Source of the DNA: Bythopirellula sp.
GTDB taxonomy: Bacteria > Planctomycetota > Planctomycetia > Pirellulales > Lacipirellulaceae
Length of the DNA stretch: 64,000 nt
Assembly: GCA_965224625.1 (NCBI GenBank)
Contig: CBDCZS010000003.1
Coordinates: forward strand, 42,661-106,660
Direction: 5' to 3'
In this document: in pieces, positions 1-64,000 of the stretch
How the letters are laid out: every line of letters begins with the position of its first letter
Numbering within the stretch: the first letter of the stretch is position 1
Translations under genes and position numbers: made by a program
Notes under the pieces: generated by a model
What the model saw: the letters and a program-made list of their open reading frames with translations, nothing else
Database searches by the model: none
What the model was told of the DNA's origin: nothing

Positions 1-16
1 ACAGCTTGAGTGGGAG

Positions 17-2011
17 TTGGTTCGTCGTTTCGATTCTAAGGGGCTGCTTATCTCGGGCAGTTCGCCGCGCAATGTCTATCGGGCGGCTTGGCGGTGGTTG
101 GTCGATCCAAGTCTAGAGCGTGCGCCTTGTACCGTTTTTGATTTTTCGCAGCGCTGGACCATGTGGGACGGGAGCATGAATCAAATGTTTCGGTTCGCGG
201 AGGGATTTGATCGCGAAAAGCATATCCGTGAAATCGCGAGGACCGGACATACGGGCATAGAAATCAATCGGTACGCGACGCCGGGCGGCTATTTTGTGGA
301 TCATCGGAAATTTCCCGAAGATCCGTATCCCTGGTATCTCAGTTATGCGCCGGCGCTCGACGCTTTTGTGGAAAGTCCGTTGACCGAGGGGACCTATCCG
401 CGTGAGGAATTGCAAGCCAATCTGGCCGACCTGCTGTCGGCTGCCGAATTGGCCCGTCGGTATGGGCTGGAGCCTGGTTTTGTTTGTTACGAACCCCGAT
501 GTGTGCCAGAGTCGACCTTCGACCGCTATCCTGAGTTGCGCGGATCGAGGACCGATCATCCGGGCAGAAGTTTGGAGCCTCGCTACTCGCTCGACATCGC
601 CAATCCTCGTGTCCTGAAACATTATGGACAGATGATGACCGCTTTGATGGAGCAGGTTCCCGATCTTCGGTACTTGGTGTTTTGGACCCAAGATAGTGGC
701 TCGGGGTTGCCGTTCTCGCGGAGGCTCTACTTTGGCCCGAATGGATCGTACATGGCTCGCGCGAAGACGCTTGAGCAAATGGCTGCTGATTTTTCGGGCA
801 CTTTGCTCGACGCCGGGCGTAAGATCAACCCTGAGTTTGAAGTCCTGATGGAAATGGGCTGGGAGTATGCTGACGAGGAGCGGACTCGTATTACGGCGGC
901 GCTGCCCGAGGGGGTGACGGTGTCGCATATTCTTGGGCAAAAGCTGATGCAGCAACAATCGCCCAAGACCTTTGCGCGGTATGTGAAGGAGGATCGAGAG
1001 CGTGGCAAGGAGCCTTACACAGCATTTACGGTTTCTAGTATGTGGGACGATGCACCGATCGTGGGTGTTCCTTCGCCTAGCGTGGTGTTTGGGCGTTTTG
1101 AGGAAGTCCGAAAGCTTGGGCTGAAAAAACTGATTTCGCTTGGAGGGATGCTTGCACCAAATCAGTCTCCCTACAACATCAATCAAGAAATCTATTCCCG
1201 AAGTTTGACTGGGGAATTGCCGAATCGCGAAGACTTTTTGTATCAGGTTGCGCTTCGGTGGTGCGAGGACCGCGAAAAACCTGCGCGGCAATTGGTTGCA
1301 GCTTGGCAATCGGGCGACAAAACCCTGGCGACTTGGCCCTTTGTCAAATGGTACGACGGCGGTGCCGGACAGACCCAAGGGCGTTGGCTGACGCGTCCGC
1401 TGGTTCCTGATATTACGCTGCTCTCGGACGAAGAAAACGAGCCTTGGCAGCGTAGCCTGTTTCCGATCCCCTCGGATATTGCTCGGAAGAACATGGCGTT
1501 TGAGGGAGGGATTCGACTTTATCAAGACGAGCAACTCGAAAAGGCGGTGCGTGTCTTTACGGAAGAAACGCTGCCTTTGCTCAGCGCGACGGTGGGGCTG
1601 CTTGATCGAGCGATTGAAGCTGATTCGCTTGCCGTCTTGCGTGACCAGCGGGACCGCTACCAGGGGTTGTTCTTGCTAGGCAATACGGTTTGCAATCTGT
1701 TTCAAGCGCAATGGTCGATCAACCAACTGCTCTTGAAGCAGGGCGATTTGCCGAAGAATCGTCAAAGTTTGGATACGGCCATCGAACGAGAAATCGACAA
1801 CGCCCAGCGTTGGATCGATTTCTTGACCCAAACGAAGACGCCTGTCTTTCGGGTTTCTGCACGAGAAGAAACGCCGTTTCTGTACAAAACTCCGATCGCC
1901 GATTTGCAAGTCAAAATTACTGCGATGCAAAAGCACCGAACGGAGGAACCTGGCCCCTATTTGAAGGAGCTTTCGGAACCGCATTCTGAGAACAACCTAC
2001 TGTTTTATTGA
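17..2011 (+). CDS. Hypothetical protein, possibly glycoside-hydrolase-like (GH20/GH67-type N-terminal domain plus barrel); 5' end probably truncated by the window edge
   Basis: 664-aa ORF whose frame is open back to position 2. The N-terminal segment GLLISGSSPRNVYRAAWRWL resembles the GH20/GH67 N-terminal-domain motif. No diagnostic catalytic motif recognised. Confidence 0.55.
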   Translation: MVRRFDSKGLLISGSSPRNVYRAAWRWLVDPSLERAPCTVFDFSQRWTMWDGSMNQMFRFAEGFDREKHIREIARTGHTGIEINRYATPGGYFVDHRKFPEDPYPWYLSYAPALDAFVESPLTEGTYPREELQANLADLLSAAELARRYGLEPGFVCYEPRCVPESTFDRYPELRGSRTDHPGRSLEPRYSLDIANPRVLKHYGQMMTALMEQVPDLRYLVFWTQDSGSGLPFSRRLYFGPNGSYMARAKTLEQMAADFSGTLLDAGRKINPEFEVLMEMGWEYADEERTRITAALPEGVTVSHILGQKLMQQQSPKTFARYVKEDRERGKEPYTAFTVSSMWDDAPIVGVPSPSVVFGRFEEVRKLGLKKLISLGGMLAPNQSPYNINQEIYSRSLTGELPNREDFLYQVALRWCEDREKPARQLVAAWQSGDKTLATWPFVKWYDGGAGQTQGRWLTRPLVPDITLLSDEENEPWQRSLFPIPSDIARKNMAFEGGIRLYQDEQLEKAVRVFTEETLPLLSATVGLLDRAIEADSLAVLRDQRDRYQGLFLLGNTVCNLFQAQWSINQLLLKQGDLPKNRQSLDTAIEREIDNAQRWIDFLTQTKTPVFRVSAREETPFLYKTPIADLQVKITAMQKHRTEEPGPYLKELSEPHSENNLLFY

Positions 2012-2066
2012 ATTTTGTGCGGCACGGATTTTAGGTGCGGGAAGTTTTGGTGGCGGAAAGAAAAAG

Positions 2067-2138
2067 GCCTCACGCAGAGGCGCAGAGAACGCAAAGAGAT
2101 GATAAAGACTCTGCGTTCTCTGCGCCTCTGCGTGAGGC
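2067..2138. repeat. REP-like palindromic element (gcctcacgcagaggcgcagag family), copy 1
   Basis: Near-perfect inverted repeat gcctcacgcagaggcgcagagaacgca ... tgcgttctctgcgcctctgcgtgaggc between convergent genes; a second copy is at 51451-51529. Confidence 0.85.
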
Positions 2139-2173
2139 GGTTCGTTGATTTTCTCAAACCACAACGATCTGTT

Positions 2174-3484
2174 TTACACGAACTTGGTAACGCCTGGGCG
2201 GGCGATGGTGACGTCTGGGGCCGGGCCCCATTCGTAGGCGTCGGGCGTGAGGTCTTCTTGGGAGTTCATCGCCTGTTCCCAGGTGATGGTCTGTCCGGTG
2301 TAGGTGGCCATTCTTCCCATGATGGCTAGCAGGGTGCTGTTCGAGACGTATTCGCCATCGTTGATTGGGTTGCCACTGCGAATGGCTTTGAAAAGTCGGT
2401 CATGTTCGATGTCGTACATGCTCTTCACTTTTTCGCGATAGCGCCATTTGGTTGGGTTTTTGATAATGGCTTGACTCCCTGAAAGGTCGGCCATTCCCTT
2501 GGAACCTAGTACCTTGCATCCCGAATCCGTAGCGCAATCGTCTTGTTGGCGACAATTGCCAACAAGTTGTGTTCCGTCTTCGTAGGCGTAAGTCACGCTA
2601 TGGTGATCAAAAATGTTGCCGTAGCGTTCTTCGGTCCGTACTTGACGTCCACCGGTGCCAATGGCTTCGACTGGGTAGCTTCCCTTGACCCAACTGCACA
2701 GGTCGAGGTAGTGGATATGCTGTTCGACATTGAAGTCGCCAGACAACCAAGTGTAGTAATACCAGTTGCGCATCTGCAGGTGCATATCCGTCCAATCGGG
2801 CTTCGGAGTTTTAATCCAAATGGCACCTCGGTAGTCGTTGGCAAAGAGCGTGGATATTTCGCCGATAGCGCCATCATGAATCCGTTTGACCGCTTCGACA
2901 AGGCCCGGATGATCTCTCAGGCAGAGGCCCGATACGAGTGAAAGCCCTTTTTCTTTTGCTAGCCGTGAGGTGGCCAAGACCGAACGAACGCCTGGTGCGT
3001 CGACTGCGATAGGCTTCTCGCAGAAGACGTGCTTTCCGGCATCAATGGCCGCCTTCAAATGCTGTGGTCGGAAGTGAGGAGGCGTTGCCAAGAGGACCAC
3101 GTCTACGCCACTGTCGATCAATTCTTGATAGGCGTTGAAGCCGGCAAACTGCCGTTCTTTGGGGACGTCCATTTTGCCTGCGGTGATGGGGTCTTCCTTC
3201 AACGAAGTCAAGCTCTGTTCAATACGGTCGGCGAAGGCGTCGGCCATGGCGGTAAGTTTTACGTTTTCGTCGGCCTGCAAGGCATTGAGGACGGCTCCGG
3301 TCCCCCGGCCTCCGCAGCCAACCAGGCCAACCTTGAGGAGGTCGCTGCCACCGGGGTGAGCCGTTGCTGCAAGGCCCACGTTGCTTGCAACCGTACCGGT
3401 CGCTGCGGCAAGCAGGGACGTTGTTTTTAGGAAATGGCGGCGCGAGGTCGGCGTGTCTGATGAGGACTTTTGATTTTTGGACAT
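2174..3484 (-). CDS. Gfo/Idh/MocA family oxidoreductase with Tat signal peptide
   Basis: Twin-arginine motif SRRHFLK; Rossmann motif KVGLVGCGGRG; HVFCEKP signature. Confidence 0.92.
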   Translation of the reverse strand: MSKNQKSSSDTPTSRRHFLKTTSLLAAATGTVASNVGLAATAHPGGSDLLKVGLVGCGGRGTGAVLNALQADENVKLTAMADAFADRIEQSLTSLKEDPITAGKMDVPKERQFAGFNAYQELIDSGVDVVLLATPPHFRPQHLKAAIDAGKHVFCEKPIAVDAPGVRSVLATSRLAKEKGLSLVSGLCLRDHPGLVEAVKRIHDGAIGEISTLFANDYRGAIWIKTPKPDWTDMHLQMRNWYYYTWLSGDFNVEQHIHYLDLCSWVKGSYPVEAIGTGGRQVRTEERYGNIFDHHSVTYAYEDGTQLVGNCRQQDDCATDSGCKVLGSKGMADLSGSQAIIKNPTKWRYREKVKSMYDIEHDRLFKAIRSGNPINDGEYVSNSTLLAIMGRMATYTGQTITWEQAMNSQEDLTPDAYEWGPAPDVTIARPGVTKFV

Positions 3485-3514
3485 GATCGATTCTCCTACA
3501 GAAAAAGCGTTGGG

Positions 3515-4402
3515 CTAGTGGTTGTCGTTTGAGTCTGTTTTTGATTGGAGTGTAGTTAACGGGCGAATTTCCAGATTGCGAAAGAAGACTTCGTTGCCTT
3601 CGTTTTCGAGCAGTATCTTTCCCGACGACGGGGAGACATTGTAGCATTCGTTGACCGTGACGCCGTTGATTTTAATGGTGATTCGGTCTTTGTCACAGAG
3701 GCAATCGACGCGTGTCCATTCGCCGAGCGGGCTGGCCACGTCGTTTTTGCCTCGGGCGTCGAGTCGCTCGCTAAATCCGACTTGGTGCTGGGACCACCAA
3801 AACTGTTTGCCTGCGTAGTCGGTGCGTTTGCCGCCCTGTTTCCATCTCGACCGGCCATCTTTGGCAACGCGGGTATCGCTTGAAAGCGTCGAAACAAGGG
3901 GTTCGCCGGAGGTGTCTTGGCCTTGGATGACAATGAGGTCGCCTTCGCATCCCTGGGCCAACTGGCACTCGACCGATGCCATCCACATCCCTTTGGCGTT
4001 TCCGTCGGGGCCGTTGGCGTGCAACAAAACTCCGGAGTTGCGCACGTAGCCCGATCCATCGGTTTTTTTGCCCCAGCGGTACTCGAAGCTCAGGTGGTAA
4101 TTTTCATAGTTTTTTTCTGTGGCCAGGTAGCCCATTCCTTCGCCGCTGAGGTGTAGGGTTCGATCAACGACAGAAAAGACTTTGTCTGGGTCTTCGGTCC
4201 CTGACTCCTGGAGCCAATGGCTCCAACCGTTGAGATCGTTTTCATTGAAGGGACGGATAATCTGGTTTGCAGCCGGCGAGCAAACGACCACTTTGTCGCT
4301 TGGTAGTGCGGTCTCCACTTGTGCAAACGTTCCGCTCGCGTAGCAGATCAACCCTAGGATTGCAGTTATTTGAGCAGCCAAAGTTTTTTTGTGTTTAAGC
4401 AT
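3515..4402 (-). CDS. DUF1080 (3-keto-disaccharide hydrolase-like) domain protein, secreted
   Basis: Signal peptide; motifs LFN..DL.GW-like (PFNENDLNGW), YLATEKNYENYHLSFEYRW, NSGVLLH, EWTRVD and GKILLENEGNEVFFRNLEI. Confidence 0.9.
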   Translation of the reverse strand: MLKHKKTLAAQITAILGLICYASGTFAQVETALPSDKVVVCSPAANQIIRPFNENDLNGWSHWLQESGTEDPDKVFSVVDRTLHLSGEGMGYLATEKNYENYHLSFEYRWGKKTDGSGYVRNSGVLLHANGPDGNAKGMWMASVECQLAQGCEGDLIVIQGQDTSGEPLVSTLSSDTRVAKDGRSRWKQGGKRTDYAGKQFWWSQHQVGFSERLDARGKNDVASPLGEWTRVDCLCDKDRITIKINGVTVNECYNVSPSSGKILLENEGNEVFFRNLEIRPLTTLQSKTDSNDNH

Positions 4403-4411
4403 GCGAATCGA

Positions 4412-5428
4412 TCAATGGGGAAGCGACTGTAGGCCTGAAATGACGGTCTGTAGGTAAGTACGTGCCCGTCGGGCAAGGGCATCAATCGATTCGGCTTCCG
4501 GATGGGGTGCCATCGGAGCGAAGATATTCTCGCAACAAAGGGGCATGTCTTTGCCAGTAAATGCAACGGGATGCAACAGTTGGTAGTGGTCAATTAGGCC
4601 AAACCCTGGGCCGCAATCTTCGTCTTTAGGCCATTCTCGATGGTCTTTGATGCAGAAGCTTTTTACTACCTCGGCACAACTCTGAATATCGGGAATGGGA
4701 TCGACGTTTAAGTAGTCCAAGACGTTGCCAGCGTCGTAGTTGACTTGAATGTTGGGGTGATCGACTTGCCGAATAATCTCTGCGCACGCCTGGCCTGTAC
4801 CTGTCGATCCGCCATGCTGTTTGACGACAATCGTGACGCCGTGGTCGCCCGCGATCGGTGCCAGTTGCTTGAACCGCTCGATCCACTGTTCGCGGTTGCC
4901 GCCTTCGGTGTGTCCAAAGGTCAAGACTTGCGGAATACGGGCTGCTGCTGCTTGATGGATGCGCGAAGTCAGTACCGTTACCGCATTGTCGGCTTCGGGA
5001 TAGATCGTTGAAAACATCATGACCGGCTCTAGCCCCAGGTCGCGGCAGCGTTGGGCCAAGTCTTTGGCCTTCTGTGGCGGCGCGTCGATAGGCATCATGG
5101 GCACCGGTTTTTCGTTGGGATGCTCGCGGTGCGTTATCCCCCAGGCAACATATTCGTAGCCGGCGTTTTTGATTCCTTGCAGCGCCCTGAGCAACGGGAA
5201 TCGCGCATAGGGAAGCGTCATGCAAGCGATCTGAAAGCGAGTCGCTTCGGCCGACGGATTGGCTGGCTCTGCTTCGGCAGCCATCGCCGTCGACGCGAAG
5301 CCGGGCATGCGTGTTTGGCCGCCGATCAGCGCCGCACTGCCAAGGCTAGCGGCTAGACCTGTAGCAAGATTGCTCAGACATTTGCGACGATCCATCCGCG
5401 GATCGCTTTGCTCGATTTTAGTAGGCAT
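4412..5428 (-). CDS. Sugar phosphate isomerase/epimerase (AP endonuclease-2/xylose isomerase TIM barrel), Tat-like signal; start may instead be ATG 5395
   Basis: MDRRKCL twin-arginine-like N-terminus; VKQH, VNYDAGN and HxKD-like (FCIKD) metal-site motifs; CCEN. Confidence 0.82.
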   Translation of the reverse strand: MPTKIEQSDPRMDRRKCLSNLATGLAASLGSAALIGGQTRMPGFASTAMAAEAEPANPSAEATRFQIACMTLPYARFPLLRALQGIKNAGYEYVAWGITHREHPNEKPVPMMPIDAPPQKAKDLAQRCRDLGLEPVMMFSTIYPEADNAVTVLTSRIHQAAAARIPQVLTFGHTEGGNREQWIERFKQLAPIAGDHGVTIVVKQHGGSTGTGQACAEIIRQVDHPNIQVNYDAGNVLDYLNVDPIPDIQSCAEVVKSFCIKDHREWPKDEDCGPGFGLIDHYQLLHPVAFTGKDMPLCCENIFAPMAPHPEAESIDALARRARTYLQTVISGLQSLPH

Positions 5429-5525
5429 TGTCCCAGTATAAGGGATATTGATTGCGGTTTGCAATTTGACCGTCCGATGGTAAAATGGTCATTGGAAGTT
5501 AAAAACGCTAAAAAGGGTGGTATTC

Positions 5526-6692
5526 ATGGCTTCGGGCCCTAAGAAAAAACCGGCGGAAAAGAAAAAGCCCTCTTCGGATAGTGAAGCCTCTTTTAGCGGA
5601 ATCAATCGCCCACTCTCTCTTGTTGCGCAGGTCGAACAGACGCTTCGGACGGCCATCGACGACAATGTTTTTCCGCTGGGTCGACTCCCTACGTTGGTCG
5701 AATTGGCGGATCAATTGCGTGTTAGCCGCGAGACGGTTCGGTTGGCCCTCGATGCGCTTCAAAAAGAAGGCTTGATTATCAAGCGCCGCCGCCGCGGGAC
5801 CTATGTGAACTCCCCGACTGTGCCGCGCGTGCTCAAAGCACCCAAGCGGAAGGTCTTGGGGTATTTGCTTGAAGATTATGACTATGGGGGCACGAATGCC
5901 GAGATTATCTCGGGGTCGCATGGTAGCGCGATGCTCGAAGGGGCGATCAAAGAAGCCGGTCGACATGACTATCAACTGGTGACGCGCAGCGCCAAGCCCA
6001 ATCGTCTACGAGAAGCTTTCGACCAGCTGAATGATTTGGGTCCCCTGTGCGGTGCAATCTTTGCGTGTGTAGCCGAAGAAAAATTGCTCAAAGGACTCAG
6101 CGGGCGAGGCTTGCCGGCGGTGCTTCTTGACCACGAAATGCACCTTTCCAAAGTAGGCTCGGTCCGAGGGGACTCGCAGCAGAACGCTCGTTTGGCGATA
6201 CAGCACCTTGCCGATGCCGGTCATCGCAAGATCGCATGTGCGCACTGGCGGCAAAGTGATTTGAATCCGTGGTTTCTTCGAGGGTATCGTTTGGGGATGC
6301 GCGATGCCAATATCAAACGGCGTCGCAATTGGGAGATGTTTGTTGAATTGAACGAAAAAGGTGCGATGGAGACGCTCGACCAACTCATGAACTTGCCGCA
6401 ACGTCCAACCGCAGTTATCTGTTTCCACAACACGTTCGCAAGCCAGTTGATTGCAGCGGCGTGGAAGAAAGGCTATCGGATTCCCGAAGACCTGAGCGTC
6501 ATCGGTGGCGGTGGCGAGGAAATCGTGAATCTCACCTGCATGCAAATCGACTGGCACCAACTGGGACATACCGCCGTGCGCATGCTACTCAAGGCGATCG
6601 ACCAAGGGGAAAAACACGAAGCGGAGCATATCCTCTTGCCCTACGAACTGAGGACGGGCGGGACGACGGCACCGATCAAATCGGACAAATAA
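5526..6692 (+). CDS. GntR-family winged-HTH regulator with C-terminal LacI-type periplasmic-binding-fold sensor
   Basis: GntR HTH RLPTLVELADQLRVSRETVRLALDALQKEGLIIKRRRRGTYV; LacI-like GHRKIA, PTAVIC and RIPEDLSVIG. Divergent from the 2174-5428 catabolic genes. Confidence 0.9.
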   Translation: MASGPKKKPAEKKKPSSDSEASFSGINRPLSLVAQVEQTLRTAIDDNVFPLGRLPTLVELADQLRVSRETVRLALDALQKEGLIIKRRRRGTYVNSPTVPRVLKAPKRKVLGYLLEDYDYGGTNAEIISGSHGSAMLEGAIKEAGRHDYQLVTRSAKPNRLREAFDQLNDLGPLCGAIFACVAEEKLLKGLSGRGLPAVLLDHEMHLSKVGSVRGDSQQNARLAIQHLADAGHRKIACAHWRQSDLNPWFLRGYRLGMRDANIKRRRNWEMFVELNEKGAMETLDQLMNLPQRPTAVICFHNTFASQLIAAAWKKGYRIPEDLSVIGGGGEEIVNLTCMQIDWHQLGHTAVRMLLKAIDQGEKHEAEHILLPYELRTGGTTAPIKSDK

Positions 6693-6905
6693 GTGATTGA
6701 GCGTTCTGTTGGACGGCATAGCGGCCTGTCGTGAATTATTTACGAACACGGCACCTGCCCCGCCGCATGCCGGCCAAGATTCGTCTTACTCGCCTCGTGG
6801 AAGATGCGATACGCCTGCCTTCCACCCTCCGTAACAAGATCGGCTTTTCCCTCATGGGAACTTGTAAATACACTTTGTAGTTGTCATTGTGTGTAGTCAT
6901 CCGAG

Positions 6906-8954
6906 CTACGGCTTGAGCTGCTCGGAAGCTGCTGCCTTTAGCTGGTAACGGTGCAGGTGATGTTTGTGCTGCTGAAAGGCTTGGTAGAGGCGTTCTTGGC
7001 CGAAACGGATGTCTGGGGTGTAGTGAAAGCTCCAGGTTTCGTTGTCGAGGAGGAGGGGAATGGTCGTTCCCGGCGGTGTGTCGGCGGCTAGTCGTACGAC
7101 GCTGGTGCGTTCTTTTGCTCCGGTCCATTCTCGCTGTTTTTGTTCCTGGAGGTCGCGGCATTCGATGAGCCAGGGCGAATCGGTGTAGATCTTGGTGCGA
7201 TGCCAATTGTTTTTGTCCAGGGGATCTAGCCCCTGCGCGGTTTTGACCCAAAGGGTTGCTTCTTCGCCCGGTTGCAGCAGGCCATCGCCGTTGCCTTGCC
7301 CCTCGGTCACGGTGCGCTCGATCGGAGCGCCGCCGCCCTGGTTTCCTTTCTGGCGAAAGACCGAAAAGGTAACGGTGCGGCCGTCCAGGAGTTCGACTTC
7401 GGTCGGTGGTGAAATTTGTTCGGGGATGACCAGTATGTCGAGCGGTACGGTTTGCGGCGGCTGTGCTTCGGCTGACAACGTGATGTCGAGTCGTGTCCTT
7501 GCGAAATATCTGCCATCCGCAGCGAAACGAACTTGCAGGCCCTCGCCCGCCTCGACCACTTCGCCCGGTTCTAGACGGGGGAATTTCGTGGACGCTTTTT
7601 GCAGGTCGACCGTTGGGTACTTGCTTGCAAGCTCTATTCGTACGTTGTTGAGAGGTTTGTCGCCGGGGTTGTAGATGCGAATCGGCAGGGATTGCACTTG
7701 GTTTGGCCCAAGCCGGAGAGCGTCTTTCGTGGTTGCGGGCAAGAGCGTGACGCGGGGCGGCTCGATTCCGGGGCCTAGGAGGCTAAGCTGATGCCCTGCG
7801 CCGTCGACTTGTAGTTCGATGCGTCCACTCGCATCTGCTTTGACTTCGCGCCACGTTGCGACTTTGTCCGACAACCGTAAATCGGCGATTTTGTATTTTT
7901 GTAATGGCTGGTAGCGAGGACTCGTGAGGAGGGTGATTTTTTTGTTTGTTGCCGGTGGTCCGTCAGGTGCCCATTGCCGGGTTGTCACACGCAGGCCGTT
8001 GGCTTGCACGTCGTGGAGGGTGACAAACGCTTTTTCTTTGCCTGCGGCGTGAACTTCGTAGCCCCAGGCTTTGAAGTCGCGGTAGGCGCTGACATAGTGC
8101 CACTTGTCGGGGGGGGTGTCTAAGCTAGCCGTGTTGAATGCCCGTTGATGAAAATCAAAAGTTTTGGCAATCGAGGTGGCCCAGTGACGGTGATATTCGT
8201 CACGTCGGTACTCGAAATCGACGTTGTTTGCATGGGCGTAAGCGGCACGGGTCTCTTCGTGATACTGGCTGATGTAGTCGCCGCTGGCACGGACCAACTG
8301 GATTTTTGAGTGGCGGTGGCAAGCGACGTGATCTTTTGGCCGCCAGAGCATGCGAGTGCCCTTGTTTCCGGTAAAAAACTCGGGGCCCGGGTTGAATGCC
8401 GACGCGCTGCCAAGCAGGTCGGGATAGCGGGCGCTGAGGGTGAGGCTCATGAAACCGCCCATGCTGAGTCCGCTGGACGCACGGTAGCGGCGGGTTGTTT
8501 TTGTGCGAAATGTTGCGTCGATGTGCGTGACCATTTCGAGGAAGTACTCGCCGAAGTCGTAGTCTCCCCCGTCGCGCCGGACATCCCAGGGAGAGCCGCC
8601 GTAGAATCCCTCGTAGTGTTCTTTTACCCAGCCGTCGACGGCAACGACGATGACGTCGTTTTGGGCGACATAGCGGGCAATCTTGGGGACGGTGTCTTTG
8701 CCCGCGTCATAACGCTCTAGCGTGTAGCGGTCGCTGTGGCCGTGGAAATAATAAATCACCGGATAGCGTTTGGATTGGTTTTCGGAGTCGTTTTCTGAAT
8801 GGTAGTCGGTTGGTAAGAAAATTCGGTAGTGGCGGGCTTCGCCAAAGACCGCCGACGGAAAGGTTTGATCGGAGAACTTGGGCTGGGCGAAGCTGGGCGC
8901 GATGAGTGCGAAAAGCCAGAGTACGCACGTGCCGAAGAAAAAATTGTTCCGCAT
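6906..8954 (-). CDS. Secreted alpha/beta hydrolase (putative esterase family) with long C-terminal beta-rich extension
   Basis: The real start is probably ATG 8954 (MRNNFFFGTCVLWLFALIAPSFA, signal peptide); the ORF extension to 9155 overlaps the ACT gene. Motifs: YRIFLP, YPVIYYFHG, nucleophile elbow GLSMGG, HxW. Confidence 0.8.
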   Translation of the reverse strand: MRNNFFFGTCVLWLFALIAPSFAQPKFSDQTFPSAVFGEARHYRIFLPTDYHSENDSENQSKRYPVIYYFHGHSDRYTLERYDAGKDTVPKIARYVAQNDVIVVAVDGWVKEHYEGFYGGSPWDVRRDGGDYDFGEYFLEMVTHIDATFRTKTTRRYRASSGLSMGGFMSLTLSARYPDLLGSASAFNPGPEFFTGNKGTRMLWRPKDHVACHRHSKIQLVRASGDYISQYHEETRAAYAHANNVDFEYRRDEYHRHWATSIAKTFDFHQRAFNTASLDTPPDKWHYVSAYRDFKAWGYEVHAAGKEKAFVTLHDVQANGLRVTTRQWAPDGPPATNKKITLLTSPRYQPLQKYKIADLRLSDKVATWREVKADASGRIELQVDGAGHQLSLLGPGIEPPRVTLLPATTKDALRLGPNQVQSLPIRIYNPGDKPLNNVRIELASKYPTVDLQKASTKFPRLEPGEVVEAGEGLQVRFAADGRYFARTRLDITLSAEAQPPQTVPLDILVIPEQISPPTEVELLDGRTVTFSVFRQKGNQGGGAPIERTVTEGQGNGDGLLQPGEEATLWVKTAQGLDPLDKNNWHRTKIYTDSPWLIECRDLQEQKQREWTGAKERTSVVRLAADTPPGTTIPLLLDNETWSFHYTPDIRFGQERLYQAFQQHKHHLHRYQLKAAASEQLKP

Positions 8955-8968
8955 AGTCAACCGTTGTC

Positions 8969-9370
8969 TTAGGTAGTGCCGACGACGAGTAGGTCGTGAA
9001 TCAGTTTTAAGGCTTCTTCTCGGCGCTCGGTGGCGAGCGCCACCATGGCCAATCCCATCTGGCGTTGGAGGATGCGCACGCTGCTGACTTCGATATCGCC
9101 TTGGTGTAGGCGCTCGGTGATCCGTGCTAACGAGCCGGGTTCGTCTTTGATGCAAACCACCACGGCGTCGTCCGAGACGGCATCAAAGCCGGCGTCGCGC
9201 AAAACTTGTAGTGCGCGATCGTACTGGTCGACGGCAAGCGTCACGACGTCGAGATCTCGGGCGTCGTAGGCGTCGAGTCCGTCGAGGTTGATTCCTGCAT
9301 CTCCTAATACTCGGCAGATATTCGCCACAAGTCCGTCCTGCACCGGCGCGATAATCGTGATTTGCTTCAT
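8969..9370 (-). CDS. Tandem ACT-domain protein
   Basis: Two ACT-like repeats (APVQDGLVANICRVLGDAGINL and KDEPGSLARITERLHQGDIEV); ATGA overlap with the decarboxylase stop at 9367-9370. Confidence 0.85.
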   Translation of the reverse strand: MKQITIIAPVQDGLVANICRVLGDAGINLDGLDAYDARDLDVVTLAVDQYDRALQVLRDAGFDAVSDDAVVVCIKDEPGSLARITERLHQGDIEVSSVRILQRQMGLAMVALATERREEALKLIHDLLVVGTT

Positions 9371-10528
9371 GACTCAACTTTCACGGCGTAGGCGGCTTCG
9401 AGGTCGGCGATGAATTGGTCGAGCTGTTCGCGGCGGACATGGGGCATCGTGATAATATGCGCATCGTTGCCCTGCACGGCAATCTGCCACTTTTCTAGGA
9501 CCGGCTTGGGGGGCGTCGGAAAGACGACCGTCATTGCTAGTGGGTTTCGCCAAGCGGCGATTCCGAGGGTTTTTAATCGGTTGACCACGTACTCGGCATT
9601 CTCCAAGCAACGGGCGACTTTCTCGGCGAAACCTTGACGACCGTATTTGCGGATAGCATACCATAGAAAGAGGGGCGTGATGCCGTTGCGCGAACCGGTG
9701 ATGGTCGTGTCGAGCGTGCCGACATACTCGATGAGTCGAGAGATACGGCTGACGTGGTCCTTGCGAGCCAGGACGATTCCGCATGGGACGGGCGAGCCGA
9801 TGAGCTTGTGGCCGCTGATCGAGACGCTATCGATGCCTGCTCGAAAATCCCAGATGGGGGCGTCGTCGAGAAACGGCAGGACCATGCCGCCCAGTGCGGC
9901 ATCGCAGTGGAGGTACGATCGGGGGACGGCCATCGAATCTAGGATTTCACGAATCCGGCCAACGTCGTCGACGCCTTGCTTCATCGTGGTGCCGATGTTG
10001 GCGAAGATAATGGGCGGCACTGCGCGATGAATGCGGATCGTTTCTTGGAGGTCTTCGTAGTCGATCTGGCCGCTGGGGAGCGAGCGGATCATGATGCTGG
10101 GCATCTTGAGAACGCGCAGATTCTTGCTGACGCTGTAATGCGTTTGCTCGGAATAATAAACCATTCCGTCCGGGTAGAGTTCTCTTGCTAGGTAGAGTCC
10201 GTAGAGATTGCCCTCGGACCCGCCGTTGGTGACGTAACCCCAATAGTCGTCAGGCGGGGCATGAAGCAAGTCGGCAAACCAAGTCGAGCACTTCGCATTC
10301 GATCTGCTTGGTGTTGACGCGATAGCTGCTCGGAACAAACGGATCGCCGACGTTGTTGATCGGGAAACGGAGGAACCGAAACAGAGGCTCGTAGTCCATC
10401 TCTCCGGAACAAGGATAGCCGATGAAGGTCTTGTACTCGGTTTCGATCTGGTGGTACAGTTCGTCGAGTCGGTCGTCGAGTCGGTCGTTGTCGGTGGTCG
10501 AAATGTCGGTGGTCGAAATGCGATCCAT
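9367..10528 (-). pseudogene. hdc: PLP-dependent histidine decarboxylase (group II), split by a +1 frameshift at about 10281-10282 (true pseudogene or sequencing error)
   Basis: The N-terminal frame has FIGYP, NNVGDPF and IECEVLD; the C-terminal frame has [42 protein letters not shown] and the PLP lysine SGHK. Removing one T from GAC-T-TGG (minus strand) joins them into about 386 aa. Confidence 0.88.
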
Positions 10529-10664
10529 TTTTTGGTGCAACCGGGGCTTCGTTCAATAGATAGTTTCCATCTCCACGATACACCGACGGCGTGAGCTCGG
10601 AGAGTCGCATTCCTCGGTTGACAATCGCCTTGTCTTTTGACGCGAGCCGCAAGGGCGGGGTGTT

Positions 10665-12309
10665 CTAGCGGAAGAAGGTTCTTCGCAAGGCGGCAAGGCC
10701 GAGGGTTAGGGCTGCAAGTAGGGTTGCGGTTGCTGGCTCGGGGACGATTGTTAAGGATGTCGACGCGGCAGAAAAATCGCGTTGCCATCGCAGAAAATCG
10801 GAGCCGTCGATGTCGTGGTCGGCGTCGGCGTCGCCTTGCGTGTGGGTGGCGTTGGCGGATGTACCAAAGCCTGTTTGCCAGAGGTCGAGGTCGTCGTGGT
10901 TGACCAAGCCATCGACCGAAAAATCGGCTGCGTTGCAAATTCCGGGCTGGCCGCATTTTGCAAGGACGACTTGCGAAAAGGGGGGCATCACGATTTGGCT
11001 TCCGGCGAGCGGGGCAAAAGTCCACTCGCCATGCAAGGGCGAAACAGACTCGGGGTGATATTCTCCGGTCGGACCTGGGGAGGCGAGGGAAAAGAGGCCG
11101 GGCGAGCTGAGGTTGACGGTGTTGGTTTGATCCGTGGCGTTGACGAACCATGTTCCCCAATCGAAATCCCAGGCGATCGGATCGTCGGGGTCGACGGCAG
11201 GGTCGACGCCATAGACGCCTGCGATCTCGGTGGTCGGTAAGTTGGGTACGGAGTTGGTTGGCGAGACTTCGTTGTACCACTGGTTGCCTGCGAACTGAAA
11301 GGTAAGAGGCTCGGTTTCTGCGCCGATGTTCACCGCGCGGTTATACTCGGACGGCGAATCATGAAAACGGACGATGTTGTCGTGGAACCGTCCGTTCTTG
11401 GTGTCGACGATTGCTGTTCCTGCGATTTTCGTTCAGGATGCGCATGGTCCATGTGCCGGGGCGCTCGATATAGTTGTGGTGGAATTCGCCACCGTCGATG
11501 TTGACCCAGGAGAAGGCCGAGTTGCCGCCGAGCACGATGTTTCCTTCGGCCAGAATGTTGCGTGCTTCGTAGCCCGAGTCGCCGTCGATAAATCGGAAAA
11601 ACTGCGTTCCGGTGGAACCGCCTGCCTGAATTGCTCGTCCTTGGCCAATCGGCATCTCAATTCGGTTTGCCCGGATCGTGATGTTTTTGCTACCGCCCTT
11701 GGGGCGAATTCCCGAGCCACCCGCACCGTGCGTGCTGGTATGCAACCAGGAGTTTTGGATGAGTCCGTTGTGCGAGCCGACCATGTCGATGGCGCTGCCG
11801 CCGTCGCCCCAGTCGTCGACTTCGACGCCGTCGACCAAAAAACCGTTGACGCCCGAAAGCTTGATTCCGTCTTGGTTGCCCGTGCTGCCGGCGCGACGGA
11901 CTACGATATTGCGAAGCGTGATGTCTGTGGCGGGCGTGGCCGGTGTTCCGCCATCGTCGAAGTTGAGACCATTGAAAACGGCATCTTGAAAGATGAGATC
12001 TTGGATCGTGACTTGCTGGGCGTCGGCCAACTGGATGTTGGTGTTGCCGCCTTGGATAATTGCACGATTTGCGGGGTCGACGCTACGAATGGTGACGTTC
12101 GTCAGGTTTGCGCGAAAGATTCCACCGGCGTAGGTGCCTGGCTGGAGGAGGATATTGTCGCCGGCGCCGACCGTCTGGAAGGCGTTGTGCAATTGAGAGG
12201 TCGTCGAGACGACGAGATCGGCGGCCCGGCAGGCCGCGCAAGTTGCGATCAGCAGAGGGATCAGTGTTAGGCGTATTGGAAGGAGCATGTCTTGGATTTC
12301 CTTTTTCAT
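10665..12309 (-). pseudogene. Secreted right-handed beta-helix protein with dockerin-like repeat and PEP-CTERM tail, split by a +1 frameshift at about 11424-11430
   Basis: ORF 11359-12309 has a signal peptide and beta-helix repeats up to WTMRILNEN. The next frame continues AGTAIVDTKNGRFHDNIVRF...VNIGAETEPLTFQFAGNQWY into ORF 10665-11333, which ends GDADADHDIDGSDFLRWQR...VPEPATATLLAALTLGLAALRR. Confidence 0.8.
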
Positions 12310-12531
12310 TCCACAAGGACTCCGACCCCCTCCTTCTGATTCTAACCGTCGGTCCTGAGTTATTCCACCAACACCGCCGTACAGAAACTCCGGCGGGCAA
12401 TATCACAAGTTGATTGCTTTTGTGTGTAGGACATCGCAGCCAGCGTTTGGTAGAACAGGCAGGGCGGGCCGGGGCGTTCTCTGTCCACGCACAAAGCTGA
12501 CAATCTGACAACCGATGGGAAGATGACAATC

Positions 12532-15500
12532 ATGGGTTTCCAATCGTTCTGGCCAAAATGGCTGCTTCTTCTCGCAGTTGCCGCAGGGATCGTCGCGCCG
12601 ACGACTTCCTTGGCGAAGACCTATCGCCTGACGCCGAAAAGTCGGTGGGTGACGATTTTGGCGTCCGAAAATCTTAGGCCGGGCGACGAAATTGTTTTTT
12701 CTCAGGGTGTGTACCGAAATGATGGCAACATTATTATTCGCCAGCGTGGCACGGCCGATCGTCCGATTGTGATTCGGGCGGCCAAGGGTGCGCGGGTTTT
12801 GTTTGATGCGGGCAAAAGTGGGCGCAATCACCGTGCTTTTAGAAACGTCTTGATGGTCGAGGGTTGTCAGCACTTGCGCATTCAGGGCCTAGAACTGACG
12901 GGCGGGAGTTCGGGGATCCGAATGTTCAAGTATGGAAAGTATCATGTCGAGCATGTGACGATCGAAGATTGTCATATTCACCATGTTGGTAACTGTGCCG
13001 TCGCGGCGAACCACCCCGACAATCGGTATGTGGGCATCGTTCTGCGTCGCAACCACATCCACCACACAGCAGGCGTCGGCGAAGCCTTTTATCTGGGGGC
13101 CAATGATGCGAAGGGGTTGTTTATTGATGGTATTATCGAGCAAAACTATATCCACCATCTTACGGGTCCGAAGGTGGAGCAGGGCGATGGCATCGAAATT
13201 AAGCAGGGCAGCTACAACAACATCATCCGCGACAACGTGATCCATGATACGCAGTACCCGGCGATTCTGGTCTATGGCACCCGTGGCAAAGCGCCAAACA
13301 TTATCGAGCGCAACGTGATTTGGGGATGCCAGACCCATGCGATCCAGGCGGCTTCGGACGCCGTGATTCGGAACAATATCATTTTTGATTGCCGACATAA
13401 CGGTATCCACAGTCAGAACCACCAGGGGGCGATTCCAGGGGATTTGACGATCGTGAACAACACGGTTTACGCCCAAGGGACGGCGATTCATGTCTCTCGT
13501 CCGAGCGAGGGTGCGCTGAGCGGGCCGATTGTGATCGCCAACAATGCGCTTTATGCGAAAAAGGGGCCGGTGCTGAATTTGCCCCGACTCGAGGGGTTTA
13601 CGGTAGCTGCGAATTTCGGATTCTGCAATCAGGACGTGCCTTTCGATGCAGAAGAGTGGCAAGAATCAGCACGTCGGACCGCCGATTTTACTGCCTTTGC
13701 TAAGCGAGACGCGCACCTGCGGCCCGACTCTATGCTTCGCGGTGCTGCCAATTCGGAGTACCTGCCCAGCGACGATTTTAATGGGCGATTGCGTGGCCAC
13801 TCTAACGATGTGGGGGCCTATGTTGCTGAATCGCAACCGTTGGCGAGTGGCGAGATTCGTGATGGATTTAAGGTGATGTTGCCGCTTGCTATTGCGACGA
13901 GTTCGGTCGTCCTAGAAGAAAAAGTTGAGGGGGCGCAGCGTGTGGTCGTTGGCGATCCTCAGCTCAAAACCGACCATCCTTGGTTTCCGGGCGAGCTTTC
14001 GTGTTCGACGTTCGAGCGACTTTTTGCGACGCAGGCCGCGCTGTACGAGCGTGTGACGGGCCGAAAAGCGGACACGGACGAAGACAAGGCGATCGCCTCT
14101 TGGTACTGGCGCAACTTGAACTTTTACCACAATTACTCGCCTCGCGAGAACTATTGGGACCAAGAAATTTCGGCGGGCATCCAAGACAATAAGGATGTGG
14201 TTTACGAGTATTGGTCGGGGCTGTTTTCTTATGGGTTTTCGCTTTGTGGCACCACCCACGCGCAGTATACGGCCGAGATGGAGCATCTGCTGGGGCATTG
14301 CCGATCGCGGGCCGTTAGCGTGCCGGGCCATACGGCGTTCGAGGTTTTTTTGAAGGACAAGCAGTATGGACCTGACGGCGATTGGGCGTTGTTGGACCAT
14401 GACGTTTCGGCGATTGTTTTTGACGACCCGACGTCTCCTAGCCGTTTGCTCAACTTGTGGGACATCGCCTATGCCGGCGAACCGCCAAGCAAAACTGCTC
14501 GTCCGTTGGCCGAACGCGAGTCGATGCTCGACAACACCGGCGCGCCGAAATCCAATCGGGGTTGGTTCAAATCGGGCTTATACTTTCCCAAAGAAAACAC
14601 CGATGCGACGGATGCGGACACGATGGGCGGCTATGCAGACGTCTACAGCCTGTTGCCGCTTTCTGGCTATGCGGCCGTGACGCCGAGGGTTTCTTTGCGG
14701 CGCAATGAGGTGCTGCGACGCTATTTGCAACCGGGGCTGGGCAAAGAGACCTATGTCTACTGGGGTCCCAACATGAACAGCCGTGGAATCCCTGGTCCGG
14801 GACGCGATCGGACCTGGGCGTGCGAGCCAGAGCGAATGTTTCGGGCCACGCGCGACACCGAAACTGCCGACGTTGCGCGGTATGGCAACGCGGTTTACAT
14901 GTTCAAGCCGAATTTTGCTGACGGAAGCTATCGCGACGCGGTGATCGCAGAAGACGAGAAGTCGGTCACGCTCTTTTTTCATTCGCCTTACGCCATCGGT
15001 GCGACGCCCGCTGCTGACCAAGCCGACGAACCCTGGGGAACCCTCCTTCCTGGCTGCACCAACGGATTGATGCTGGCTGCGAAAAAAGGAACTTGTTCGG
15101 TGCAGCTTTCCTCGGACCATGGGCGGACTTGGTCTGAAACTATTGAACTTGCTGGCGGTACCCGTATTGACCTGACCGATGAGGCTAAGGGGCTGCACAG
15201 CTACTATCTGCGATTGAATGCTAGTGCCGTGGACTTGGCCAAAATGGGCATTGCGGTGCGTACCGTCTGTATGGCCAACGATCGGCTCATTCCGCATTTG
15301 AAATCGGAGGGATCGACGGTCACGTTTGCTTCGACCGGCACGGCGACGTTCTCGGTTGGTCCCAACGTACGGCAGGCGCAAGGGTTTATCACCGCCGGTG
15401 GTTTTGGACAAGATCACGTCGAGATGACGATCGCCTCGCCCAACGGAGCGCGGATTCAGGGTGTCACGGCCTCGGCCCAGGTCGCCTCGAAAAACCCGCC

Positions 15501-15930
15501 TGACGAATCGGTACGCTACCAAATCGAAGTATCGACCGATGGGGGCACGACGTGGCAATCGATTGTGCGTGATTGGCAGATCGAAAGAATGGGCTACCAA
15601 GTCGAGGACTATTTTTCCAAATCGTACTGTTATGGCACCCGTCAACTGACTGACAAAGCGAACGAAGTCGTGTTGCGATTCAGCAACGATGGGGGTGTCC
15701 AATACCAACGGACCGAAGCGCAGCTCACTTACGAAACTCCTAACAATTCGCCCCTTCGTGTGACGTTCCAATGGGCCGAAGGCAAAGAGGGCGAGAATGC
15801 TACGGTAAGAAAATCCTCACGCGTCTTTCTCGGGAGGCCGGACGAGGTTGAATCGACGTGGGAGATCGCCACGGGGGCGAACGTCGAGACCGATTGGGTC
15901 GAGATGCAGCTTGATCCGCATGGACCTTGA
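12532..15930 (+). CDS. Secreted fusion protein: right-handed beta-helix domain plus C-terminal region with a transglutaminase/papain-like Cys-His-Asp motif set
   Basis: Signal peptide. The first ~450 aa are paralogous to 18637 and 21063 (QGDGIEIKQGSYNNIIRDNVIHDT). The C-terminal part has GFSLCGTTH, PGHTAFEVF and WALLDHD. Confidence 0.75.
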   Translation: MGFQSFWPKWLLLLAVAAGIVAPTTSLAKTYRLTPKSRWVTILASENLRPGDEIVFSQGVYRNDGNIIIRQRGTADRPIVIRAAKGARVLFDAGKSGRNHRAFRNVLMVEGCQHLRIQGLELTGGSSGIRMFKYGKYHVEHVTIEDCHIHHVGNCAVAANHPDNRYVGIVLRRNHIHHTAGVGEAFYLGANDAKGLFIDGIIEQNYIHHLTGPKVEQGDGIEIKQGSYNNIIRDNVIHDTQYPAILVYGTRGKAPNIIERNVIWGCQTHAIQAASDAVIRNNIIFDCRHNGIHSQNHQGAIPGDLTIVNNTVYAQGTAIHVSRPSEGALSGPIVIANNALYAKKGPVLNLPRLEGFTVAANFGFCNQDVPFDAEEWQESARRTADFTAFAKRDAHLRPDSMLRGAANSEYLPSDDFNGRLRGHSNDVGAYVAESQPLASGEIRDGFKVMLPLAIATSSVVLEEKVEGAQRVVVGDPQLKTDHPWFPGELSCSTFERLFATQAALYERVTGRKADTDEDKAIASWYWRNLNFYHNYSPRENYWDQEISAGIQDNKDVVYEYWSGLFSYGFSLCGTTHAQYTAEMEHLLGHCRSRAVSVPGHTAFEVFLKDKQYGPDGDWALLDHDVSAIVFDDPTSPSRLLNLWDIAYAGEPPSKTARPLAERESMLDNTGAPKSNRGWFKSGLYFPKENTDATDADTMGGYADVYSLLPLSGYAAVTPRVSLRRNEVLRRYLQPGLGKETYVYWGPNMNSRGIPGPGRDRTWACEPERMFRATRDTETADVARYGNAVYMFKPNFADGSYRDAVIAEDEKSVTLFFHSPYAIGATPAADQADEPWGTLLPGCTNGLMLAAKKGTCSVQLSSDHGRTWSETIELAGGTRIDLTDEAKGLHSYYLRLNASAVDLAKMGIAVRTVCMANDRLIPHLKSEGSTVTFASTGTATFSVGPNVRQAQGFITAGGFGQDHVEMTIASPNGARIQGVTASAQVASKNPPDESVRYQIEVSTDGGTTWQSIVRDWQIERMGYQVEDYFSKSYCYGTRQLTDKANEVVLRFSNDGGVQYQRTEAQLTYETPNNSPLRVTFQWAEGKEGENATVRKSSRVFLGRPDEVESTWEIATGANVETDWVEMQLDPHGP

Positions 15931-15983
15931 GAGCCTAAGGGGCAGTGGAAAACCTGCGAGACGGTCTGCTCAGCGGTTATGTG

Positions 15984-16862
15984 CTAGCTCGACGCGGCTT
16001 GTTTGAGGGGTAGGTTTGAGGCCCCATTCGTCATGGCTGGATCCCAGGTTGGAAACAACTCGCGCCGTTGCGATGTGTTGGGGACTGCGCCGTATTCACT
16101 GATCTCAAAGACCTCGACAAACTCGATTTCGTTACCTTCCTTGTCGCCAAAGGCGTTGATCAAGTCGTCTCGGAAGTGGTTGGCTCGTGGCCCTGCGTGC
16201 CGGGTGTACCAAGCACGTAGCCATTCGAGGCGTTCGGCAGGGCCATCGGGTACGGTTTCTAGGGTGCCCTCTTCGTAGGGGAGCCACTCGAAAACTTGCG
16301 AATGCTGGCAGGCCAACATGGCTACGATCTGGTCCACGTATTGGGTTACATCGATGACTTCATCTGCCAGTAGCCGTGTGGGACGGGTGAATAAGTCTTG
16401 CATGTAGGCAAAAACAGGGGGCTGCGACAACGCGGGATAGTCGGGCAATACCCGGGGGACCGTCACTAGGTAGGAGGCGTCCTGGACGCTTTGTCCGACT
16501 GCGCGATGATCGGGGTGGTAGTCGCAGGTGCGATGCGTCAGCACGAGATCTGGCTTGAAGCTTCGGATTTCCTGGATGATTCGGTGGCGTACTTCGAGCG
16601 TGGCTTGCAGTTGCCCGTCGGGGAAGTGGAGCGTTTCGTACTCAGCGCCGATGACCTTGCCGGCGTCGGCTGCTTCTTGGCGTCGCATGGGGATAAGATC
16701 GCAGGCATTGCGCTCGTAGTGCCCCGCCGCTCCGTCGGTAACCGACAGCATTTTTACAGTCCGCCCAAGCTGACGGTAGATGGTCGCTAGCCCGCCGGCA
16801 TGAAATTCGGCGTCGTCGGGATGGGCAGCGATAATAAGTAATCGGGGACCGCTTGAAGACAT
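15984..16862 (-). CDS. PIG-L/LmbE family deacetylase
   Basis: Zn-binding motifs AAHPDDAE and YHPDH; VTDG, RRQEA and FPDG family signatures. Confidence 0.92.
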   Translation of the reverse strand: MSSSGPRLLIIAAHPDDAEFHAGGLATIYRQLGRTVKMLSVTDGAAGHYERNACDLIPMRRQEAADAGKVIGAEYETLHFPDGQLQATLEVRHRIIQEIRSFKPDLVLTHRTCDYHPDHRAVGQSVQDASYLVTVPRVLPDYPALSQPPVFAYMQDLFTRPTRLLADEVIDVTQYVDQIVAMLACQHSQVFEWLPYEEGTLETVPDGPAERLEWLRAWYTRHAGPRANHFRDDLINAFGDKEGNEIEFVEVFEISEYGAVPNTSQRRELFPTWDPAMTNGASNLPLKQAASS

Positions 16863-17431
16863 AGGTACTCGGCTATTTGAATTGGGCTATTTGAATTGGT
16901 TAGTTCGTGTTGTTATGCGAGATCGCGGATTCTTAAAGTTCTTAAAGAATGTTGCCTCTCTGTGTCCATCTTATCTAGCGTCTCCGACAACTACAAGAAG
17001 ATGGGGGTCGTGCGTGGCGCGTCGAGAAGCTGTCTGCGCTGCGTTCTTTTTTGCTGGGAATCCGCAAGCACGTTCGTTGCACTTTATCATGCTAGGCTCT
17101 ATGAATTCGGTCTTGATCGAACCTTGTAGGTAATGCCCGCACAAAGACCTAAAGACAAGATTACTGTGATAGCGGCCTTTTGCTTGTACTAATCCGTACC
17201 TAGCTACTAGAGTGGAAGAGTAGCAAGTGTGCGAGAGTGTATCGGTTAGGTAGTCGAAGTCGTTTTGGTAAGCCTGACTTCAAACGGTGGTTGCTTAGTC
17301 CTTTTCATGACCACGATGATTCGCCGCCCGTTCACATGCCCAGGTTCAAATAACCTCAAACGTCCTTTTCCGGAAGTCACACCAATAGCGGTGTCGCTGT
17401 GCCGGGCAACTTTTCAGTAGGAGAAGCGATA

Positions 17432-18523
17432 ATGACGAAGTCTTTGAAATTGAGTGCCATGTTGCTGGTGGCCGTCTCTGCATTTGGAGTGACAGCCGAC
17501 AGCGCTCTGGGCCAAGTCACGATGCGATTTGATGTTTCGCGGGATGTTGGGATTTGGGGGCATGATAGTGGGTTTGGTAATGAGCAGCTGAGTAGTGCGG
17601 GCGATTCGGGGCGGATTCGTCCTTTCAAGTCCAGGGATCATGCTGCCATCCTCGATTTTGATACGGCTGCCATGAGCGTGTTTCTGAACTCCGACCCTGG
17701 GGCGGTGGTCACTGCCGAGTTGTTCATTCTGGGGGCAGACAATAAAACTTCTCTTAACGGGGATATTGGTATCCAAACCGTCGAGTCGACCAACGATTGG
17801 GTCGAAGGGAATGGTGATGGCGGTGGGGGAAACTTGAACTGGACCGCAGGGACGTCGGCTGCCACCTACTTTTACGCTTCCACAGCTAAATCTGCGGGGG
17901 GGAGCTTGGATGCTTTGAACAGCCTCATCTGGAATGACCCGGACAGCGGTCCCTATACGTTTACTAGCCGGACCCCTAATAATGCCTTTTATGGTGTACC
18001 GGCATCGGTAACCGACGCCAACCCAACGCCGGAGTTTACCAACTCTACGAAGATTTCGGCAGCGGCCATCGCGGTTGCGGGTGCTGCGGACTATGTCTCG
18101 ACCAGCATTGATGCGAACATTATCAATGCCATGGCCACCGAAGTGAATAATCGAGGGATCCGACTCGGCCAGACTTTTGATAGTAGCGGAAACACAAACA
18201 CGGTCGGGACAGGCGGAAACTTTCGGATGTGGGATCGCAACCAAGATGGCGGCCTGTTTACGCCCTACCTAGAGATCACGCTCTCCCCTTCGACGGGGCA
18301 GGACGGTGACTTTGACGGCGACCTGGACGTTGACGGTGCCGATTTTCTCAAGTGGCAGGTTGATGGCCTTCCGGCAAGCGACCTGACTCTCTGGCAAAAT
18401 AACTATCCGACGCCATCGACCCTTGCCAGTGTGAACGCTGTGCCCGAGCCTAGCTCGATCGCGCTGTTGATGCTCAGCTCGACGCTGTTGATGGGACGCC
18501 GCAACGCGCGACGCTCGCGGTAG
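17432..18523 (+). CDS. PEP-CTERM protein with DNRLRE/CBM96-like domain and dockerin-like motif
   Basis: SD aggag then ATG 17432; signal peptide; AILDFD...VVTAELFIL...NDWVEGNG resembles DNRLRE domains; GDFDGDLDVDGADFLKWQ; VPEPSSIALLML + TM + RR. Confidence 0.82.
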   Translation: MTKSLKLSAMLLVAVSAFGVTADSALGQVTMRFDVSRDVGIWGHDSGFGNEQLSSAGDSGRIRPFKSRDHAAILDFDTAAMSVFLNSDPGAVVTAELFILGADNKTSLNGDIGIQTVESTNDWVEGNGDGGGGNLNWTAGTSAATYFYASTAKSAGGSLDALNSLIWNDPDSGPYTFTSRTPNNAFYGVPASVTDANPTPEFTNSTKISAAAIAVAGAADYVSTSIDANIINAMATEVNNRGIRLGQTFDSSGNTNTVGTGGNFRMWDRNQDGGLFTPYLEITLSPSTGQDGDFDGDLDVDGADFLKWQVDGLPASDLTLWQNNYPTPSTLASVNAVPEPSSIALLMLSSTLLMGRRNARRSR

Positions 18524-18636
18524 GGCATCGACTTCAGCGATTTTATGATATCGGCAAAAACAGCAGCCGAGCCAGCAAAGGGGCAAATGGCTCGGCTGTT
18601 TCTTATAGGCAGAGAACAGAGAAAAGAGGACTTGCT

Positions 18637-20184
18637 GTGAATTTGAAATGCATGAATTTGAAATGTATGTGCGTCGTGGGGATGCTTGGGGCGATGCTCT
18701 TCGTCTCTTCGGCTTCGGCTGCGGTCATCAATCTTACTCCCAGTAGCAATTGGTTTGGCATCCTCAACAGTGCAGCCTTTGTGCAACCTGGGGATGAAGT
18801 GATTCTTGCCGCAGGTACGTATAGCGACAGCCGACGACTTAGTTTCAATCAGGTCGGCACGGCTGCAAACCCGATCATCATTCGCGCGGCAGACGGGGCG
18901 AATGTCACCCTGACGCGACCCAATGCCAATCAAAATGTCCTGAATATCGAAGGGGCGCAGCATCTGACATTGAAGGGAATCGAGATCACTGGGGGAAGCG
19001 CGGGTATCCGTATTGGCCAATCCGGCACCCGGCAGTCGAAGTTCGTCACGCTCGACGGAAATCATATCCATAACACCGGCAATGCTGCCGTCACGGCGAA
19101 CTACAATGGCCAATCTTACGAAGGCATGCACTTTCTCAACAACCATATTCACGACACCGGGCAAGAGGGCGAAGGTTTTTATCTGGGTTGTAACAATAAT
19201 GACTGTCAATTTTTTGACGGGGTCATTGAGAAAAACTATATCCACGATCTGGTGGGTGGGACGATTACCCAGGGCGACGGCATCGAGATCAAACATGGCA
19301 GCTACAACAATATCATTCGCGACAATGTCATTCACGACACCAACTTCCCCGGCATTCTTGCTTATGGCACAGCCGGAAATGGCGCGCGAAACATCATTGA
19401 GCGGAATGCCGTTTGGAATTCGGGCGACAATGCCATTCAGGTGGCCGCCGATGCGATCGTGCGAAATAACTTGATTTTCAGTGCCAATGTCGACGGTATT
19501 CACAGTCAAAACCACCAAGGGGCTGTCCCTGGCAACCTTACGATTGTCAACAACACGATTCGGACAGGTAACAATGCAATCGATATTGGTTTTCCTTCCG
19601 GGGGCACGTACAGCGGCCCTATCGAGATTGCTAATAACGCTTTGTACCCCGTCGGGACGTTTGCCATCGATGCTCCGTCGATCGCCGGCATCACTTCGGC
19701 GGGCAATGTTGGTACGGGAGCGATCTCGGGGTCAGGACTTGTGTTTGATTCCTCGGGAGATTTGATCAACGACTTTGTCAACTTCTTCAATAAAGATGTT
19801 TTTCCGAAGGTCGGCTCCAAGCTGATTGGTGCAGGCGATGCGGCTTTTCAGGCTGCCGACGATTTTAATCTCACCTCGCGCAGCGGATCGAACGATGCTG
19901 GGGCCTATGTTTTCGACTCGAACGGTAACCCTGGCTGGGCTGTGACCGCCGCATTCAAGGAGTTTCTTGCCGCTGGCCCTGCCGGCGATTTTGATGGCGA
20001 TAGCGATGTCGACGGAGACGATTTTCTTGCTTGGCAACGTAATCCTGGCCTAGGAGATCTTGCCGACTGGCAAGCCGATTATGGCACCTCCACCGTGCTG
20101 GCGGCGACGACCTCGGTTCCCGAACCAAGTTCGCTGCTACTGCTTGCGATGGGTTCGGCCATGCTGTGGAGACGCAGGCGTTGA
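18637..20184 (+). CDS. Right-handed beta-helix (pectate-lyase-fold) PEP-CTERM protein
   Basis: SD gagga then GTG; signal peptide; PbH1-like repeats including QGDGIEIKHGSYNNIIRDNVIHDT; GDFDGDSDVDGDDFLAWQR; VPEPSSLLLL + RRRR. Confidence 0.87.
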   Translation: MNLKCMNLKCMCVVGMLGAMLFVSSASAAVINLTPSSNWFGILNSAAFVQPGDEVILAAGTYSDSRRLSFNQVGTAANPIIIRAADGANVTLTRPNANQNVLNIEGAQHLTLKGIEITGGSAGIRIGQSGTRQSKFVTLDGNHIHNTGNAAVTANYNGQSYEGMHFLNNHIHDTGQEGEGFYLGCNNNDCQFFDGVIEKNYIHDLVGGTITQGDGIEIKHGSYNNIIRDNVIHDTNFPGILAYGTAGNGARNIIERNAVWNSGDNAIQVAADAIVRNNLIFSANVDGIHSQNHQGAVPGNLTIVNNTIRTGNNAIDIGFPSGGTYSGPIEIANNALYPVGTFAIDAPSIAGITSAGNVGTGAISGSGLVFDSSGDLINDFVNFFNKDVFPKVGSKLIGAGDAAFQAADDFNLTSRSGSNDAGAYVFDSNGNPGWAVTAAFKEFLAAGPAGDFDGDSDVDGDDFLAWQRNPGLGDLADWQADYGTSTVLAATTSVPEPSSLLLLAMGSAMLWRRRR

Positions 20185-20302
20185 AGTTTGTGATTTTGCG
20201 GACAGAAACCACCGGTCTTTCGGGCTTTTGAGTTCGTAAAACAACAGCAGTTCACAACAACAGCAGTTCACAACAATAGCAGTTCAATAGCAGAGATTAC
20301 TC

Positions 20303-21001
20303 ATGAAAAAAACAACGACCCTACTTCGACTTGGTGTTTGCTGTGCGCTGTTGGCGTGTGCGAATGTTGTCGGGGCCGCCGGGTATGCGGACGGGACGCT
20401 TGATATCAGCTTTGGTTTCGGGACGACGCTCAATCAGTTTTCGCCTGCGTCTGACGGCAGCACGAATTATGGAAAGATCCTCACGACCGATGTCCTTGGC
20501 AATACGGTCGCGGCGGGTGTTGGTAATTTTGGTTGGGACGCCACGGCGACAAGGATCGTCCTGAGCGGAGCCTCGTTTGGTGCCTCTGCAAACAGCGGTT
20601 TCTACCACAACGGGTCTTTTGGCTCCACGAATGGCTTGGTGGAATGGGAATCGAACACCTCGATACAAACATTTGGTGATACGCCCTTGTCTGGTGCGGG
20701 GAAAAATACGGCCAATTTTGACAGCATCTACGCTTCAGGGGATCTCAACCAAGATATCACCGGTGGCGTGGTTGGATTTCTCAGTTCCAACGGCAACTGG
20801 GGCTACCTCGAATTCGGTTGGGAAGATGCGAGCAGTACGCTGACCGTCCTTTCGGCCAAGATCCAAAGGCACCTTGGCCAGCCCATCACTTTTACTCCTT
20901 CGGTGGCAATCACTGCGATTCCTGAACCTGGCTCGTTGATGCTTTTTGCGATCGGGGCGGCCATGATTTCGCGGCGACGCGACGGTCGTCGGTCGGCGTA
21001 A
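20303..21001 (+). CDS. PEP-CTERM protein, unknown beta-rich domain
   Basis: Signal peptide; C-terminal IPEPGSLMLFAIGAAMISRRR. Confidence 0.85.
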   Translation: MKKTTTLLRLGVCCALLACANVVGAAGYADGTLDISFGFGTTLNQFSPASDGSTNYGKILTTDVLGNTVAAGVGNFGWDATATRIVLSGASFGASANSGFYHNGSFGSTNGLVEWESNTSIQTFGDTPLSGAGKNTANFDSIYASGDLNQDITGGVVGFLSSNGNWGYLEFGWEDASSTLTVLSAKIQRHLGQPITFTPSVAITAIPEPGSLMLFAIGAAMISRRRDGRRSA

Positions 21002-21062
21002 CGCCCCGGAACCCCGACTGCGATTTCCTTAAGATTATTGAACAGAGACAAGAGACCTAAAC

Positions 21063-22676
21063 ATGACCGTACGAACGATTCTTTTCGCCGCTTCGATATC
21101 GATGGCTTTGGTTGCTACGCAGACTTTTTTGATTGCTACGCGGGCCTATGCCGTGACTTTCAATGTCACACCGCAGGACCCTTGGTTCGAGATGCTCACT
21201 GGCCCTGGCTTTCTTCAGCCTGGGGATGAGTTGGTGTTCGGCGCTGGCACCTACGATCCTGGTAATCCGATCATCAGTATCCGTTACCGTGGGACGGCGG
21301 CCAATCCGATCACGATTCGTGCAGCAGACGGAGCAAGTGTTGTCTTCTCACGAAGTGCCGCGCAAAACACTTTTAATCTGATGGGTGCTCAGTACCTGAC
21401 GATCAAAGATATTGAAATCACGAATGGGGCCACGGCTATTCGTATTGGCAATGACGGGAATATTCCCTCGAAGTTTGTGACCCTCGACGGGCTCAATATC
21501 CACCACACAGGTGGGCAAGGGGTCACGGCAAATTTTGAGGGCCACGATTACGAAGGGATGCATTTTCTGAATAACGAAATTCATCATACTTCGGCCGAAG
21601 GCGAAGCGTTTTACGTAGGCTGCAACAACAACGCGTGTCAGTTTTATGATAGCGTTATCGAGAATAACTATATCCATCATCTCAATGGTCCGAACGTCAG
21701 CCAGGGGGATGGCATTGAGGTCAAGCTGGGGAGCTACAACAACATTATTCGCAACAATGTCATCCACGACACGAAATATCCGGCCATCACGGCCTACGGG
21801 GTCGAAGGGCAAGGAGCGCGAAATATCATCGAAGGCAACGTGATGTGGAATATCGAAAACCACGGCATTCAAGTCGCCTCGGACGCTATTATTAAGAACA
21901 ACCTCGTTCTTAGTGCTCTCTACGATGGCATTCACGTCCAAAACCACCAAGCGGCGGTTCCTGGGAATCTCGATATTCTCAACAACACGATTCGCAGCAA
22001 TGTGGGCAACGACTACAACGTCTCTTTTGTCAGTGGCCATGCGATCCGCATTAATAATCCTGCCGACGACGTTTGGAGCGGTCCGATTTTGATTGCCAAC
22101 AATGCGTTGTATCCAGACGGACCCGACACGTTTCAGAGTCGGGCGATTGGTTCTTATCAGCTAGTTCCTGGTGGAGTCACGGCAACGAATAACGTCGGCT
22201 CGGCAACTGGGCAGGATGTATTCGTAGATTCTTCCGGGAATCTGGCTACCGACTTCGAAGACATTCTCAATTTCGATGCCTTTCCGAAGGCGGGCGGCAA
22301 GTTGATCGGCGCAGGGAGTGCTAGCGACCAGCCGTCGGACGATTTTAATGAGACTTCGCGCAGCGGATCGAATGACGTCGGGGCCTATGTCTATGACGCC
22401 AACGGAAATCCTGGATGGCAAGTCGCTGGTGAGTTCAAGCCACTCGCGACGCCTGGACCCTCGGGCGATTTTGACGCCGATGGCGACGTCGACGGCGATG
22501 ATTTTTTACTTTGGCAACGGAACCCTGGCGTCGGAAGTCTTTCCAGTTGGCAAGGCGATTATGGCGATGGTGGAAACACCCTTGCGGTAAATACTGCGGT
22601 CCCCGAACCGACGACGCTCGTGCTGCTGCTGTTCAGTCTGCCCTGCTTTTTGAAGCGTTCCGCTCGGATGGCTTGA
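21063..22676 (+). CDS. Right-handed beta-helix PEP-CTERM protein, paralog of 18637
   Basis: Signal peptide; QGDGIEVKLGSYNNIIRNNVIHDT; GDFDADGDVDGDDFLLWQR; VPEPTTLVLLLFSLPCFLKR. Confidence 0.87.
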   Translation: MTVRTILFAASISMALVATQTFLIATRAYAVTFNVTPQDPWFEMLTGPGFLQPGDELVFGAGTYDPGNPIISIRYRGTAANPITIRAADGASVVFSRSAAQNTFNLMGAQYLTIKDIEITNGATAIRIGNDGNIPSKFVTLDGLNIHHTGGQGVTANFEGHDYEGMHFLNNEIHHTSAEGEAFYVGCNNNACQFYDSVIENNYIHHLNGPNVSQGDGIEVKLGSYNNIIRNNVIHDTKYPAITAYGVEGQGARNIIEGNVMWNIENHGIQVASDAIIKNNLVLSALYDGIHVQNHQAAVPGNLDILNNTIRSNVGNDYNVSFVSGHAIRINNPADDVWSGPILIANNALYPDGPDTFQSRAIGSYQLVPGGVTATNNVGSATGQDVFVDSSGNLATDFEDILNFDAFPKAGGKLIGAGSASDQPSDDFNETSRSGSNDVGAYVYDANGNPGWQVAGEFKPLATPGPSGDFDADGDVDGDDFLLWQRNPGVGSLSSWQGDYGDGGNTLAVNTAVPEPTTLVLLLFSLPCFLKRSARMA

Positions 22677-23028
22677 AGGCCTGAATGATGCCTAAAAAAA
22701 CACAAAAACACACAAAGACAACACCCGTGTGATACCAACTATTCCCTAGGGTGCCCGTGCGGGCGATGTTACGATAGGAAACATAGCCCTTATGTAGCGG
22801 GTGTATCAGTTTGCTGCGGGTGTATCAGTTTGCTGGCAGCACCTTATCACCGTGATACATGCCGTTGAAAAGGGGCCCCGTTGAAAAGGGCCGTTGAAAA
22901 AGGGTTTAGAGAAACAAAGCTAAGAGGTCGAAACTTTCTACCCGTCGTTAGGCGTGTAGATTTTGCATCGCTCCGATGGGGAGCAACTATTTTTTGTCAG
23001 TACTCGTTTTTGAAAGGCAGGGCTCCTA

Positions 23029-23904
23029 ATGAAGCTCACTTATCTATTCTCTCGACGCGGCAGAATTGCACTGGCCGCAGCGTTGGGACTTTTTGTTGCC
23101 GCTCCGGCAGTTTCTGATGCGACGGTTATTGTTCTGAAAGAGGGTTCTGCCCTTGATTATGCCGAAGGCGATCCTTCGGTGAACTACAATTCGGGTGTTG
23201 CGGGTGGCAACTTTGGTGCCTTCACGCAGTTCACGGCTCTTACCAGCGGCGATGTGGTGAATGTAGCCGTTCACGACACCGAGATGACCACGAACCCCAA
23301 CGCAAGGAACAGCGCTGCTTTTGGACAGGATCCTGCCATGGGCTTAAATAACGGCCTTGCCGGTTTGTTCAAATGGGATCTGTCCAGTCTTCCTGGTTTC
23401 GCTGGATCTACCGTGAATGCGGCTGTCATTCGGCTTTTCCAAAGTACCGGTAATGGCCCACAGACGCTTGGTGTCGTGACCACGCACGACTACGACGAAC
23501 TCACGACCACTCTCGGTAGTCCGGTTGGAACTGCTGTTCCCCTCGCGGGGCCAGGAGAATGGGGGGTCGCCAATGACTCGTTCTTTTCCATTGCGGGAGA
23601 TTCCACATCAGGTACGGCCACTATTTTGCCGACTGATGCGAACTCTGTGAAAATCGTTGGGAAGGGTTACACCACCCACGATGCGACGACCGACCTGCAG
23701 GCCATGGCCAATGGAGCAGTGCAGTATGGTTGGGCTATGATTGGCACCAACGTGACCTACCAGACCAGCGAGACGACTGCTTTCGCAGGGGTTGGTGTAG
23801 AGCCGGCTCTGTTTATTGACTACACGCCAGTGCCTGAACCAACTTCGATGGTTCTGTTGGGTGTGGCCGCCTTCGGCTTGACGATGGTTCGCAAGCGGAA
23901 GTAG
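23029..23904 (+). CDS. PEP-CTERM protein with DNRLRE/CBM96-like domain (paralog 1)
   Basis: SD gaaagg; signal peptide; GLFKWDLSSLPGFAGSTVNAAVIRLF matches the DNRLRE-type xLxFDLSxxP..xxAxLxL pattern; VPEPTSMVLLG + RKRK. Confidence 0.85.
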   Translation: MKLTYLFSRRGRIALAAALGLFVAAPAVSDATVIVLKEGSALDYAEGDPSVNYNSGVAGGNFGAFTQFTALTSGDVVNVAVHDTEMTTNPNARNSAAFGQDPAMGLNNGLAGLFKWDLSSLPGFAGSTVNAAVIRLFQSTGNGPQTLGVVTTHDYDELTTTLGSPVGTAVPLAGPGEWGVANDSFFSIAGDSTSGTATILPTDANSVKIVGKGYTTHDATTDLQAMANGAVQYGWAMIGTNVTYQTSETTAFAGVGVEPALFIDYTPVPEPTSMVLLGVAAFGLTMVRKRK

Positions 23905-23936
23905 TAACCCTTGGTTACAAAAAGGTGTAAAAACGC

Positions 23937-23979
23937 AAACACCGCCCTAAGGCCTCTTGGCCTGGGGCGGTGTTTTTTT
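23937..23979 (+). terminator. Intrinsic terminator after 23029-23904
   Basis: Stem aaacaccgccc/gggcggtgttt with inner aggcc/ggcct, followed by a T7 run. Confidence 0.85.
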
Positions 23980-24306
23980 GTGCGGAGGTCGTTTTGCCTG
24001 GGGTCAGCCTGGGTGAAACAAGAAAAACGTGGTCCAAAAGGCTCGAATAACTTATTCACAACAGGTTTGCCGCGTCGGCCATTCCCTGGGTGCCAGTCGC
24101 GCTTCCTGCTAGAATGGGGGGATGAAGACAAGCCTGAGGGTGGTGCTGAGTATTTTCAATACGTGTGCAGTGCCGGCCATTTGGCATGTCTGTGTTGGGG
24201 GAGGTAGCTCGCCCTTCTCGATTTGTGTCTCTTCGGTGTGATAGGCCTCAACATTTGAGCGGTTGGGCGCACGAACAACGATTGTTCTTTTGAAAGGAAC
24301 GTCCTA

Positions 24307-25194
24307 ATGAAGTTTACCTACATTTTTACTCGACGCGGCCGCATGGCGCTGGCCGCGGCACTGGGGCTGTTTATTGCCGCCCCGGCAGTTTCTGAGGGCG
24401 CGATTGTCGCGCTCAAGGAAGACGACGCAGCGCTGGACTACTCGATTGAAGGTCAATACTCTACGTCGCCTGCTGGTGGTGATTTCGGTGTTTTTACCCA
24501 GTTTAATGGTCTAACGACTGCGGACGTTGTCGAGGTGCATGTCGACGACATATTACTCAGCGGTGGTGCCGACACAAACCTCGGGCAAGAATTTATTGTC
24601 AACAGTACCGGCAATACCGCCAACCTGGCAGTTCTCATGAAGTGGGATCTCTCTTCGTTGCCTGGGTTTGCAGGATCGACGGTCAACGCCGCTGTGATTC
24701 GCTTCTACCAGACAAACGGCCAAGGCATTCCCAAATGGAGTGCAGTCACGACTCACGACTACGACGAGGCCACCGTCACCCCTGGCAGTCCATCTGGAAA
24801 TCCTGTCGCCGGTACTGCTTCTGGCGTTGGCGACTGGGGCCCCGCTTTGGACAGCCCATTCACCTTTGCTGGAGATGCCAGTGTGGAGACCGCTGTGCCC
24901 CTTGATAACACCGTCGTTGGTCGAGGGTACACCACGTTTAATGTGTTCGCCGACGTGACTGCAATGGCCGCTGGCACACCCAACTACGGCTGGGCTGGCA
25001 CCACGGCCTATCCTGGCACTACGGGCAATCATCCTTATGTTTCGAGTGAGAACCCCAACCCAATTTTTGGTACCGCGGTTGGCGCGACTGCTCCGGTGTT
25101 GTTCATTGATTACACACCCGTACCTGAGCCAACCTCGATGGTTCTTTTGGGTATGGCCGCCTTCGGCTTGACGACAATTCGCAAGCGGAAGTAG
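24307..25194 (+). CDS. PEP-CTERM protein with DNRLRE/CBM96-like domain (paralog 2)
   Basis: Same signal peptide and KWDLSSLPGFAGSTVNAAVIR motif as 23029; VPEPTSMVLLG + RKRK. Confidence 0.85.
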   Translation: MKFTYIFTRRGRMALAAALGLFIAAPAVSEGAIVALKEDDAALDYSIEGQYSTSPAGGDFGVFTQFNGLTTADVVEVHVDDILLSGGADTNLGQEFIVNSTGNTANLAVLMKWDLSSLPGFAGSTVNAAVIRFYQTNGQGIPKWSAVTTHDYDEATVTPGSPSGNPVAGTASGVGDWGPALDSPFTFAGDASVETAVPLDNTVVGRGYTTFNVFADVTAMAAGTPNYGWAGTTAYPGTTGNHPYVSSENPNPIFGTAVGATAPVLFIDYTPVPEPTSMVLLGMAAFGLTTIRKRK

Positions 25195-25226
25195 TAACCC
25201 TTGGTTACAAAAAGGTGTAAAAACAC

Positions 25227-25269
25227 AAACACCGCCCTTCGGCCTATTGGCCTGGGGCGGTGTTTTTTT
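25227..25269 (+). terminator. Intrinsic terminator after 24307-25194
   Basis: Stem aaacaccgccc/gggcggtgttt followed by a T run; copy of the 23937 terminator. Confidence 0.85.
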
Positions 25270-25327
25270 GTAGGGTGTTTGAGAGGTTGCGTTTGGTGAG
25301 ATTAGCCTTGGACGATAGAATGTAGGC

Positions 25328-26926
25328 ATGGCGAAAAACAAGCGAGGCAAAGCACGCTCGAAGCAGAAGGCGCGTCGGAAGCAAGGCAGCAATGCCCGGT
25401 CGATGGTCGATGTCGCCTCGGGTCGTCTGGAATCACCGCACTTGCTCTGCCAAGCAGGTCGACACGAAGAGGGGATGGCCCAGTACGCTGAAGCGATTCG
25501 GCAGGAGCCGAACAACATTCGGGCCTACCTGATGGCCGCCCGTGCGGAGGCTCAACGGTTTCATTTCGAGGGCATGGAAAAGCAGTTGCAAAAGCTGATC
25601 CGCCGCGCCCCGCTCCATCCGGGCATCCGGCACTATGTGGGTGAAACGTATGCCCAGCTGAAACTGCCAGCCCGAGCAATCGAAAGCTACGGAAAAGCGA
25701 TGCAGCTTTCGGGCGTTCTGCCGGAGACTTTGGTAGAGTTGGCTTCGCTGTACGAAGGGGCGCACCGGCTTGACGAAGCGAGGGAACTGATCGAGCGAGC
25801 GATGCAGAAGGAGACGGGCCTTCCGAAAATGTGGCTGGTGCGAGGACGCATTCAGCGGCGGCAGAAGGAGCTTGAGCAAGCTGCGTCGACGTTTCGTGAA
25901 TTGATCCAGCGTGTGCACCAGTCGGAATGGGCGTGCCAAGCCTGGAGTGAGCTTGCGTTGATGGCAGATCGCGAGGAGGATTACGAAGGCGCAGTCGAAG
26001 CGATCGACCGTTGTAAGCAGTTGCAACTGGCCCACGAAGACCGGTTTTGGAAAACTTCCGAAAGAATCCAAAGTCGTTTGGAACAGCAAGTTGAAGAGGT
26101 AACAAGCGACCACTTGCGACGCTGGCGTGAACAGGCGTCTGGGTTTGCGGAACATCGAGTTGCGTTGCTCACCGGCTTTCCTCGTTCGGGGACGACCTTG
26201 CTCGAACAGGTGCTCGACGCGCATCCCGATTTGGTCAGCAGCGAAGAACGCGATTTCGTTGGCCAGGAAGTGTTGCGTGTCTTCGACGCCGGGCAAGCTA
26301 CGAGACCGCTGCTCGACGTGCTGAATGACTTGAGCGTGCAGCAGATCGGGCCAGAGCGCGATCGGTATTTTCAGGCGATGGAATATATGCTTGGCGAACC
26401 CATTAGCAGACAGATGCATTTGGACAAAAATCCGGGCTACCTCCTCTCGTTGCCGCTCGTGCTCCGTCTCTTTCCGGAGACGCGTTTGATTGTCGCGCTG
26501 CGTGATCCGCGCGATGTGGTTTTGAGCTGCTATTTGCGCTATCTTCCGTTTAGTGCTGTGAGCGTGAGGTTTTTGACGCTTGAACGTACGGCCCAACGCT
26601 ATGCGTTAGAAATGCGAGCGTGGCTAAAACTACGTGCCATGATCAACAATCCTTGGTGCGAAATCCGTTATGAAGACACGGTGCATGATCTCGAAAGTCA
26701 GGCGAGGAAATCGCTTGATATGTTAGGACTCGCATGGGACTCGCAGGTTCTCAATTACCGCGATCGTCTGGCCAAGGAAAAACGAGTCGTCAGCCCCACT
26801 TACGAAGCGGTCGCCGAGCCGATTTACACACGGGCCGTCGGGCGTTGGAAAAACTACGAAAAGCTGTTGGAACCTGTTTTCGAGACCCTTGCTCCCTTCG
26901 TCAAGGAATTTGGTTATGCTGAGTGA
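25328..26926 (+). CDS. TPR-repeat sulfotransferase (P-loop sulfotransferase family)
   Basis: N-terminal TPR-like helices; 5'-PSB motif GFPRSGTTL; DKNP; 3'-PB motif RDPRDVVLS; YEDxV; VGRWKNY. Confidence 0.92.
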   Translation: MAKNKRGKARSKQKARRKQGSNARSMVDVASGRLESPHLLCQAGRHEEGMAQYAEAIRQEPNNIRAYLMAARAEAQRFHFEGMEKQLQKLIRRAPLHPGIRHYVGETYAQLKLPARAIESYGKAMQLSGVLPETLVELASLYEGAHRLDEARELIERAMQKETGLPKMWLVRGRIQRRQKELEQAASTFRELIQRVHQSEWACQAWSELALMADREEDYEGAVEAIDRCKQLQLAHEDRFWKTSERIQSRLEQQVEEVTSDHLRRWREQASGFAEHRVALLTGFPRSGTTLLEQVLDAHPDLVSSEERDFVGQEVLRVFDAGQATRPLLDVLNDLSVQQIGPERDRYFQAMEYMLGEPISRQMHLDKNPGYLLSLPLVLRLFPETRLIVALRDPRDVVLSCYLRYLPFSAVSVRFLTLERTAQRYALEMRAWLKLRAMINNPWCEIRYEDTVHDLESQARKSLDMLGLAWDSQVLNYRDRLAKEKRVVSPTYEAVAEPIYTRAVGRWKNYEKLLEPVFETLAPFVKEFGYAE

Positions 26927-26957
26927 CGTGAAGTTAAAGGTAAAGGTATCAAAAATC

Positions 26958-29900
26958 ATGAATTACCGTTCAGCTGTGGTTGTTTTGGCAGGTTTGCTTT
27001 TTGTCGGCGCGGTCGTTTATTTCTGGCAAAAGGCAGACGTGCAAGAGCGGACGGACGGGGCCTCCGCAAAAATTCCGAACGCACCTGAAAACAAGAGTGC
27101 CCAAGTCTCTCCAAAAACCAAGTTGCCAACTCAGCCTCCGAGCAAGTCGGCAAAACCCTCGACCCAAAGTCAGTTCTCTGCGCCGGCCATTCTTACGGCT
27201 ATCGAGCGGCTCGAGTCGAAACGCGACGCGAAATGCCATTCGTCGGCATGTCGGTTCGAGAATTTTTTATCGGGCACGCCGCTGACCGACGAGGGTCGTG
27301 CCGAACGAATCGAACGCCAAGGACAATTTGTCCGATGGATTTGGGCGGCTGCTTCGCGTAAGGCTATTCTGGCAAACGAGTCTACGGTGACGCGGGCACA
27401 TGTTGACGCGATTGTCGAAACGGCAGTTCGCAGCGAGGACGATTTGGAAGGTAATCTGCGAATGACCTTTGGCGAGCAGCCTTCCCTGATCGTGTCGAAA
27501 GTGCGATTCAGACAGTACGCTTCCATTGCTTACTCGCTACGCGCGATTTTGAGCGTGCAACAAGAATCGCTGATTTTTTCCGACGAATCGCTGGCAAAGC
27601 TTGACGACAGCGGCGTTGATGCGATTCGACACGCCTTAGACTTGGTCACGGTTAGCGTCCTAATGAAAGCAGACCGAGAGGCGCGCGATCACAATGTTTC
27701 AGAAATCGACCAAGCAGCCATGTCGACTGCGTGGACGACCTTAGTCCCCGGGCTGGCCGAAAAGATGGTTGGCGATTCGGGAACGGCCAGCGAGAGCAGA
27801 ACACCGGATGCTGAAGCGACACAGAAGCAAGCGTTGAGCGTGTTGACTGAGATCATTGCTAAAAAGATTACCGCCTATGAATCGTACAATCAAATTTCGA
27901 TCCAAGAAGCAAACTCGTTATTCAACAACAACCTCGTCCGGTTTTATGCACGCTATCCTATGGCCGAAGAAGGGCCAGACGCAGGTGCTTGGGCTCGTCC
28001 GTTTCGGATCGAGATGGTTGATTTTGTGCGACGGCTCCTCCAAGAATCTCAACGTCATGCCACACAATCGAAACATGCGTTGATTCGTACACGCGATGTG
28101 CAGCAGGCCGTTCAGCAACTCACGCCCCACGAAATTGACGAGTTCGAGGACGTGCATTTTTTTACGCGACTCGCATCGCAACACCGAATCACGTTGGAGT
28201 CGTACGACTGCGATTCGTTTCGCGATTTTGGTTTGCATTGGAAAATTTTGTACGCAGGGATCAACGAAACGCCCAATTGGACGCTTGTCCCCGACCCGTT
28301 TGCGGCAGAAATCGTTGCCGAGGCGATTTCGCAATACGGAGTACTCTTGTGTCGAGCAGCGGGCCAGCTCGCTGAACACCGTCAGATCGGCCACTTACTT
28401 GGAATCGACATTCGCGAAAGTGCTGAGTTGCTGCGTGCAAAATCGTCTGCGCATCACGCAGCCCCCGAAGTCTCTGCCACAACGACCTCGATCGCCTCAG
28501 CTCAAACCAACGAATCGCAAGAAGGTCCTGCCAGCTATTTTTCGGAAGCAACGGCGGAGTCGAACGTCGTTTTTCTGCATCGGACGTCCGCGTGGCTTAG
28601 CAAGTTTCGCCGCGACATTCCTGCGAGTCCGCCGACTTTTTCGGGCGGAGGTGTCGCGGCCGAAGATATCAATAACGATGGCCATGTCGATCTGCTTTTT
28701 GTCGGCGGCCATGGGAATGCCTTGATGCTCAATGACGGAGCCGGACACTTTCGGGACATCACCGAATCGGCAGGCATCCAGTTCCGTCGACCCGACGGCA
28801 CCTATGGCGAAGCGCGTCAGCCGTTGATTGTTGACTTCGATAATGATGGCTGGCGCGACATTTTGATTACCTACGCCAACGATGCCCATCGGCTTTATCG
28901 TAACCTGGATGGCGAAAAATTTGAGGAGGTGACGGCGAAAGCAGGCTTGGGAGGCGAAGGATTGGTTGGCGGAGCAGCGACGGTATTCGACTTTGATGGC
29001 GATGGGCTGCTGGATGTCTATATCTGTAATTTTGGCGACTATCTCAATGGGGCTATTCCCAAGAACGATCGTAGTAGTACCAATGCCCTCGCCAACCGAT
29101 TGTTTCGCAACCTGGGGGATATGAAGTTCCAAGAGGTGACAGAAACAGGTGACGCGGCGGACACGGGGTGGGCACAAGCGGTGTCGCATACTGATTTCGA
29201 CAGGGATGGTCGGCAGGACATTATTGTGGCGAACGATTTTGGCCGTAACGCGTTTTTGCGCAACCTGGGTGAGGGACGTTTTGAGAATGTGGCTCCGGAG
29301 CTTGGCCTGAACAAAGCTTTCCACTCGATGAATGTTGGTGTTTGCGACTTGAATCGCGACGATTTTCCGGACGTGTACATTTCCAACATCGCCACGTTGG
29401 TTAAGGACAATAAGTACGTGATTCCCGACGCCGAGACGCCGTTGAATTTTGACCGCGAGCATATGGCGACGATGCTTGTCAAGGAATATGACGTGCTCTA
29501 TCTGTCGAAGGCCAAGGATAATAAGCTCGTCAGCTACGTGCCAGCGACCAATTTCCAGCGTGGTCCCACGTCGACCGGCTGGGCCTGGGACGCCGAGTTT
29601 TTTGACCTTGATAACGATGGCGATGACGATCTGTATGTCGTCAACGGCGTGAATGATTACAAATTCTTCGCCACTTTCTACAAACAAGAGGCCGGCGATG
29701 GCAACGCTAAGCTTTTCCGTGAGGCACACGCTCAAGAATCGAATGTCGTGTTTATCAACGAGGAGGGCGAATTCAAAAATCGCTCGTTGCAAAGCGGAGC
29801 TGATTTTGTCGGCAACTCGCGAAGCACGGCCTATCTCGACATCGACGGGGACGGCGACCTGGATGTGGCTGTCAATAATTTTCATGCTCCAGCAACCCTA

Positions 29901-30227
29901 CTGCGTAACCATGCCGAACAGCGAGGAAACCATTGGGCCAAAGTGAAGCTCGTCGGCGATCCGAAAAAGCAAACCAACCGCGATGCGGTCGGCGCGCGCA
30001 TGATCGCGATCACTGCGGCGGGAATGGCAACGACGCGTGAGATTCAGTGCGGCTCGGGCTATCTTTCCATGAATCCCAAGGAGCAGCATTTTGGTTTGGG
30101 CGAGTCGAGTACCTTCGACCTACAGATTGTCTGGCCCAATGGAGACCGACAGAGCCTAGAAGACTTAGCCGCGAATCATACCCATGTGGTCCATCAAGGG
30201 TCAAGCGACGTGGAATCGACCGAGTAG
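26958..30227 (+). CDS. Membrane-anchored/exported FG-GAP + ASPIC/UnbV (CRTAC1-like) protein with four N-terminal histone-fold-like repeats
   Basis: ATG 26958 after SD aaggt; hydrophobic helix AVVVLAGLLFVGAVVYFW; Pro/Ser/Lys linker; repeats at 27282-27416, 27600-27734, 27978-28112 and 28290-28424; multiple DxNxDGxxD FG-GAP motifs from about 28650; C-terminal NRDAVGAR...GSGYLS...HFGLG ASPIC/UnbV motifs. The FG-GAP/ASPIC call is firm; the histone-fold call is a by-eye alignment. Confidence 0.85.
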   Translation: MNYRSAVVVLAGLLFVGAVVYFWQKADVQERTDGASAKIPNAPENKSAQVSPKTKLPTQPPSKSAKPSTQSQFSAPAILTAIERLESKRDAKCHSSACRFENFLSGTPLTDEGRAERIERQGQFVRWIWAAASRKAILANESTVTRAHVDAIVETAVRSEDDLEGNLRMTFGEQPSLIVSKVRFRQYASIAYSLRAILSVQQESLIFSDESLAKLDDSGVDAIRHALDLVTVSVLMKADREARDHNVSEIDQAAMSTAWTTLVPGLAEKMVGDSGTASESRTPDAEATQKQALSVLTEIIAKKITAYESYNQISIQEANSLFNNNLVRFYARYPMAEEGPDAGAWARPFRIEMVDFVRRLLQESQRHATQSKHALIRTRDVQQAVQQLTPHEIDEFEDVHFFTRLASQHRITLESYDCDSFRDFGLHWKILYAGINETPNWTLVPDPFAAEIVAEAISQYGVLLCRAAGQLAEHRQIGHLLGIDIRESAELLRAKSSAHHAAPEVSATTTSIASAQTNESQEGPASYFSEATAESNVVFLHRTSAWLSKFRRDIPASPPTFSGGGVAAEDINNDGHVDLLFVGGHGNALMLNDGAGHFRDITESAGIQFRRPDGTYGEARQPLIVDFDNDGWRDILITYANDAHRLYRNLDGEKFEEVTAKAGLGGEGLVGGAATVFDFDGDGLLDVYICNFGDYLNGAIPKNDRSSTNALANRLFRNLGDMKFQEVTETGDAADTGWAQAVSHTDFDRDGRQDIIVANDFGRNAFLRNLGEGRFENVAPELGLNKAFHSMNVGVCDLNRDDFPDVYISNIATLVKDNKYVIPDAETPLNFDREHMATMLVKEYDVLYLSKAKDNKLVSYVPATNFQRGPTSTGWAWDAEFFDLDNDGDDDLYVVNGVNDYKFFATFYKQEAGDGNAKLFREAHAQESNVVFINEEGEFKNRSLQSGADFVGNSRSTAYLDIDGDGDLDVAVNNFHAPATLLRNHAEQRGNHWAKVKLVGDPKKQTNRDAVGARMIAITAAGMATTREIQCGSGYLSMNPKEQHFGLGESSTFDLQIVWPNGDRQSLEDLAANHTHVVHQGSSDVESTE

Positions 30228-30247
30228 GTTACGGATTCGTTGGGGAC

Positions 30248-32734
30248 TTATGGTTTTTCTGCTTTGGAAGACATCAACAGGGCGATGAGATCGCGTAGGT
30301 CGTCGATTGTCATGAGCTTGTCGAGTCCGCTGGGCATGATCGAGGTGTCGGAGAGGGTACGTGATTCGATGGTGTCGCTTGGTAGCGAAAAGAGTTTTCC
30401 GTCGGAGTCATAATAATGTTCGATTCCGTTGTCGCCGGGGCTGTCGGCGGGCAGGCCGATGTAGACCTTTCCGGCGTCGGAGAGCAGTACCCAGGGGGTG
30501 TACTGCATATCAATTTCGTCGCTCGGTTGAAGGATCGAAGTCAGGATACGGCGGCGTGACTGCTGCCGTCCTAGGAGCGTGAGGTCGGGTGCGAGTGTTC
30601 CGCCGCGTCCCTCAAAGCGATGGCAGCGCGAGCAAAGTGGTCCTGCGGGGCTAAAGAAAAGTCGTCGGCCCGCGTCGGGGTCGCCCGGCTGTTCGACCAG
30701 CGCAAGCCACGCATTGATGTCGGTGGCTGGGGGTCTGTTTTGATCTGGGGCGTGGCTGGGTTGGCTCAGCCGTAGTGCGCGGACCGCTTCTTTTTTGAGC
30801 GTTTGGTTGTTGTTCTTGGCTAGCGATTGCAGTAGTGCGTGATATTGGTCGCCGCCGCTAGCCAAGCCCATGATGGCCTCAAGGCGAACCGGCAGATCGG
30901 ATTGATCGCTTTTGGCAATCGCTGCTAGCTTGGTATATTTTTCTGGCCGACTTTGTTGTACGAGCGTTCGCACTGCTTCCAATCGCAGAGCGGCATCGTC
31001 GTGGCTCAGCAGGTCGTCCAATCGCGAAGGTGTCAGGCAGGCGTGATCGGGTGCCAGTAGACGGAGGATCAACGATTGGACCGAAGGAGGTCGGTTTCCT
31101 GTTTCGAGTTCCTTAGCAAGCAGCGATTCGGCGATGCCACCCTTGCTGGGCACCGCACCTTGGTCGAGCCAGTCGACGGCTGCCAGATAGACCAAATACT
31201 CTTGGGCGTTAATGTCTTGTGTGCCAAGTAGCTGCTCAATTTTGTCGCGGTACTCGCGCAAGCCTAGCTCGGCAATCCAACGGACGGCGAACATGCGAAC
31301 CGTTGCGTGCGAATCCCTCAGCGCGGCCTCGATCATTTTTTGCGTGGGCGTTTCTTGCCCCCAGTGCAAGGCTTCCAGGACGCCAAGACGGTGCTTCGGG
31401 GCGGATAGCTTTTTCCAATCTAGAGTGGCCAAAGCATTCGGCTGTTGTGCAAATCCAAAGATGGCCGCCTGTCTTAAAAATGGGTCGGAAGCACCGAGCG
31501 CGTCCATTTCGGGTTGACTCTGTAACTGCTTTGCACGCTTTTCGGCATTGTTTTCGGCAGGAAAAGGGGAGGGGGGGTCGTCGGATGTGTCTCGGCGCGA
31601 CAATCGCCAAATGCGACCTTTGCCGTGAACCGGATAGCTGCGATCGACCCAGTCGCTGATGTAGAGCGAACCGTCGGGGGCTGGTGCCAAGCCGACAGGG
31701 CGGAAATCGGTGTTGCCCTGGACGATGGTTTTGCGCATCGCTCGAAACGTCGCACCGTTTGGCTCGAGTTGATAGGCTCGAACGGCATGGTCGACCCAAC
31801 TGGCTATCCAAAGCTCGCCACGATAGGGTTTGATGTCGCAGGGCGACTCGCCGATGCCGCAGACCATGCCCAGGGTGCCGGGCAGTTGGCCGTTGCGAGA
31901 TTGAAGCGGGTTGCGCCCGTCTCGTCCAAATCGTGTTTGAAATCCATAGTCGCCACTTGGTACGATGTGGAGTAACTGACAAGGAGGGCTGGAGTCGGGG
32001 TCGTTTTCGGTACAGAAAATGCGGTCGTAAGGGTCGACACATAGGCCCCAAGGGTTCCAAAGTCCGGTGGCGATTCGCTCGAGCTTCGTACCATCTTTCT
32101 GGCAGCGAAAGACCGCTCCGCCATCGCCTTCTCCGGCAAAGGAGGTTCCGTCGCTGCCGACGACGCGATAGGGCTTGCCTGTGTTTTTCCCCAAGCTGAA
32201 TAGCAGGGTCGAGTCGCTGGCAAAACAGAGGCCCACGAGTGCGCTGTGCGCTTTATTTTCCTTGCACTCCAAGCGAATGATCTCGGTTTGCTCGTCGGCT
32301 TGATCGTCGGAGTCGGTGTCGCGTAGGCGCAGGATCGCTTTGCTTGTGACGACATAAACGTCTGGGCCGTGGACGGTGAGGTTCAGCGCGTAGCGAAGCC
32401 CTTCGTGAAACGTCGACCAATGGTCGAAGCGGCCATCGCCGTCGGTGTCTTGGAGCATCCGAATGCGGTCGGTCGACGGCCCTTCGTAATCTTCGGGCCG
32501 CTTGTGCGTATGCGATTCAACCACGAGCAGGCGTCCACGAGCGTCGATGGCGATACCGATCGGCGTGACGATGTCTGGCTGCTCGGCCACGAGTTCGAGT
32601 TGCCAACGCTCGTCGGTGGCGCGAACTTCGATCACCTCTGCTAATGCAATAGGGACGATTGCCAAAAATCCAGCGACGACACCGAGGGCTTGGCCTAAAC
32701 GACGGGTTACACGAAGTGGCATATCGAATATCAT
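30248..32734 (-). CDS. PVC-type heme-binding CxxCH membrane-bound dehydrogenase-like protein (beta-propeller + HEAT repeats + cytochrome c)
   Basis: EPxIVTPIGIAIDARGRLLVVE-like start, DTDGDGRFD, GLWNPWG, APDGSLYISDW, heme motif CSRCH, GxxLAPDLT, SILQPS. Confidence 0.92.
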   Translation of the reverse strand: MIFDMPLRVTRRLGQALGVVAGFLAIVPIALAEVIEVRATDERWQLELVAEQPDIVTPIGIAIDARGRLLVVESHTHKRPEDYEGPSTDRIRMLQDTDGDGRFDHWSTFHEGLRYALNLTVHGPDVYVVTSKAILRLRDTDSDDQADEQTEIIRLECKENKAHSALVGLCFASDSTLLFSLGKNTGKPYRVVGSDGTSFAGEGDGGAVFRCQKDGTKLERIATGLWNPWGLCVDPYDRIFCTENDPDSSPPCQLLHIVPSGDYGFQTRFGRDGRNPLQSRNGQLPGTLGMVCGIGESPCDIKPYRGELWIASWVDHAVRAYQLEPNGATFRAMRKTIVQGNTDFRPVGLAPAPDGSLYISDWVDRSYPVHGKGRIWRLSRRDTSDDPPSPFPAENNAEKRAKQLQSQPEMDALGASDPFLRQAAIFGFAQQPNALATLDWKKLSAPKHRLGVLEALHWGQETPTQKMIEAALRDSHATVRMFAVRWIAELGLREYRDKIEQLLGTQDINAQEYLVYLAAVDWLDQGAVPSKGGIAESLLAKELETGNRPPSVQSLILRLLAPDHACLTPSRLDDLLSHDDAALRLEAVRTLVQQSRPEKYTKLAAIAKSDQSDLPVRLEAIMGLASGGDQYHALLQSLAKNNNQTLKKEAVRALRLSQPSHAPDQNRPPATDINAWLALVEQPGDPDAGRRLFFSPAGPLCSRCHRFEGRGGTLAPDLTLLGRQQSRRRILTSILQPSDEIDMQYTPWVLLSDAGKVYIGLPADSPGDNGIEHYYDSDGKLFSLPSDTIESRTLSDTSIMPSGLDKLMTIDDLRDLIALLMSSKAEKP

Positions 32735-32878
32735 GGGGGCCTGGGAGTTCGAGAACTTTTACGGATTGTTTCCTTTCTGACTTATCGTAGTCCAATTTCT
32801 ACCCTTGCAACAACTGACATAAAAATTGTCTAAGCGGTTTTTCCTCGTAACCTAGAAAAGCTGCTCTGGAGTCCACGC

Positions 32879-33790
32879 ATGAAACCTAGTTTCGATCGGC
32901 GACGTTTTGTTGCAGGCTCGTTGGCTGCTGCTGGCACTCTGGCTTTGGGAAACCCACTTTCCACCGCGCAACAGTCCTCTGCCAAAAACGACCCGGCCTC
33001 GCAATACGAGATCTGTGCATTTATTAAATTTTTGCAGTCTTTGAGCTACGAGGAGTTGGCGACGACAATCGCCGAGTTGGGCTTCGACGGGGTCGAGGCG
33101 ACTGTGCGCCGAGGCGGCTATATCTTGCCCGAACAGGCTGCCGACGAGTTGCCCAAATTTGCCGAAGTGCTCGGCAAGCACGGATTAAAAATTTCGCTCC
33201 TGACAACCGACATCCTACGGGTCGAGCAGCCGCACGCCGAGCAAACCCTGCGCACGGCGGCCGCCTTGGGAATCAAGAAATATCGTCTTGGATTTCATGT
33301 CTATGATCTTCAAAAGCCCATTCTCGATCAGCTCGAAAAACTTCGACCGACCTTTGCCGACCTTGCCTCGCTTAATCGAGACCTTGGAATCGCGGGCCTC
33401 TATCAAAATCATGCGGGTGCCCATTACGTCAGCGCTACGATTTGGGATCTGCGCAGTCTGCTCCAAGAGTACCCTAAGGAAGTGTTGGGCAACGTGTTTG
33501 ACTTCCGTCATGCGACGGTCGAGGCGAGCCAGGCTTGGCCGGTGCTTTATGACGTGATCAAGCCGCACATCGCGGCCCTTTCGGTCAAAGATTTTCGCCG
33601 GGAAGGGCGCAAGGCCATCAACGTTCCGCTGGGCACGGGGCTAATCGACCCTGGATTCTTCAAGCGGATGCAACCCACCGATTTCAACGGCCCGATTTCG
33701 GTTCACATTGAATACCTCGAAAAAGAAGGCGTCAAAGAAAACGTTCTGGCACTCAAAAACGACCTCCGTACACTTCGGTCTTGGCTGTAG
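32879..33790 (+). CDS. Sugar phosphate isomerase/epimerase TIM-barrel protein with Tat signal
   Basis: FDRRRFV twin-arginine motif; GFDGVEATVR, YQNHAG, FDFRH, SVKDF and HIEY. Confidence 0.87.
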   Translation: MKPSFDRRRFVAGSLAAAGTLALGNPLSTAQQSSAKNDPASQYEICAFIKFLQSLSYEELATTIAELGFDGVEATVRRGGYILPEQAADELPKFAEVLGKHGLKISLLTTDILRVEQPHAEQTLRTAAALGIKKYRLGFHVYDLQKPILDQLEKLRPTFADLASLNRDLGIAGLYQNHAGAHYVSATIWDLRSLLQEYPKEVLGNVFDFRHATVEASQAWPVLYDVIKPHIAALSVKDFRREGRKAINVPLGTGLIDPGFFKRMQPTDFNGPISVHIEYLEKEGVKENVLALKNDLRTLRSWL

Positions 33791-33828
33791 ATTTTGGTTG
33801 TCGATACCTCAAGGAGTAAAGCAAAAAA

Positions 33829-34872
33829 ATGATTCGCGTAGGAATTGCAGGCGTTGGTTTCATGGGCTGGATTCATTGGCTTGCCTATCAAAAAGTCCCC
33901 GGGATTCAGGTCGCTGCGATTTGTTCGCGCGACAGCAAAAAGCGGCGCGGCGATTGGCGCGGCATCCAAGGCAATTTTGGACCGCCTGGCGAGAAGGTCG
34001 ACCTTAAGGGGATCGCCGCTTACGACAGTTTTGAAGCGATGCTCGCCGATCCGAAGCTGGACCTCATTGACATCACCTTGCCGCCGGCGATGCACGCCGA
34101 TGCGGTCATCCAAGCGCTGCGCGCTGGCAAGCATGTATTCTGCGAAAAGCCGCTTGCGCTGGAAGTCAGTGATTGTCGGCGTATGACCAAAGTTGCCAGG
34201 GAATCGAAGAAGCAGCTTTTGGTTGCCCATGTGTTGCCGTTCACGCCTGAGTATGCCTGGGCCTACAAGACGGCGACCAGCGGCAAATATGGAAAGCTGC
34301 TGGGTGGCACCTTCAAGCGGGTGATCTCCGACCCGAGTTGGATTCCCGATTTTTGGGCTGCCGGCAAGACGGGCGGTCCGATGCTTGACCTGCATGTCCA
34401 CGATACGCACTTTATTCAGTTGCTCTTTGGCAAGCCGCGCGCCGTCTCGACTTGTGGACGCGTGCGTGACGGGCTGGCCGAGTATTTCCATACGCACTTT
34501 AGTTTTGCCGACAAGCAAATTGCTGTGCAAGCGACCAGCGGAACGATTGACCAACAGGGGCGACCCTTTGTCCACGGATTTGAGATCCATTTGGAGAAGG
34601 CCACACTCTTGTTTGAATTCGGCGTGGTGGGTGGCGAAGGGAGCTACGCTTACGAGCCTACGCTGTTGAACTCGCAGGGACGTGCGCTGCGTCCCAAACT
34701 CTCAGACGGCGATCCGCTCAAAGCGTTCCAGGCTGAAATCAAGGAGTTAGTCCGTTGCATCCGAAGTGATGTCGACTCACCAATTCTTAATGTTGCACTA
34801 GCGCAAGATGCCGTCGCGCTCTGCCATCAACAAAACACCAGCCTGCGAAGCGGCCGCAAAGTCACCGTATAG
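33829..34872 (+). CDS. Gfo/Idh/MocA family oxidoreductase
   Basis: IRVGIAGVGFMG; GKHVFCEKP; GGPMLDLHVHD. Confidence 0.92.
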   Translation: MIRVGIAGVGFMGWIHWLAYQKVPGIQVAAICSRDSKKRRGDWRGIQGNFGPPGEKVDLKGIAAYDSFEAMLADPKLDLIDITLPPAMHADAVIQALRAGKHVFCEKPLALEVSDCRRMTKVARESKKQLLVAHVLPFTPEYAWAYKTATSGKYGKLLGGTFKRVISDPSWIPDFWAAGKTGGPMLDLHVHDTHFIQLLFGKPRAVSTCGRVRDGLAEYFHTHFSFADKQIAVQATSGTIDQQGRPFVHGFEIHLEKATLLFEFGVVGGEGSYAYEPTLLNSQGRALRPKLSDGDPLKAFQAEIKELVRCIRSDVDSPILNVALAQDAVALCHQQNTSLRSGRKVTV

Positions 34873-34907
34873 CGAGGCCCCAATATTGAGACGCCAGTGG
34901 GGAGGCC

Positions 34908-36005
34908 CTAGCCGTTGAGCCATTGGTCGAGATGTTGGGCAACAAAATCGTTGTCGATCAAGTCGGGATAGGCGGCCTCGATTCGATCCAGCTCTGAGGC
35001 TTGCCCCGGGCTAAGCACTTCGTCTGGATCGAGGCAGCCAATGTTTTCGAGCAATCCCTGGCGACGCAACACTTCGTGAATGCCAGGGATGCAGCCCGCA
35101 AAACCATTGGCCGCATCGAACAACACCGCATTGGCATCGGTCACCGCCAGGTTGAGCCGGAGCATTTCCAGTGGAATCTCCGCGCTGTCGTTAGCGACCA
35201 CTTGGTGGCATTGTTCGAGAAGTTCGACCGCTTTGGAGGTCCAAACCGACCAGTGTCCTAGCAAACCGCCAACGATGCGGCGTTCTGCAAGTTGATTGCC
35301 CACTTGAAAGCGATAGGGCGTCAGCAAGTCCAGCACAATGTTATCGTCGTTGCCCGTGTAGAGCGCAATATCGTCGCGTCCGCTTTCGGCGACAGCCCGC
35401 ACGACGTCGATCGTTTGATAACGATTGAACGGCGCCATTTTGATAGCGCGGACATTCGGAATCTCGCAGAACTTGCACCAAAAATCATACGAAAGCTCGA
35501 TCCCGCCCGCCGCTCCTTGCAAATAAAACCCAAACAGGTCGATCGTTTCGGCAACCGATCGGCAATGCGCAACGATTTGTTCGAGCGATTGGCCGGCCAG
35601 TGCTTTGAGGTTGAGCAAACCAAGATGATAGCCCAGGTCGCGTGCCAAGGTCGCCTCGCGGACGGCTTGCTCGGTCGAACCGCAGATTCCGGCAACGCGA
35701 ATCAGGGGTTTTTCTGTCCTGTTCGACGCATCGGCGCGATCCATCTCCTCGGCAGCCAACTGCAACACAGGTTGGAGTAGGCCTACCTTGGGGTCATGGA
35801 TTTGAAACTGAGTGGTATGCACCCCGACGGCCAAACCGCCCACGCCCGATGCGAGATAGTAGCGGCTCAAGGCACGCTGGCGTCGCTCGTCTAGCTTTCG
35901 GTTGGCATCGAGCGCCAGCGGGTGGGCTGGAATGGCAACGCCTTGTCGCAGGACGTCCAGGATTTTTGCTTGGGTCTCGCTGGGCGAATCGTTAGTATTT
36001 TCCAT
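34908..36005 (-). CDS. Dihydrodipicolinate synthase/aldolase family (DapA-like TIM barrel) protein
   Basis: Probable ATG 36005; GLAVGVHTTQF; FGFYLQ; Schiff-base lysine in AIKMAPF; LYTGND. Confidence 0.85.
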   Translation of the reverse strand: MENTNDSPSETQAKILDVLRQGVAIPAHPLALDANRKLDERRQRALSRYYLASGVGGLAVGVHTTQFQIHDPKVGLLQPVLQLAAEEMDRADASNRTEKPLIRVAGICGSTEQAVREATLARDLGYHLGLLNLKALAGQSLEQIVAHCRSVAETIDLFGFYLQGAAGGIELSYDFWCKFCEIPNVRAIKMAPFNRYQTIDVVRAVAESGRDDIALYTGNDDNIVLDLLTPYRFQVGNQLAERRIVGGLLGHWSVWTSKAVELLEQCHQVVANDSAEIPLEMLRLNLAVTDANAVLFDAANGFAGCIPGIHEVLRRQGLLENIGCLDPDEVLSPGQASELDRIEAAYPDLIDNDFVAQHLDQWLNG

Positions 36006-36171
36006 CGGCCACCTCAAAATGCGTGGACTTACCGTGAGACGTACCGCCACGCATGATCCGGTCGGCGGTCATTTCGATCCTCTCGTCAGGCTGAATTGGA
36101 CGCGATAAATCCGGGGAAAGGCGGGCATTCTACCATGCAAAGTGCGGGAAAACGAGGTGAAAGCAGCAGGC

Positions 36172-37712
36172 AAACACAAAAACAATATGGCTGTGATATT
36201 GCCATTCTTATTGAGAGATACCTCGAACAGGCATAACATGAAAGTAGGCAAGAAGTGAAAGAGGATTCCCTGAGCTTACGTCGGTATCTTTTCGGAACGT
36301 ACAGGGACTAGAAAATCATAACGAGGGTCGTAGCATGTCAAAAAGTAAACGAAAAACGGGTTTTACGCTGGTTGAGTTGTTGGTGGTGATCGCCATCATT
36401 GGCGTCCTTGTCGCGCTGCTATTGCCGGCCGTGCAAGCCGCGCGTGAAGCGGCCCGTCGAACGCAGTGCATGAACAACCTGAGACAGTTCGGCCTAGCCC
36501 TGCAAAACTATCATTCAGCTTTGCAAGAATTCCCCAAGATTTCTAGGACCATGAAACCCGATTTCCAGGCGGGGCCGACTTGGATCGTCCAGGTGATGCC
36601 CTACTTCGAAGCAACCGCAGCCTTTCAGGGACTTGATCTCTCGGGCACCTTTTTCGCGAGCGGTGGCTCCACCACGCCGGCAGCTGAGGAGAACGCGCGC
36701 CGGCTTGATGGCTTTGTGCCGTCGGTCCTCCATTGCCCCAGTAGCAGCCTGCCCAATTCTTACCAGCAAGAGGTGGGTGGCAGCGGCGATTTAGTAACCA
36801 TCGCCGAGACTTGCTACGTCGGCATCCACGGCGCGACCTATACTAATGTAGAGCAGAGTATTCCTCATCCTTCAACCGATCTCACTCCCCATCCAGACCA
36901 CGGGCCGATCTCTGGCGGAGGGATGTTTCTCCTCGACCGGAACATCCGCATCGGTGAATGCACCGATGGAACTTCGCACACCATCATGGTTGGTGAAGAA
37001 TCCGATTTTTTAAACGTACCTGGCCCGGTCGGCACTGGCCGTCCTGGCAGTGTCAACGCAGGGCCCGAAGGTCCAGGTTTGGTCGATCTCCGGTCTTCGA
37101 ATCGGCATGGCGCATTCATGGGCAATTCGTATAACCATGAACCCAGTGGTGACGAAACTATGGGGTTAGTAGCAAAGGGATGCGAACACCCCAACTGCAC
37201 CCGCTGCTGGAACATGACGACCGTACTCTACCCGATCAACACCAAGGATTGGGACTCGAAATCCATGCAGCTTCTTGGATGTAACAAGCCGATTCGTTCA
37301 CCTCACCCCGGGGGTGCCTTGGTCCTGTTTGCCGATGGCCATGTCGATTACCTAAGCGACGAAACCGACATGCAGACGCTCAGCGATTTGGCCAACCGTG
37401 ATGATGGCAACGTCCTCTAGGACGAGGTTTCTGCAGACCGGCGATTCTTTGCTTTGCCCAGGGAAGCTGCGTCTTTTGCTAGCTGAAACTAGTGTTTTGG
37501 TGACTTTCCGCATTTCCTCGTAGCGACTGCCCTTAGCGCGAAACACAAAAACAATCTTCCTGTGATATTGCCATTCTTGTTGAGAGATACCTTGAACAGG
37601 CATAACATAAAGGGAGGCAAGAAGAGGCGTTAAGTGAAAGAGGATTCCCTGAGCTTACGTCTGTATCTTTTCGGAACATCAGAAACTGGAAAATTATAAC
37701 GAGGGTCGTGGC
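36172..37712 (+). repeat. Duplicated 5' leader of about 165 bp (36172-36334 and 37541-37712) in front of the two DUF1559 paralogs
   Basis: Shared blocks gtgatattgccattctt, gagagatacc, gaacaggcataacat, gtgaaagaggattccctgagcttacgtc and aacgagggtcgt. Confidence 0.88.
36335..37420 (+). CDS. DUF1559 protein with prepilin-type N-terminal cleavage motif (paralog 1)
   Basis: [43 protein letters not shown]; C-terminal H-X9-DG (HPGGALVLFADG). Confidence 0.95.
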   Translation: MSKSKRKTGFTLVELLVVIAIIGVLVALLLPAVQAAREAARRTQCMNNLRQFGLALQNYHSALQEFPKISRTMKPDFQAGPTWIVQVMPYFEATAAFQGLDLSGTFFASGGSTTPAAEENARRLDGFVPSVLHCPSSSLPNSYQQEVGGSGDLVTIAETCYVGIHGATYTNVEQSIPHPSTDLTPHPDHGPISGGGMFLLDRNIRIGECTDGTSHTIMVGEESDFLNVPGPVGTGRPGSVNAGPEGPGLVDLRSSNRHGAFMGNSYNHEPSGDETMGLVAKGCEHPNCTRCWNMTTVLYPINTKDWDSKSMQLLGCNKPIRSPHPGGALVLFADGHVDYLSDETDMQTLSDLANRDDGNVL

Positions 37713-38798
37713 ATGTCAAAAAGCAAACACAAAACGGGTTTTACGCTGGTCGAGTTGTTGGTGGTGATTGCCATCATCGGCGTTCTTGTTGCGCTGCTTT
37801 TGCCGGCCGTGCAAGCCGCTCGTGAGGCCGCGCGACGTTCGCAGTGCATGAACAACTTGAAGCAATTCGGCTTGGCCCTGCAGAACTACCACTCGGCCTT
37901 GCAAGAGTTCCCTCAGATTTCCAAGACCATGGATCCCGACTATCAACATGGTCCGACTTGGACCGTGCAGGTGTTCCCCTACTTCGAGGCAACCGCAGCC
38001 TTTCAAGGGCTTGAACTAGGTGGCACCTTCTTCGCGGGCAGCACGAATCCAAATGACAGTGGCGAACTGAACGCACGCCAGCTTGATAACTTTGTGCCCT
38101 CGGTCCTTCACTGCCCTAGTAGCAGTCTACCTAACTCGTACCAACAGGAGTTGGGCAGCGGCGAACTCGTAACCGTCGCCGAGACCTGCTACATCGGTAT
38201 CCACGGCGCGACCTATACCAATGTTGAGCAGAGTATTCCTCATCCTTCGACCGATCTCACTCCCGTCCCAGACCACGGGCCGATGTCTGGCGGAGGAATG
38301 TTTGTCCTCGACCGGAACATCCGTATTGGTGAATGCACCGATGGAACCTCGAACACGATCATGGTCGGTGAAGAATCCGATTTCTTAACCGTACCTGGGC
38401 CCATCGGTACAGGCCGCGCTCCTAACCAAGGTCCGGAAGGCCCAGGTTTAGTCGACCTCCGGTCCACGAATCGACATGGCGCGTTTGTTGGAAATTCGTA
38501 CCACCATGAGCCTCAGGGTGATGAAACTATGGGGTTAGTAAACAACGGATGCGAGCATCCTAACTGCACCCGATGCTACAACATGACGACCGTACTCTAC
38601 CCGATCAACACCAAGGATTGGGACGATAAATCCATGAAACTTCTGGGTTGCAACAAGCCGATTCGCTCCTCGCACCCAGGCGGGGCCTTGGTCCTGTTTG
38701 CCGATGGCCATGTCGATTACCTAAGCGACGAAACAGACATGCAGACGCTCAGCGATTTGGCCAACCGCGATGATGGCAATGTCCTCACACTCCCGTAG
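37713..38798 (+). CDS. DUF1559 protein (paralog 2, tandem duplicate)
   Basis: Same motifs as 36335; highly similar along the whole length. Confidence 0.95.
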   Translation: MSKSKHKTGFTLVELLVVIAIIGVLVALLLPAVQAAREAARRSQCMNNLKQFGLALQNYHSALQEFPQISKTMDPDYQHGPTWTVQVFPYFEATAAFQGLELGGTFFAGSTNPNDSGELNARQLDNFVPSVLHCPSSSLPNSYQQELGSGELVTVAETCYIGIHGATYTNVEQSIPHPSTDLTPVPDHGPMSGGGMFVLDRNIRIGECTDGTSNTIMVGEESDFLTVPGPIGTGRAPNQGPEGPGLVDLRSTNRHGAFVGNSYHHEPQGDETMGLVNNGCEHPNCTRCYNMTTVLYPINTKDWDDKSMKLLGCNKPIRSSHPGGALVLFADGHVDYLSDETDMQTLSDLANRDDGNVLTLP

Positions 38799-38859
38799 AG
38801 CCGGTTTCAAAACTCCTGTTTTCTCGTTAGAGATGCCAACTGAAGGAACGAATTCAAAA

Positions 38860-39306
38860 ATGCCCACGTATCTAGTACGCAATCAACAAGCTCACTCAAA
38901 CTGGCATTTTGCCGCCACCTTGTTACTAGCGTGCTTGGCTGTGGGTTGTGGCAAAAGCGGCTCGGGGAGCGTGAGTGGAAAAATTACATTCAAAGATCAG
39001 CCGGTCGTTGACGGGGATGTTACTTTTTTTCAACCAAGCTCTGGACGGGTTGCCCAGAGTCCTCTGAGCGCGGAAGGCACCTACTCTCTGAACCTGTCGG
39101 AAAACCCACTTCCTGCAGGGGAGTTTAAGGTCACCGTCACGCCCTCGACGAGCTATATAGAAGTTGCTGGCCCCAATGGCAAGGACATAAAAATGGTCAC
39201 CAAGGGTGAGAAGAGCATCCCAAGGCCCTACCGAGAACGAAACCGCACGCCCCTCTCGGCCACGCTCACCGGCGGTGAAGACACCTTCGACTTTGAGCTC
39301 AAGTAA
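38860..39306 (+). CDS. Lipoprotein with carboxypeptidase-regulatory-like domain (typical DUF1559 partner)
   Basis: SD gaagga; lipobox LAVGC; VSGKITFKDQPV, G.Y.V.V-like and IP..Y motifs; ends FDFELK. Confidence 0.85.
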   Translation: MPTYLVRNQQAHSNWHFAATLLLACLAVGCGKSGSGSVSGKITFKDQPVVDGDVTFFQPSSGRVAQSPLSAEGTYSLNLSENPLPAGEFKVTVTPSTSYIEVAGPNGKDIKMVTKGEKSIPRPYRERNRTPLSATLTGGEDTFDFELK

Positions 39307-39475
39307 TTTTTGCCTGGCGTTCGTTCAAAGTGATTGCATTCTCTTGCTAGCCAAGCTTGTTCTTGGCAAGTGTTTCAGCATGGACTAGAGTGTAGCCGAC
39401 TTCGCGAAGGCGAGCGGGAACACACGGGTTGGATTCTCGCCACCTCGACTCCCGTATTTCCGTGCTTATCTCTCC

Positions 39476-40498
39476 ATGCCAGAAAACTCGCCACCTCGCA
39501 TTTTGATCGTCCGCCTCAGCGCGATGGGCGACGTCATTCATGGCATTCCTGTTTTGCATGCCCTACGCACCGCGTTTCCGCAGGCCTTTCTTGGGTGGGT
39601 TGTTTCGGGGCGCAATGGCGACCTTCTCGAGGGGCACCCCGATCTGGACCAGCTCTTTCGGATTTCTCGACGCTGGTGGAAATCACCGCGTGAAATTTTC
39701 GATTTGCGTCGACAACTGCATGAGCAAAAGTTCGACATGACGCTCGATCTTCAATGCCTGTCCAAAAGCGCGTTTGCAGCGAGGCTCAGCGGCGCGAAAC
39801 GGCGCATTGGCTATAGCGGCAAGCTAGGACGCGAAATCAGCACTTGGTTGAACAACGAACTGGTGGAGGTCGACACCCAGCATGTGATCGACCGCTATTT
39901 GGCAATTTTAAAACCGCTGGGCATCGAAAACCCGTCGGTCGGATTTAATCTGCCCGAGCAAGCCGCCGACGCCGATTTTGCAAAACAAACATGCCAAGAC
40001 CTCAAGCTGCCGATCCACGGATTTGCAATCCTGAATCCGGGTGCGGGTTGGGTCTCCAAGCAATGGCCTGCCGAGCGCTACGGCGAACTGGCCGCACGGC
40101 TGTGGCGGGAAAAACGCTTGCGGTCGTTAGCCGTTTGGGCGGGCGACACCGAACGTCAATTGGCGCAAACGATTGTCGAAGCTAGTACGGGCGGAGCTGT
40201 TCTCGCGCCGGCCACTTCGATGCAACAACTGGCTTCGCTGGCCAGAAAAGCACGGTTGTTTATCGGTTCAGACACCGGGCCGTTGCATCTGGCTGTCGCC
40301 GTCAACACGCCGAGCATCAGCTTGCACGGTACTTCGTTAGCCGCAGAAACCGGTGCCTACGGCAACCAAAACCGACGTCTGCAGGCCGAGTACGACAACT
40401 CTGCTGGAAAGCGTCGCCATGACGACAACCGTGCGATGCGCGCGATCACCACCGACGCAGTCTACGCCGCTTGCGAAGAGCTGCTCTCGTCGCCGTAA
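39476..40498 (+). CDS. Glycosyltransferase family 9 (LPS heptosyltransferase-like)
   Basis: RILIVRLSAMGDVIH; NPGAGWVSKQWP; FIGSDTGPLHLA. Confidence 0.92.
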   Translation: MPENSPPRILIVRLSAMGDVIHGIPVLHALRTAFPQAFLGWVVSGRNGDLLEGHPDLDQLFRISRRWWKSPREIFDLRRQLHEQKFDMTLDLQCLSKSAFAARLSGAKRRIGYSGKLGREISTWLNNELVEVDTQHVIDRYLAILKPLGIENPSVGFNLPEQAADADFAKQTCQDLKLPIHGFAILNPGAGWVSKQWPAERYGELAARLWREKRLRSLAVWAGDTERQLAQTIVEASTGGAVLAPATSMQQLASLARKARLFIGSDTGPLHLAVAVNTPSISLHGTSLAAETGAYGNQNRRLQAEYDNSAGKRRHDDNRAMRAITTDAVYAACEELLSSP

Positions 40499-41103
40499 AG
40501 ATACGGATTAAGCGTCGGGTCGTTGTACATTTTCATTTGCCGGTAAACTTTTAGCAGTTTCTTGCCGGCAAGCAAATCGTCGAGCAGTTCGGTCAGCGAT
40601 TGGGCCAGGTCTGTCTGTTGGGTGCGACAACGGGCAATCTGCTCGGTCACTTTTTCGACGTGCTGTTGGTCGACGTCGGTGCGCTGTAGTTGTTCCTTGA
40701 GGTGATAGATTCTCAAGGACATGATCGACAGCCGATCGACAGCGCTGCCGGGCGTCTCGGTGTTGAGTCTCGCCTCGCTTTTCGGCACCACGCCAGCGTT
40801 ACAAAACATTTTGATCAACGCTTCGTCGATACGCTCGATAAAATCGTTTCGGTTCTGGTTGTAGCCATCAATGGCTCGTTTGACTTGTGCAATGCGTTTG
40901 TCGCTCACCTCTTTGCTACGCGCGACGTCTTCTTCGTGCCAGAGCTGGAAATTGAATGTGTGCTGTGCGCAAACGATGTTTTGCAGTCCCGAGTAAGGAT
41001 TATCTAGCTCACTGTGGTGCCAGCGTTCGACGGTTTCGGCATGTAAGGCGAGTGTCTGCTCGACAAATTCTTTCGGAACCAAGCTAGTACAATCCATTTT
41101 CAT
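40462..41103 (-). CDS. DUF4254 domain protein
   Basis: QLWHEEDVAR, KRAIDGYNQNRNDFIERID and ETPGSAVDRLSI motifs; 37-bp convergent overlap with GT9. Confidence 0.85.
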   Translation of the reverse strand: MKMDCTSLVPKEFVEQTLALHAETVERWHHSELDNPYSGLQNIVCAQHTFNFQLWHEEDVARSKEVSDKRIAQVKRAIDGYNQNRNDFIERIDEALIKMFCNAGVVPKSEARLNTETPGSAVDRLSIMSLRIYHLKEQLQRTDVDQQHVEKVTEQIARCRTQQTDLAQSLTELLDDLLAGKKLLKVYRQMKMYNDPTLNPYLYGDESSSSQAA

Positions 41104-41119
41104 TTCTCCAATTGACTTT

Positions 41120-42133
41120 CTACTTTTGTACGAATTCTTTGTTATGCAGTTCTCGTTCTGCCAGTTCGAGGTCGTGTTCGACCATGAGCTGGGCGAGTTC
41201 TGCGAAATTGGTTTCAGCTTTCCAGCCGAGATCTTTTTCTGCTTTGCTGGCGTCGCCTAGTAGCAGGTCGACCTCGGCGGGGCGGAAGTAGCGAGGGTCG
41301 ATTTCGACGTAATCTTCCCAGTTCAGATCGAGTTGGTTGAACACCTCATCCAAAAAATCGCGGATCGAGTGGGTCTTGCCCGTCGCGATCACAAAATCTT
41401 CGGGGACGTCTTGTTGAAGCATACGCCACATGGCGTCGACATAATCTTTGGCGTAACCCCAGTCGCGTTTGGCGTCGAGGTTGCCCAGGTAGAGCTTTTC
41501 TTGGAGGCCAATCTTGATGCGAGTGGCCGCCCGTGTGATCTTGCGTGTGACAAACGTCTCGCCGCGTCGAGGCGATTCGTGATTGAACAAAATGCCGTTC
41601 ACGGCAAACATATCGTAGCTGCGGCGATAGTTGATTGTTTGGTGGAAGGCATAAACCTTCGAGCAAGCGTAAGGACTTTGCGGCTGAAACGGGGTGGTTT
41701 CGGTCTGCGGTGTTTCGAGCACTTTTCCGAACATCTCGCTGCTACTCGCCTGATAAACTCGCACCGGTTTGATTTTATTCAATTGCCGGGCCGCCTCCAA
41801 TACATTCAACGCACCGACGCCATCGCTCATCAGCGTGTAGACGGGCTGATCGAACGAAACCCGGACATGGCTCTGAGCGCCTAGATTATAAATTTCGTCG
41901 GGTTGGAGTTCGAGCACCAAGTGCGAAAGCGCCAGGCCATCGGTCAAATCGCCGTAGTGGAGCCGAAGCTGCGACGGTTTGTGGATGTCTTGATAAAGAT
42001 GGTCAATCCTCCCGGTCGAAAAGCTGCTGCTCCGCCGAATCAGACCATCGACTTTGTAGCCTTTTTCGAGCAGAAGCTCTGCCAGATAAGAACCATCTTG
42101 GCCAGTAATACCAGTAATAAAAGCAGATTTCAT
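41120..42133 (-). CDS. gmd: GDP-mannose 4,6-dehydratase
   Basis: [62 protein letters not shown] and PRYFRPAEV. Confidence 0.97.
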
Positions 42134-42213
42134 ATCAAATCAAACAAGGGTTAGTAGGACATTTTTTTTCGTGCTTATTCGTGGCTATTTCTTCATGGCT
42201 AGGATTCTCGCGG

Positions 42214-42951
42214 CTAAGCAGCGACCGAAGCCTGCGAGCGAAGTCGCCAGTTTTCCCAAACAAAGCGATACTGGTAAGTCAGCTCGTGTGTTGCCTGCAA
42301 CCGGCGTTGGATTGCTTCCATGCGTGCTGTCGCCTCGGGGACGAAGGTATGAAACTGTATTTGTAAGTTCTGAAACTGCGAGATGCAACCGGCGTCCAAC
42401 AGACGTTCAAGCAGTTCGTACTCTCCGCCTTCGATATTAATTTTGCACAGGCCGATCTTTGCCCCGTCGAGTCGCTCAAGACCAAGTTGTTCAAGAAAGG
42501 CAGCCGCGTCGCGCAACTCAATCTCGACTTGGTTCGACGACTTTTTCCATTGGCTCGAAGCATCGTCTTCGACCGACAGACTTGTTGTGCAGTTTGTTTT
42601 TGACAGTCCAAACGGGTGAGGCTGGATGCGCTGGTTTCGAGAAAAACGTTTGCAGATCGCGTCGTAATAGGCGGGCATCGGCTCGAAGACATGGATTTTA
42701 CAGCCGTAGCGAGCAAAAATCTCTGCCGCCCACGAACCCTCGTAGCCGCCCAGATCGAGCACTACGTCTTCGGAGCCTAGATCGTATTCGTAGCGCAGCT
42801 TGTTTTCGGATTGGTCCGCACGCCAGCGGCGCAAGCTCGTTTCGTAGTCTTGGTTCAAAATCGCAAGCTGAGGCATTTTGAGAAATCGCACAACGCGATC
42901 ATGCCGCTTGGCAAACGAGCGTTTCCACTTCTTCCAGTTTTTAGAACCCAT
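42214..42951 (-). CDS. FkbM family methyltransferase
   Basis: VVLDLGGYEG, HVFEP and KINIEGGE motifs. Confidence 0.88.
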   Translation of the reverse strand: MGSKNWKKWKRSFAKRHDRVVRFLKMPQLAILNQDYETSLRRWRADQSENKLRYEYDLGSEDVVLDLGGYEGSWAAEIFARYGCKIHVFEPMPAYYDAICKRFSRNQRIQPHPFGLSKTNCTTSLSVEDDASSQWKKSSNQVEIELRDAAAFLEQLGLERLDGAKIGLCKINIEGGEYELLERLLDAGCISQFQNLQIQFHTFVPEATARMEAIQRRLQATHELTYQYRFVWENWRLRSQASVAA

Positions 42952-43107
42952 TCAAATTTCCTATCCAAACGACCGCTCTGCCTCCGAGAACCGCAGCACT
43001 TTTACGGAAATGCCGCTTGTTATGCAAGACAGACTTTAGGCAAGACAGACTTTTGAAAAGGAAGAGTCACGCTAGCACCGATCAATTCTCCTCTGCCTAA
43101 AGAAGCG

Positions 43108-43169
43108 AACCACGACGACACGACGAGCACCACGCAAAAAACCGTGGTGTCCGTCGTGTCGTCGTGGTT
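43108..43169. repeat. Palindromic REP-like element (aaccacgacgacacgacg family)
   Basis: Inverted repeat aaccacgacgacacgacg...caccacg / cgtggtg...cgtcgtgtcgtcgtggtt in the divergent intergenic region. Confidence 0.8.
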
Positions 43170-43308
43170 GATTTTTGATTCTTCGCAAAAGCAAGAGGCT
43201 TTTGGCAGTTTTTCTGTCCTTGAAGCCCAGGTTCTCTTGACGTGCAAGCAGCCTTTTTGTTTATTTGGAGGCCTTCCTCCAAGAATGCCACGCTAGGAAA
43301 ACCGTTCT

Positions 43309-44277
43309 ATGCCTCGAGTTCTGCTAACCACCGGTTGTACGCATTGGCCCTACGCACGCCAAACGCCGCAGCACCTGGGCGTCTGGGAAGATTTCGAATT
43401 TGTCATCGATCAGCAGGACGTTACCTGCGATGCTTGGGTGACGTTCGAGAATCCGACCGAGCCGGTCCGTGCGAACACGATTCCTGAGAACATGATTTTC
43501 CTAACCGGCGAGCCACCCGAACTACGGTCCTATCGCGACGACTTTTTGCGGCAGTTTCGCTGGGTCGTCACCTGTCATGACATCAAACATCAGGGTCTGA
43601 TCGCCAGCCATCAGTCGCAACCTTGGTTTGTCGGCGTCGACTGCGACCGGGGCTACCAAGCGACGCTCGACTACGATTCGCTCTCGAAGATGCCGATGCC
43701 AGAAAAGCCGTTTTTGATCAGCGCTGCGATTTCCGACAAAGCGATCACCGAGGGGCATCGCCAACGCTTGCAGTTGGTTCGACTTCTCAAGGAACGCCTC
43801 GGAGCCGATTTCCACATTCTTGGCCAAGGCCATCAACCGTTCGCCGACAAGTGGGAAGCGGTTGCACCGTATCGATTTCATCTGGCACTGGAAAACGCCG
43901 AGCGCCCGAACTATGTCACCGAGAAAATCGGCGATGCGTTTCTCGGCTATGCCTTTCCGCTTTACTCGGGTGCGCCGAATATTACCGACTTTTATCCCGA
44001 GGGAAGTCTTGAGCCGATTGATATCAGCCGCCCTCTCGAAGCGATCCGAACCATTTGCAGGGCGATCGACAACAACCTTGATGTTCAGCGCCGAGAGCAA
44101 GTCGCGCTCGCCCGCAAAGCCGTCTTCGACGAGTTCAATCTTTTTCCTCGCATGGTTAAAATGCTGCGAGAGCGAATGGTCGACAAGCCCAAGCAATCGA
44201 TTCAACTTTACCCAAAAAACCAGCACTTCAAGCTTGCTTGGTCGGGATTGCGTCGCAATTTGCGAAGAGCTGCGTAA
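43309..44277 (+). CDS. Glycosyltransferase family 10-like (alpha-1,3-fucosyltransferase-like)
   Basis: TGEP; YRFHLALENAERPNYVTEKIGDAFLG-YAFPLYSG matches the GT10 motif. Confidence 0.82.
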   Translation: MPRVLLTTGCTHWPYARQTPQHLGVWEDFEFVIDQQDVTCDAWVTFENPTEPVRANTIPENMIFLTGEPPELRSYRDDFLRQFRWVVTCHDIKHQGLIASHQSQPWFVGVDCDRGYQATLDYDSLSKMPMPEKPFLISAAISDKAITEGHRQRLQLVRLLKERLGADFHILGQGHQPFADKWEAVAPYRFHLALENAERPNYVTEKIGDAFLGYAFPLYSGAPNITDFYPEGSLEPIDISRPLEAIRTICRAIDNNLDVQRREQVALARKAVFDEFNLFPRMVKMLRERMVDKPKQSIQLYPKNQHFKLAWSGLRRNLRRAA

Positions 44278-44305
44278 TTCAATCTTTGGTAGGAGATTCT
44301 CGTTG

Positions 44306-45016
44306 ATGGGTTCCATAAAACAACTGCTCTACAAGGCCTTGGGTGGCCGGTTTCGATCGCGTCAACTGGCGGGTAGGCCTGTGAGCGAGGTCTTTAATGC
44401 GATTTACGATCGCAATGCGTGGAAAGGAAAAGAATCGATTTCGGGCACCGGTTCCAACCTGCAGCAGACGGCTCAGTTGAGTGCTGAGCTGCCTGCGATT
44501 CTGCGTCAACTCGGCGCAACGTCGCTGTTGGACATCCCCTGCGGCGATTTTTATTGGATGCAGCATGTCGACTTGAGTGACGTAACTTACTTCGGTGCCG
44601 ACATTGTCGAAGATCTAATTCACCAGAACAAGGCGCACGAAACAGAGAATCGATCTTTCCTTCACTGCGATCTAATGACCGACCGACTGCCCGAGGTCGA
44701 CGTCATCTTTTGCCGCGATTGTCTGGTTCATTTTTCAGAGGCACACATATGGAAAGCGCTGAAAAACATCGCCCACAGTCAAGCAAAGTTTTTGATCACA
44801 ACGACCTTCACGCAACAAACGAACAAGAAGAAAATCGAGACGGGCCAGTGGCGTCCGCTCAATCTACAAGCGGCCCCCTTCGCCTTGGCCGAGCCGGTGA
44901 TGTTGTTTGACGAAAAATGTACGCAAGATGGCGGCGCGTATCCCGACAAAATGCTCGGTGTCTGGACCCTCGAATCGATCCGTACGACGCTGAGCCAAGT
45001 CCAAGCAGCCGCCTAA
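44306..45016 (+). CDS. Class I SAM-dependent methyltransferase
   Basis: SD aggag then ATG 44306; SISGTGS, LLDIPCGDF.W, YFGADIV, IFCRDCLVH and WRPLNLQAAPF. Confidence 0.85.
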   Translation: MGSIKQLLYKALGGRFRSRQLAGRPVSEVFNAIYDRNAWKGKESISGTGSNLQQTAQLSAELPAILRQLGATSLLDIPCGDFYWMQHVDLSDVTYFGADIVEDLIHQNKAHETENRSFLHCDLMTDRLPEVDVIFCRDCLVHFSEAHIWKALKNIAHSQAKFLITTTFTQQTNKKKIETGQWRPLNLQAAPFALAEPVMLFDEKCTQDGGAYPDKMLGVWTLESIRTTLSQVQAAA

Positions 45017-45040
45017 ATGCCCCGTTAAAACGCAAAGCTC

Positions 45041-46021
45041 ATGTCGACTCCAAAAATTGATGTCGTGATGCCGGTCTACAACGCCGAAGCCTATGTGGGC
45101 GACGCCGTCAGAAGCATTTTGCATCAGTCGTTTGCCGATTTTCGTTTGCTCTGCGTCGACGATGGTAGCACGGATCGCTCTGGCAAGATCCTACAAGAGC
45201 TTGCGGCCGAAGATCCCCGCATAGAAATTATTCACCAAGAGAATCATGGCTTAGTCGGTGCGCTCAACAACGGCCTTTCCGCTTGCACAGCGCCGCTGGT
45301 TGCACGCATGGACGCCGACGATATCTCGATGCCCGAACGGTTTGCTCGACAAGTCGATTTTCTGGGACACAACGCAGACGTCGTTGCTGTGGGAACCTCT
45401 ATCCTTGAAATCGATTCTGATGGCGCTCCACTTGCGGTCCAGCATTTTTCATCTGAACACGAGGAGATCGACGCCGGGATGCTGCAAATACGGACCGGCA
45501 TGGCACATCCGACGGTGATGATGCGGCGCGAAGCCGTTCAGGCAGTTGGTGGATACCGGGCAGAGTACGAGTGGGTCGAAGATCTCGACCTTTGGCTACG
45601 GCTGGCCGAGCAAGGCCGTTTGGCCAACCTACCCGAAGTGCTGCTCTGCTATCGTCAACACGCGTCGAGCGGAAGTTGGAGCGTAGGACGCATTCGCAGG
45701 CAACGGACCATCGCCCTCATGGAAGCAACCTACGCGCGCCGCGGCCTGAGTCTGCCTGAAAGATTGCTCGAGCGTTGTCGGGCACACCGCTCCCCGAGCG
45801 GACCCGGAAAATGGGCGCGCAAAGCCTCGAAGCAAGGCCAGTGGAGCGTTGCATGCAAGCACCTGCGCCGCCAATGGTGTGAATCGCCGTTGAGCCTACT
45901 CACTTGGCGTATGACGCTCGAAGTCGCCGCCCGTTCGACGATCAGCCGCTTGTCGAAAGGCAAATCGACCTTGCCCGAAGTTCCATGCTATCACGCTCCA
46001 TGCTATCACAAGGCCGCCTGA
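45041..46021 (+). CDS. Glycosyltransferase family 2
   Basis: VVMPVYN, VDDGSTD, DxD (RMDADD), HPTVMMR and EDLDLWLR. Confidence 0.92.
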   Translation: MSTPKIDVVMPVYNAEAYVGDAVRSILHQSFADFRLLCVDDGSTDRSGKILQELAAEDPRIEIIHQENHGLVGALNNGLSACTAPLVARMDADDISMPERFARQVDFLGHNADVVAVGTSILEIDSDGAPLAVQHFSSEHEEIDAGMLQIRTGMAHPTVMMRREAVQAVGGYRAEYEWVEDLDLWLRLAEQGRLANLPEVLLCYRQHASSGSWSVGRIRRQRTIALMEATYARRGLSLPERLLERCRAHRSPSGPGKWARKASKQGQWSVACKHLRRQWCESPLSLLTWRMTLEVAARSTISRLSKGKSTLPEVPCYHAPCYHKAA

Positions 46022-46103
46022 AATCGGCGTATCCACGTTTCGGCACAAGGCTTAGACTCGCCTGACACGAAACGATCCACACCCGCTAGGAAAAGGAATT
46101 CCT

Positions 46104-47042
46104 GTGGAAAGCACGGATGCAATTCTCGTGACAGGCGGTACCGGTATGGTCGGTGCCCAACTTGTCGATCAACTTCGGACGCGCGGTTTCTCGCGTCTGT
46201 TGGTCCCTTCGCGCCAGGACATGGATCTGTGTGACGCGCAATCGGTGAATGCGTGGTTCGAGAAACATCGGCCAAAGTATGCTTTCTTAATCGCTGCCCA
46301 AGTCGGCGGAATTGCGGCCAACATGGCCGACCCGACCTCGTTCTTGGCCAACAATTTGAAGATTGCTGTCCACCAGCTCGAAGCGTGCCATCGTTTTGGC
46401 GTTGAAAAACTGTTGCTACTAGGCAGCACTTGCATCTATCCACGCGAATGCCCCCAGCCGATGCAAGAAAAACATTTGTTGACCGGTCCGTTGGAACCGA
46501 CCAACGAAGGGTATGCCATCGCAAAAATCGCGGGGCTTCGTTTGGCGCAAAGTTATTATCAGCAGCACAAGCTCAAGTGTGTGTTGCCCATGCCAAGCAA
46601 TATCTATGGAACCAACGACCATTTTGATCTCGAACGCTGCCATGTGCTGAGCGCGCTGGTCAAACGATTTAGCGATGCTGCCGAAAGCGGCGCGGACGAA
46701 GTCACTCTGTGGGGAACCGGCGTTGCGCGGCGCGAGTTTATTCATGTCGACGACGTGGTCGCGGGGATGCTCCACCTGTTTGATGTCGCGACAGACGGCG
46801 AAATTGTCAACTTGGGCACCGGCGTCGATGTTTCTATTGCCGAACTGGCTACGATCATCGCCGAAGCAACCGGCTATCAAGGCACGATCGCGTGGGACAC
46901 GAGCCGCGCGGACGGAATGCCCCGCAAGTGTACCGACGTCAGCCGCTTGCGTGAGCTTGGCTTTGAACCGCAAATTTCGCTGCAAGAGGGAGTTCGGCGA
47001 ACCGTCGCCGAGTACCGTCAACAGCTTGCAAGTACCACCTAA
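46104..47042 (+). CDS. fcl: GDP-L-fucose synthase / GDP-L-colitose synthase (Fcl/ColC-like epimerase-reductase)
   Basis: VTGGTGMVG, AAQVGGI.AN, LGSTCIYP, LEPTNEGYAIAK, HVLSAL, WGTG.ARREF and DGMPRK. Fcl and ColC cannot be distinguished by eye. Confidence 0.9.
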   Translation: MESTDAILVTGGTGMVGAQLVDQLRTRGFSRLLVPSRQDMDLCDAQSVNAWFEKHRPKYAFLIAAQVGGIAANMADPTSFLANNLKIAVHQLEACHRFGVEKLLLLGSTCIYPRECPQPMQEKHLLTGPLEPTNEGYAIAKIAGLRLAQSYYQQHKLKCVLPMPSNIYGTNDHFDLERCHVLSALVKRFSDAAESGADEVTLWGTGVARREFIHVDDVVAGMLHLFDVATDGEIVNLGTGVDVSIAELATIIAEATGYQGTIAWDTSRADGMPRKCTDVSRLRELGFEPQISLQEGVRRTVAEYRQQLASTT

Positions 47043-47054
47043 GTAGAACTGAAC

Positions 47055-48332
47055 ATGAATCACGACACTCGCCAAAGCCTCGACCAATGGCTCGACAACC
47101 ATTTTGACGAGCCGACTCTCGACGGCGCTCCTTATTGGTATCCGCTGACGTTGCCTACCTACGGCAAAGAGGAAGTCGCTGCGGCGATGACCTGCATGCT
47201 GGACTACCGAACCTCGATGGGTGACCTCACTCGCCAGTTTGAACAAGAATTTGCCCAGTACGTCGGCGCGCACGACGCCGTGATGGTCAACAGCGGCTCG
47301 TCGGCCGATTTGCTGTTGGCGTTTCATCTGGTCAACCCAATGAATCCACGGCTCCAGCCGGGCGACGAAGTGCTTGTCCCCGCCGTAACCTGGCCGACAC
47401 AAGTTTGGTCGCCGCTGATGGCAGGCCTCACAGTGAAACTCGTCGACGTCGATCCGCACACACTCAACATCGATCTCGACGACCTGCGCCGACGCATTAC
47501 CTCGCGCACCAAATGCCTGTTCGCCGTCCACCTGATGGGCAATCCGTGCGACATGGCCGCGATCACTCAGATTTGCGAAGAGCACGATCTTCTGCTGATC
47601 GAAGACTGCTGCGAGTCGCTGGGCGCTTACGATTCTGGAAAACATGTTGGCACTTTTGGACTGGGCGGCACCTTTAGCTTTTTCTTTTCTCATCACATGA
47701 CCACGATGGAAGGTGGCATGGTGATTTGCGGGACCGACGAAGACGCCGAGGCGCTACGCGTCCTACGGGCACACGGCTGGTCACGCGGACTACAAAAATC
47801 AACCGAGAGCACTCCGACCGTCGATTCGCGTTTTCAGTTCGTCAACTGGGGATTCAACGTCCGACCGACCGAGCTGCAAGCAGCCTTTGGCATTCAGCAG
47901 TTGAGAAAACTCGACGCAATGAACGAGCGGCGTCAACAGCTTGCCGCTCGATTCAACGAATTTGTCGACAGTTGCCCCCATCTGAATGCTGTCCAAGTTC
48001 CAGAGACCGCAATCGCCTGCCCGTTGTCGTTAGTCGTCCAACTGAGCGGCAATGCCTCGAACCACCGCAACGAGTTACTAAATCTGCTTGAGCAAGAAGG
48101 CATCGAAACGCGGCCGATCGTCACTGGTAATCTGGCAAGACAACCGGCTGCGTCGCTTCTGGGCGAGATCGACCCGACCGACTTTCCAGGTGCCGAAGTC
48201 ATCCACAACGAAGGTTTTTACGTTGGGCTGAACCCGCAGTTCGACGACGTCATGTTCCAACGCATGCTCCGCACACTCGACGCTTCGCTCAGCAAAGTCG
48301 CCGAGTCGGCTCCCCTCAAAAAATCTGGTTGA
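47055..48332 (+). CDS. colD: GDP-4-keto-6-deoxy-D-mannose 3-dehydratase (ColD-type, DegT/DnrJ fold with His in place of the catalytic Lys)
   Basis: GTFSFFFSHHMTTMEGG has Ser-His where DegT aminotransferases have Lys. YPL..., RAHGWSR, GFNVRP and GIETRPIVTGN match my recollection of E. coli O55 ColD. Confidence 0.8.
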   Translation: MNHDTRQSLDQWLDNHFDEPTLDGAPYWYPLTLPTYGKEEVAAAMTCMLDYRTSMGDLTRQFEQEFAQYVGAHDAVMVNSGSSADLLLAFHLVNPMNPRLQPGDEVLVPAVTWPTQVWSPLMAGLTVKLVDVDPHTLNIDLDDLRRRITSRTKCLFAVHLMGNPCDMAAITQICEEHDLLLIEDCCESLGAYDSGKHVGTFGLGGTFSFFFSHHMTTMEGGMVICGTDEDAEALRVLRAHGWSRGLQKSTESTPTVDSRFQFVNWGFNVRPTELQAAFGIQQLRKLDAMNERRQQLAARFNEFVDSCPHLNAVQVPETAIACPLSLVVQLSGNASNHRNELLNLLEQEGIETRPIVTGNLARQPAASLLGEIDPTDFPGAEVIHNEGFYVGLNPQFDDVMFQRMLRTLDASLSKVAESAPLKKSG

Positions 48333-48343
48333 TCGACCCCACA

Positions 48344-49276
48344 ATGATTGTGACACGACTCAATGGTGGTCTCGGAAACCAACTGTTTCAGTATGCCCAT
48401 GCTTGGCATCTGGCCAAGCAAACCGAGCAAGAATGCTTTCTTGATGTTAGCGAGTTCGAGACCTACCGCGCGCATCCACTGGCGATCGACCATTTTGCGA
48501 TCTCCGCCCGGCGGCTACCCGAATCGCTGCGAGGACGGATGCCAGCGCGCTACCGAGGTGCCTCTCGCATACACGAAGCGGTCGACCGCCTAACCCGTCC
48601 GCTTCGGAACGCCGAGTCGGCCCCACTCCGCTTGCGCCGAGAAAAACCGTTTGGGTTTCAAGCCAAACAGACTCGCCCTGAGAATAACCTCTATCTGGAC
48701 GGTTATTGGCAAGGCGAAGCGTTTTTTCCTGACCTGCGGTCGGAACTGCGCAAAGAATTTACTCTCACAAAGCCCCTGTCGCAACGATCTAGCGAAGTCG
48801 CAGCACAGATGGCCGACGGCAATAGCGTCGCGGTGCATGTCCGGCGTGGCGATTATGTCACCGACAGCGAAGCAGCCAAGATCTTTCGTTGCTTGGATGC
48901 CGACTACTATCGAAGCTGTTTGCAAGATATTCAGCAACACGTCGCCAACCCAAAGGTTTTTCTTTTCTCGAACGATACCGATTGGTGCCTAAAAAACTTG
49001 GACGTCGGACTACCCTTTGTGCCCGTCACACACAACGATGCCTCCACGGCTCACGAAGACCTCTTTCTGATTAGCAAGTGCCGACACGCGGTGATCGCCA
49101 ACAGCTCGTTTAGTTGGTGGGGCGCCTTTCTCGGCGAAGATCGACCGAGACGCAAAGTTTATTACCCCTCTCCTTGGTTCAACCCCGGCTCGCTCGACGG
49201 ATCGGCCCTAGGCTGCGCCGACTGGATCAGCGAAGCGTCGCTATTCGTTCCTCTCGAAAAAACCTTGGCAGCATAA
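48344..49276 (+). CDS. Glycosyltransferase family 11 (alpha-1,2-fucosyl/colitosyltransferase)
   Basis: MIVTRLNGGLGNQLFQYA, YLDGYWQ, VAVHVRRGDY, YY, FSND and IANSSFSWWGAFL. Confidence 0.92.
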   Translation: MIVTRLNGGLGNQLFQYAHAWHLAKQTEQECFLDVSEFETYRAHPLAIDHFAISARRLPESLRGRMPARYRGASRIHEAVDRLTRPLRNAESAPLRLRREKPFGFQAKQTRPENNLYLDGYWQGEAFFPDLRSELRKEFTLTKPLSQRSSEVAAQMADGNSVAVHVRRGDYVTDSEAAKIFRCLDADYYRSCLQDIQQHVANPKVFLFSNDTDWCLKNLDVGLPFVPVTHNDASTAHEDLFLISKCRHAVIANSSFSWWGAFLGEDRPRRKVYYPSPWFNPGSLDGSALGCADWISEASLFVPLEKTLAA

Positions 49277-50484
49277 CCATTTCCCACGCACCAACCCACG
49301 CACCGTATCGAGTTGTTCTCGCTTCTACTCAAGCCGATTGGGGAGGCGGCGAGACGTATTTGACCGACCTTGCCACCGAGTTGCGCAATCGTGGCACCAC
49401 GGTTGAATTTTTGGTTCGAGAGAAGAGCGACCTAGAAAAGCATGTCCGCGAGGCGGGGTTTTCGGTAAAAACCGTTCGTGGTCGGGGTAAGAGCTTGGCA
49501 ACGATCTGGAACTTGCGGCGTTGGCTTGGTCAAGGCGAAAAGCCGACGGTGCTGCACTGCAACGATTCGCATGCGTTGCTGTGCGCAGGCTTGGCGGCCT
49601 TCGGCCAAAAATCGGTACGCGTCGTCGCAATGAAGCACACCCTGTTTCCGATACGTTCAAAACTAAAGTACAAGCGGCTCGCAGATCGCGTGATTTGTGT
49701 CTCCCATGCGATCGCCGATCTTTGCAAGCGTCGAGGTCTGCCCTCCGAAAACGTGCGCACCATTCACTCAGCAATCAAAACGCCACAAGTCGACCCAGCG
49801 GAAGTCGCGTGCCTTCGCAGCCAGTTGCTCCCCACCGAGGGGCACCGTCTAATCGTTGCTATCGGCAATCTGGTCCCGTGCAAGGGGCACCTCACTTTGG
49901 TTGAAGCTGCGGCGCATCTCAAAACCAAAGGTATTCAAGCCCACACGGTCATCGCTGGCGAAGGTTCCGAACGAAAGTCACTCGAAGCAAGAATCAAAAC
50001 CTTGGGCTTATCTGAACATGTCAGGTTGCTCGGTTTTCGCAACGATGCCGACGCCTTGACCGCCGCCGCCGACGTGGTTGTCCATCCTTCACGCGAAGAA
50101 GGCCTGGGCCTGTCGGTAGCAGCCGCCATGATGCTCCAGCGTCCGATCGTGTCGACAGCCGTCGGAGGACTGAAAGAACTGCTGGGCATCGACCCACGCA
50201 TGCAAGCCGCAGGTCCTTTTGCCTCGATTGCCAATCCAGACGATCCTCAGCAATTGGCCCACCTGCTAGCAGCACAACTGGTCAAACCGACCGACCCCGA
50301 ACGCCTACTCGAAGCCCGCAACTACGCCGTCGACCGGTTTGGAATCACCCGTATGACGGACCAGACGCAACGCGTTTATGACGAGCTATGGAGCCGCCCC
50401 CAGCCTTCTCATCTTGACAGAAAAACGGCTCTCTCGATAAACTCTGCCAGCTTGCCCAAGCAGCCCGGTCTCAAAAGTGCTTAG
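49273..50484 (+). CDS. Glycosyltransferase family 4; start uncertain (in-frame ATA 49273 overlapping the upstream stop, or TTG 49174)
   Basis: WGGGE, LHCNDSH, IGNLVPCKGH, GEG..R, LLGFRND, HPSREEGLGLSVAAAM and VGGL.E. Confidence 0.82.
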   Translation: MTISHAPTHAPYRVVLASTQADWGGGETYLTDLATELRNRGTTVEFLVREKSDLEKHVREAGFSVKTVRGRGKSLATIWNLRRWLGQGEKPTVLHCNDSHALLCAGLAAFGQKSVRVVAMKHTLFPIRSKLKYKRLADRVICVSHAIADLCKRRGLPSENVRTIHSAIKTPQVDPAEVACLRSQLLPTEGHRLIVAIGNLVPCKGHLTLVEAAAHLKTKGIQAHTVIAGEGSERKSLEARIKTLGLSEHVRLLGFRNDADALTAAADVVVHPSREEGLGLSVAAAMMLQRPIVSTAVGGLKELLGIDPRMQAAGPFASIANPDDPQQLAHLLAAQLVKPTDPERLLEARNYAVDRFGITRMTDQTQRVYDELWSRPQPSHLDRKTALSINSASLPKQPGLKSA

Positions 50485-50529
50485 CTAACGCGGCCCTCCC
50501 TTCCCCTCTTCACCCATGGTGCCCGTCCC

Positions 50530-51432
50530 ATGAAGGTCAGCGGTTTTTCGATTATTCGCGACGGCGTACGGCTAGGCTATCCGTTCCTGGAAAGCATCCG
50601 GTCTGTCTTGCCGCTGGTCGATGAATTTGTGATCGCCGTCGGGGATTGTTCCGACGACACCCGGCAGCAAATCCTAGCGCTCGACATTCCCAATCTGCGA
50701 ATTATTGACACCGTCTGGGAGCCGACCGTCTGCTCGGGCGGCCAGATCATGGCGCAACAAACCAACCTAGCCCTCGACGCCTGCCAAGGCGACTGGTGTT
50801 TTTATATTCAAGGCGACGAAGTGATTCATGAAGGGGATCACGACGCTATTGCGAGCTGCATGCACCGGTGGCTCTCTGACCCGGGCGTCGAAGGACTCAC
50901 CTTTCGCTACCTGCACTTCATGGGCGACTACTCGATTCGCAACCCGCTCGCCTATCGCAAGCAAGTGCGCATTGTTCGCAATAGAAAAAACATTCGGTCG
51001 GTCGGCGATGCTTGTGGTTTTGGTATCGACGGTCGCAAGCTCCGTACCAAGCCAACCGGCGGTCGCGTCTTTCATTACGGCTATGTTCGCCCGCCCGAAG
51101 AAATGGCTCGCAAAAGCACACAGTTTAGTTTTTTCTACCGAGGAGAAAGTCTCAGCCAATTGCCGCCGCCCGACCTGGACGCTGTCGATCCTTGGAGCTG
51201 GGATCTGCGAAGTTGCCGACCCTATCACGGCAGCCACCCGGCCCTCATGTCCACGATTATCGCCAACAAGCACTGGCACATCGATTTTCAGTACACCCCC
51301 TGGTATCGCAACCCAGCCTGGTGGAACGGATTTTTACGCAAGAATTTCAGTAGTCTCTTTCGTTGGTTAGAAAAACGGAAGCAAGTGAAATCGGAGACTT
51401 CCCAGAAACCACCTCGCCGCAGAGCCGCCTAA
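50530..51432 (+). CDS. Glycosyltransferase family 2-like
   Basis: MKVSGFSIIRDG..LGYPF.ESIRS.LP.VDEFVIAVG, QTNLAL, YIQGDEVIHE and HYGYVR. Confidence 0.85.
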   Translation: MKVSGFSIIRDGVRLGYPFLESIRSVLPLVDEFVIAVGDCSDDTRQQILALDIPNLRIIDTVWEPTVCSGGQIMAQQTNLALDACQGDWCFYIQGDEVIHEGDHDAIASCMHRWLSDPGVEGLTFRYLHFMGDYSIRNPLAYRKQVRIVRNRKNIRSVGDACGFGIDGRKLRTKPTGGRVFHYGYVRPPEEMARKSTQFSFFYRGESLSQLPPPDLDAVDPWSWDLRSCRPYHGSHPALMSTIIANKHWHIDFQYTPWYRNPAWWNGFLRKNFSSLFRWLEKRKQVKSETSQKPPRRRAA

Positions 51433-51450
51433 AGCAAAATAATGAAAAAA

Positions 51451-51529
51451 GCCTCACACAGAGGCGCAGAGACCGCAGAGTTTTTGATTCGCTGTATTTT
51501 CTCCGCGTCTCTGCGCCTCTGCGTGAGGC
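51451..51529. repeat. REP-like palindromic element, copy 2 of the 2067 family
   Basis: gcctcacacagaggcgcagag ... ctctgcgcctctgcgtgaggc inverted repeat with a different loop. Confidence 0.85.
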
Positions 51530-51562
51530 TTTCTTGTTTCCTACTGCAAAACGCCACGCACC

Positions 51563-52555
51563 ATGAAAAACATACACATCATCGCGCGGAAAAATGGCGT
51601 CGGCATCGATCGTGATGTCGATTTGATGCAGAGCGTGATGTGCCAACTCGGCGACGTCGACTGGCGGAGCCACAAAAGGCCCGCGCCGCTGCTCAGCCAA
51701 CTCCGCACGCTTTTTCAGACACCTTCGACGTCGCAACTCTTTTTGTTGGCCGAGCGCGTCCCCCGGCTTCTCGGCAAACTGCCGGGCATCGTTGTTTTGG
51801 TGCCGAATCAAGAACGATTTCCTCGCCGCCACCTTAAGCGATTGCGCCGCGTCGACCATGTGCTATGCAAAACCCGCCACGCCGAAGCGTTGTTCAAACC
51901 TTATGCAAAAAACGTCCACTACCTTGGTTTTACTTCAAAAGATCGCAACCTTGCTGCAATCACTCCCGACTACAACCGCTTTTTTCACCTAGCGGGCAAA
52001 AGCACGCTGAAGGGGACCGACGTACTTGTCGACGTCTGGTCTCGCCATCCCGAATGGCCCGAGCTGACCCTTATTCAGTCTGCAGCCAATGCCCCGAAGA
52101 CGGTGCCCAAAAACGTAAAATTGGTGACCGACTACGTCGAAGATGAGGTTTTGCAGGCGATGCAAAACGAGCACGGCGTGCATCTTTGCCCCTCGTTGTC
52201 GGAAGGCTGGGGACATTACATTGTCGAGGCCATGTCGTGCGAAGCCGTAGTCGTCACCACCGACGGACCACCGATGAACGAACTGGTCGCACCCGACCGA
52301 GGGGTGCTCGTCCCCTGGTGCAAGTCAGCACCGCGTCACTTGGGCACCAACTGGCACGTCGACCCCGAGGCGCTCGAAACGGCCATTCAAAAAATTATTG
52401 ACATGCCCGTCGCTCAAAAAAAATCGTTGGGGAAATCCGCTCGGACTTGGTATGTTGCCAATGATCTTGCTTTCCAAGATCGCTTCAAGCAGATCGCCAT
52501 GCAGATGCTCGCATTAGAAACGCCGCCTCTGGCAGAAAAATCGCTTGTCGCCTAG
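51563..52555 (+). CDS. Glycosyltransferase family 4
   Basis: FFHLAGKS..KGT; CPSLSEGWGHYIVEAMS; TTDGPPMNELV. Confidence 0.85.
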   Translation: MKNIHIIARKNGVGIDRDVDLMQSVMCQLGDVDWRSHKRPAPLLSQLRTLFQTPSTSQLFLLAERVPRLLGKLPGIVVLVPNQERFPRRHLKRLRRVDHVLCKTRHAEALFKPYAKNVHYLGFTSKDRNLAAITPDYNRFFHLAGKSTLKGTDVLVDVWSRHPEWPELTLIQSAANAPKTVPKNVKLVTDYVEDEVLQAMQNEHGVHLCPSLSEGWGHYIVEAMSCEAVVVTTDGPPMNELVAPDRGVLVPWCKSAPRHLGTNWHVDPEALETAIQKIIDMPVAQKKSLGKSARTWYVANDLAFQDRFKQIAMQMLALETPPLAEKSLVA

Positions 52556-52582
52556 TCGACCCCCAACGGAAAGACTCTTATC

Positions 52583-54562
52583 ATGCGTAGGCACCACCGG
52601 GCAATGCGCTTCTTACTCATTTGCTCTGCCGCACTATTTTGCACTTTAGGCGTCGGTCGACCTAGCCAAACCTTGGCCGAAAAGATGCCGCTCGTCCATC
52701 CGCTCTTTTGCGACCATGTGGTGATTCAACGCGACCGAGCCGTGCCCGTCTGGGGCTGGGCCACGCCGGGCAGCAGCGTCACGGTCTCGGTCAACGGCCA
52801 AACACGTAGCGCGACCGCGACCGAGGACGGAAAATGGCGAGTCGAAATCGGACCGTTCTCGGCAGGAGGACCTCATGTCATGAAGATCGTCGGCGAGACG
52901 ACGGTCACCCTCGCTGACGTGCTGATCGGCGATGTGTGGCTTTGCTCTGGGCAATCCAACATGGAAATGCCCGTGCGTCGTACCGACAATGCCGAGCAAG
53001 AAATCGCCCAGGCTAACCACCCGCGTATCCGCCTCTTTCAAGTCGCTCGAAAAATTGCAAAAACTCCGCAGGCGAGAGTCGGCGGCAAATGGGAAACTTG
53101 CAGTCCACACTCAGTAGGCCGTTTTTCCGCAGCCGCCTATTACTTTGCCCGCGAATTGCAAAAAGAGGTCGACGTGCCCCTTGGCTTGATTCATAGCTCT
53201 TGGGGGGGCACTCCCGCCGAGGCGTGGAGCAGCGCTGAAGCACTGAACACCATGGACGAATTCCGCGAATTGATCGCCGATATGCAACGGGGCGGACAGA
53301 TGGCCAAGCGGCTACATGCCGAGAGGATGGAAGCATGGTGGCCGAAATGCAATTCGCCCCGCCTCGAAGGAAAGTGGCGCACCACGTCCTTCGACGGTAG
53401 TACCTGGAAAACCATGGCCGTTCCTCAAATCTGGGAAGATGCCAACGTAGGTCTGGAAAAATTCGACGGAATCGTACGCTTTCGTCGGACCTTCGATTTG
53501 TCTGAATCGGCACTTCGTGGCCCGGTCCTCTTGTCCTTAGGACGCATGAACGATGTTGATACGACCTGGGTCAATGGCCATCGGGTTGGCGGTGAAAGTA
53601 GTTGGGACACTCCGCGTCGCTATCCCGTACCTACCGAGCATCTTCAAGTCGGCAAGAACGTAATCTCCGCTCGTATCTGTGACGTAGGAGGGAGCGGGGG
53701 TATGTATGGCGACAAGAAAAATTTCCGAGTCGTCACCGAAAAGGGCGAAATCCCGCTGGCCGGCGATTGGCAATACGAAGTGGGCGTCGCGGCCAGCAAG
53801 CTTCCCGGTGTCCCCTCCTCCTTCCGAAGCCACAACAGCCCGACCGCACTCTACAACGGCATGATTGCCCCGCTCGTTCCGTTTGGAATTCGTGGCGCTC
53901 TTTGGTACCAGGGCGAATCGAATGCAGGTCGGCCCGAGCAATACGGCCATATGCTGCCCAAAATGATCGCCGGTTGGCGCGATCGTTTTGAGCATGAGTT
54001 CCCCTTTCTCATTGTCCAACTAGCCAACTTCAAGGAAGTCCAGCAAGAGCCTGCCGAGGGGGGCTGGGCCAGGATTCGGGAATCGCAGCGCAAGATTGCC
54101 GACGACGATCCTAAAAATGGCTTGGTCGTGATCACCGACCTTGGCCTCGCCGACGACGTCCATCCGACAAACAAACAAGAGGTCGGCCGTCGCTTAGCCT
54201 CCCTGGCCCTTGCCCTAGAATATGGCCAAAATATCCTGCACGCCGGCCCCACCTATCAAGAGTTCGTCCAAGAAGGCAGCACCCTCCGCATCAAGTTCAC
54301 TAGTTGCGGAAGCGGCCTTTCAGTGCATGGCGACCAGCTCGCCGGGTTTGCAATCGCAGGCCCTGATGGCGATTTCGTTTGGGCAGACGCCCGAGTCGAC
54401 GGCAACGACGTCCTGCTCTCTGCCCCCGGCATCGACCAACCGCAACGCGCCCGATACAACTGGGCCAGCAACCCGATCGGCAATTTATTCAACCAAGAAG
54501 GCCTGCCTGCCGCTCCCTTTCGGACTGACGCCCCGGCAACTGACCTACCCCATGCCGAATAG
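52583..54562 (+). CDS. Sialate O-acetylesterase (SASA/SGNH) family protein with jelly-roll insertion, secreted
   Basis: Signal peptide; LFCDHVVIQR, GDVWLCSGQSNM, WGGT, LYNGMIAP, WYQGESN and DVHP. Confidence 0.92.
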   Translation: MRRHHRAMRFLLICSAALFCTLGVGRPSQTLAEKMPLVHPLFCDHVVIQRDRAVPVWGWATPGSSVTVSVNGQTRSATATEDGKWRVEIGPFSAGGPHVMKIVGETTVTLADVLIGDVWLCSGQSNMEMPVRRTDNAEQEIAQANHPRIRLFQVARKIAKTPQARVGGKWETCSPHSVGRFSAAAYYFARELQKEVDVPLGLIHSSWGGTPAEAWSSAEALNTMDEFRELIADMQRGGQMAKRLHAERMEAWWPKCNSPRLEGKWRTTSFDGSTWKTMAVPQIWEDANVGLEKFDGIVRFRRTFDLSESALRGPVLLSLGRMNDVDTTWVNGHRVGGESSWDTPRRYPVPTEHLQVGKNVISARICDVGGSGGMYGDKKNFRVVTEKGEIPLAGDWQYEVGVAASKLPGVPSSFRSHNSPTALYNGMIAPLVPFGIRGALWYQGESNAGRPEQYGHMLPKMIAGWRDRFEHEFPFLIVQLANFKEVQQEPAEGGWARIRESQRKIADDDPKNGLVVITDLGLADDVHPTNKQEVGRRLASLALALEYGQNILHAGPTYQEFVQEGSTLRIKFTSCGSGLSVHGDQLAGFAIAGPDGDFVWADARVDGNDVLLSAPGIDQPQRARYNWASNPIGNLFNQEGLPAAPFRTDAPATDLPHAE

Positions 54563-54568
54563 CCATGC

Positions 54569-55459
54569 TCACGGCTTGGTGGGCTTCAGATGTTTGTCGA
54601 AAAACCCGATGACCAACGGACGCAGGTCGGCCTGCTCTGACTGCAAATGAAACGAGTGCAGGCCCCCGACAACGATGCGCGTCTCGAACGGCACGCCGGC
54701 TTCTCGAAACGCATTTTCGAGACAATGGGCGTGAAAAACGGGGATCGTCGTATCAGCCGTCCCGTGAAGGATCAGCACAGGCGGGTCGTCGGCCGAGGCA
54801 TGCGACGTCGGAGCAGCCTGTCGAAAAATCGCGGGCAACTGCTCTAGCGTTCCGCCGATAATCTTGTGCCCATGCTTCTCGGCGGTCGACCAACCGTAAA
54901 GATCGACCACTGCCTGAACACGGCAAGAAATCTCCTTGCCTGGAGCGTCCGGATCAAGGCCCGACTCCGCGTCGGTCAGACCGACCAGTAGCGCCAGATG
55001 CGCACCTGCCGAGCCTCCGATCACACCAAGGTGATCTGGATCAACATGTAGCCGATCGGCATTCTTACGCAAGTATCGAACGGCGCGCTTGCAGTCATGC
55101 AAGTTGGTTGGCCAGGTGGCCGGCCAAGTTCCGTCCGACGCTTGGCGGGCGAGCTTATAATTGATACTGACGCAGACGTAGCCCGCAGTGGCCAGGGTCG
55201 TCCCGATCTTCTGTTCGCGCTGCTGTTGTTTGTCGCCCCCTACCCAGCCGCCACCATGAATAATAACGATCCCGGGCAACCGCCTGCCCTTCTCGATAGG
55301 GACGGGCATGTAGAGGTCGAGTTTTTCTTCGCGATGCGAACCCAGATAGGGCAAGTCACGGGTCACCGCCACCTCGGCGGCCAGCACCACTTCACCGGCC
55401 AATATTGGTGCTGCGGCTGCGAAGGCAATCAGATGGGATAGCCAGAATGCACCCCTCAT
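54569..55459 (-). CDS. Secreted alpha/beta hydrolase (BD-FAE/carboxylesterase-like)
   Basis: LDLYMP, IHGGGW, GGSAGAHL nucleophile motif, HGTADT and GLHSF. Confidence 0.9.
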   Translation of the reverse strand: MRGAFWLSHLIAFAAAAPILAGEVVLAAEVAVTRDLPYLGSHREEKLDLYMPVPIEKGRRLPGIVIIHGGGWVGGDKQQQREQKIGTTLATAGYVCVSINYKLARQASDGTWPATWPTNLHDCKRAVRYLRKNADRLHVDPDHLGVIGGSAGAHLALLVGLTDAESGLDPDAPGKEISCRVQAVVDLYGWSTAEKHGHKIIGGTLEQLPAIFRQAAPTSHASADDPPVLILHGTADTTIPVFHAHCLENAFREAGVPFETRIVVGGLHSFHLQSEQADLRPLVIGFFDKHLKPTKP

Positions 55460-55530
55460 GGATAGTCTTTTCCTGCTGTGGTTGAGAGCCTCGCACGTGA
55501 GGATGGCGTCGGCGCTTGGCGAGTTCTCAC

Positions 55531-56568
55531 TCAGCTTATCACGCTACCATTGGGAGCTAGCCGCACAACATCTTTGGGCGGCACGCCCGTCGTTTGGTTG
55601 ATCTCTAGCGTGGCGTGCAACACTTTGCGTAGCGGTGGGCATTCTAGACCTTTAATTTTCCTGCCAAGCCAGATACCCGCTTCCATACCGATTTCATACG
55701 TGTCCTGATAAACAACGGTCATCGTAGGATGCACGGCGTGGCGTTGCATTCCATCATCGAATCCGACGATCGAAAGATCTTCGGGAATCTTCAAACCGAC
55801 TTCCTGTGCCCGTAGCATTGCCCCAATTGCGGTCTTCGGATCGGTAAAGACGATCGCCGTCGGGGGCTGCGGCAGACTCATTAAACGATTCAATGCAGTC
55901 CGACCTCCGTTGATATTGGCCGAAACTTGGATGACGACGCGGTCCTCGCCATCGATCGAACGAGCTTCGCATACTTCCGTATAACCTCGATGTCGGTCCA
56001 GGTGATCGCTGTCAGCCCGTCGGTGCATCACCATCGCGATTCGCCGATGTCCTAGATCGGCCAAATGCTCGACCGCATGGCCGGTCTCGCGGCTCGAATC
56101 GCAACTGACAAAATTGACGTCGGGACGCTCGTCGAGCCGTTCTGCCAAGACCACGCTGGGGTAGTCCCCAGCAAGAATGTCTTCGCAAGAAGCTTGCTGC
56201 TGTTGGGTCGACCGGACGACGACGCCTCGCACTCCGCTACGTGCAAAATACTGAGCGTAAGATTCGTCGCGGGCTTTGCCATTTTGCAGATTGAGAATCT
56301 TCAAATCGAGTTCGCTCTGGCGCAAGCCCTCCATGACCCCATCCAGCAGCATCCAGTCGTATTCCCACAGCCTCGCATTGCCTGGCACCACATAGCCAAC
56401 GCTCGTACCCTGGCGCAGATCGACGGAGGGCGAATATCCGCTTCGCTTCGCTTCGCTAGCAACAAGATCACGGGTTGCCTCGCTGACCCCTGGGCGAGAT
56501 TTCAGCGCCCTGGAGACCGTGGCTGCCGAAAGTCCTGTTTTCCGGGCTATTTCACGAACACTAGACAT
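55531..56568 (-). CDS. LacI family transcriptional regulator
   Basis: HTH VREIARKTGLSAATVSRAL; GHRRIA, PTAIV and IPEDLSIVGFDD. Confidence 0.95.
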   Translation of the reverse strand: MSSVREIARKTGLSAATVSRALKSRPGVSEATRDLVASEAKRSGYSPSVDLRQGTSVGYVVPGNARLWEYDWMLLDGVMEGLRQSELDLKILNLQNGKARDESYAQYFARSGVRGVVVRSTQQQQASCEDILAGDYPSVVLAERLDERPDVNFVSCDSSRETGHAVEHLADLGHRRIAMVMHRRADSDHLDRHRGYTEVCEARSIDGEDRVVIQVSANINGGRTALNRLMSLPQPPTAIVFTDPKTAIGAMLRAQEVGLKIPEDLSIVGFDDGMQRHAVHPTMTVVYQDTYEIGMEAGIWLGRKIKGLECPPLRKVLHATLEINQTTGVPPKDVVRLAPNGSVIS

Positions 56569-57310
56569 AGCAAACTCGATTCCTTAGCTCAAGATTCCAT
56601 TACTCCCCCCCACAAAAGGCCATTTCACCCGCAAAAGAACTGTGGGGGAATAGGCAGTGGAGCGAGACCCAGTCGCCACATCAAAGCGTCGCCACATCAA
56701 AGCGCTGCCCCCAAAGTTCTAACACACGCTGACTTAGCGTTCTAGCGACTTTGGATTTGATGTGTTGCGGTGCGCTGCGGCAACTGTTTTCAATTCTAAT
56801 CTCAGAATCTAACGAAAGCAACGATTGGTCCTTTTTTCTCAGCAATTTTTCTAGGCCCTCACGAAGACCACCTCGCGTACCTGTCGGTAATCCCAGACTA
56901 TTTAGCTGATGGCGGTTTTTCTGCAGATTTCGGCTACTACCTAGCGATTTCCCAAAAAAAGTTCCAATTTCTGCCCGCAAAATTGTTGCGTTCGGAAAAA
57001 TCGCTGTGTATGCTGAGTGGTGTGACTGAAACATTACCGCAACGTTTCGTTTGTCCCGTTGCTTTGTTGTGGCAGTCACCCTCCCTCGGATGTCCTCGTC
57101 TTTCGACGAGGATATCGTTGGGTTCCTTATCCAATTCAAGCAGGTTGGTTTTTTCGACAGCTTTACTACTTTACCAAATTGCGTGTTAGCCCTTCCATAA
57201 ATAGCAAACAAGGCAACGCACACAACGCGAGTGATTGAATTACCTTTTGTGTTCTTCTTTGTATGGGGAGAACGTTCCTTTTCTTTGTTCTACGATGAGG
57301 ATGTGCTCTA

Positions 57311-58012
57311 ATGACTGTTTTACGATTTGTGAAGTTTAGTGCAGCGCTTTCGCTCTGCATGTTTTTGGTGGTGCCTTCTACGGCATTCGCCAACCTGCTC
57401 ACCAATCCCAGCTTTGAATCGGGTACCGTAGGCTCGGCACCTGACGATTGGGGTGCCTTTAACTTTGGCACATTTTCGACCAAAGAGGCCTCTATGCCTG
57501 TTACCGGTAATCACTCCCTTAAGATGGGTTCTGCTGGACTTGGCTCGGGTTCGACCGGTGTCTTTCAGGCCGTTTTGAACATCGTTCCAAACACGTCTTA
57601 CACGTTTAATATTTTAGCGAAGTACGATGAAAACAGCGGTTTCGGTCCTGGAGCATCGTTCGGCACAGATGATCTGCCTCTGGGAGTAAACATTCAGCTC
57701 GAATGGTTCCCCGATCCACTCGGCTCAAGCACCGGTGGCATGATTTCCGAGGATGTCCTTACGGGGATGGCCGACCCTGCCAACGGCGCTACCTATCTGA
57801 CTTCCTCTTATCAGCCTTATTCCATTACGGCGACTGCTCCCGCAACAGCAGGTCATGTCCGTGCGGTCTTTAGAGCACGGCACGTTACCCACGATGTTTA
57901 TTGGGAAGATGCCGAGGTTCTGGGGCTACAGGTTCCTGAGCCGGCCTCGCTTGGCTTGGCACTATTTGCAGGCCTTGGTCTGTTGAGCACGAGACGACGC
58001 AGCCAGCGTTAG
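57311..58012 (+). CDS. PEP-CTERM protein with CBM4/9-like (galactose-binding fold) domain
   Basis: Signal peptide; NLLTNPSFES start, YTF, and WEDAEV-like end; VPEPASLGLAL + RRR. Confidence 0.82.
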   Translation: MTVLRFVKFSAALSLCMFLVVPSTAFANLLTNPSFESGTVGSAPDDWGAFNFGTFSTKEASMPVTGNHSLKMGSAGLGSGSTGVFQAVLNIVPNTSYTFNILAKYDENSGFGPGASFGTDDLPLGVNIQLEWFPDPLGSSTGGMISEDVLTGMADPANGATYLTSSYQPYSITATAPATAGHVRAVFRARHVTHDVYWEDAEVLGLQVPEPASLGLALFAGLGLLSTRRRSQR

Positions 58013-58036
58013 TCTCTGTTCGATAGTTCTCAACAA

Positions 58037-58077
58037 CAGCGCGACCTCCAAACAGTTTGGAGGTCGCGCTGGATTTT
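58037..58077 (+). terminator. Intrinsic terminator after 57311-58012
   Basis: Perfect 35-bp palindrome cagcgcgacctccaaac-a-gtttggaggtcgcgctg followed by gattttt. Confidence 0.85.
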
Positions 58078-58474
58078 TAGTTTTCAGAATCGTAATCGGA
58101 ACAGATTAGAAACAAATCAACGGGGGATGCGCGGAGGGACAAGCAGGCAATTCTCCTGAGGATCAGGGATCGCTTGTCACTTGCTGAAGACCAGAGGTAC
58201 GGATGACGGCGTTGAAGACAGCCAATTTGAGGGCCCAAGACCTTCGTTGTTCTTTCGCTGCCGACCTCTCCGGTCAAGCCATCACCACACAAGGCCATCA
58301 CCACACAAAAATGTCCGGTTTGCTTGTCCAACGACGCGACAGACTTGACGCCTAAAGCAGAGCTTGAGGCCACTTTGGCCTCGCACCAATTTGTTCGTAC
58401 TTTGAGTTCAATTCGATAGTATTAATTAGACTGGCCTATTCTTTGGCCTAGAGACGCCTTTAAGGAGAAAAACG

Positions 58475-61252
58475 ATGTCTACTCGCTTCCATTTCGGGGC
58501 CTTCAAGCTGATCGCAGCCTCGACGATTTTATCCACGCTGCTTGCCTGTTGGACGACACCCGTCTCGGCCAATTTGCTCTCCAACCCCGGCTTCGAGTCT
58601 GGCACCGTTGGCGTATCGCCCGACGATTGGGGGGCTTTCAACTTCGGCACGTTTTCTACCCAAGAAACCGCGTTTCCTAGATCGGGCGCCCACTCTATCA
58701 AGATGGGGTCTGCTGGGACTGCCTCCGGTTCGACCGGGGTATTCCAGGCGGTTCTCGGCGTCATTCCTGGCGAAACCTACACGTTCAGCATTTGGGCAAG
58801 GTCCGAGTTTGACCCGTTCACCACCGATGACATACCGCTAGGCGTGAACATGCAGCTTGAATGGTTCCCCGACCCGCTCGGCACAAGCACTGGTGGCATG
58901 CTTTCTGAGAACGTCTTGTCGGGCATGGCGTCTACGCTAGACACCACCTATCAGCAGTACACGATCGTAGCCGTTGCACCAGCCGGTGCGGGCCACGTTC
59001 GTCCCGTATTTAGGGCTCGCCACGTCAGCAGCGCCGTCTTCTGGGACGATGCCGAATTGACGGCCGTTCTTCCGCCAGACACCCCCGCTTTTTCGATCAC
59101 CGTAGATCGCGGCACGGGCAACATCTCGCTCAACAACGTCGGAACCGGTGACGGCAGCATCAAAGAAGTCCGAATCACCTCGGCCTCGGGTGCCTTAGAT
59201 CCAATTAGCTGGACAAGCATCGCTGGCAACTACGATTCCTCGAACGGTGGCCTCGTCGATGCCGACGACAACTGGACGCAACAAACAGCGACCAACGGCG
59301 AGTTGAGAGAAACGGGCAACGACCCCAGCGACGGTGGCGTAGTCTTGGAAGGCGCGTCGATCAATCTGGGCAACGGTGCTTGGATCAAGTCGCTGACAGA
59401 AGATCTCGTCGCCGAAATTGTCTACGCAGACAACAGCGCGTTTCGAGCTGGTCTCACAAACGGGGCCAGCGTGAGCTTCACGGGCGGCCCCAACGGCGGC
59501 GACTCCTTCGAGCGAAGCGATCTCAACTTCGACGGAGAGATCGACGCGGCCGATTGGCCTCTCCTTCGTGACAAGCTCTTTACCGCCAGCATAAGCACCA
59601 CTTCCGATGCCTTGGCCTATCAGTCGGGCGATTTGAACGGCGACGAAAAAGCAGACTTCGGCGACTTCAATCTCTTCAAGGCAGACTTCAACGCAGCTAA
59701 CGGCGGACAAGGAGCTTTTGCAGCCATGATCGCCAGCGTCCCCGAACCGTCCACCTTGGCCATGTTGGCTTTCGGTGCCTTCGGACTTTCGTTCTCGAGA
59801 AAGCGTCGGCCAGCCAGCCTACTCAAGGCCGTTTGCCTCTTGGCAATCGTAGGGGTTGTTGCTCCCGCGACGACCTATGCTGCGGACGTCAATTTCACAA
59901 ATTATACGGTCGACTACTATCCGCTCATCAAGCCGGATGCTTTTGACCGGTTTCAAGTTCCTACTTACACCACGACCTCGAGCCAGGCCGTTCAGGATGT
60001 TTCTTCCAACCCTCATGTCTTCTACGGTACCCAGAGTATTCTTAACAAGCGAATTACTGGGACGATCAATCCGGGTGCGGATAACGACTTCATTGGGTTA
60101 GCCCTTGGCTACACTGCGGGTGACGTGACTCATCTAGATCCCGCCGCCAATCCAACCGGCGCAGATTTCCTCTTGCTGGATTGGAAATTCGACGACTCGA
60201 CTCAAGAAATGGATGACCCGTCTGGAGGATTCTTCTTCCACCGCCTGACCGACGCGCAGGAGGCCAAGGCGGGCGTCGCACTGTCGCGAGTCACCGGAAC
60301 CCCGAGCGGAGACGAGCTGTGGGGACATGTCGATATCGTGCCTGGATTTGGTGCCGCTGATTATGGCGGGGTGACCCAATTGCAGCGTGGTGCCGCAAGT
60401 GGTTCCACCGGCTATGTGAAAAACCAGGACCATGTCTTCGACATCACCTACACAGCCACCAATGTCATCGTCAAGATTGATGGAACCGAAGAGATCAACG
60501 TTGCGGGTTCTTTCGCAGACGGAGTCCTTGGCCTCTATTCCATGGACCAGAGCGAGGCGAATGGCGCACCCACTTACTCCAATTTCAAGGTCACAAACAT
60601 CGGCGAGGGCCTGCTCACAGCGGTGGTCAACACCTTGTCGGGAAGTGTTACCCTAACCAACACGACCGCAGATGCGATTACACTCAACGGCTATACGCTG
60701 GAGAGTTCCTCCTCTTCGCTCGACGCGGGAACTTGGAACAGTCTTCAGGACCAAAACCTTACCGGATTTGAGGCGGGTAACGGTACGGGCAACGGTTGGG
60801 AAGAACAGGTCAACTCGAACGATGCGATTTTGATCGAAGCCAACTTGGCCAACATTTCCACCCTCGGAGCTGGCCAGTCGGTGAGCTTAGGTTTGGCTTT
60901 CGATACGAGCGGCTCGCAAGATCTGGCCTTCAACTACGACGAAGGCAACGGCCTCGTTTCGACCGGGTTGATCAGCTATGTCAGCTCGCCTGAAGATGCC
61001 GACTTCGACAGCGACAGCAAAGTCGACGGTGACGACTTCCTCACCTGGCAACGTGGCTTTGGCAATGGGACGACACTAGCCACTGGCGATGCAAACAACA
61101 GCGGGAATGTCGATGCAGCCGACCTTGCCATTTGGAACGCACAGTATGGCACCGGAGCTTTGTCGGGTGCCGAAGGCGTTCCCGAGCCAAGCTCTGCTTT
61201 GATGCTAATTTTCGCCGCGTGTGGTCTCGGTATTTCCCGATCACGAAGGTAG
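58475..61252 (+). CDS. Two-module PEP-CTERM protein with an internal PEP-CTERM + second signal-like helix and a terminal PEP-CTERM
   Basis: SD aaggag. The N-terminal domain is paralogous to 57311. Internal VPEPSTLAMLAFGAFGLSFSRKRR-PASLLKAVCLLAIVGVVAPATTYA at 59738-59881; terminal VPEPSSALMLIF..RSRR; dockerin-like motifs precede both PEP motifs. Confidence 0.87.
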   Translation: MSTRFHFGAFKLIAASTILSTLLACWTTPVSANLLSNPGFESGTVGVSPDDWGAFNFGTFSTQETAFPRSGAHSIKMGSAGTASGSTGVFQAVLGVIPGETYTFSIWARSEFDPFTTDDIPLGVNMQLEWFPDPLGTSTGGMLSENVLSGMASTLDTTYQQYTIVAVAPAGAGHVRPVFRARHVSSAVFWDDAELTAVLPPDTPAFSITVDRGTGNISLNNVGTGDGSIKEVRITSASGALDPISWTSIAGNYDSSNGGLVDADDNWTQQTATNGELRETGNDPSDGGVVLEGASINLGNGAWIKSLTEDLVAEIVYADNSAFRAGLTNGASVSFTGGPNGGDSFERSDLNFDGEIDAADWPLLRDKLFTASISTTSDALAYQSGDLNGDEKADFGDFNLFKADFNAANGGQGAFAAMIASVPEPSTLAMLAFGAFGLSFSRKRRPASLLKAVCLLAIVGVVAPATTYAADVNFTNYTVDYYPLIKPDAFDRFQVPTYTTTSSQAVQDVSSNPHVFYGTQSILNKRITGTINPGADNDFIGLALGYTAGDVTHLDPAANPTGADFLLLDWKFDDSTQEMDDPSGGFFFHRLTDAQEAKAGVALSRVTGTPSGDELWGHVDIVPGFGAADYGGVTQLQRGAASGSTGYVKNQDHVFDITYTATNVIVKIDGTEEINVAGSFADGVLGLYSMDQSEANGAPTYSNFKVTNIGEGLLTAVVNTLSGSVTLTNTTADAITLNGYTLESSSSSLDAGTWNSLQDQNLTGFEAGNGTGNGWEEQVNSNDAILIEANLANISTLGAGQSVSLGLAFDTSGSQDLAFNYDEGNGLVSTGLISYVSSPEDADFDSDSKVDGDDFLTWQRGFGNGTTLATGDANNSGNVDAADLAIWNAQYGTGALSGAEGVPEPSSALMLIFAACGLGISRSRR

Positions 61253-61279
61253 GCGGTAAGCCTTGCAAGCAAACTGAAT

Positions 61280-61311
61280 GAATGGTCCCTCTCTACCGAG
61301 GGGCCATTCTT
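61280..61311 (+). terminator. Probable terminator hairpin after 58475-61252
   Basis: gaatggtccctc / gaggggccattc stem with one G-U pair; weak T tail. Confidence 0.5.
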
Positions 61312-61375
61312 CAGATTGAAGCTAAAAAAATTGGGTGACAACACCAGCGAAGAGGGGCGTGTCCAAGGAACTTTA

Positions 61376-62950
61376 ATGGAACGAATAAACTGGCTTTATC
61401 CTCTAGCGTTTCTCTCCGTGGGACTCTGTCCAACGTGTGCGCTAGGGCAAGTCCCCAACCTGCCTGGCTGGGACTTGGTCTGGAACGACGAGTTCGACGC
61501 TTCGGGCGTAGACACCGCCGCCTGGGAGTTGCTTGATCGCAAAAATAGTTTCAACAACGAAAAGCAATACTACCGGCCCGAGCAGATCTCCACCGACAAC
61601 GGAAATCTGCGAATTACGGCTACCGACGTACCCCTGGATGGAAAAGACTATCGCTCGGGCCGATTATGGACAAGAGACCAGTGGACTTATGGTCGTTTTG
61701 AGGCGAGAATAAACCTGCCGACCACTCAAGGTTTGTGGCCGGCCTTCTGGCTCAATTCTCGCGTTGCCAATTGGCCCACGGGTGGTGAGATCGATATTAT
61801 GGAAAACCGCGGCAGCGAACCCTATCGAACTTCGAGCGCCTACCACTGGGGATCCAGCGTTTCTGCGCACCAATTCACGAGCGATCCCTACACGGCCACC
61901 GTCGGCGGCAACCCCGTCAATTTCCATGACGGGTTTCATACCTATGCTGCCGAGTGGGAACCCGAGGAAATTCGTTTCTATGTCGATGGAAACTTGCACT
62001 TCACCGTCACCGACACGACGGCACCCATTCATTCGACGCCCAAAAGCGTCATCCTTAATCTGGCCGTAGGCGGCAACTTCGGCGGCGACCCCGATGCGAC
62101 CACCGTTTTCCCACAGCATCTCGACGTCGATTACGTCCGCGTTTGGCAGCGCCCTGGTGCCATCCCTGTCTCGACAATCAACTCTAGCTTCGAGACCCAG
62201 TACGACGCTTGGTCGCGTTTCAATAACAGCAACAACAACGTGGTCGTCAGCAGCCAAGTCGCCGCCCAGGGTAGCCGTTCGCTAAAACTTTCAGGCAGGT
62301 CGACCGGTTCGTTCAACTTCTCGGGAGCTACCCAAAGCATACCCATCACCGGTGGCACCAAGCTACGGGCCAACGTCGAATCCCTGGTGAGGTCGTCCGA
62401 CTCGATCGTTGGAACCGGCAACTACGCCAAGATAAAGCTGGAATATTACAGCCAGTTCGGAGCCTCTCATAGCTCAGCAGACTTTCTCGGTGAAACCGAG
62501 TTGCGCCTAGCAGACACCACCTCTCCCGAAGACGTTTGGGTCGGTCACGAATTACTCGATGCATCGCCGTCAAACGCCGTCGAAGCACGGATGACCTTTA
62601 TCTTCCTACAACCGGGCCTCGAAGATGGGTCGGTCTATTTTGACAACGCCCTGCTCGAAGCACTCCCTTCGGCCGATTTCAACCTGAGCGGCAGCGTCGA
62701 CGGCAGCGATCTGGTCCAGTGGCAAAACAACTACGCCACAGGCGGGGCTAGCACAAGCGATGCCGACTACGACGGCGATACCGATGGCGCAGACTTCCTG
62801 GCCTGGCAGCGGCAACTGGAAGCCGGCACAGCCACCGCCTCGGCCTCGAGCACCATCGTGCCTGAGCCAACCTCAACTCGAATAGCAGTTGCGTTGATTT
62901 TTTTCCAATTACTCTACTTGTCAATTGCTCGTACACACACCATAACCTAA
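61376..62950 (+). CDS. Glycoside hydrolase family 16 (beta-glucanase-like) with CBM-like domain, dockerin-like motif and PEP-CTERM tail
   Basis: ATG 61376 after gga; LVWNDEF, YGRFEAR, GLWPAFW, catalytic ExDxxE (EIDIME), [16 protein letters not shown] and VDYVRVWQ; VPEPTS + TM. Confidence 0.92.
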
Positions 62951-62975
62951 CCACCCTCGAAAGAAGGAACCAGCT

Positions 62976-63971
62976 ATGACGATATCTAGAAAACAAAACT
63001 CGTCGAGTGTTCGGCACGGTTTTACCCTCGTAGAACTCTTGGTCGTCATTGCGATCATCGGTGTCTTGGTCGCCTTGCTCTTGCCCGCTGTCCAAGCCGC
63101 AAGAGAAGCAGCGCGTCGCGCCCAATGCCTAAACAACATGCGACAAATCGGCCTGTCGATGACCAACTACGAGAGCGCCAAGGGAGAGCTACCCGCCGGA
63201 CGTTACCTCTGTGGTCCAGAATCGGCAGGTGTTTCGGACGGCATTTGCAACAACGAACGCGTTTCTCTAAGTGGCTTTTGGATGATCTTGCCTTACATGG
63301 AACAACAGGCTCTTTACGACAGGATCGACCTGAGTGCTGAGCTATTTAAGTTTTCCCCGGAAATCGATAAATTTCACGACATCTGGATTTCGGTGCCGGC
63401 GCACCAAGAGTTGATCGCCTATCAACTCGATGCTCAACGCTGCCCAAGCGATGACGGAGAGCCTTTTCGCCGAGATGAGGCCGACGAAGTAGACATGGCA
63501 ACCGGCAGCTACGCGATGGTCCACGGTACAAACGGACCCTCCTTAGGTTTCGATTCCAAGGTCAAGTGGTACAACACGGGACCCTTTGTCTATAAAACGG
63601 CCCGAGAACTACAGCAGGTCGCCGATGGACTGAGTCGAACCATGTTTGTGGGCGAAGCGTCCGGCGGCCATACTGATGAAGGTCGTAACCGTTGGATGCA
63701 CGCGGCGCGGCACTTCGATTCGTTGCGCACCACCGAATTTGCCCTCAATACGCCTTTCGATTACAAATTAGGAGCCTGGGCACAAGCTGATGGCACGCTT
63801 ATGAACGGGGCGTTCCGCAGCCGTCATCCGGGCGGAGGCAATTTTGTCTATGGCGATGTCCACGGTCGATTCATCCCTGACGAAGTCGATCTGCAATGCT
63901 ATCGTGCGATGTCAACCATCGATGGAAATCCAGAAGACACCGAAGTGCTTTGCGACGAGTCCGATTTCTAA
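62976..63971 (+). CDS. DUF1559 protein with prepilin-type N-terminal motif
   Basis: [40 protein letters not shown]; DGLSRT..VGE; [15 protein letters not shown]. Confidence 0.93.
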
Positions 63972-64000
63972 TAGAAACCTTTCTAATAGAAACTGAGCCT

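Follow-up and report, generated by a model that had tools for sequence, protein, structure and literature searches.

The stretch from about 41.1 to 52.6 kb of the window (the whole 64,000-nucleotide piece of planctomycete DNA that was analysed) is best read as a glycan-assembly cluster whose core is a complete GDP-L-colitose branch, and we put the probability of this reading at roughly three in four. In the proposed pathway, Gmd would convert GDP-mannose into GDP-4-keto-6-deoxy-D-mannose, the substrate of ColD. The ColD-type protein would then remove the C3 hydroxyl with the help of PMP, His213 serving as catalytic acid/base where an aminotransferase has Lys, and its cofactor would be regenerated from L-glutamate, with no need for an iron-sulphur cluster or an E3 reductase. 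The reductase of the GDP-fucose synthase (Fcl) family encoded just upstream would act as ColC, carrying out C5 epimerization and C4 reduction to GDP-L-colitose, and the GT11 enzyme encoded just downstream of ColD would transfer the colitose, most likely in alpha-1,2 linkage. A second transferase for this donor class may be the GT10-like enzyme, while the GT2, GT4 and GT1-like enzymes, together with two methyltransferases, would assemble the remaining oligosaccharide and its decorations.

The four genes of the core (gmd, the SDR gene, the ColD-type gene and the GT11 gene) are intact open reading frames at the coordinates given in the first-pass annotation (Table 1). That annotation had listed gmd and then, as adjacent, the other three; the presence of gmd, whose product shares 55% identity with each of the two E. 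coli Gmd copies, was borne out, but an adjacency of gmd to the three was not, as its gene is encoded on the other strand, roughly 4 kb from the SDR, ColD and GT11 genes, with the FkbM methyltransferase, GT10-like, second methyltransferase and GT2 genes in between. On the minus strand, gmd forms a unit with the FkbM gene and the DUF4254 gene, the latter being the last and starting 16 nt past the end of gmd.

Table 1. Features of the predicted colitose cluster and its flanks, in window coordinates.
Feature	Position	Strand	Match or remark
GT9 (heptosyltransferase-family) glycosyltransferase, flanking	39476..40498	+	PF01075, 135 bits
DUF4254 protein	40462..41103	-	PF14063, 180 bits
gmd, GDP-mannose 4,6-dehydratase	41120..42133	-	TIGR01472 equivalog, 529.7 bits (cutoff 415)
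FkbM-family SAM methyltransferase	42214..42951	-	TIGR01444, 46 bits (cutoff 37.7)
Strong hairpin, divergent intergenic region	43108..43169	.	27-nt arms, 8-nt loop
GT10-like glycosyltransferase (alpha-1,3/4-fucosyltransferase family)	43309..44277	+	PF00852, 32 bits (cutoff 23.9)
Class I SAM methyltransferase	44306..45016	+	Methyltransf_12/25 matches
GT2 glycosyltransferase	45041..46021	+	PF00535, 118.8 bits
ColC-like GDP-L-colitose synthase candidate, extended SDR, Fcl family	46104..47042	+	NF047922, 367 bits
ColD-type PMP-dependent 3-dehydratase	47055..48332	+	DegT family, PF01041, 272 bits
Ser212-His213 codons	47688..47693	+	counterpart of Ser187-His188 in E. coli O55 ColD
GT11 glycosyltransferase, candidate alpha-1,2-colitosyltransferase	48329..49276	+	PF01531, 116.9 bits (cutoff 23.9)
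GT4 glycosyltransferase	49114..50484	+	PF13692, PF00534, PF13439 matches
300-aa ORF	50530..51432	+	weak GT2_4 match only (PF13704, 20 bits, below cutoff)
Palindromic repeat element, multi-copy in genome	51445..51535	.	29-nt arms
GT1/GT4-like glycosyltransferase, last conserved gene of the plus-strand unit	51563..52555	+	PF00534, 38.8 bits

The dehydratase and its active site

The best solved relative of the dehydratase in a phmmer search of the PDB was E. coli O55 ColD (2gms; 254.6 bits, E 1.4e-74), to which it is 38% identical across 386 aa. Its Ser212-His213 pair lies within the motif FSFFFSHHMTTMEGG, which aligns to FSSFYSHHIATMEGG of ColD and to the Lys column of the aminotransferases; the replacement of Lys by Ser-His noted in the first-pass annotation was thus confirmed. 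At this position, S-H-H was found in all 26 ColD-like proteins compared, whereas the E1 type has A-H-H and the four aminotransferases have Lys. The E1 iron-sulphur motif C-x-C-x7-C is absent both from the window protein and from the 26 ColD-like proteins.

As a rival reading, the protein could be a CDP-sugar E1-type 3-dehydrase (RfbH/AscC) or a GDP-perosamine-type aminotransferase. E1 has the same DegT fold, likewise carries His where the catalytic Lys would stand and also deoxygenates a 4-keto-6-deoxyhexose at C3, and the perosamine synthase PerA shares both the fold and the substrate GDP-4-keto-6-deoxymannose. Indeed, the RfbH model is the best NCBIfam match of the protein (247 bits), and several homologues carry the JGI automatic name CDP-6-deoxy-D-xylo-4-hexulose-3-dehydrase. 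However, this score is far under the cutoff of 423 and at the level of E. coli ColD (263), whereas the true RfbH type reaches 664. Against the solved structures, E1 (158.9 bits) and PerA (154 bits) fall some 95–100 bits short of ColD. Moreover, E1 has a [2Fe-2S] motif and requires E3, PerA keeps Asn-Lys and transaminates, and no CDP-glucose pathway or E3 gene was seen nearby, while gmd is. In the neighbour-joining tree the protein grouped with E. coli ColD, leaving the E1 type outside (bootstrap 71), and the His-dehydratases were split from the aminotransferases at bootstrap 100. In the comparison with ColD, E1 and PerA proposed in the first-pass annotation, the protein therefore sided with ColD by tree, scores and lack of the iron-sulphur motif. 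An E1-type or perosamine-type identity is effectively refuted by the scores, the absent motif and S-H-H, and we consider it extremely improbable.

The nearest orthologues of the ColD-type protein are from Pirellulaceae (64–70% identity). It carries a 28-residue N-terminal extension, which E. coli O55 ColD does not have, and which is matched from residue 1 only in homologues from Planctomycetota; it is also matched, from residue 6, in Bacteriovoracia.

The reductase: GDP-colitose or GDP-fucose

The SDR gene is separated from the ColD-type gene by 12 nt, in the tight colC-colD order of E. coli O55, and the pair was present in every related locus having upstream DNA. The first-pass designation as fcl/colC-like holds for the family and for the pairing with ColD; yet the protein is closer to canonical Fcl (42% identity to E. 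coli Fcl, 259 bits) than to E. coli ColC (34%, 196 bits), so that some output of GDP-fucose is possible. Taken further, the SDR could be a working GDP-L-fucose synthase that accepts the 3-deoxy intermediate as well, or accepts it poorly, with GDP-fucose made beside or instead of GDP-colitose and the GT11 and GT10 enzymes installing fucose in Lewis/H-type motifs, as in the Gmd/Fcl pathway serving the Helicobacter pylori Lewis antigens, with which the cluster has Gmd in common. This reading draws on the SDR scores against solved Fcl structures (277 and 262 bits), on the invariance of all the Fcl catalytic residues (Ser107, Cys109, Tyr136, Lys140 and His179), on the lack of any other Fcl-family gene in the 64-kb window, and on the presence of both GT10-like and GT11 genes, which belong to the classic fucosyltransferase families. 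In addition, WbgN of E. coli O55 and human FUT2 each transfer L-Col or L-Fuc in vitro, whichever is supplied (PMC11987014).

Unlike the GDP-fucose pathway, however, the window has a ColD gene between the SDR and GT11 genes; a ColD with intact active site, whose translation is coupled to that of the SDR at all loci, would be pointless if fucose alone were made. Under the Fcl model NF047922 (cutoff 500), the window SDR scored 367 bits, E. coli ColC 304 and the ColD-linked SDRs tested 359–393, all below the cutoff, in contrast to 551 for E. coli Fcl. In canonical Fcl loci, gmd was found in 71 of 80 and a nearby ColD in none, and the pairwise distances of the SDRs track those of ColD (r=0.93). The ColD-linked SDRs also fall outside the canonical Fcl clade (bootstrap 99), but this separation is a weak test because the Fcl sample was almost entirely proteobacterial; in the same neighbour-joining tree the SDR did not join E. 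coli ColC in one supported clade (bootstrap 59–70), and the outgroup branch was long. On balance, a mixed or mainly fucose output appears unlikely, and we infer that the SDR has ColC activity.

Transferases and neighbouring genes

The GT11 protein shares the motifs HVRRGDY and NSSFSWWGA with WbgN (29% identity), and its real start is likely ATG 48344. Its gene lies directly 3' of ColD in 16 of the 28 related loci compared, from Planctomycetota, Cyanobacteria and Cryosericum, and the GT11 and ColD distances are correlated (r=0.96). The role of colitosyltransferase put forward in the first-pass annotation is consistent with family and conserved placement, and an alpha-1,2-colitosyltransferase is the probable identity, plausible from the position after ColD; the choice between fucose and colitose stays ambiguous, because both GT11 enzymes tested in vitro take both sugars and the donor cannot be read from the sequence. 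All five PDB matches of the GT10-like protein are alpha-1,3-fucosyltransferases, and the motif ENxxxxxYVTEK is present; in two loci (L008 and L021) a GT10-like gene follows ColD instead of GT11. This enzyme is a candidate second GDP-6-deoxyhexose transferase. In the capsule/O-antigen of Vibrio cholerae O139 two colitoses are arranged as in Lewis b, a precedent for two fucosyltransferase-type colitosyl transfers that would fit GT11 and GT10-like genes in one cluster. The donors that the two enzymes actually use, the linkage, the acceptor and the carrier are inferred, and the H-antigen-like glycan suggested in the first-pass annotation is a tentative reading that depends on the acceptor.

The FkbM-family protein is probably a sugar O-methyltransferase; in 16 of the 28 loci, those of cyanobacteria and Cryosericum among them, an orthologue adjoins the module. 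The second, class I methyltransferase starts at ATG 44306 and not at the overlapping TTG 43820, as read from the translation. With two methyltransferases in the cluster and the FkbM gene travelling with the module across phyla, ColD could act as proposed and the final sugar still be modified or be a different 3,6-dideoxy sugar, either carrying an O-methyl group added by one of these two enzymes or of another C4/C5 configuration; the Pseudanabaena cassette encloses one more methyltransferase gene along with an acyltransferase_3 gene. Nevertheless, other residues could be the methyltransferase targets, the epimerase acid/base pair expected for an L-xylo product (Cys109/His179) is retained in the SDR and, to our knowledge, colitose is the sole known GDP-linked 3,6-dideoxyhexose. 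We hold such a modified or different sugar to be quite improbable.

The GT2 gene, which is kept beside the module in related loci, encodes a protein with 34% identity to a 265-aa glycosyltransferase from the O-antigen cluster of E. coli O55; this protein may make the sugar onto which GT11 acts. The GT4 frame has no ATG in its first ~100 codons, and its real start is probably downstream of 49276; orthologues (50–52%) occur in L001, L004 and L006. Those of the GT1/GT4-like protein (48–61%) occur in L001, L003, L004, L006 and L009, while the 300-aa ORF has none among loci L001–L028 and belongs only uncertainly to the cluster. Upstream, the GT9 gene is convergent with the DUF4254 gene and overlaps its 3' end; it is possibly connected with the LPS core, and is not kept beside the module in the 28 loci. 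The surveyed ~6.9–64 kb of the window contains no gene for Wzx, Wzy or Wzz, for an ABC transporter or for an initiating transferase, so that assembly directly on lipid A-core or another acceptor is possible. DUF1559/N_methyl and PEP-CTERM proteins are also encoded within the window; with the Pirellulaceae affinity of the ColD-type protein, they confirm that the DNA is planctomycete.

In the sequencing runs examined, which behave like low-depth DNA, a contig of run X4 breaks at 43180, by the intergenic hairpin. The palindromic repeat has a second copy at 2067–2138, and at the copy inside the cluster contig depth rises ~3–7-fold and contigs break.

Relation to known colitose pathways

The closest parallel is the module of E. 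coli O55:H7 (Gmd, ColC, ColD and WbgN), which shares with the window the four enzyme families, the tight colC-then-colD order, the Ser-His active site, the RRGDY and SSFSWWGA motifs of GT11 and the related GT2. The differences, besides the missing wzx, wzy and wzz and the strand of gmd, are the additional GT10-like, FkbM and class I methyltransferase genes. A cassette of GT10-like, FkbM methyltransferase, ColC, ColD, GT11 and GT2 genes is common to Pirellulaceae and cyanobacteria.

The first-pass annotation regarded colitose as undescribed in Planctomycetota. A literature search retrieved no paper and no chemical data on colitose in any planctomycete, which agrees with this view; its novelty is weakened, though, as 178 species (5.3% of the surveyed set) already have a predicted colitose pathway according to a genome survey (PMC7725333), and the module was also found here in several other phyla. 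Across the related loci, the SDR, ColD and GT11 genes co-vary as a unit. It is well supported from the sequence that this marine planctomycete carries an intact predicted gene set for colitose, a rare bacterial sugar, and for its attachment to a surface glycan; the set is an ordinary new instance of a pathway already known to be widespread, and its novelty is modest.

Identity of the predicted dehydratase

The protein encoded at 47055-48332 is a DegT-family, fold-type I sugar aminotransferase-like protein (PF01041, 272 bits, profile positions 4-355 of 360). The first-pass annotation had read it as ColD, a PMP-dependent 3-dehydratase; when it was compared with ColD, with E1/RfbH (the CDP-sugar 3-dehydrase with an iron-sulphur cluster) and with the GDP-perosamine synthase PerA, it did group with ColD on scores, motifs and neighbour-joining (NJ) tree. 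A PDB-wide sequence comparison gave 254.6 bits for ColD, 158.9 for E1 and about 154 for perosamine synthase (PerA), and the protein shares 38% identity with ColD from E. coli O55:H7 CB9615 across 386 residues. Nucleotides 47688-47693 encode Ser212-His213, inside FSFFFSHHMTTMEGG; in the HMMER alignment, this segment pairs with FSSFYSHHIATMEGG of E. coli O55 ColD, that is Ser187-His188, and the mutants deposited in the PDB (H188N, H188K and S187N/H188K) pin the exact ColD column. In an alignment of 31 sequences, S-H-H was found in all 26 ColD-like proteins, A-H-H in the E1 type and Lys in all four aminotransferases. An aminotransferase of the PerA type is thus excluded by the missing active-site Lys.

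The other alternative, an E1/RfbH enzyme, corresponds to the name 'CDP-6-deoxy-D-xylo-4-hexulose-3-dehydrase' that JGI gives to homologues of the protein, and RfbH is also the best NCBIfam match of both the window protein and E. coli ColD. Both matches are below the model cutoff of 423, the two proteins scoring 247 and 263 respectively, and a genuine RfbH-type protein (locus L017) scores 664. The RfbH-type protein has the iron-sulphur motif C-x-C-x7-C, which is missing from the window protein and from all 26 ColD-like proteins; the window enzyme is therefore predicted to require no E3 partner. In an NJ tree built with limited sampling, the His-dehydratases are separated from the aminotransferases with a bootstrap of 100, and the window protein falls together with E. 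coli ColD, with the E1 type outside, at a bootstrap of 71. Scores, motifs and tree together lead to the rejection of E1/RfbH, and the JGI names are likely to be mislabels. Judged by its sequence, the protein is a ColD-type dehydratase, with a predicted glutamate-dependent deoxygenation of the GDP-sugar at C3; its gene is linked to gmd in the same cluster and to an Fcl/ColC-family reductase gene (SDR) directly upstream.

The closest named orthologues (64-70% identity) are from Rhodopirellula sallentina, Rubripirellula, Aporhodopirellula and Roseimaritima. With these orthologues and the DUF1559 and PEP-CTERM proteins described below, the organism was placed in the Pirellulaceae. In the metagenome-assembled genome of Rhodopirellula sp. 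JB055 (L007, 9980-11305), the orthologue is split in two ORFs (9980-10870 and 10871-11305), the mark of a pseudogene or else of a fault in the assembly.

Organization of the cluster and the partner reductase

All the ORFs named in the first-pass annotation were found by ORF reading as intact genes, and the four that it had assigned to the synthesis and transfer of colitose (gmd, the reductase, ColD and a GT11 transferase) are all present; gmd, however, is encoded on the opposite strand and is about 4 kb away from the others. The cluster is composed of a minus-strand and a plus-strand unit, and the genes of the latter are separated by short gaps or overlap. Beyond the GT1-like gene are a SASA-family esterase and then unrelated genes.

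Genes of the cluster and their positions in the window
Gene	Coordinates	Unit	Remarks
GT9 (heptosyltransferase family)	39476-40498		convergent on minus-strand unit; overlaps 3' end of DUF4254 gene by 37 nt
DUF4254 protein	40462-41103	minus	third gene, after gmd; co-oriented with gmd, starts 16 nt after it
gmd	41120-42133	minus	second gene
FkbM-family methyltransferase	42214-42951	minus	first gene
GT10-like	43309-44277	plus
Class I methyltransferase	44306 (true start)	plus
GT2	45041-46021	plus
SDR	46104-47042	plus
ColD	47055-48332	plus
GT11	48329-49276	plus	likely start ATG 48344
GT4	ends at 50484	plus
300-aa ORF	50530-51432	plus	unconserved; no orthologue in relatives
GT1-like	51563-52555	plus

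Gmd scores above its equivalog cutoff (TIGR01472, 529.7 vs 415 bits). The GT9 and DUF4254 genes could be read as belonging to LPS core synthesis, but this is a guess, because relatives do not share their adjacency beside the module. The ORFs scanned (about 6.9-64 kb of the window) include no wzx, wzy, wzz, ABC transporter or initiating transferase. DUF1559/N-terminal-methylation proteins and several PEP-CTERM proteins are also encoded in the window; six proteins carry the PEP-CTERM tag (18637-25194 and 57311-61252), and a TPR-sulfotransferase is found at 25328-26926. The PEP-CTERM proteins and the TPR-sulfotransferase suggest a context of exosortase-type secretion and exopolysaccharide around the glycan cluster.

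The SDR is a member of the GDP-fucose synthase family, with 367 bits against NF047922 (cutoff 500) and scores of 277 and 262 bits with Fcl proteins of solved structure. Residues S107, C109, Y136, K140 and H179, invariant in the alignment that includes it (A1), are those of the Ser-Tyr-Lys triad and the Cys/His epimerase pair. It is closer to E. coli Fcl (42% identity) than to E. coli ColC (34%), and the two E. coli proteins share 39% identity; as a discriminator, similarity to one or the other of them was uninformative, E. coli ColC being itself divergent. The SDR of Brachyspira, for example, adjoins a ColD 64% identical to that of E. coli, yet is nearer to Fcl than to ColC. On the Fcl equivalog, the score is 551 for E. 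coli Fcl, 304 for E. coli ColC, 367 for the window SDR and 359-393 for five SDRs linked to ColD in four phyla.

It is genomic context, not direct similarity, that decides on the most likely role of the SDR. Wherever upstream DNA is available among the 28 related ColD loci (L001-L028), an SDR gene immediately precedes ColD, as it does in E. coli O55 and, with a gap of 12 nt, in the window. Conversely, of 80 canonical Fcl loci (62-91% identity to the E. coli enzyme, nearly all proteobacterial), 71 have gmd, but a ColD gene is nearby in none. The canonical Fcl proteins form a clade (bootstrap 99, with an almost wholly proteobacterial Fcl sample) that includes none of the ColD-linked SDRs, and the pairwise distances of the latter follow those of ColD (r = 0.93). 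The ColD-linked SDRs are not united with E. coli ColC in a single well-supported group: the Brachyspira SDR and E. coli ColC are placed apart from the window group with a bootstrap of 59-70, with a long outgroup branch and limited Fcl sampling. The SDR, the only Fcl-family gene within the 64-kb window, most likely performs the ColC step, a predicted C5 epimerization and C4 reduction of GDP-4-keto-3,6-dideoxymannose, and may have some GDP-fucose synthase activity besides.

Transferases and a cassette shared across phyla

The gene following ColD encodes a GT11 protein (PF01531, 116.9 bits, cutoff 23.9), which shares 29% identity with WbgN, the GT11 colitosyltransferase of E. coli O55, and the motifs HxRRGDY and SSFSWWGA are common to the two in the alignment. 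Its comparison with solved structures gave no match. In 16 loci, which belong to Pirellulaceae, several cyanobacteria and Cryosericum, ColD is directly followed by a GT11 gene, and the GT11 distances track those of ColD (r = 0.96). This synteny with ColD is the single line of evidence that makes GDP-L-colitose a candidate natural donor of the enzyme. The GT10-like protein of the window retains the motif ENxxxxxYVTEK, and its only matches in the PDB are alpha-1,3-fucosyltransferases; in Roseimaritima (L008) and in a Pirellulaceae metagenome-assembled genome (L021), a GT10-like gene replaces GT11 after ColD. The GT10-like protein is a candidate second transferase for the donor class of GT11. The GT2 protein is 34% identical to a 265-aa glycosyltransferase of the O55 cluster, which we take to be the beta-1,3-galactosyltransferase WbgO. 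The H-antigen-like glycan proposed in the first-pass annotation is plausible. Both WbgN and FUT2 accept GDP-L-colitose as well as GDP-fucose in vitro, and the study concludes that the glycan made is dictated by the availability of substrate (PMC11987014); therefore, ColD and ColC, where both are present, are the best predictor of colitose being installed.

The set made up of the GT10-like, FkbM methyltransferase, SDR, ColD, GT11 and GT2 genes recurs, largely or wholly intact, in Pirellulaceae, Pseudanabaena, Aphanothece and Cryosericum (L001-L010, L012, L016, L020 and L022, around 7000-13000 in each), and the gene distances co-vary (r = 0.93-0.96). In Pseudanabaena sp. UWO311 (L016, 650-7249), the cassette, which also includes an acyltransferase_3 gene and one more methyltransferase, stands directly behind gmd and an ABC-2 permease/ABC ATPase pair (Wzm/Wzt-like), and is therefore part of an ABC-transporter-type polysaccharide cluster in cyanobacteria. 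In contrast, no such transporter is near the window copy. One hypothesis is that the cassette is mobile, perhaps encoding a conserved and possibly methylated terminal motif. A more specific reading, which we consider unlikely, is that the six genes are a horizontally shared unit building one conserved O-methylated, colitose-bearing, Lewis/H-like terminal cap, an epitope on the surface polysaccharides of aquatic bacteria in several phyla, among them Pirellulaceae, Pseudanabaenaceae, other cyanobacteria and Cryosericum; this cap could have a chain-terminating role in ABC-transporter-type clusters such as that of Pseudanabaena.

Some further features of the locus and its relatives were observed. 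Upstream of the module in Rhodopirellula sallentina SM41 (L001, 1784-4526) there are genes for a sugar C-methyltransferase (Methyltransf_13/14), a dTDP-4-dehydrorhamnose 3,5-epimerase and an SDR, that is a second deoxysugar branch, which the window lacks. A strong hairpin (43108-43169; 27-nt arms, 93% complementary, 8-nt A-rich loop), unique in the window, lies between the divergent FkbM-gmd and GT10...GT11 units and is immediately followed by a break in one assembly; a regulatory or terminator-like function is possible. A palindromic repeat with 29-nt arms (GCCTCAC(A/G)CAGAGGCGCAGAGA...) is present in two copies, at 2067-2138 and at 51445-51535, the latter just downstream of the 300-aa ORF, the sole one in the cluster without an orthologue in relatives. 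The depth of contigs increases about 3-7-fold at this second copy, where the contigs of three runs also end; the repeat is therefore a multi-copy REP-like element of the Bythopirellula genome. The public sequencing runs carrying window DNA (X1, X2, X4 and X6) show flat low depth and long contigs, are DNA-like, and are therefore uninformative on transcription. An invertebrate metagenome run (X5) contains 81% of the sampled words from 46104-49276 (SDR, ColD and GT11), and a ColD homologue with 73% identity (P0014) is a contaminant in the assembly of the isopod Idotea baltica. Evidently, close relatives of the window organism are associated with marine invertebrates.

Annotation of ColD and significance for Planctomycetota

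Public pipelines call ColD orthologues, E. coli ColD included, generic DegT aminotransferases or, wrongly, CDP-sugar E1 dehydrases. In the RefSeq annotation of the E. coli O55:H7 CB9615 O-antigen region (L031, 5701-7787), the structurally characterized ColD is only a 'DegT/DnrJ/EryC1/StrS family aminotransferase', ColC a 'GDP-L-fucose synthase family protein' and WbgN an 'alpha-1,2-fucosyltransferase'. The best NCBIfam match of both ColD proteins, a sub-cutoff RfbH, suggests that NCBIfam has no ColD-specific model, and this accounts for the generic labels of the planctomycete genes.

The route through Gmd, ColD and ColC is a known pathway (PMC8987622). A survey of 12,939 genomes predicted it in 719 of them, belonging to 178 species (5.3% of those surveyed; PMC7725333), and a verrucomicrobial endosymbiont has annotated ColD and ColC genes (PMC8204192). 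In a literature search, no publication was found that describes colitose from Planctomycetes or cyanobacteria. The assignment to a predicted colitose pathway is solid and the correction of the annotation is useful; it would not surprise a specialist, and the understanding of the pathway itself is unchanged.

The envelope glycans of Planctomycetota are poorly characterized, and colitose, if chemically confirmed, would be an addition to their sugars; the organism would then also be a marine, non-pathogenic source of Gmd, ColD, ColC and GT11 enzymes for the production of GDP-colitose and colitosylated glycans. More speculatively, the cassette in common with cyanobacteria hints at an exchange of surface epitopes among aquatic bacteria, which could affect their recognition by phages and grazers.
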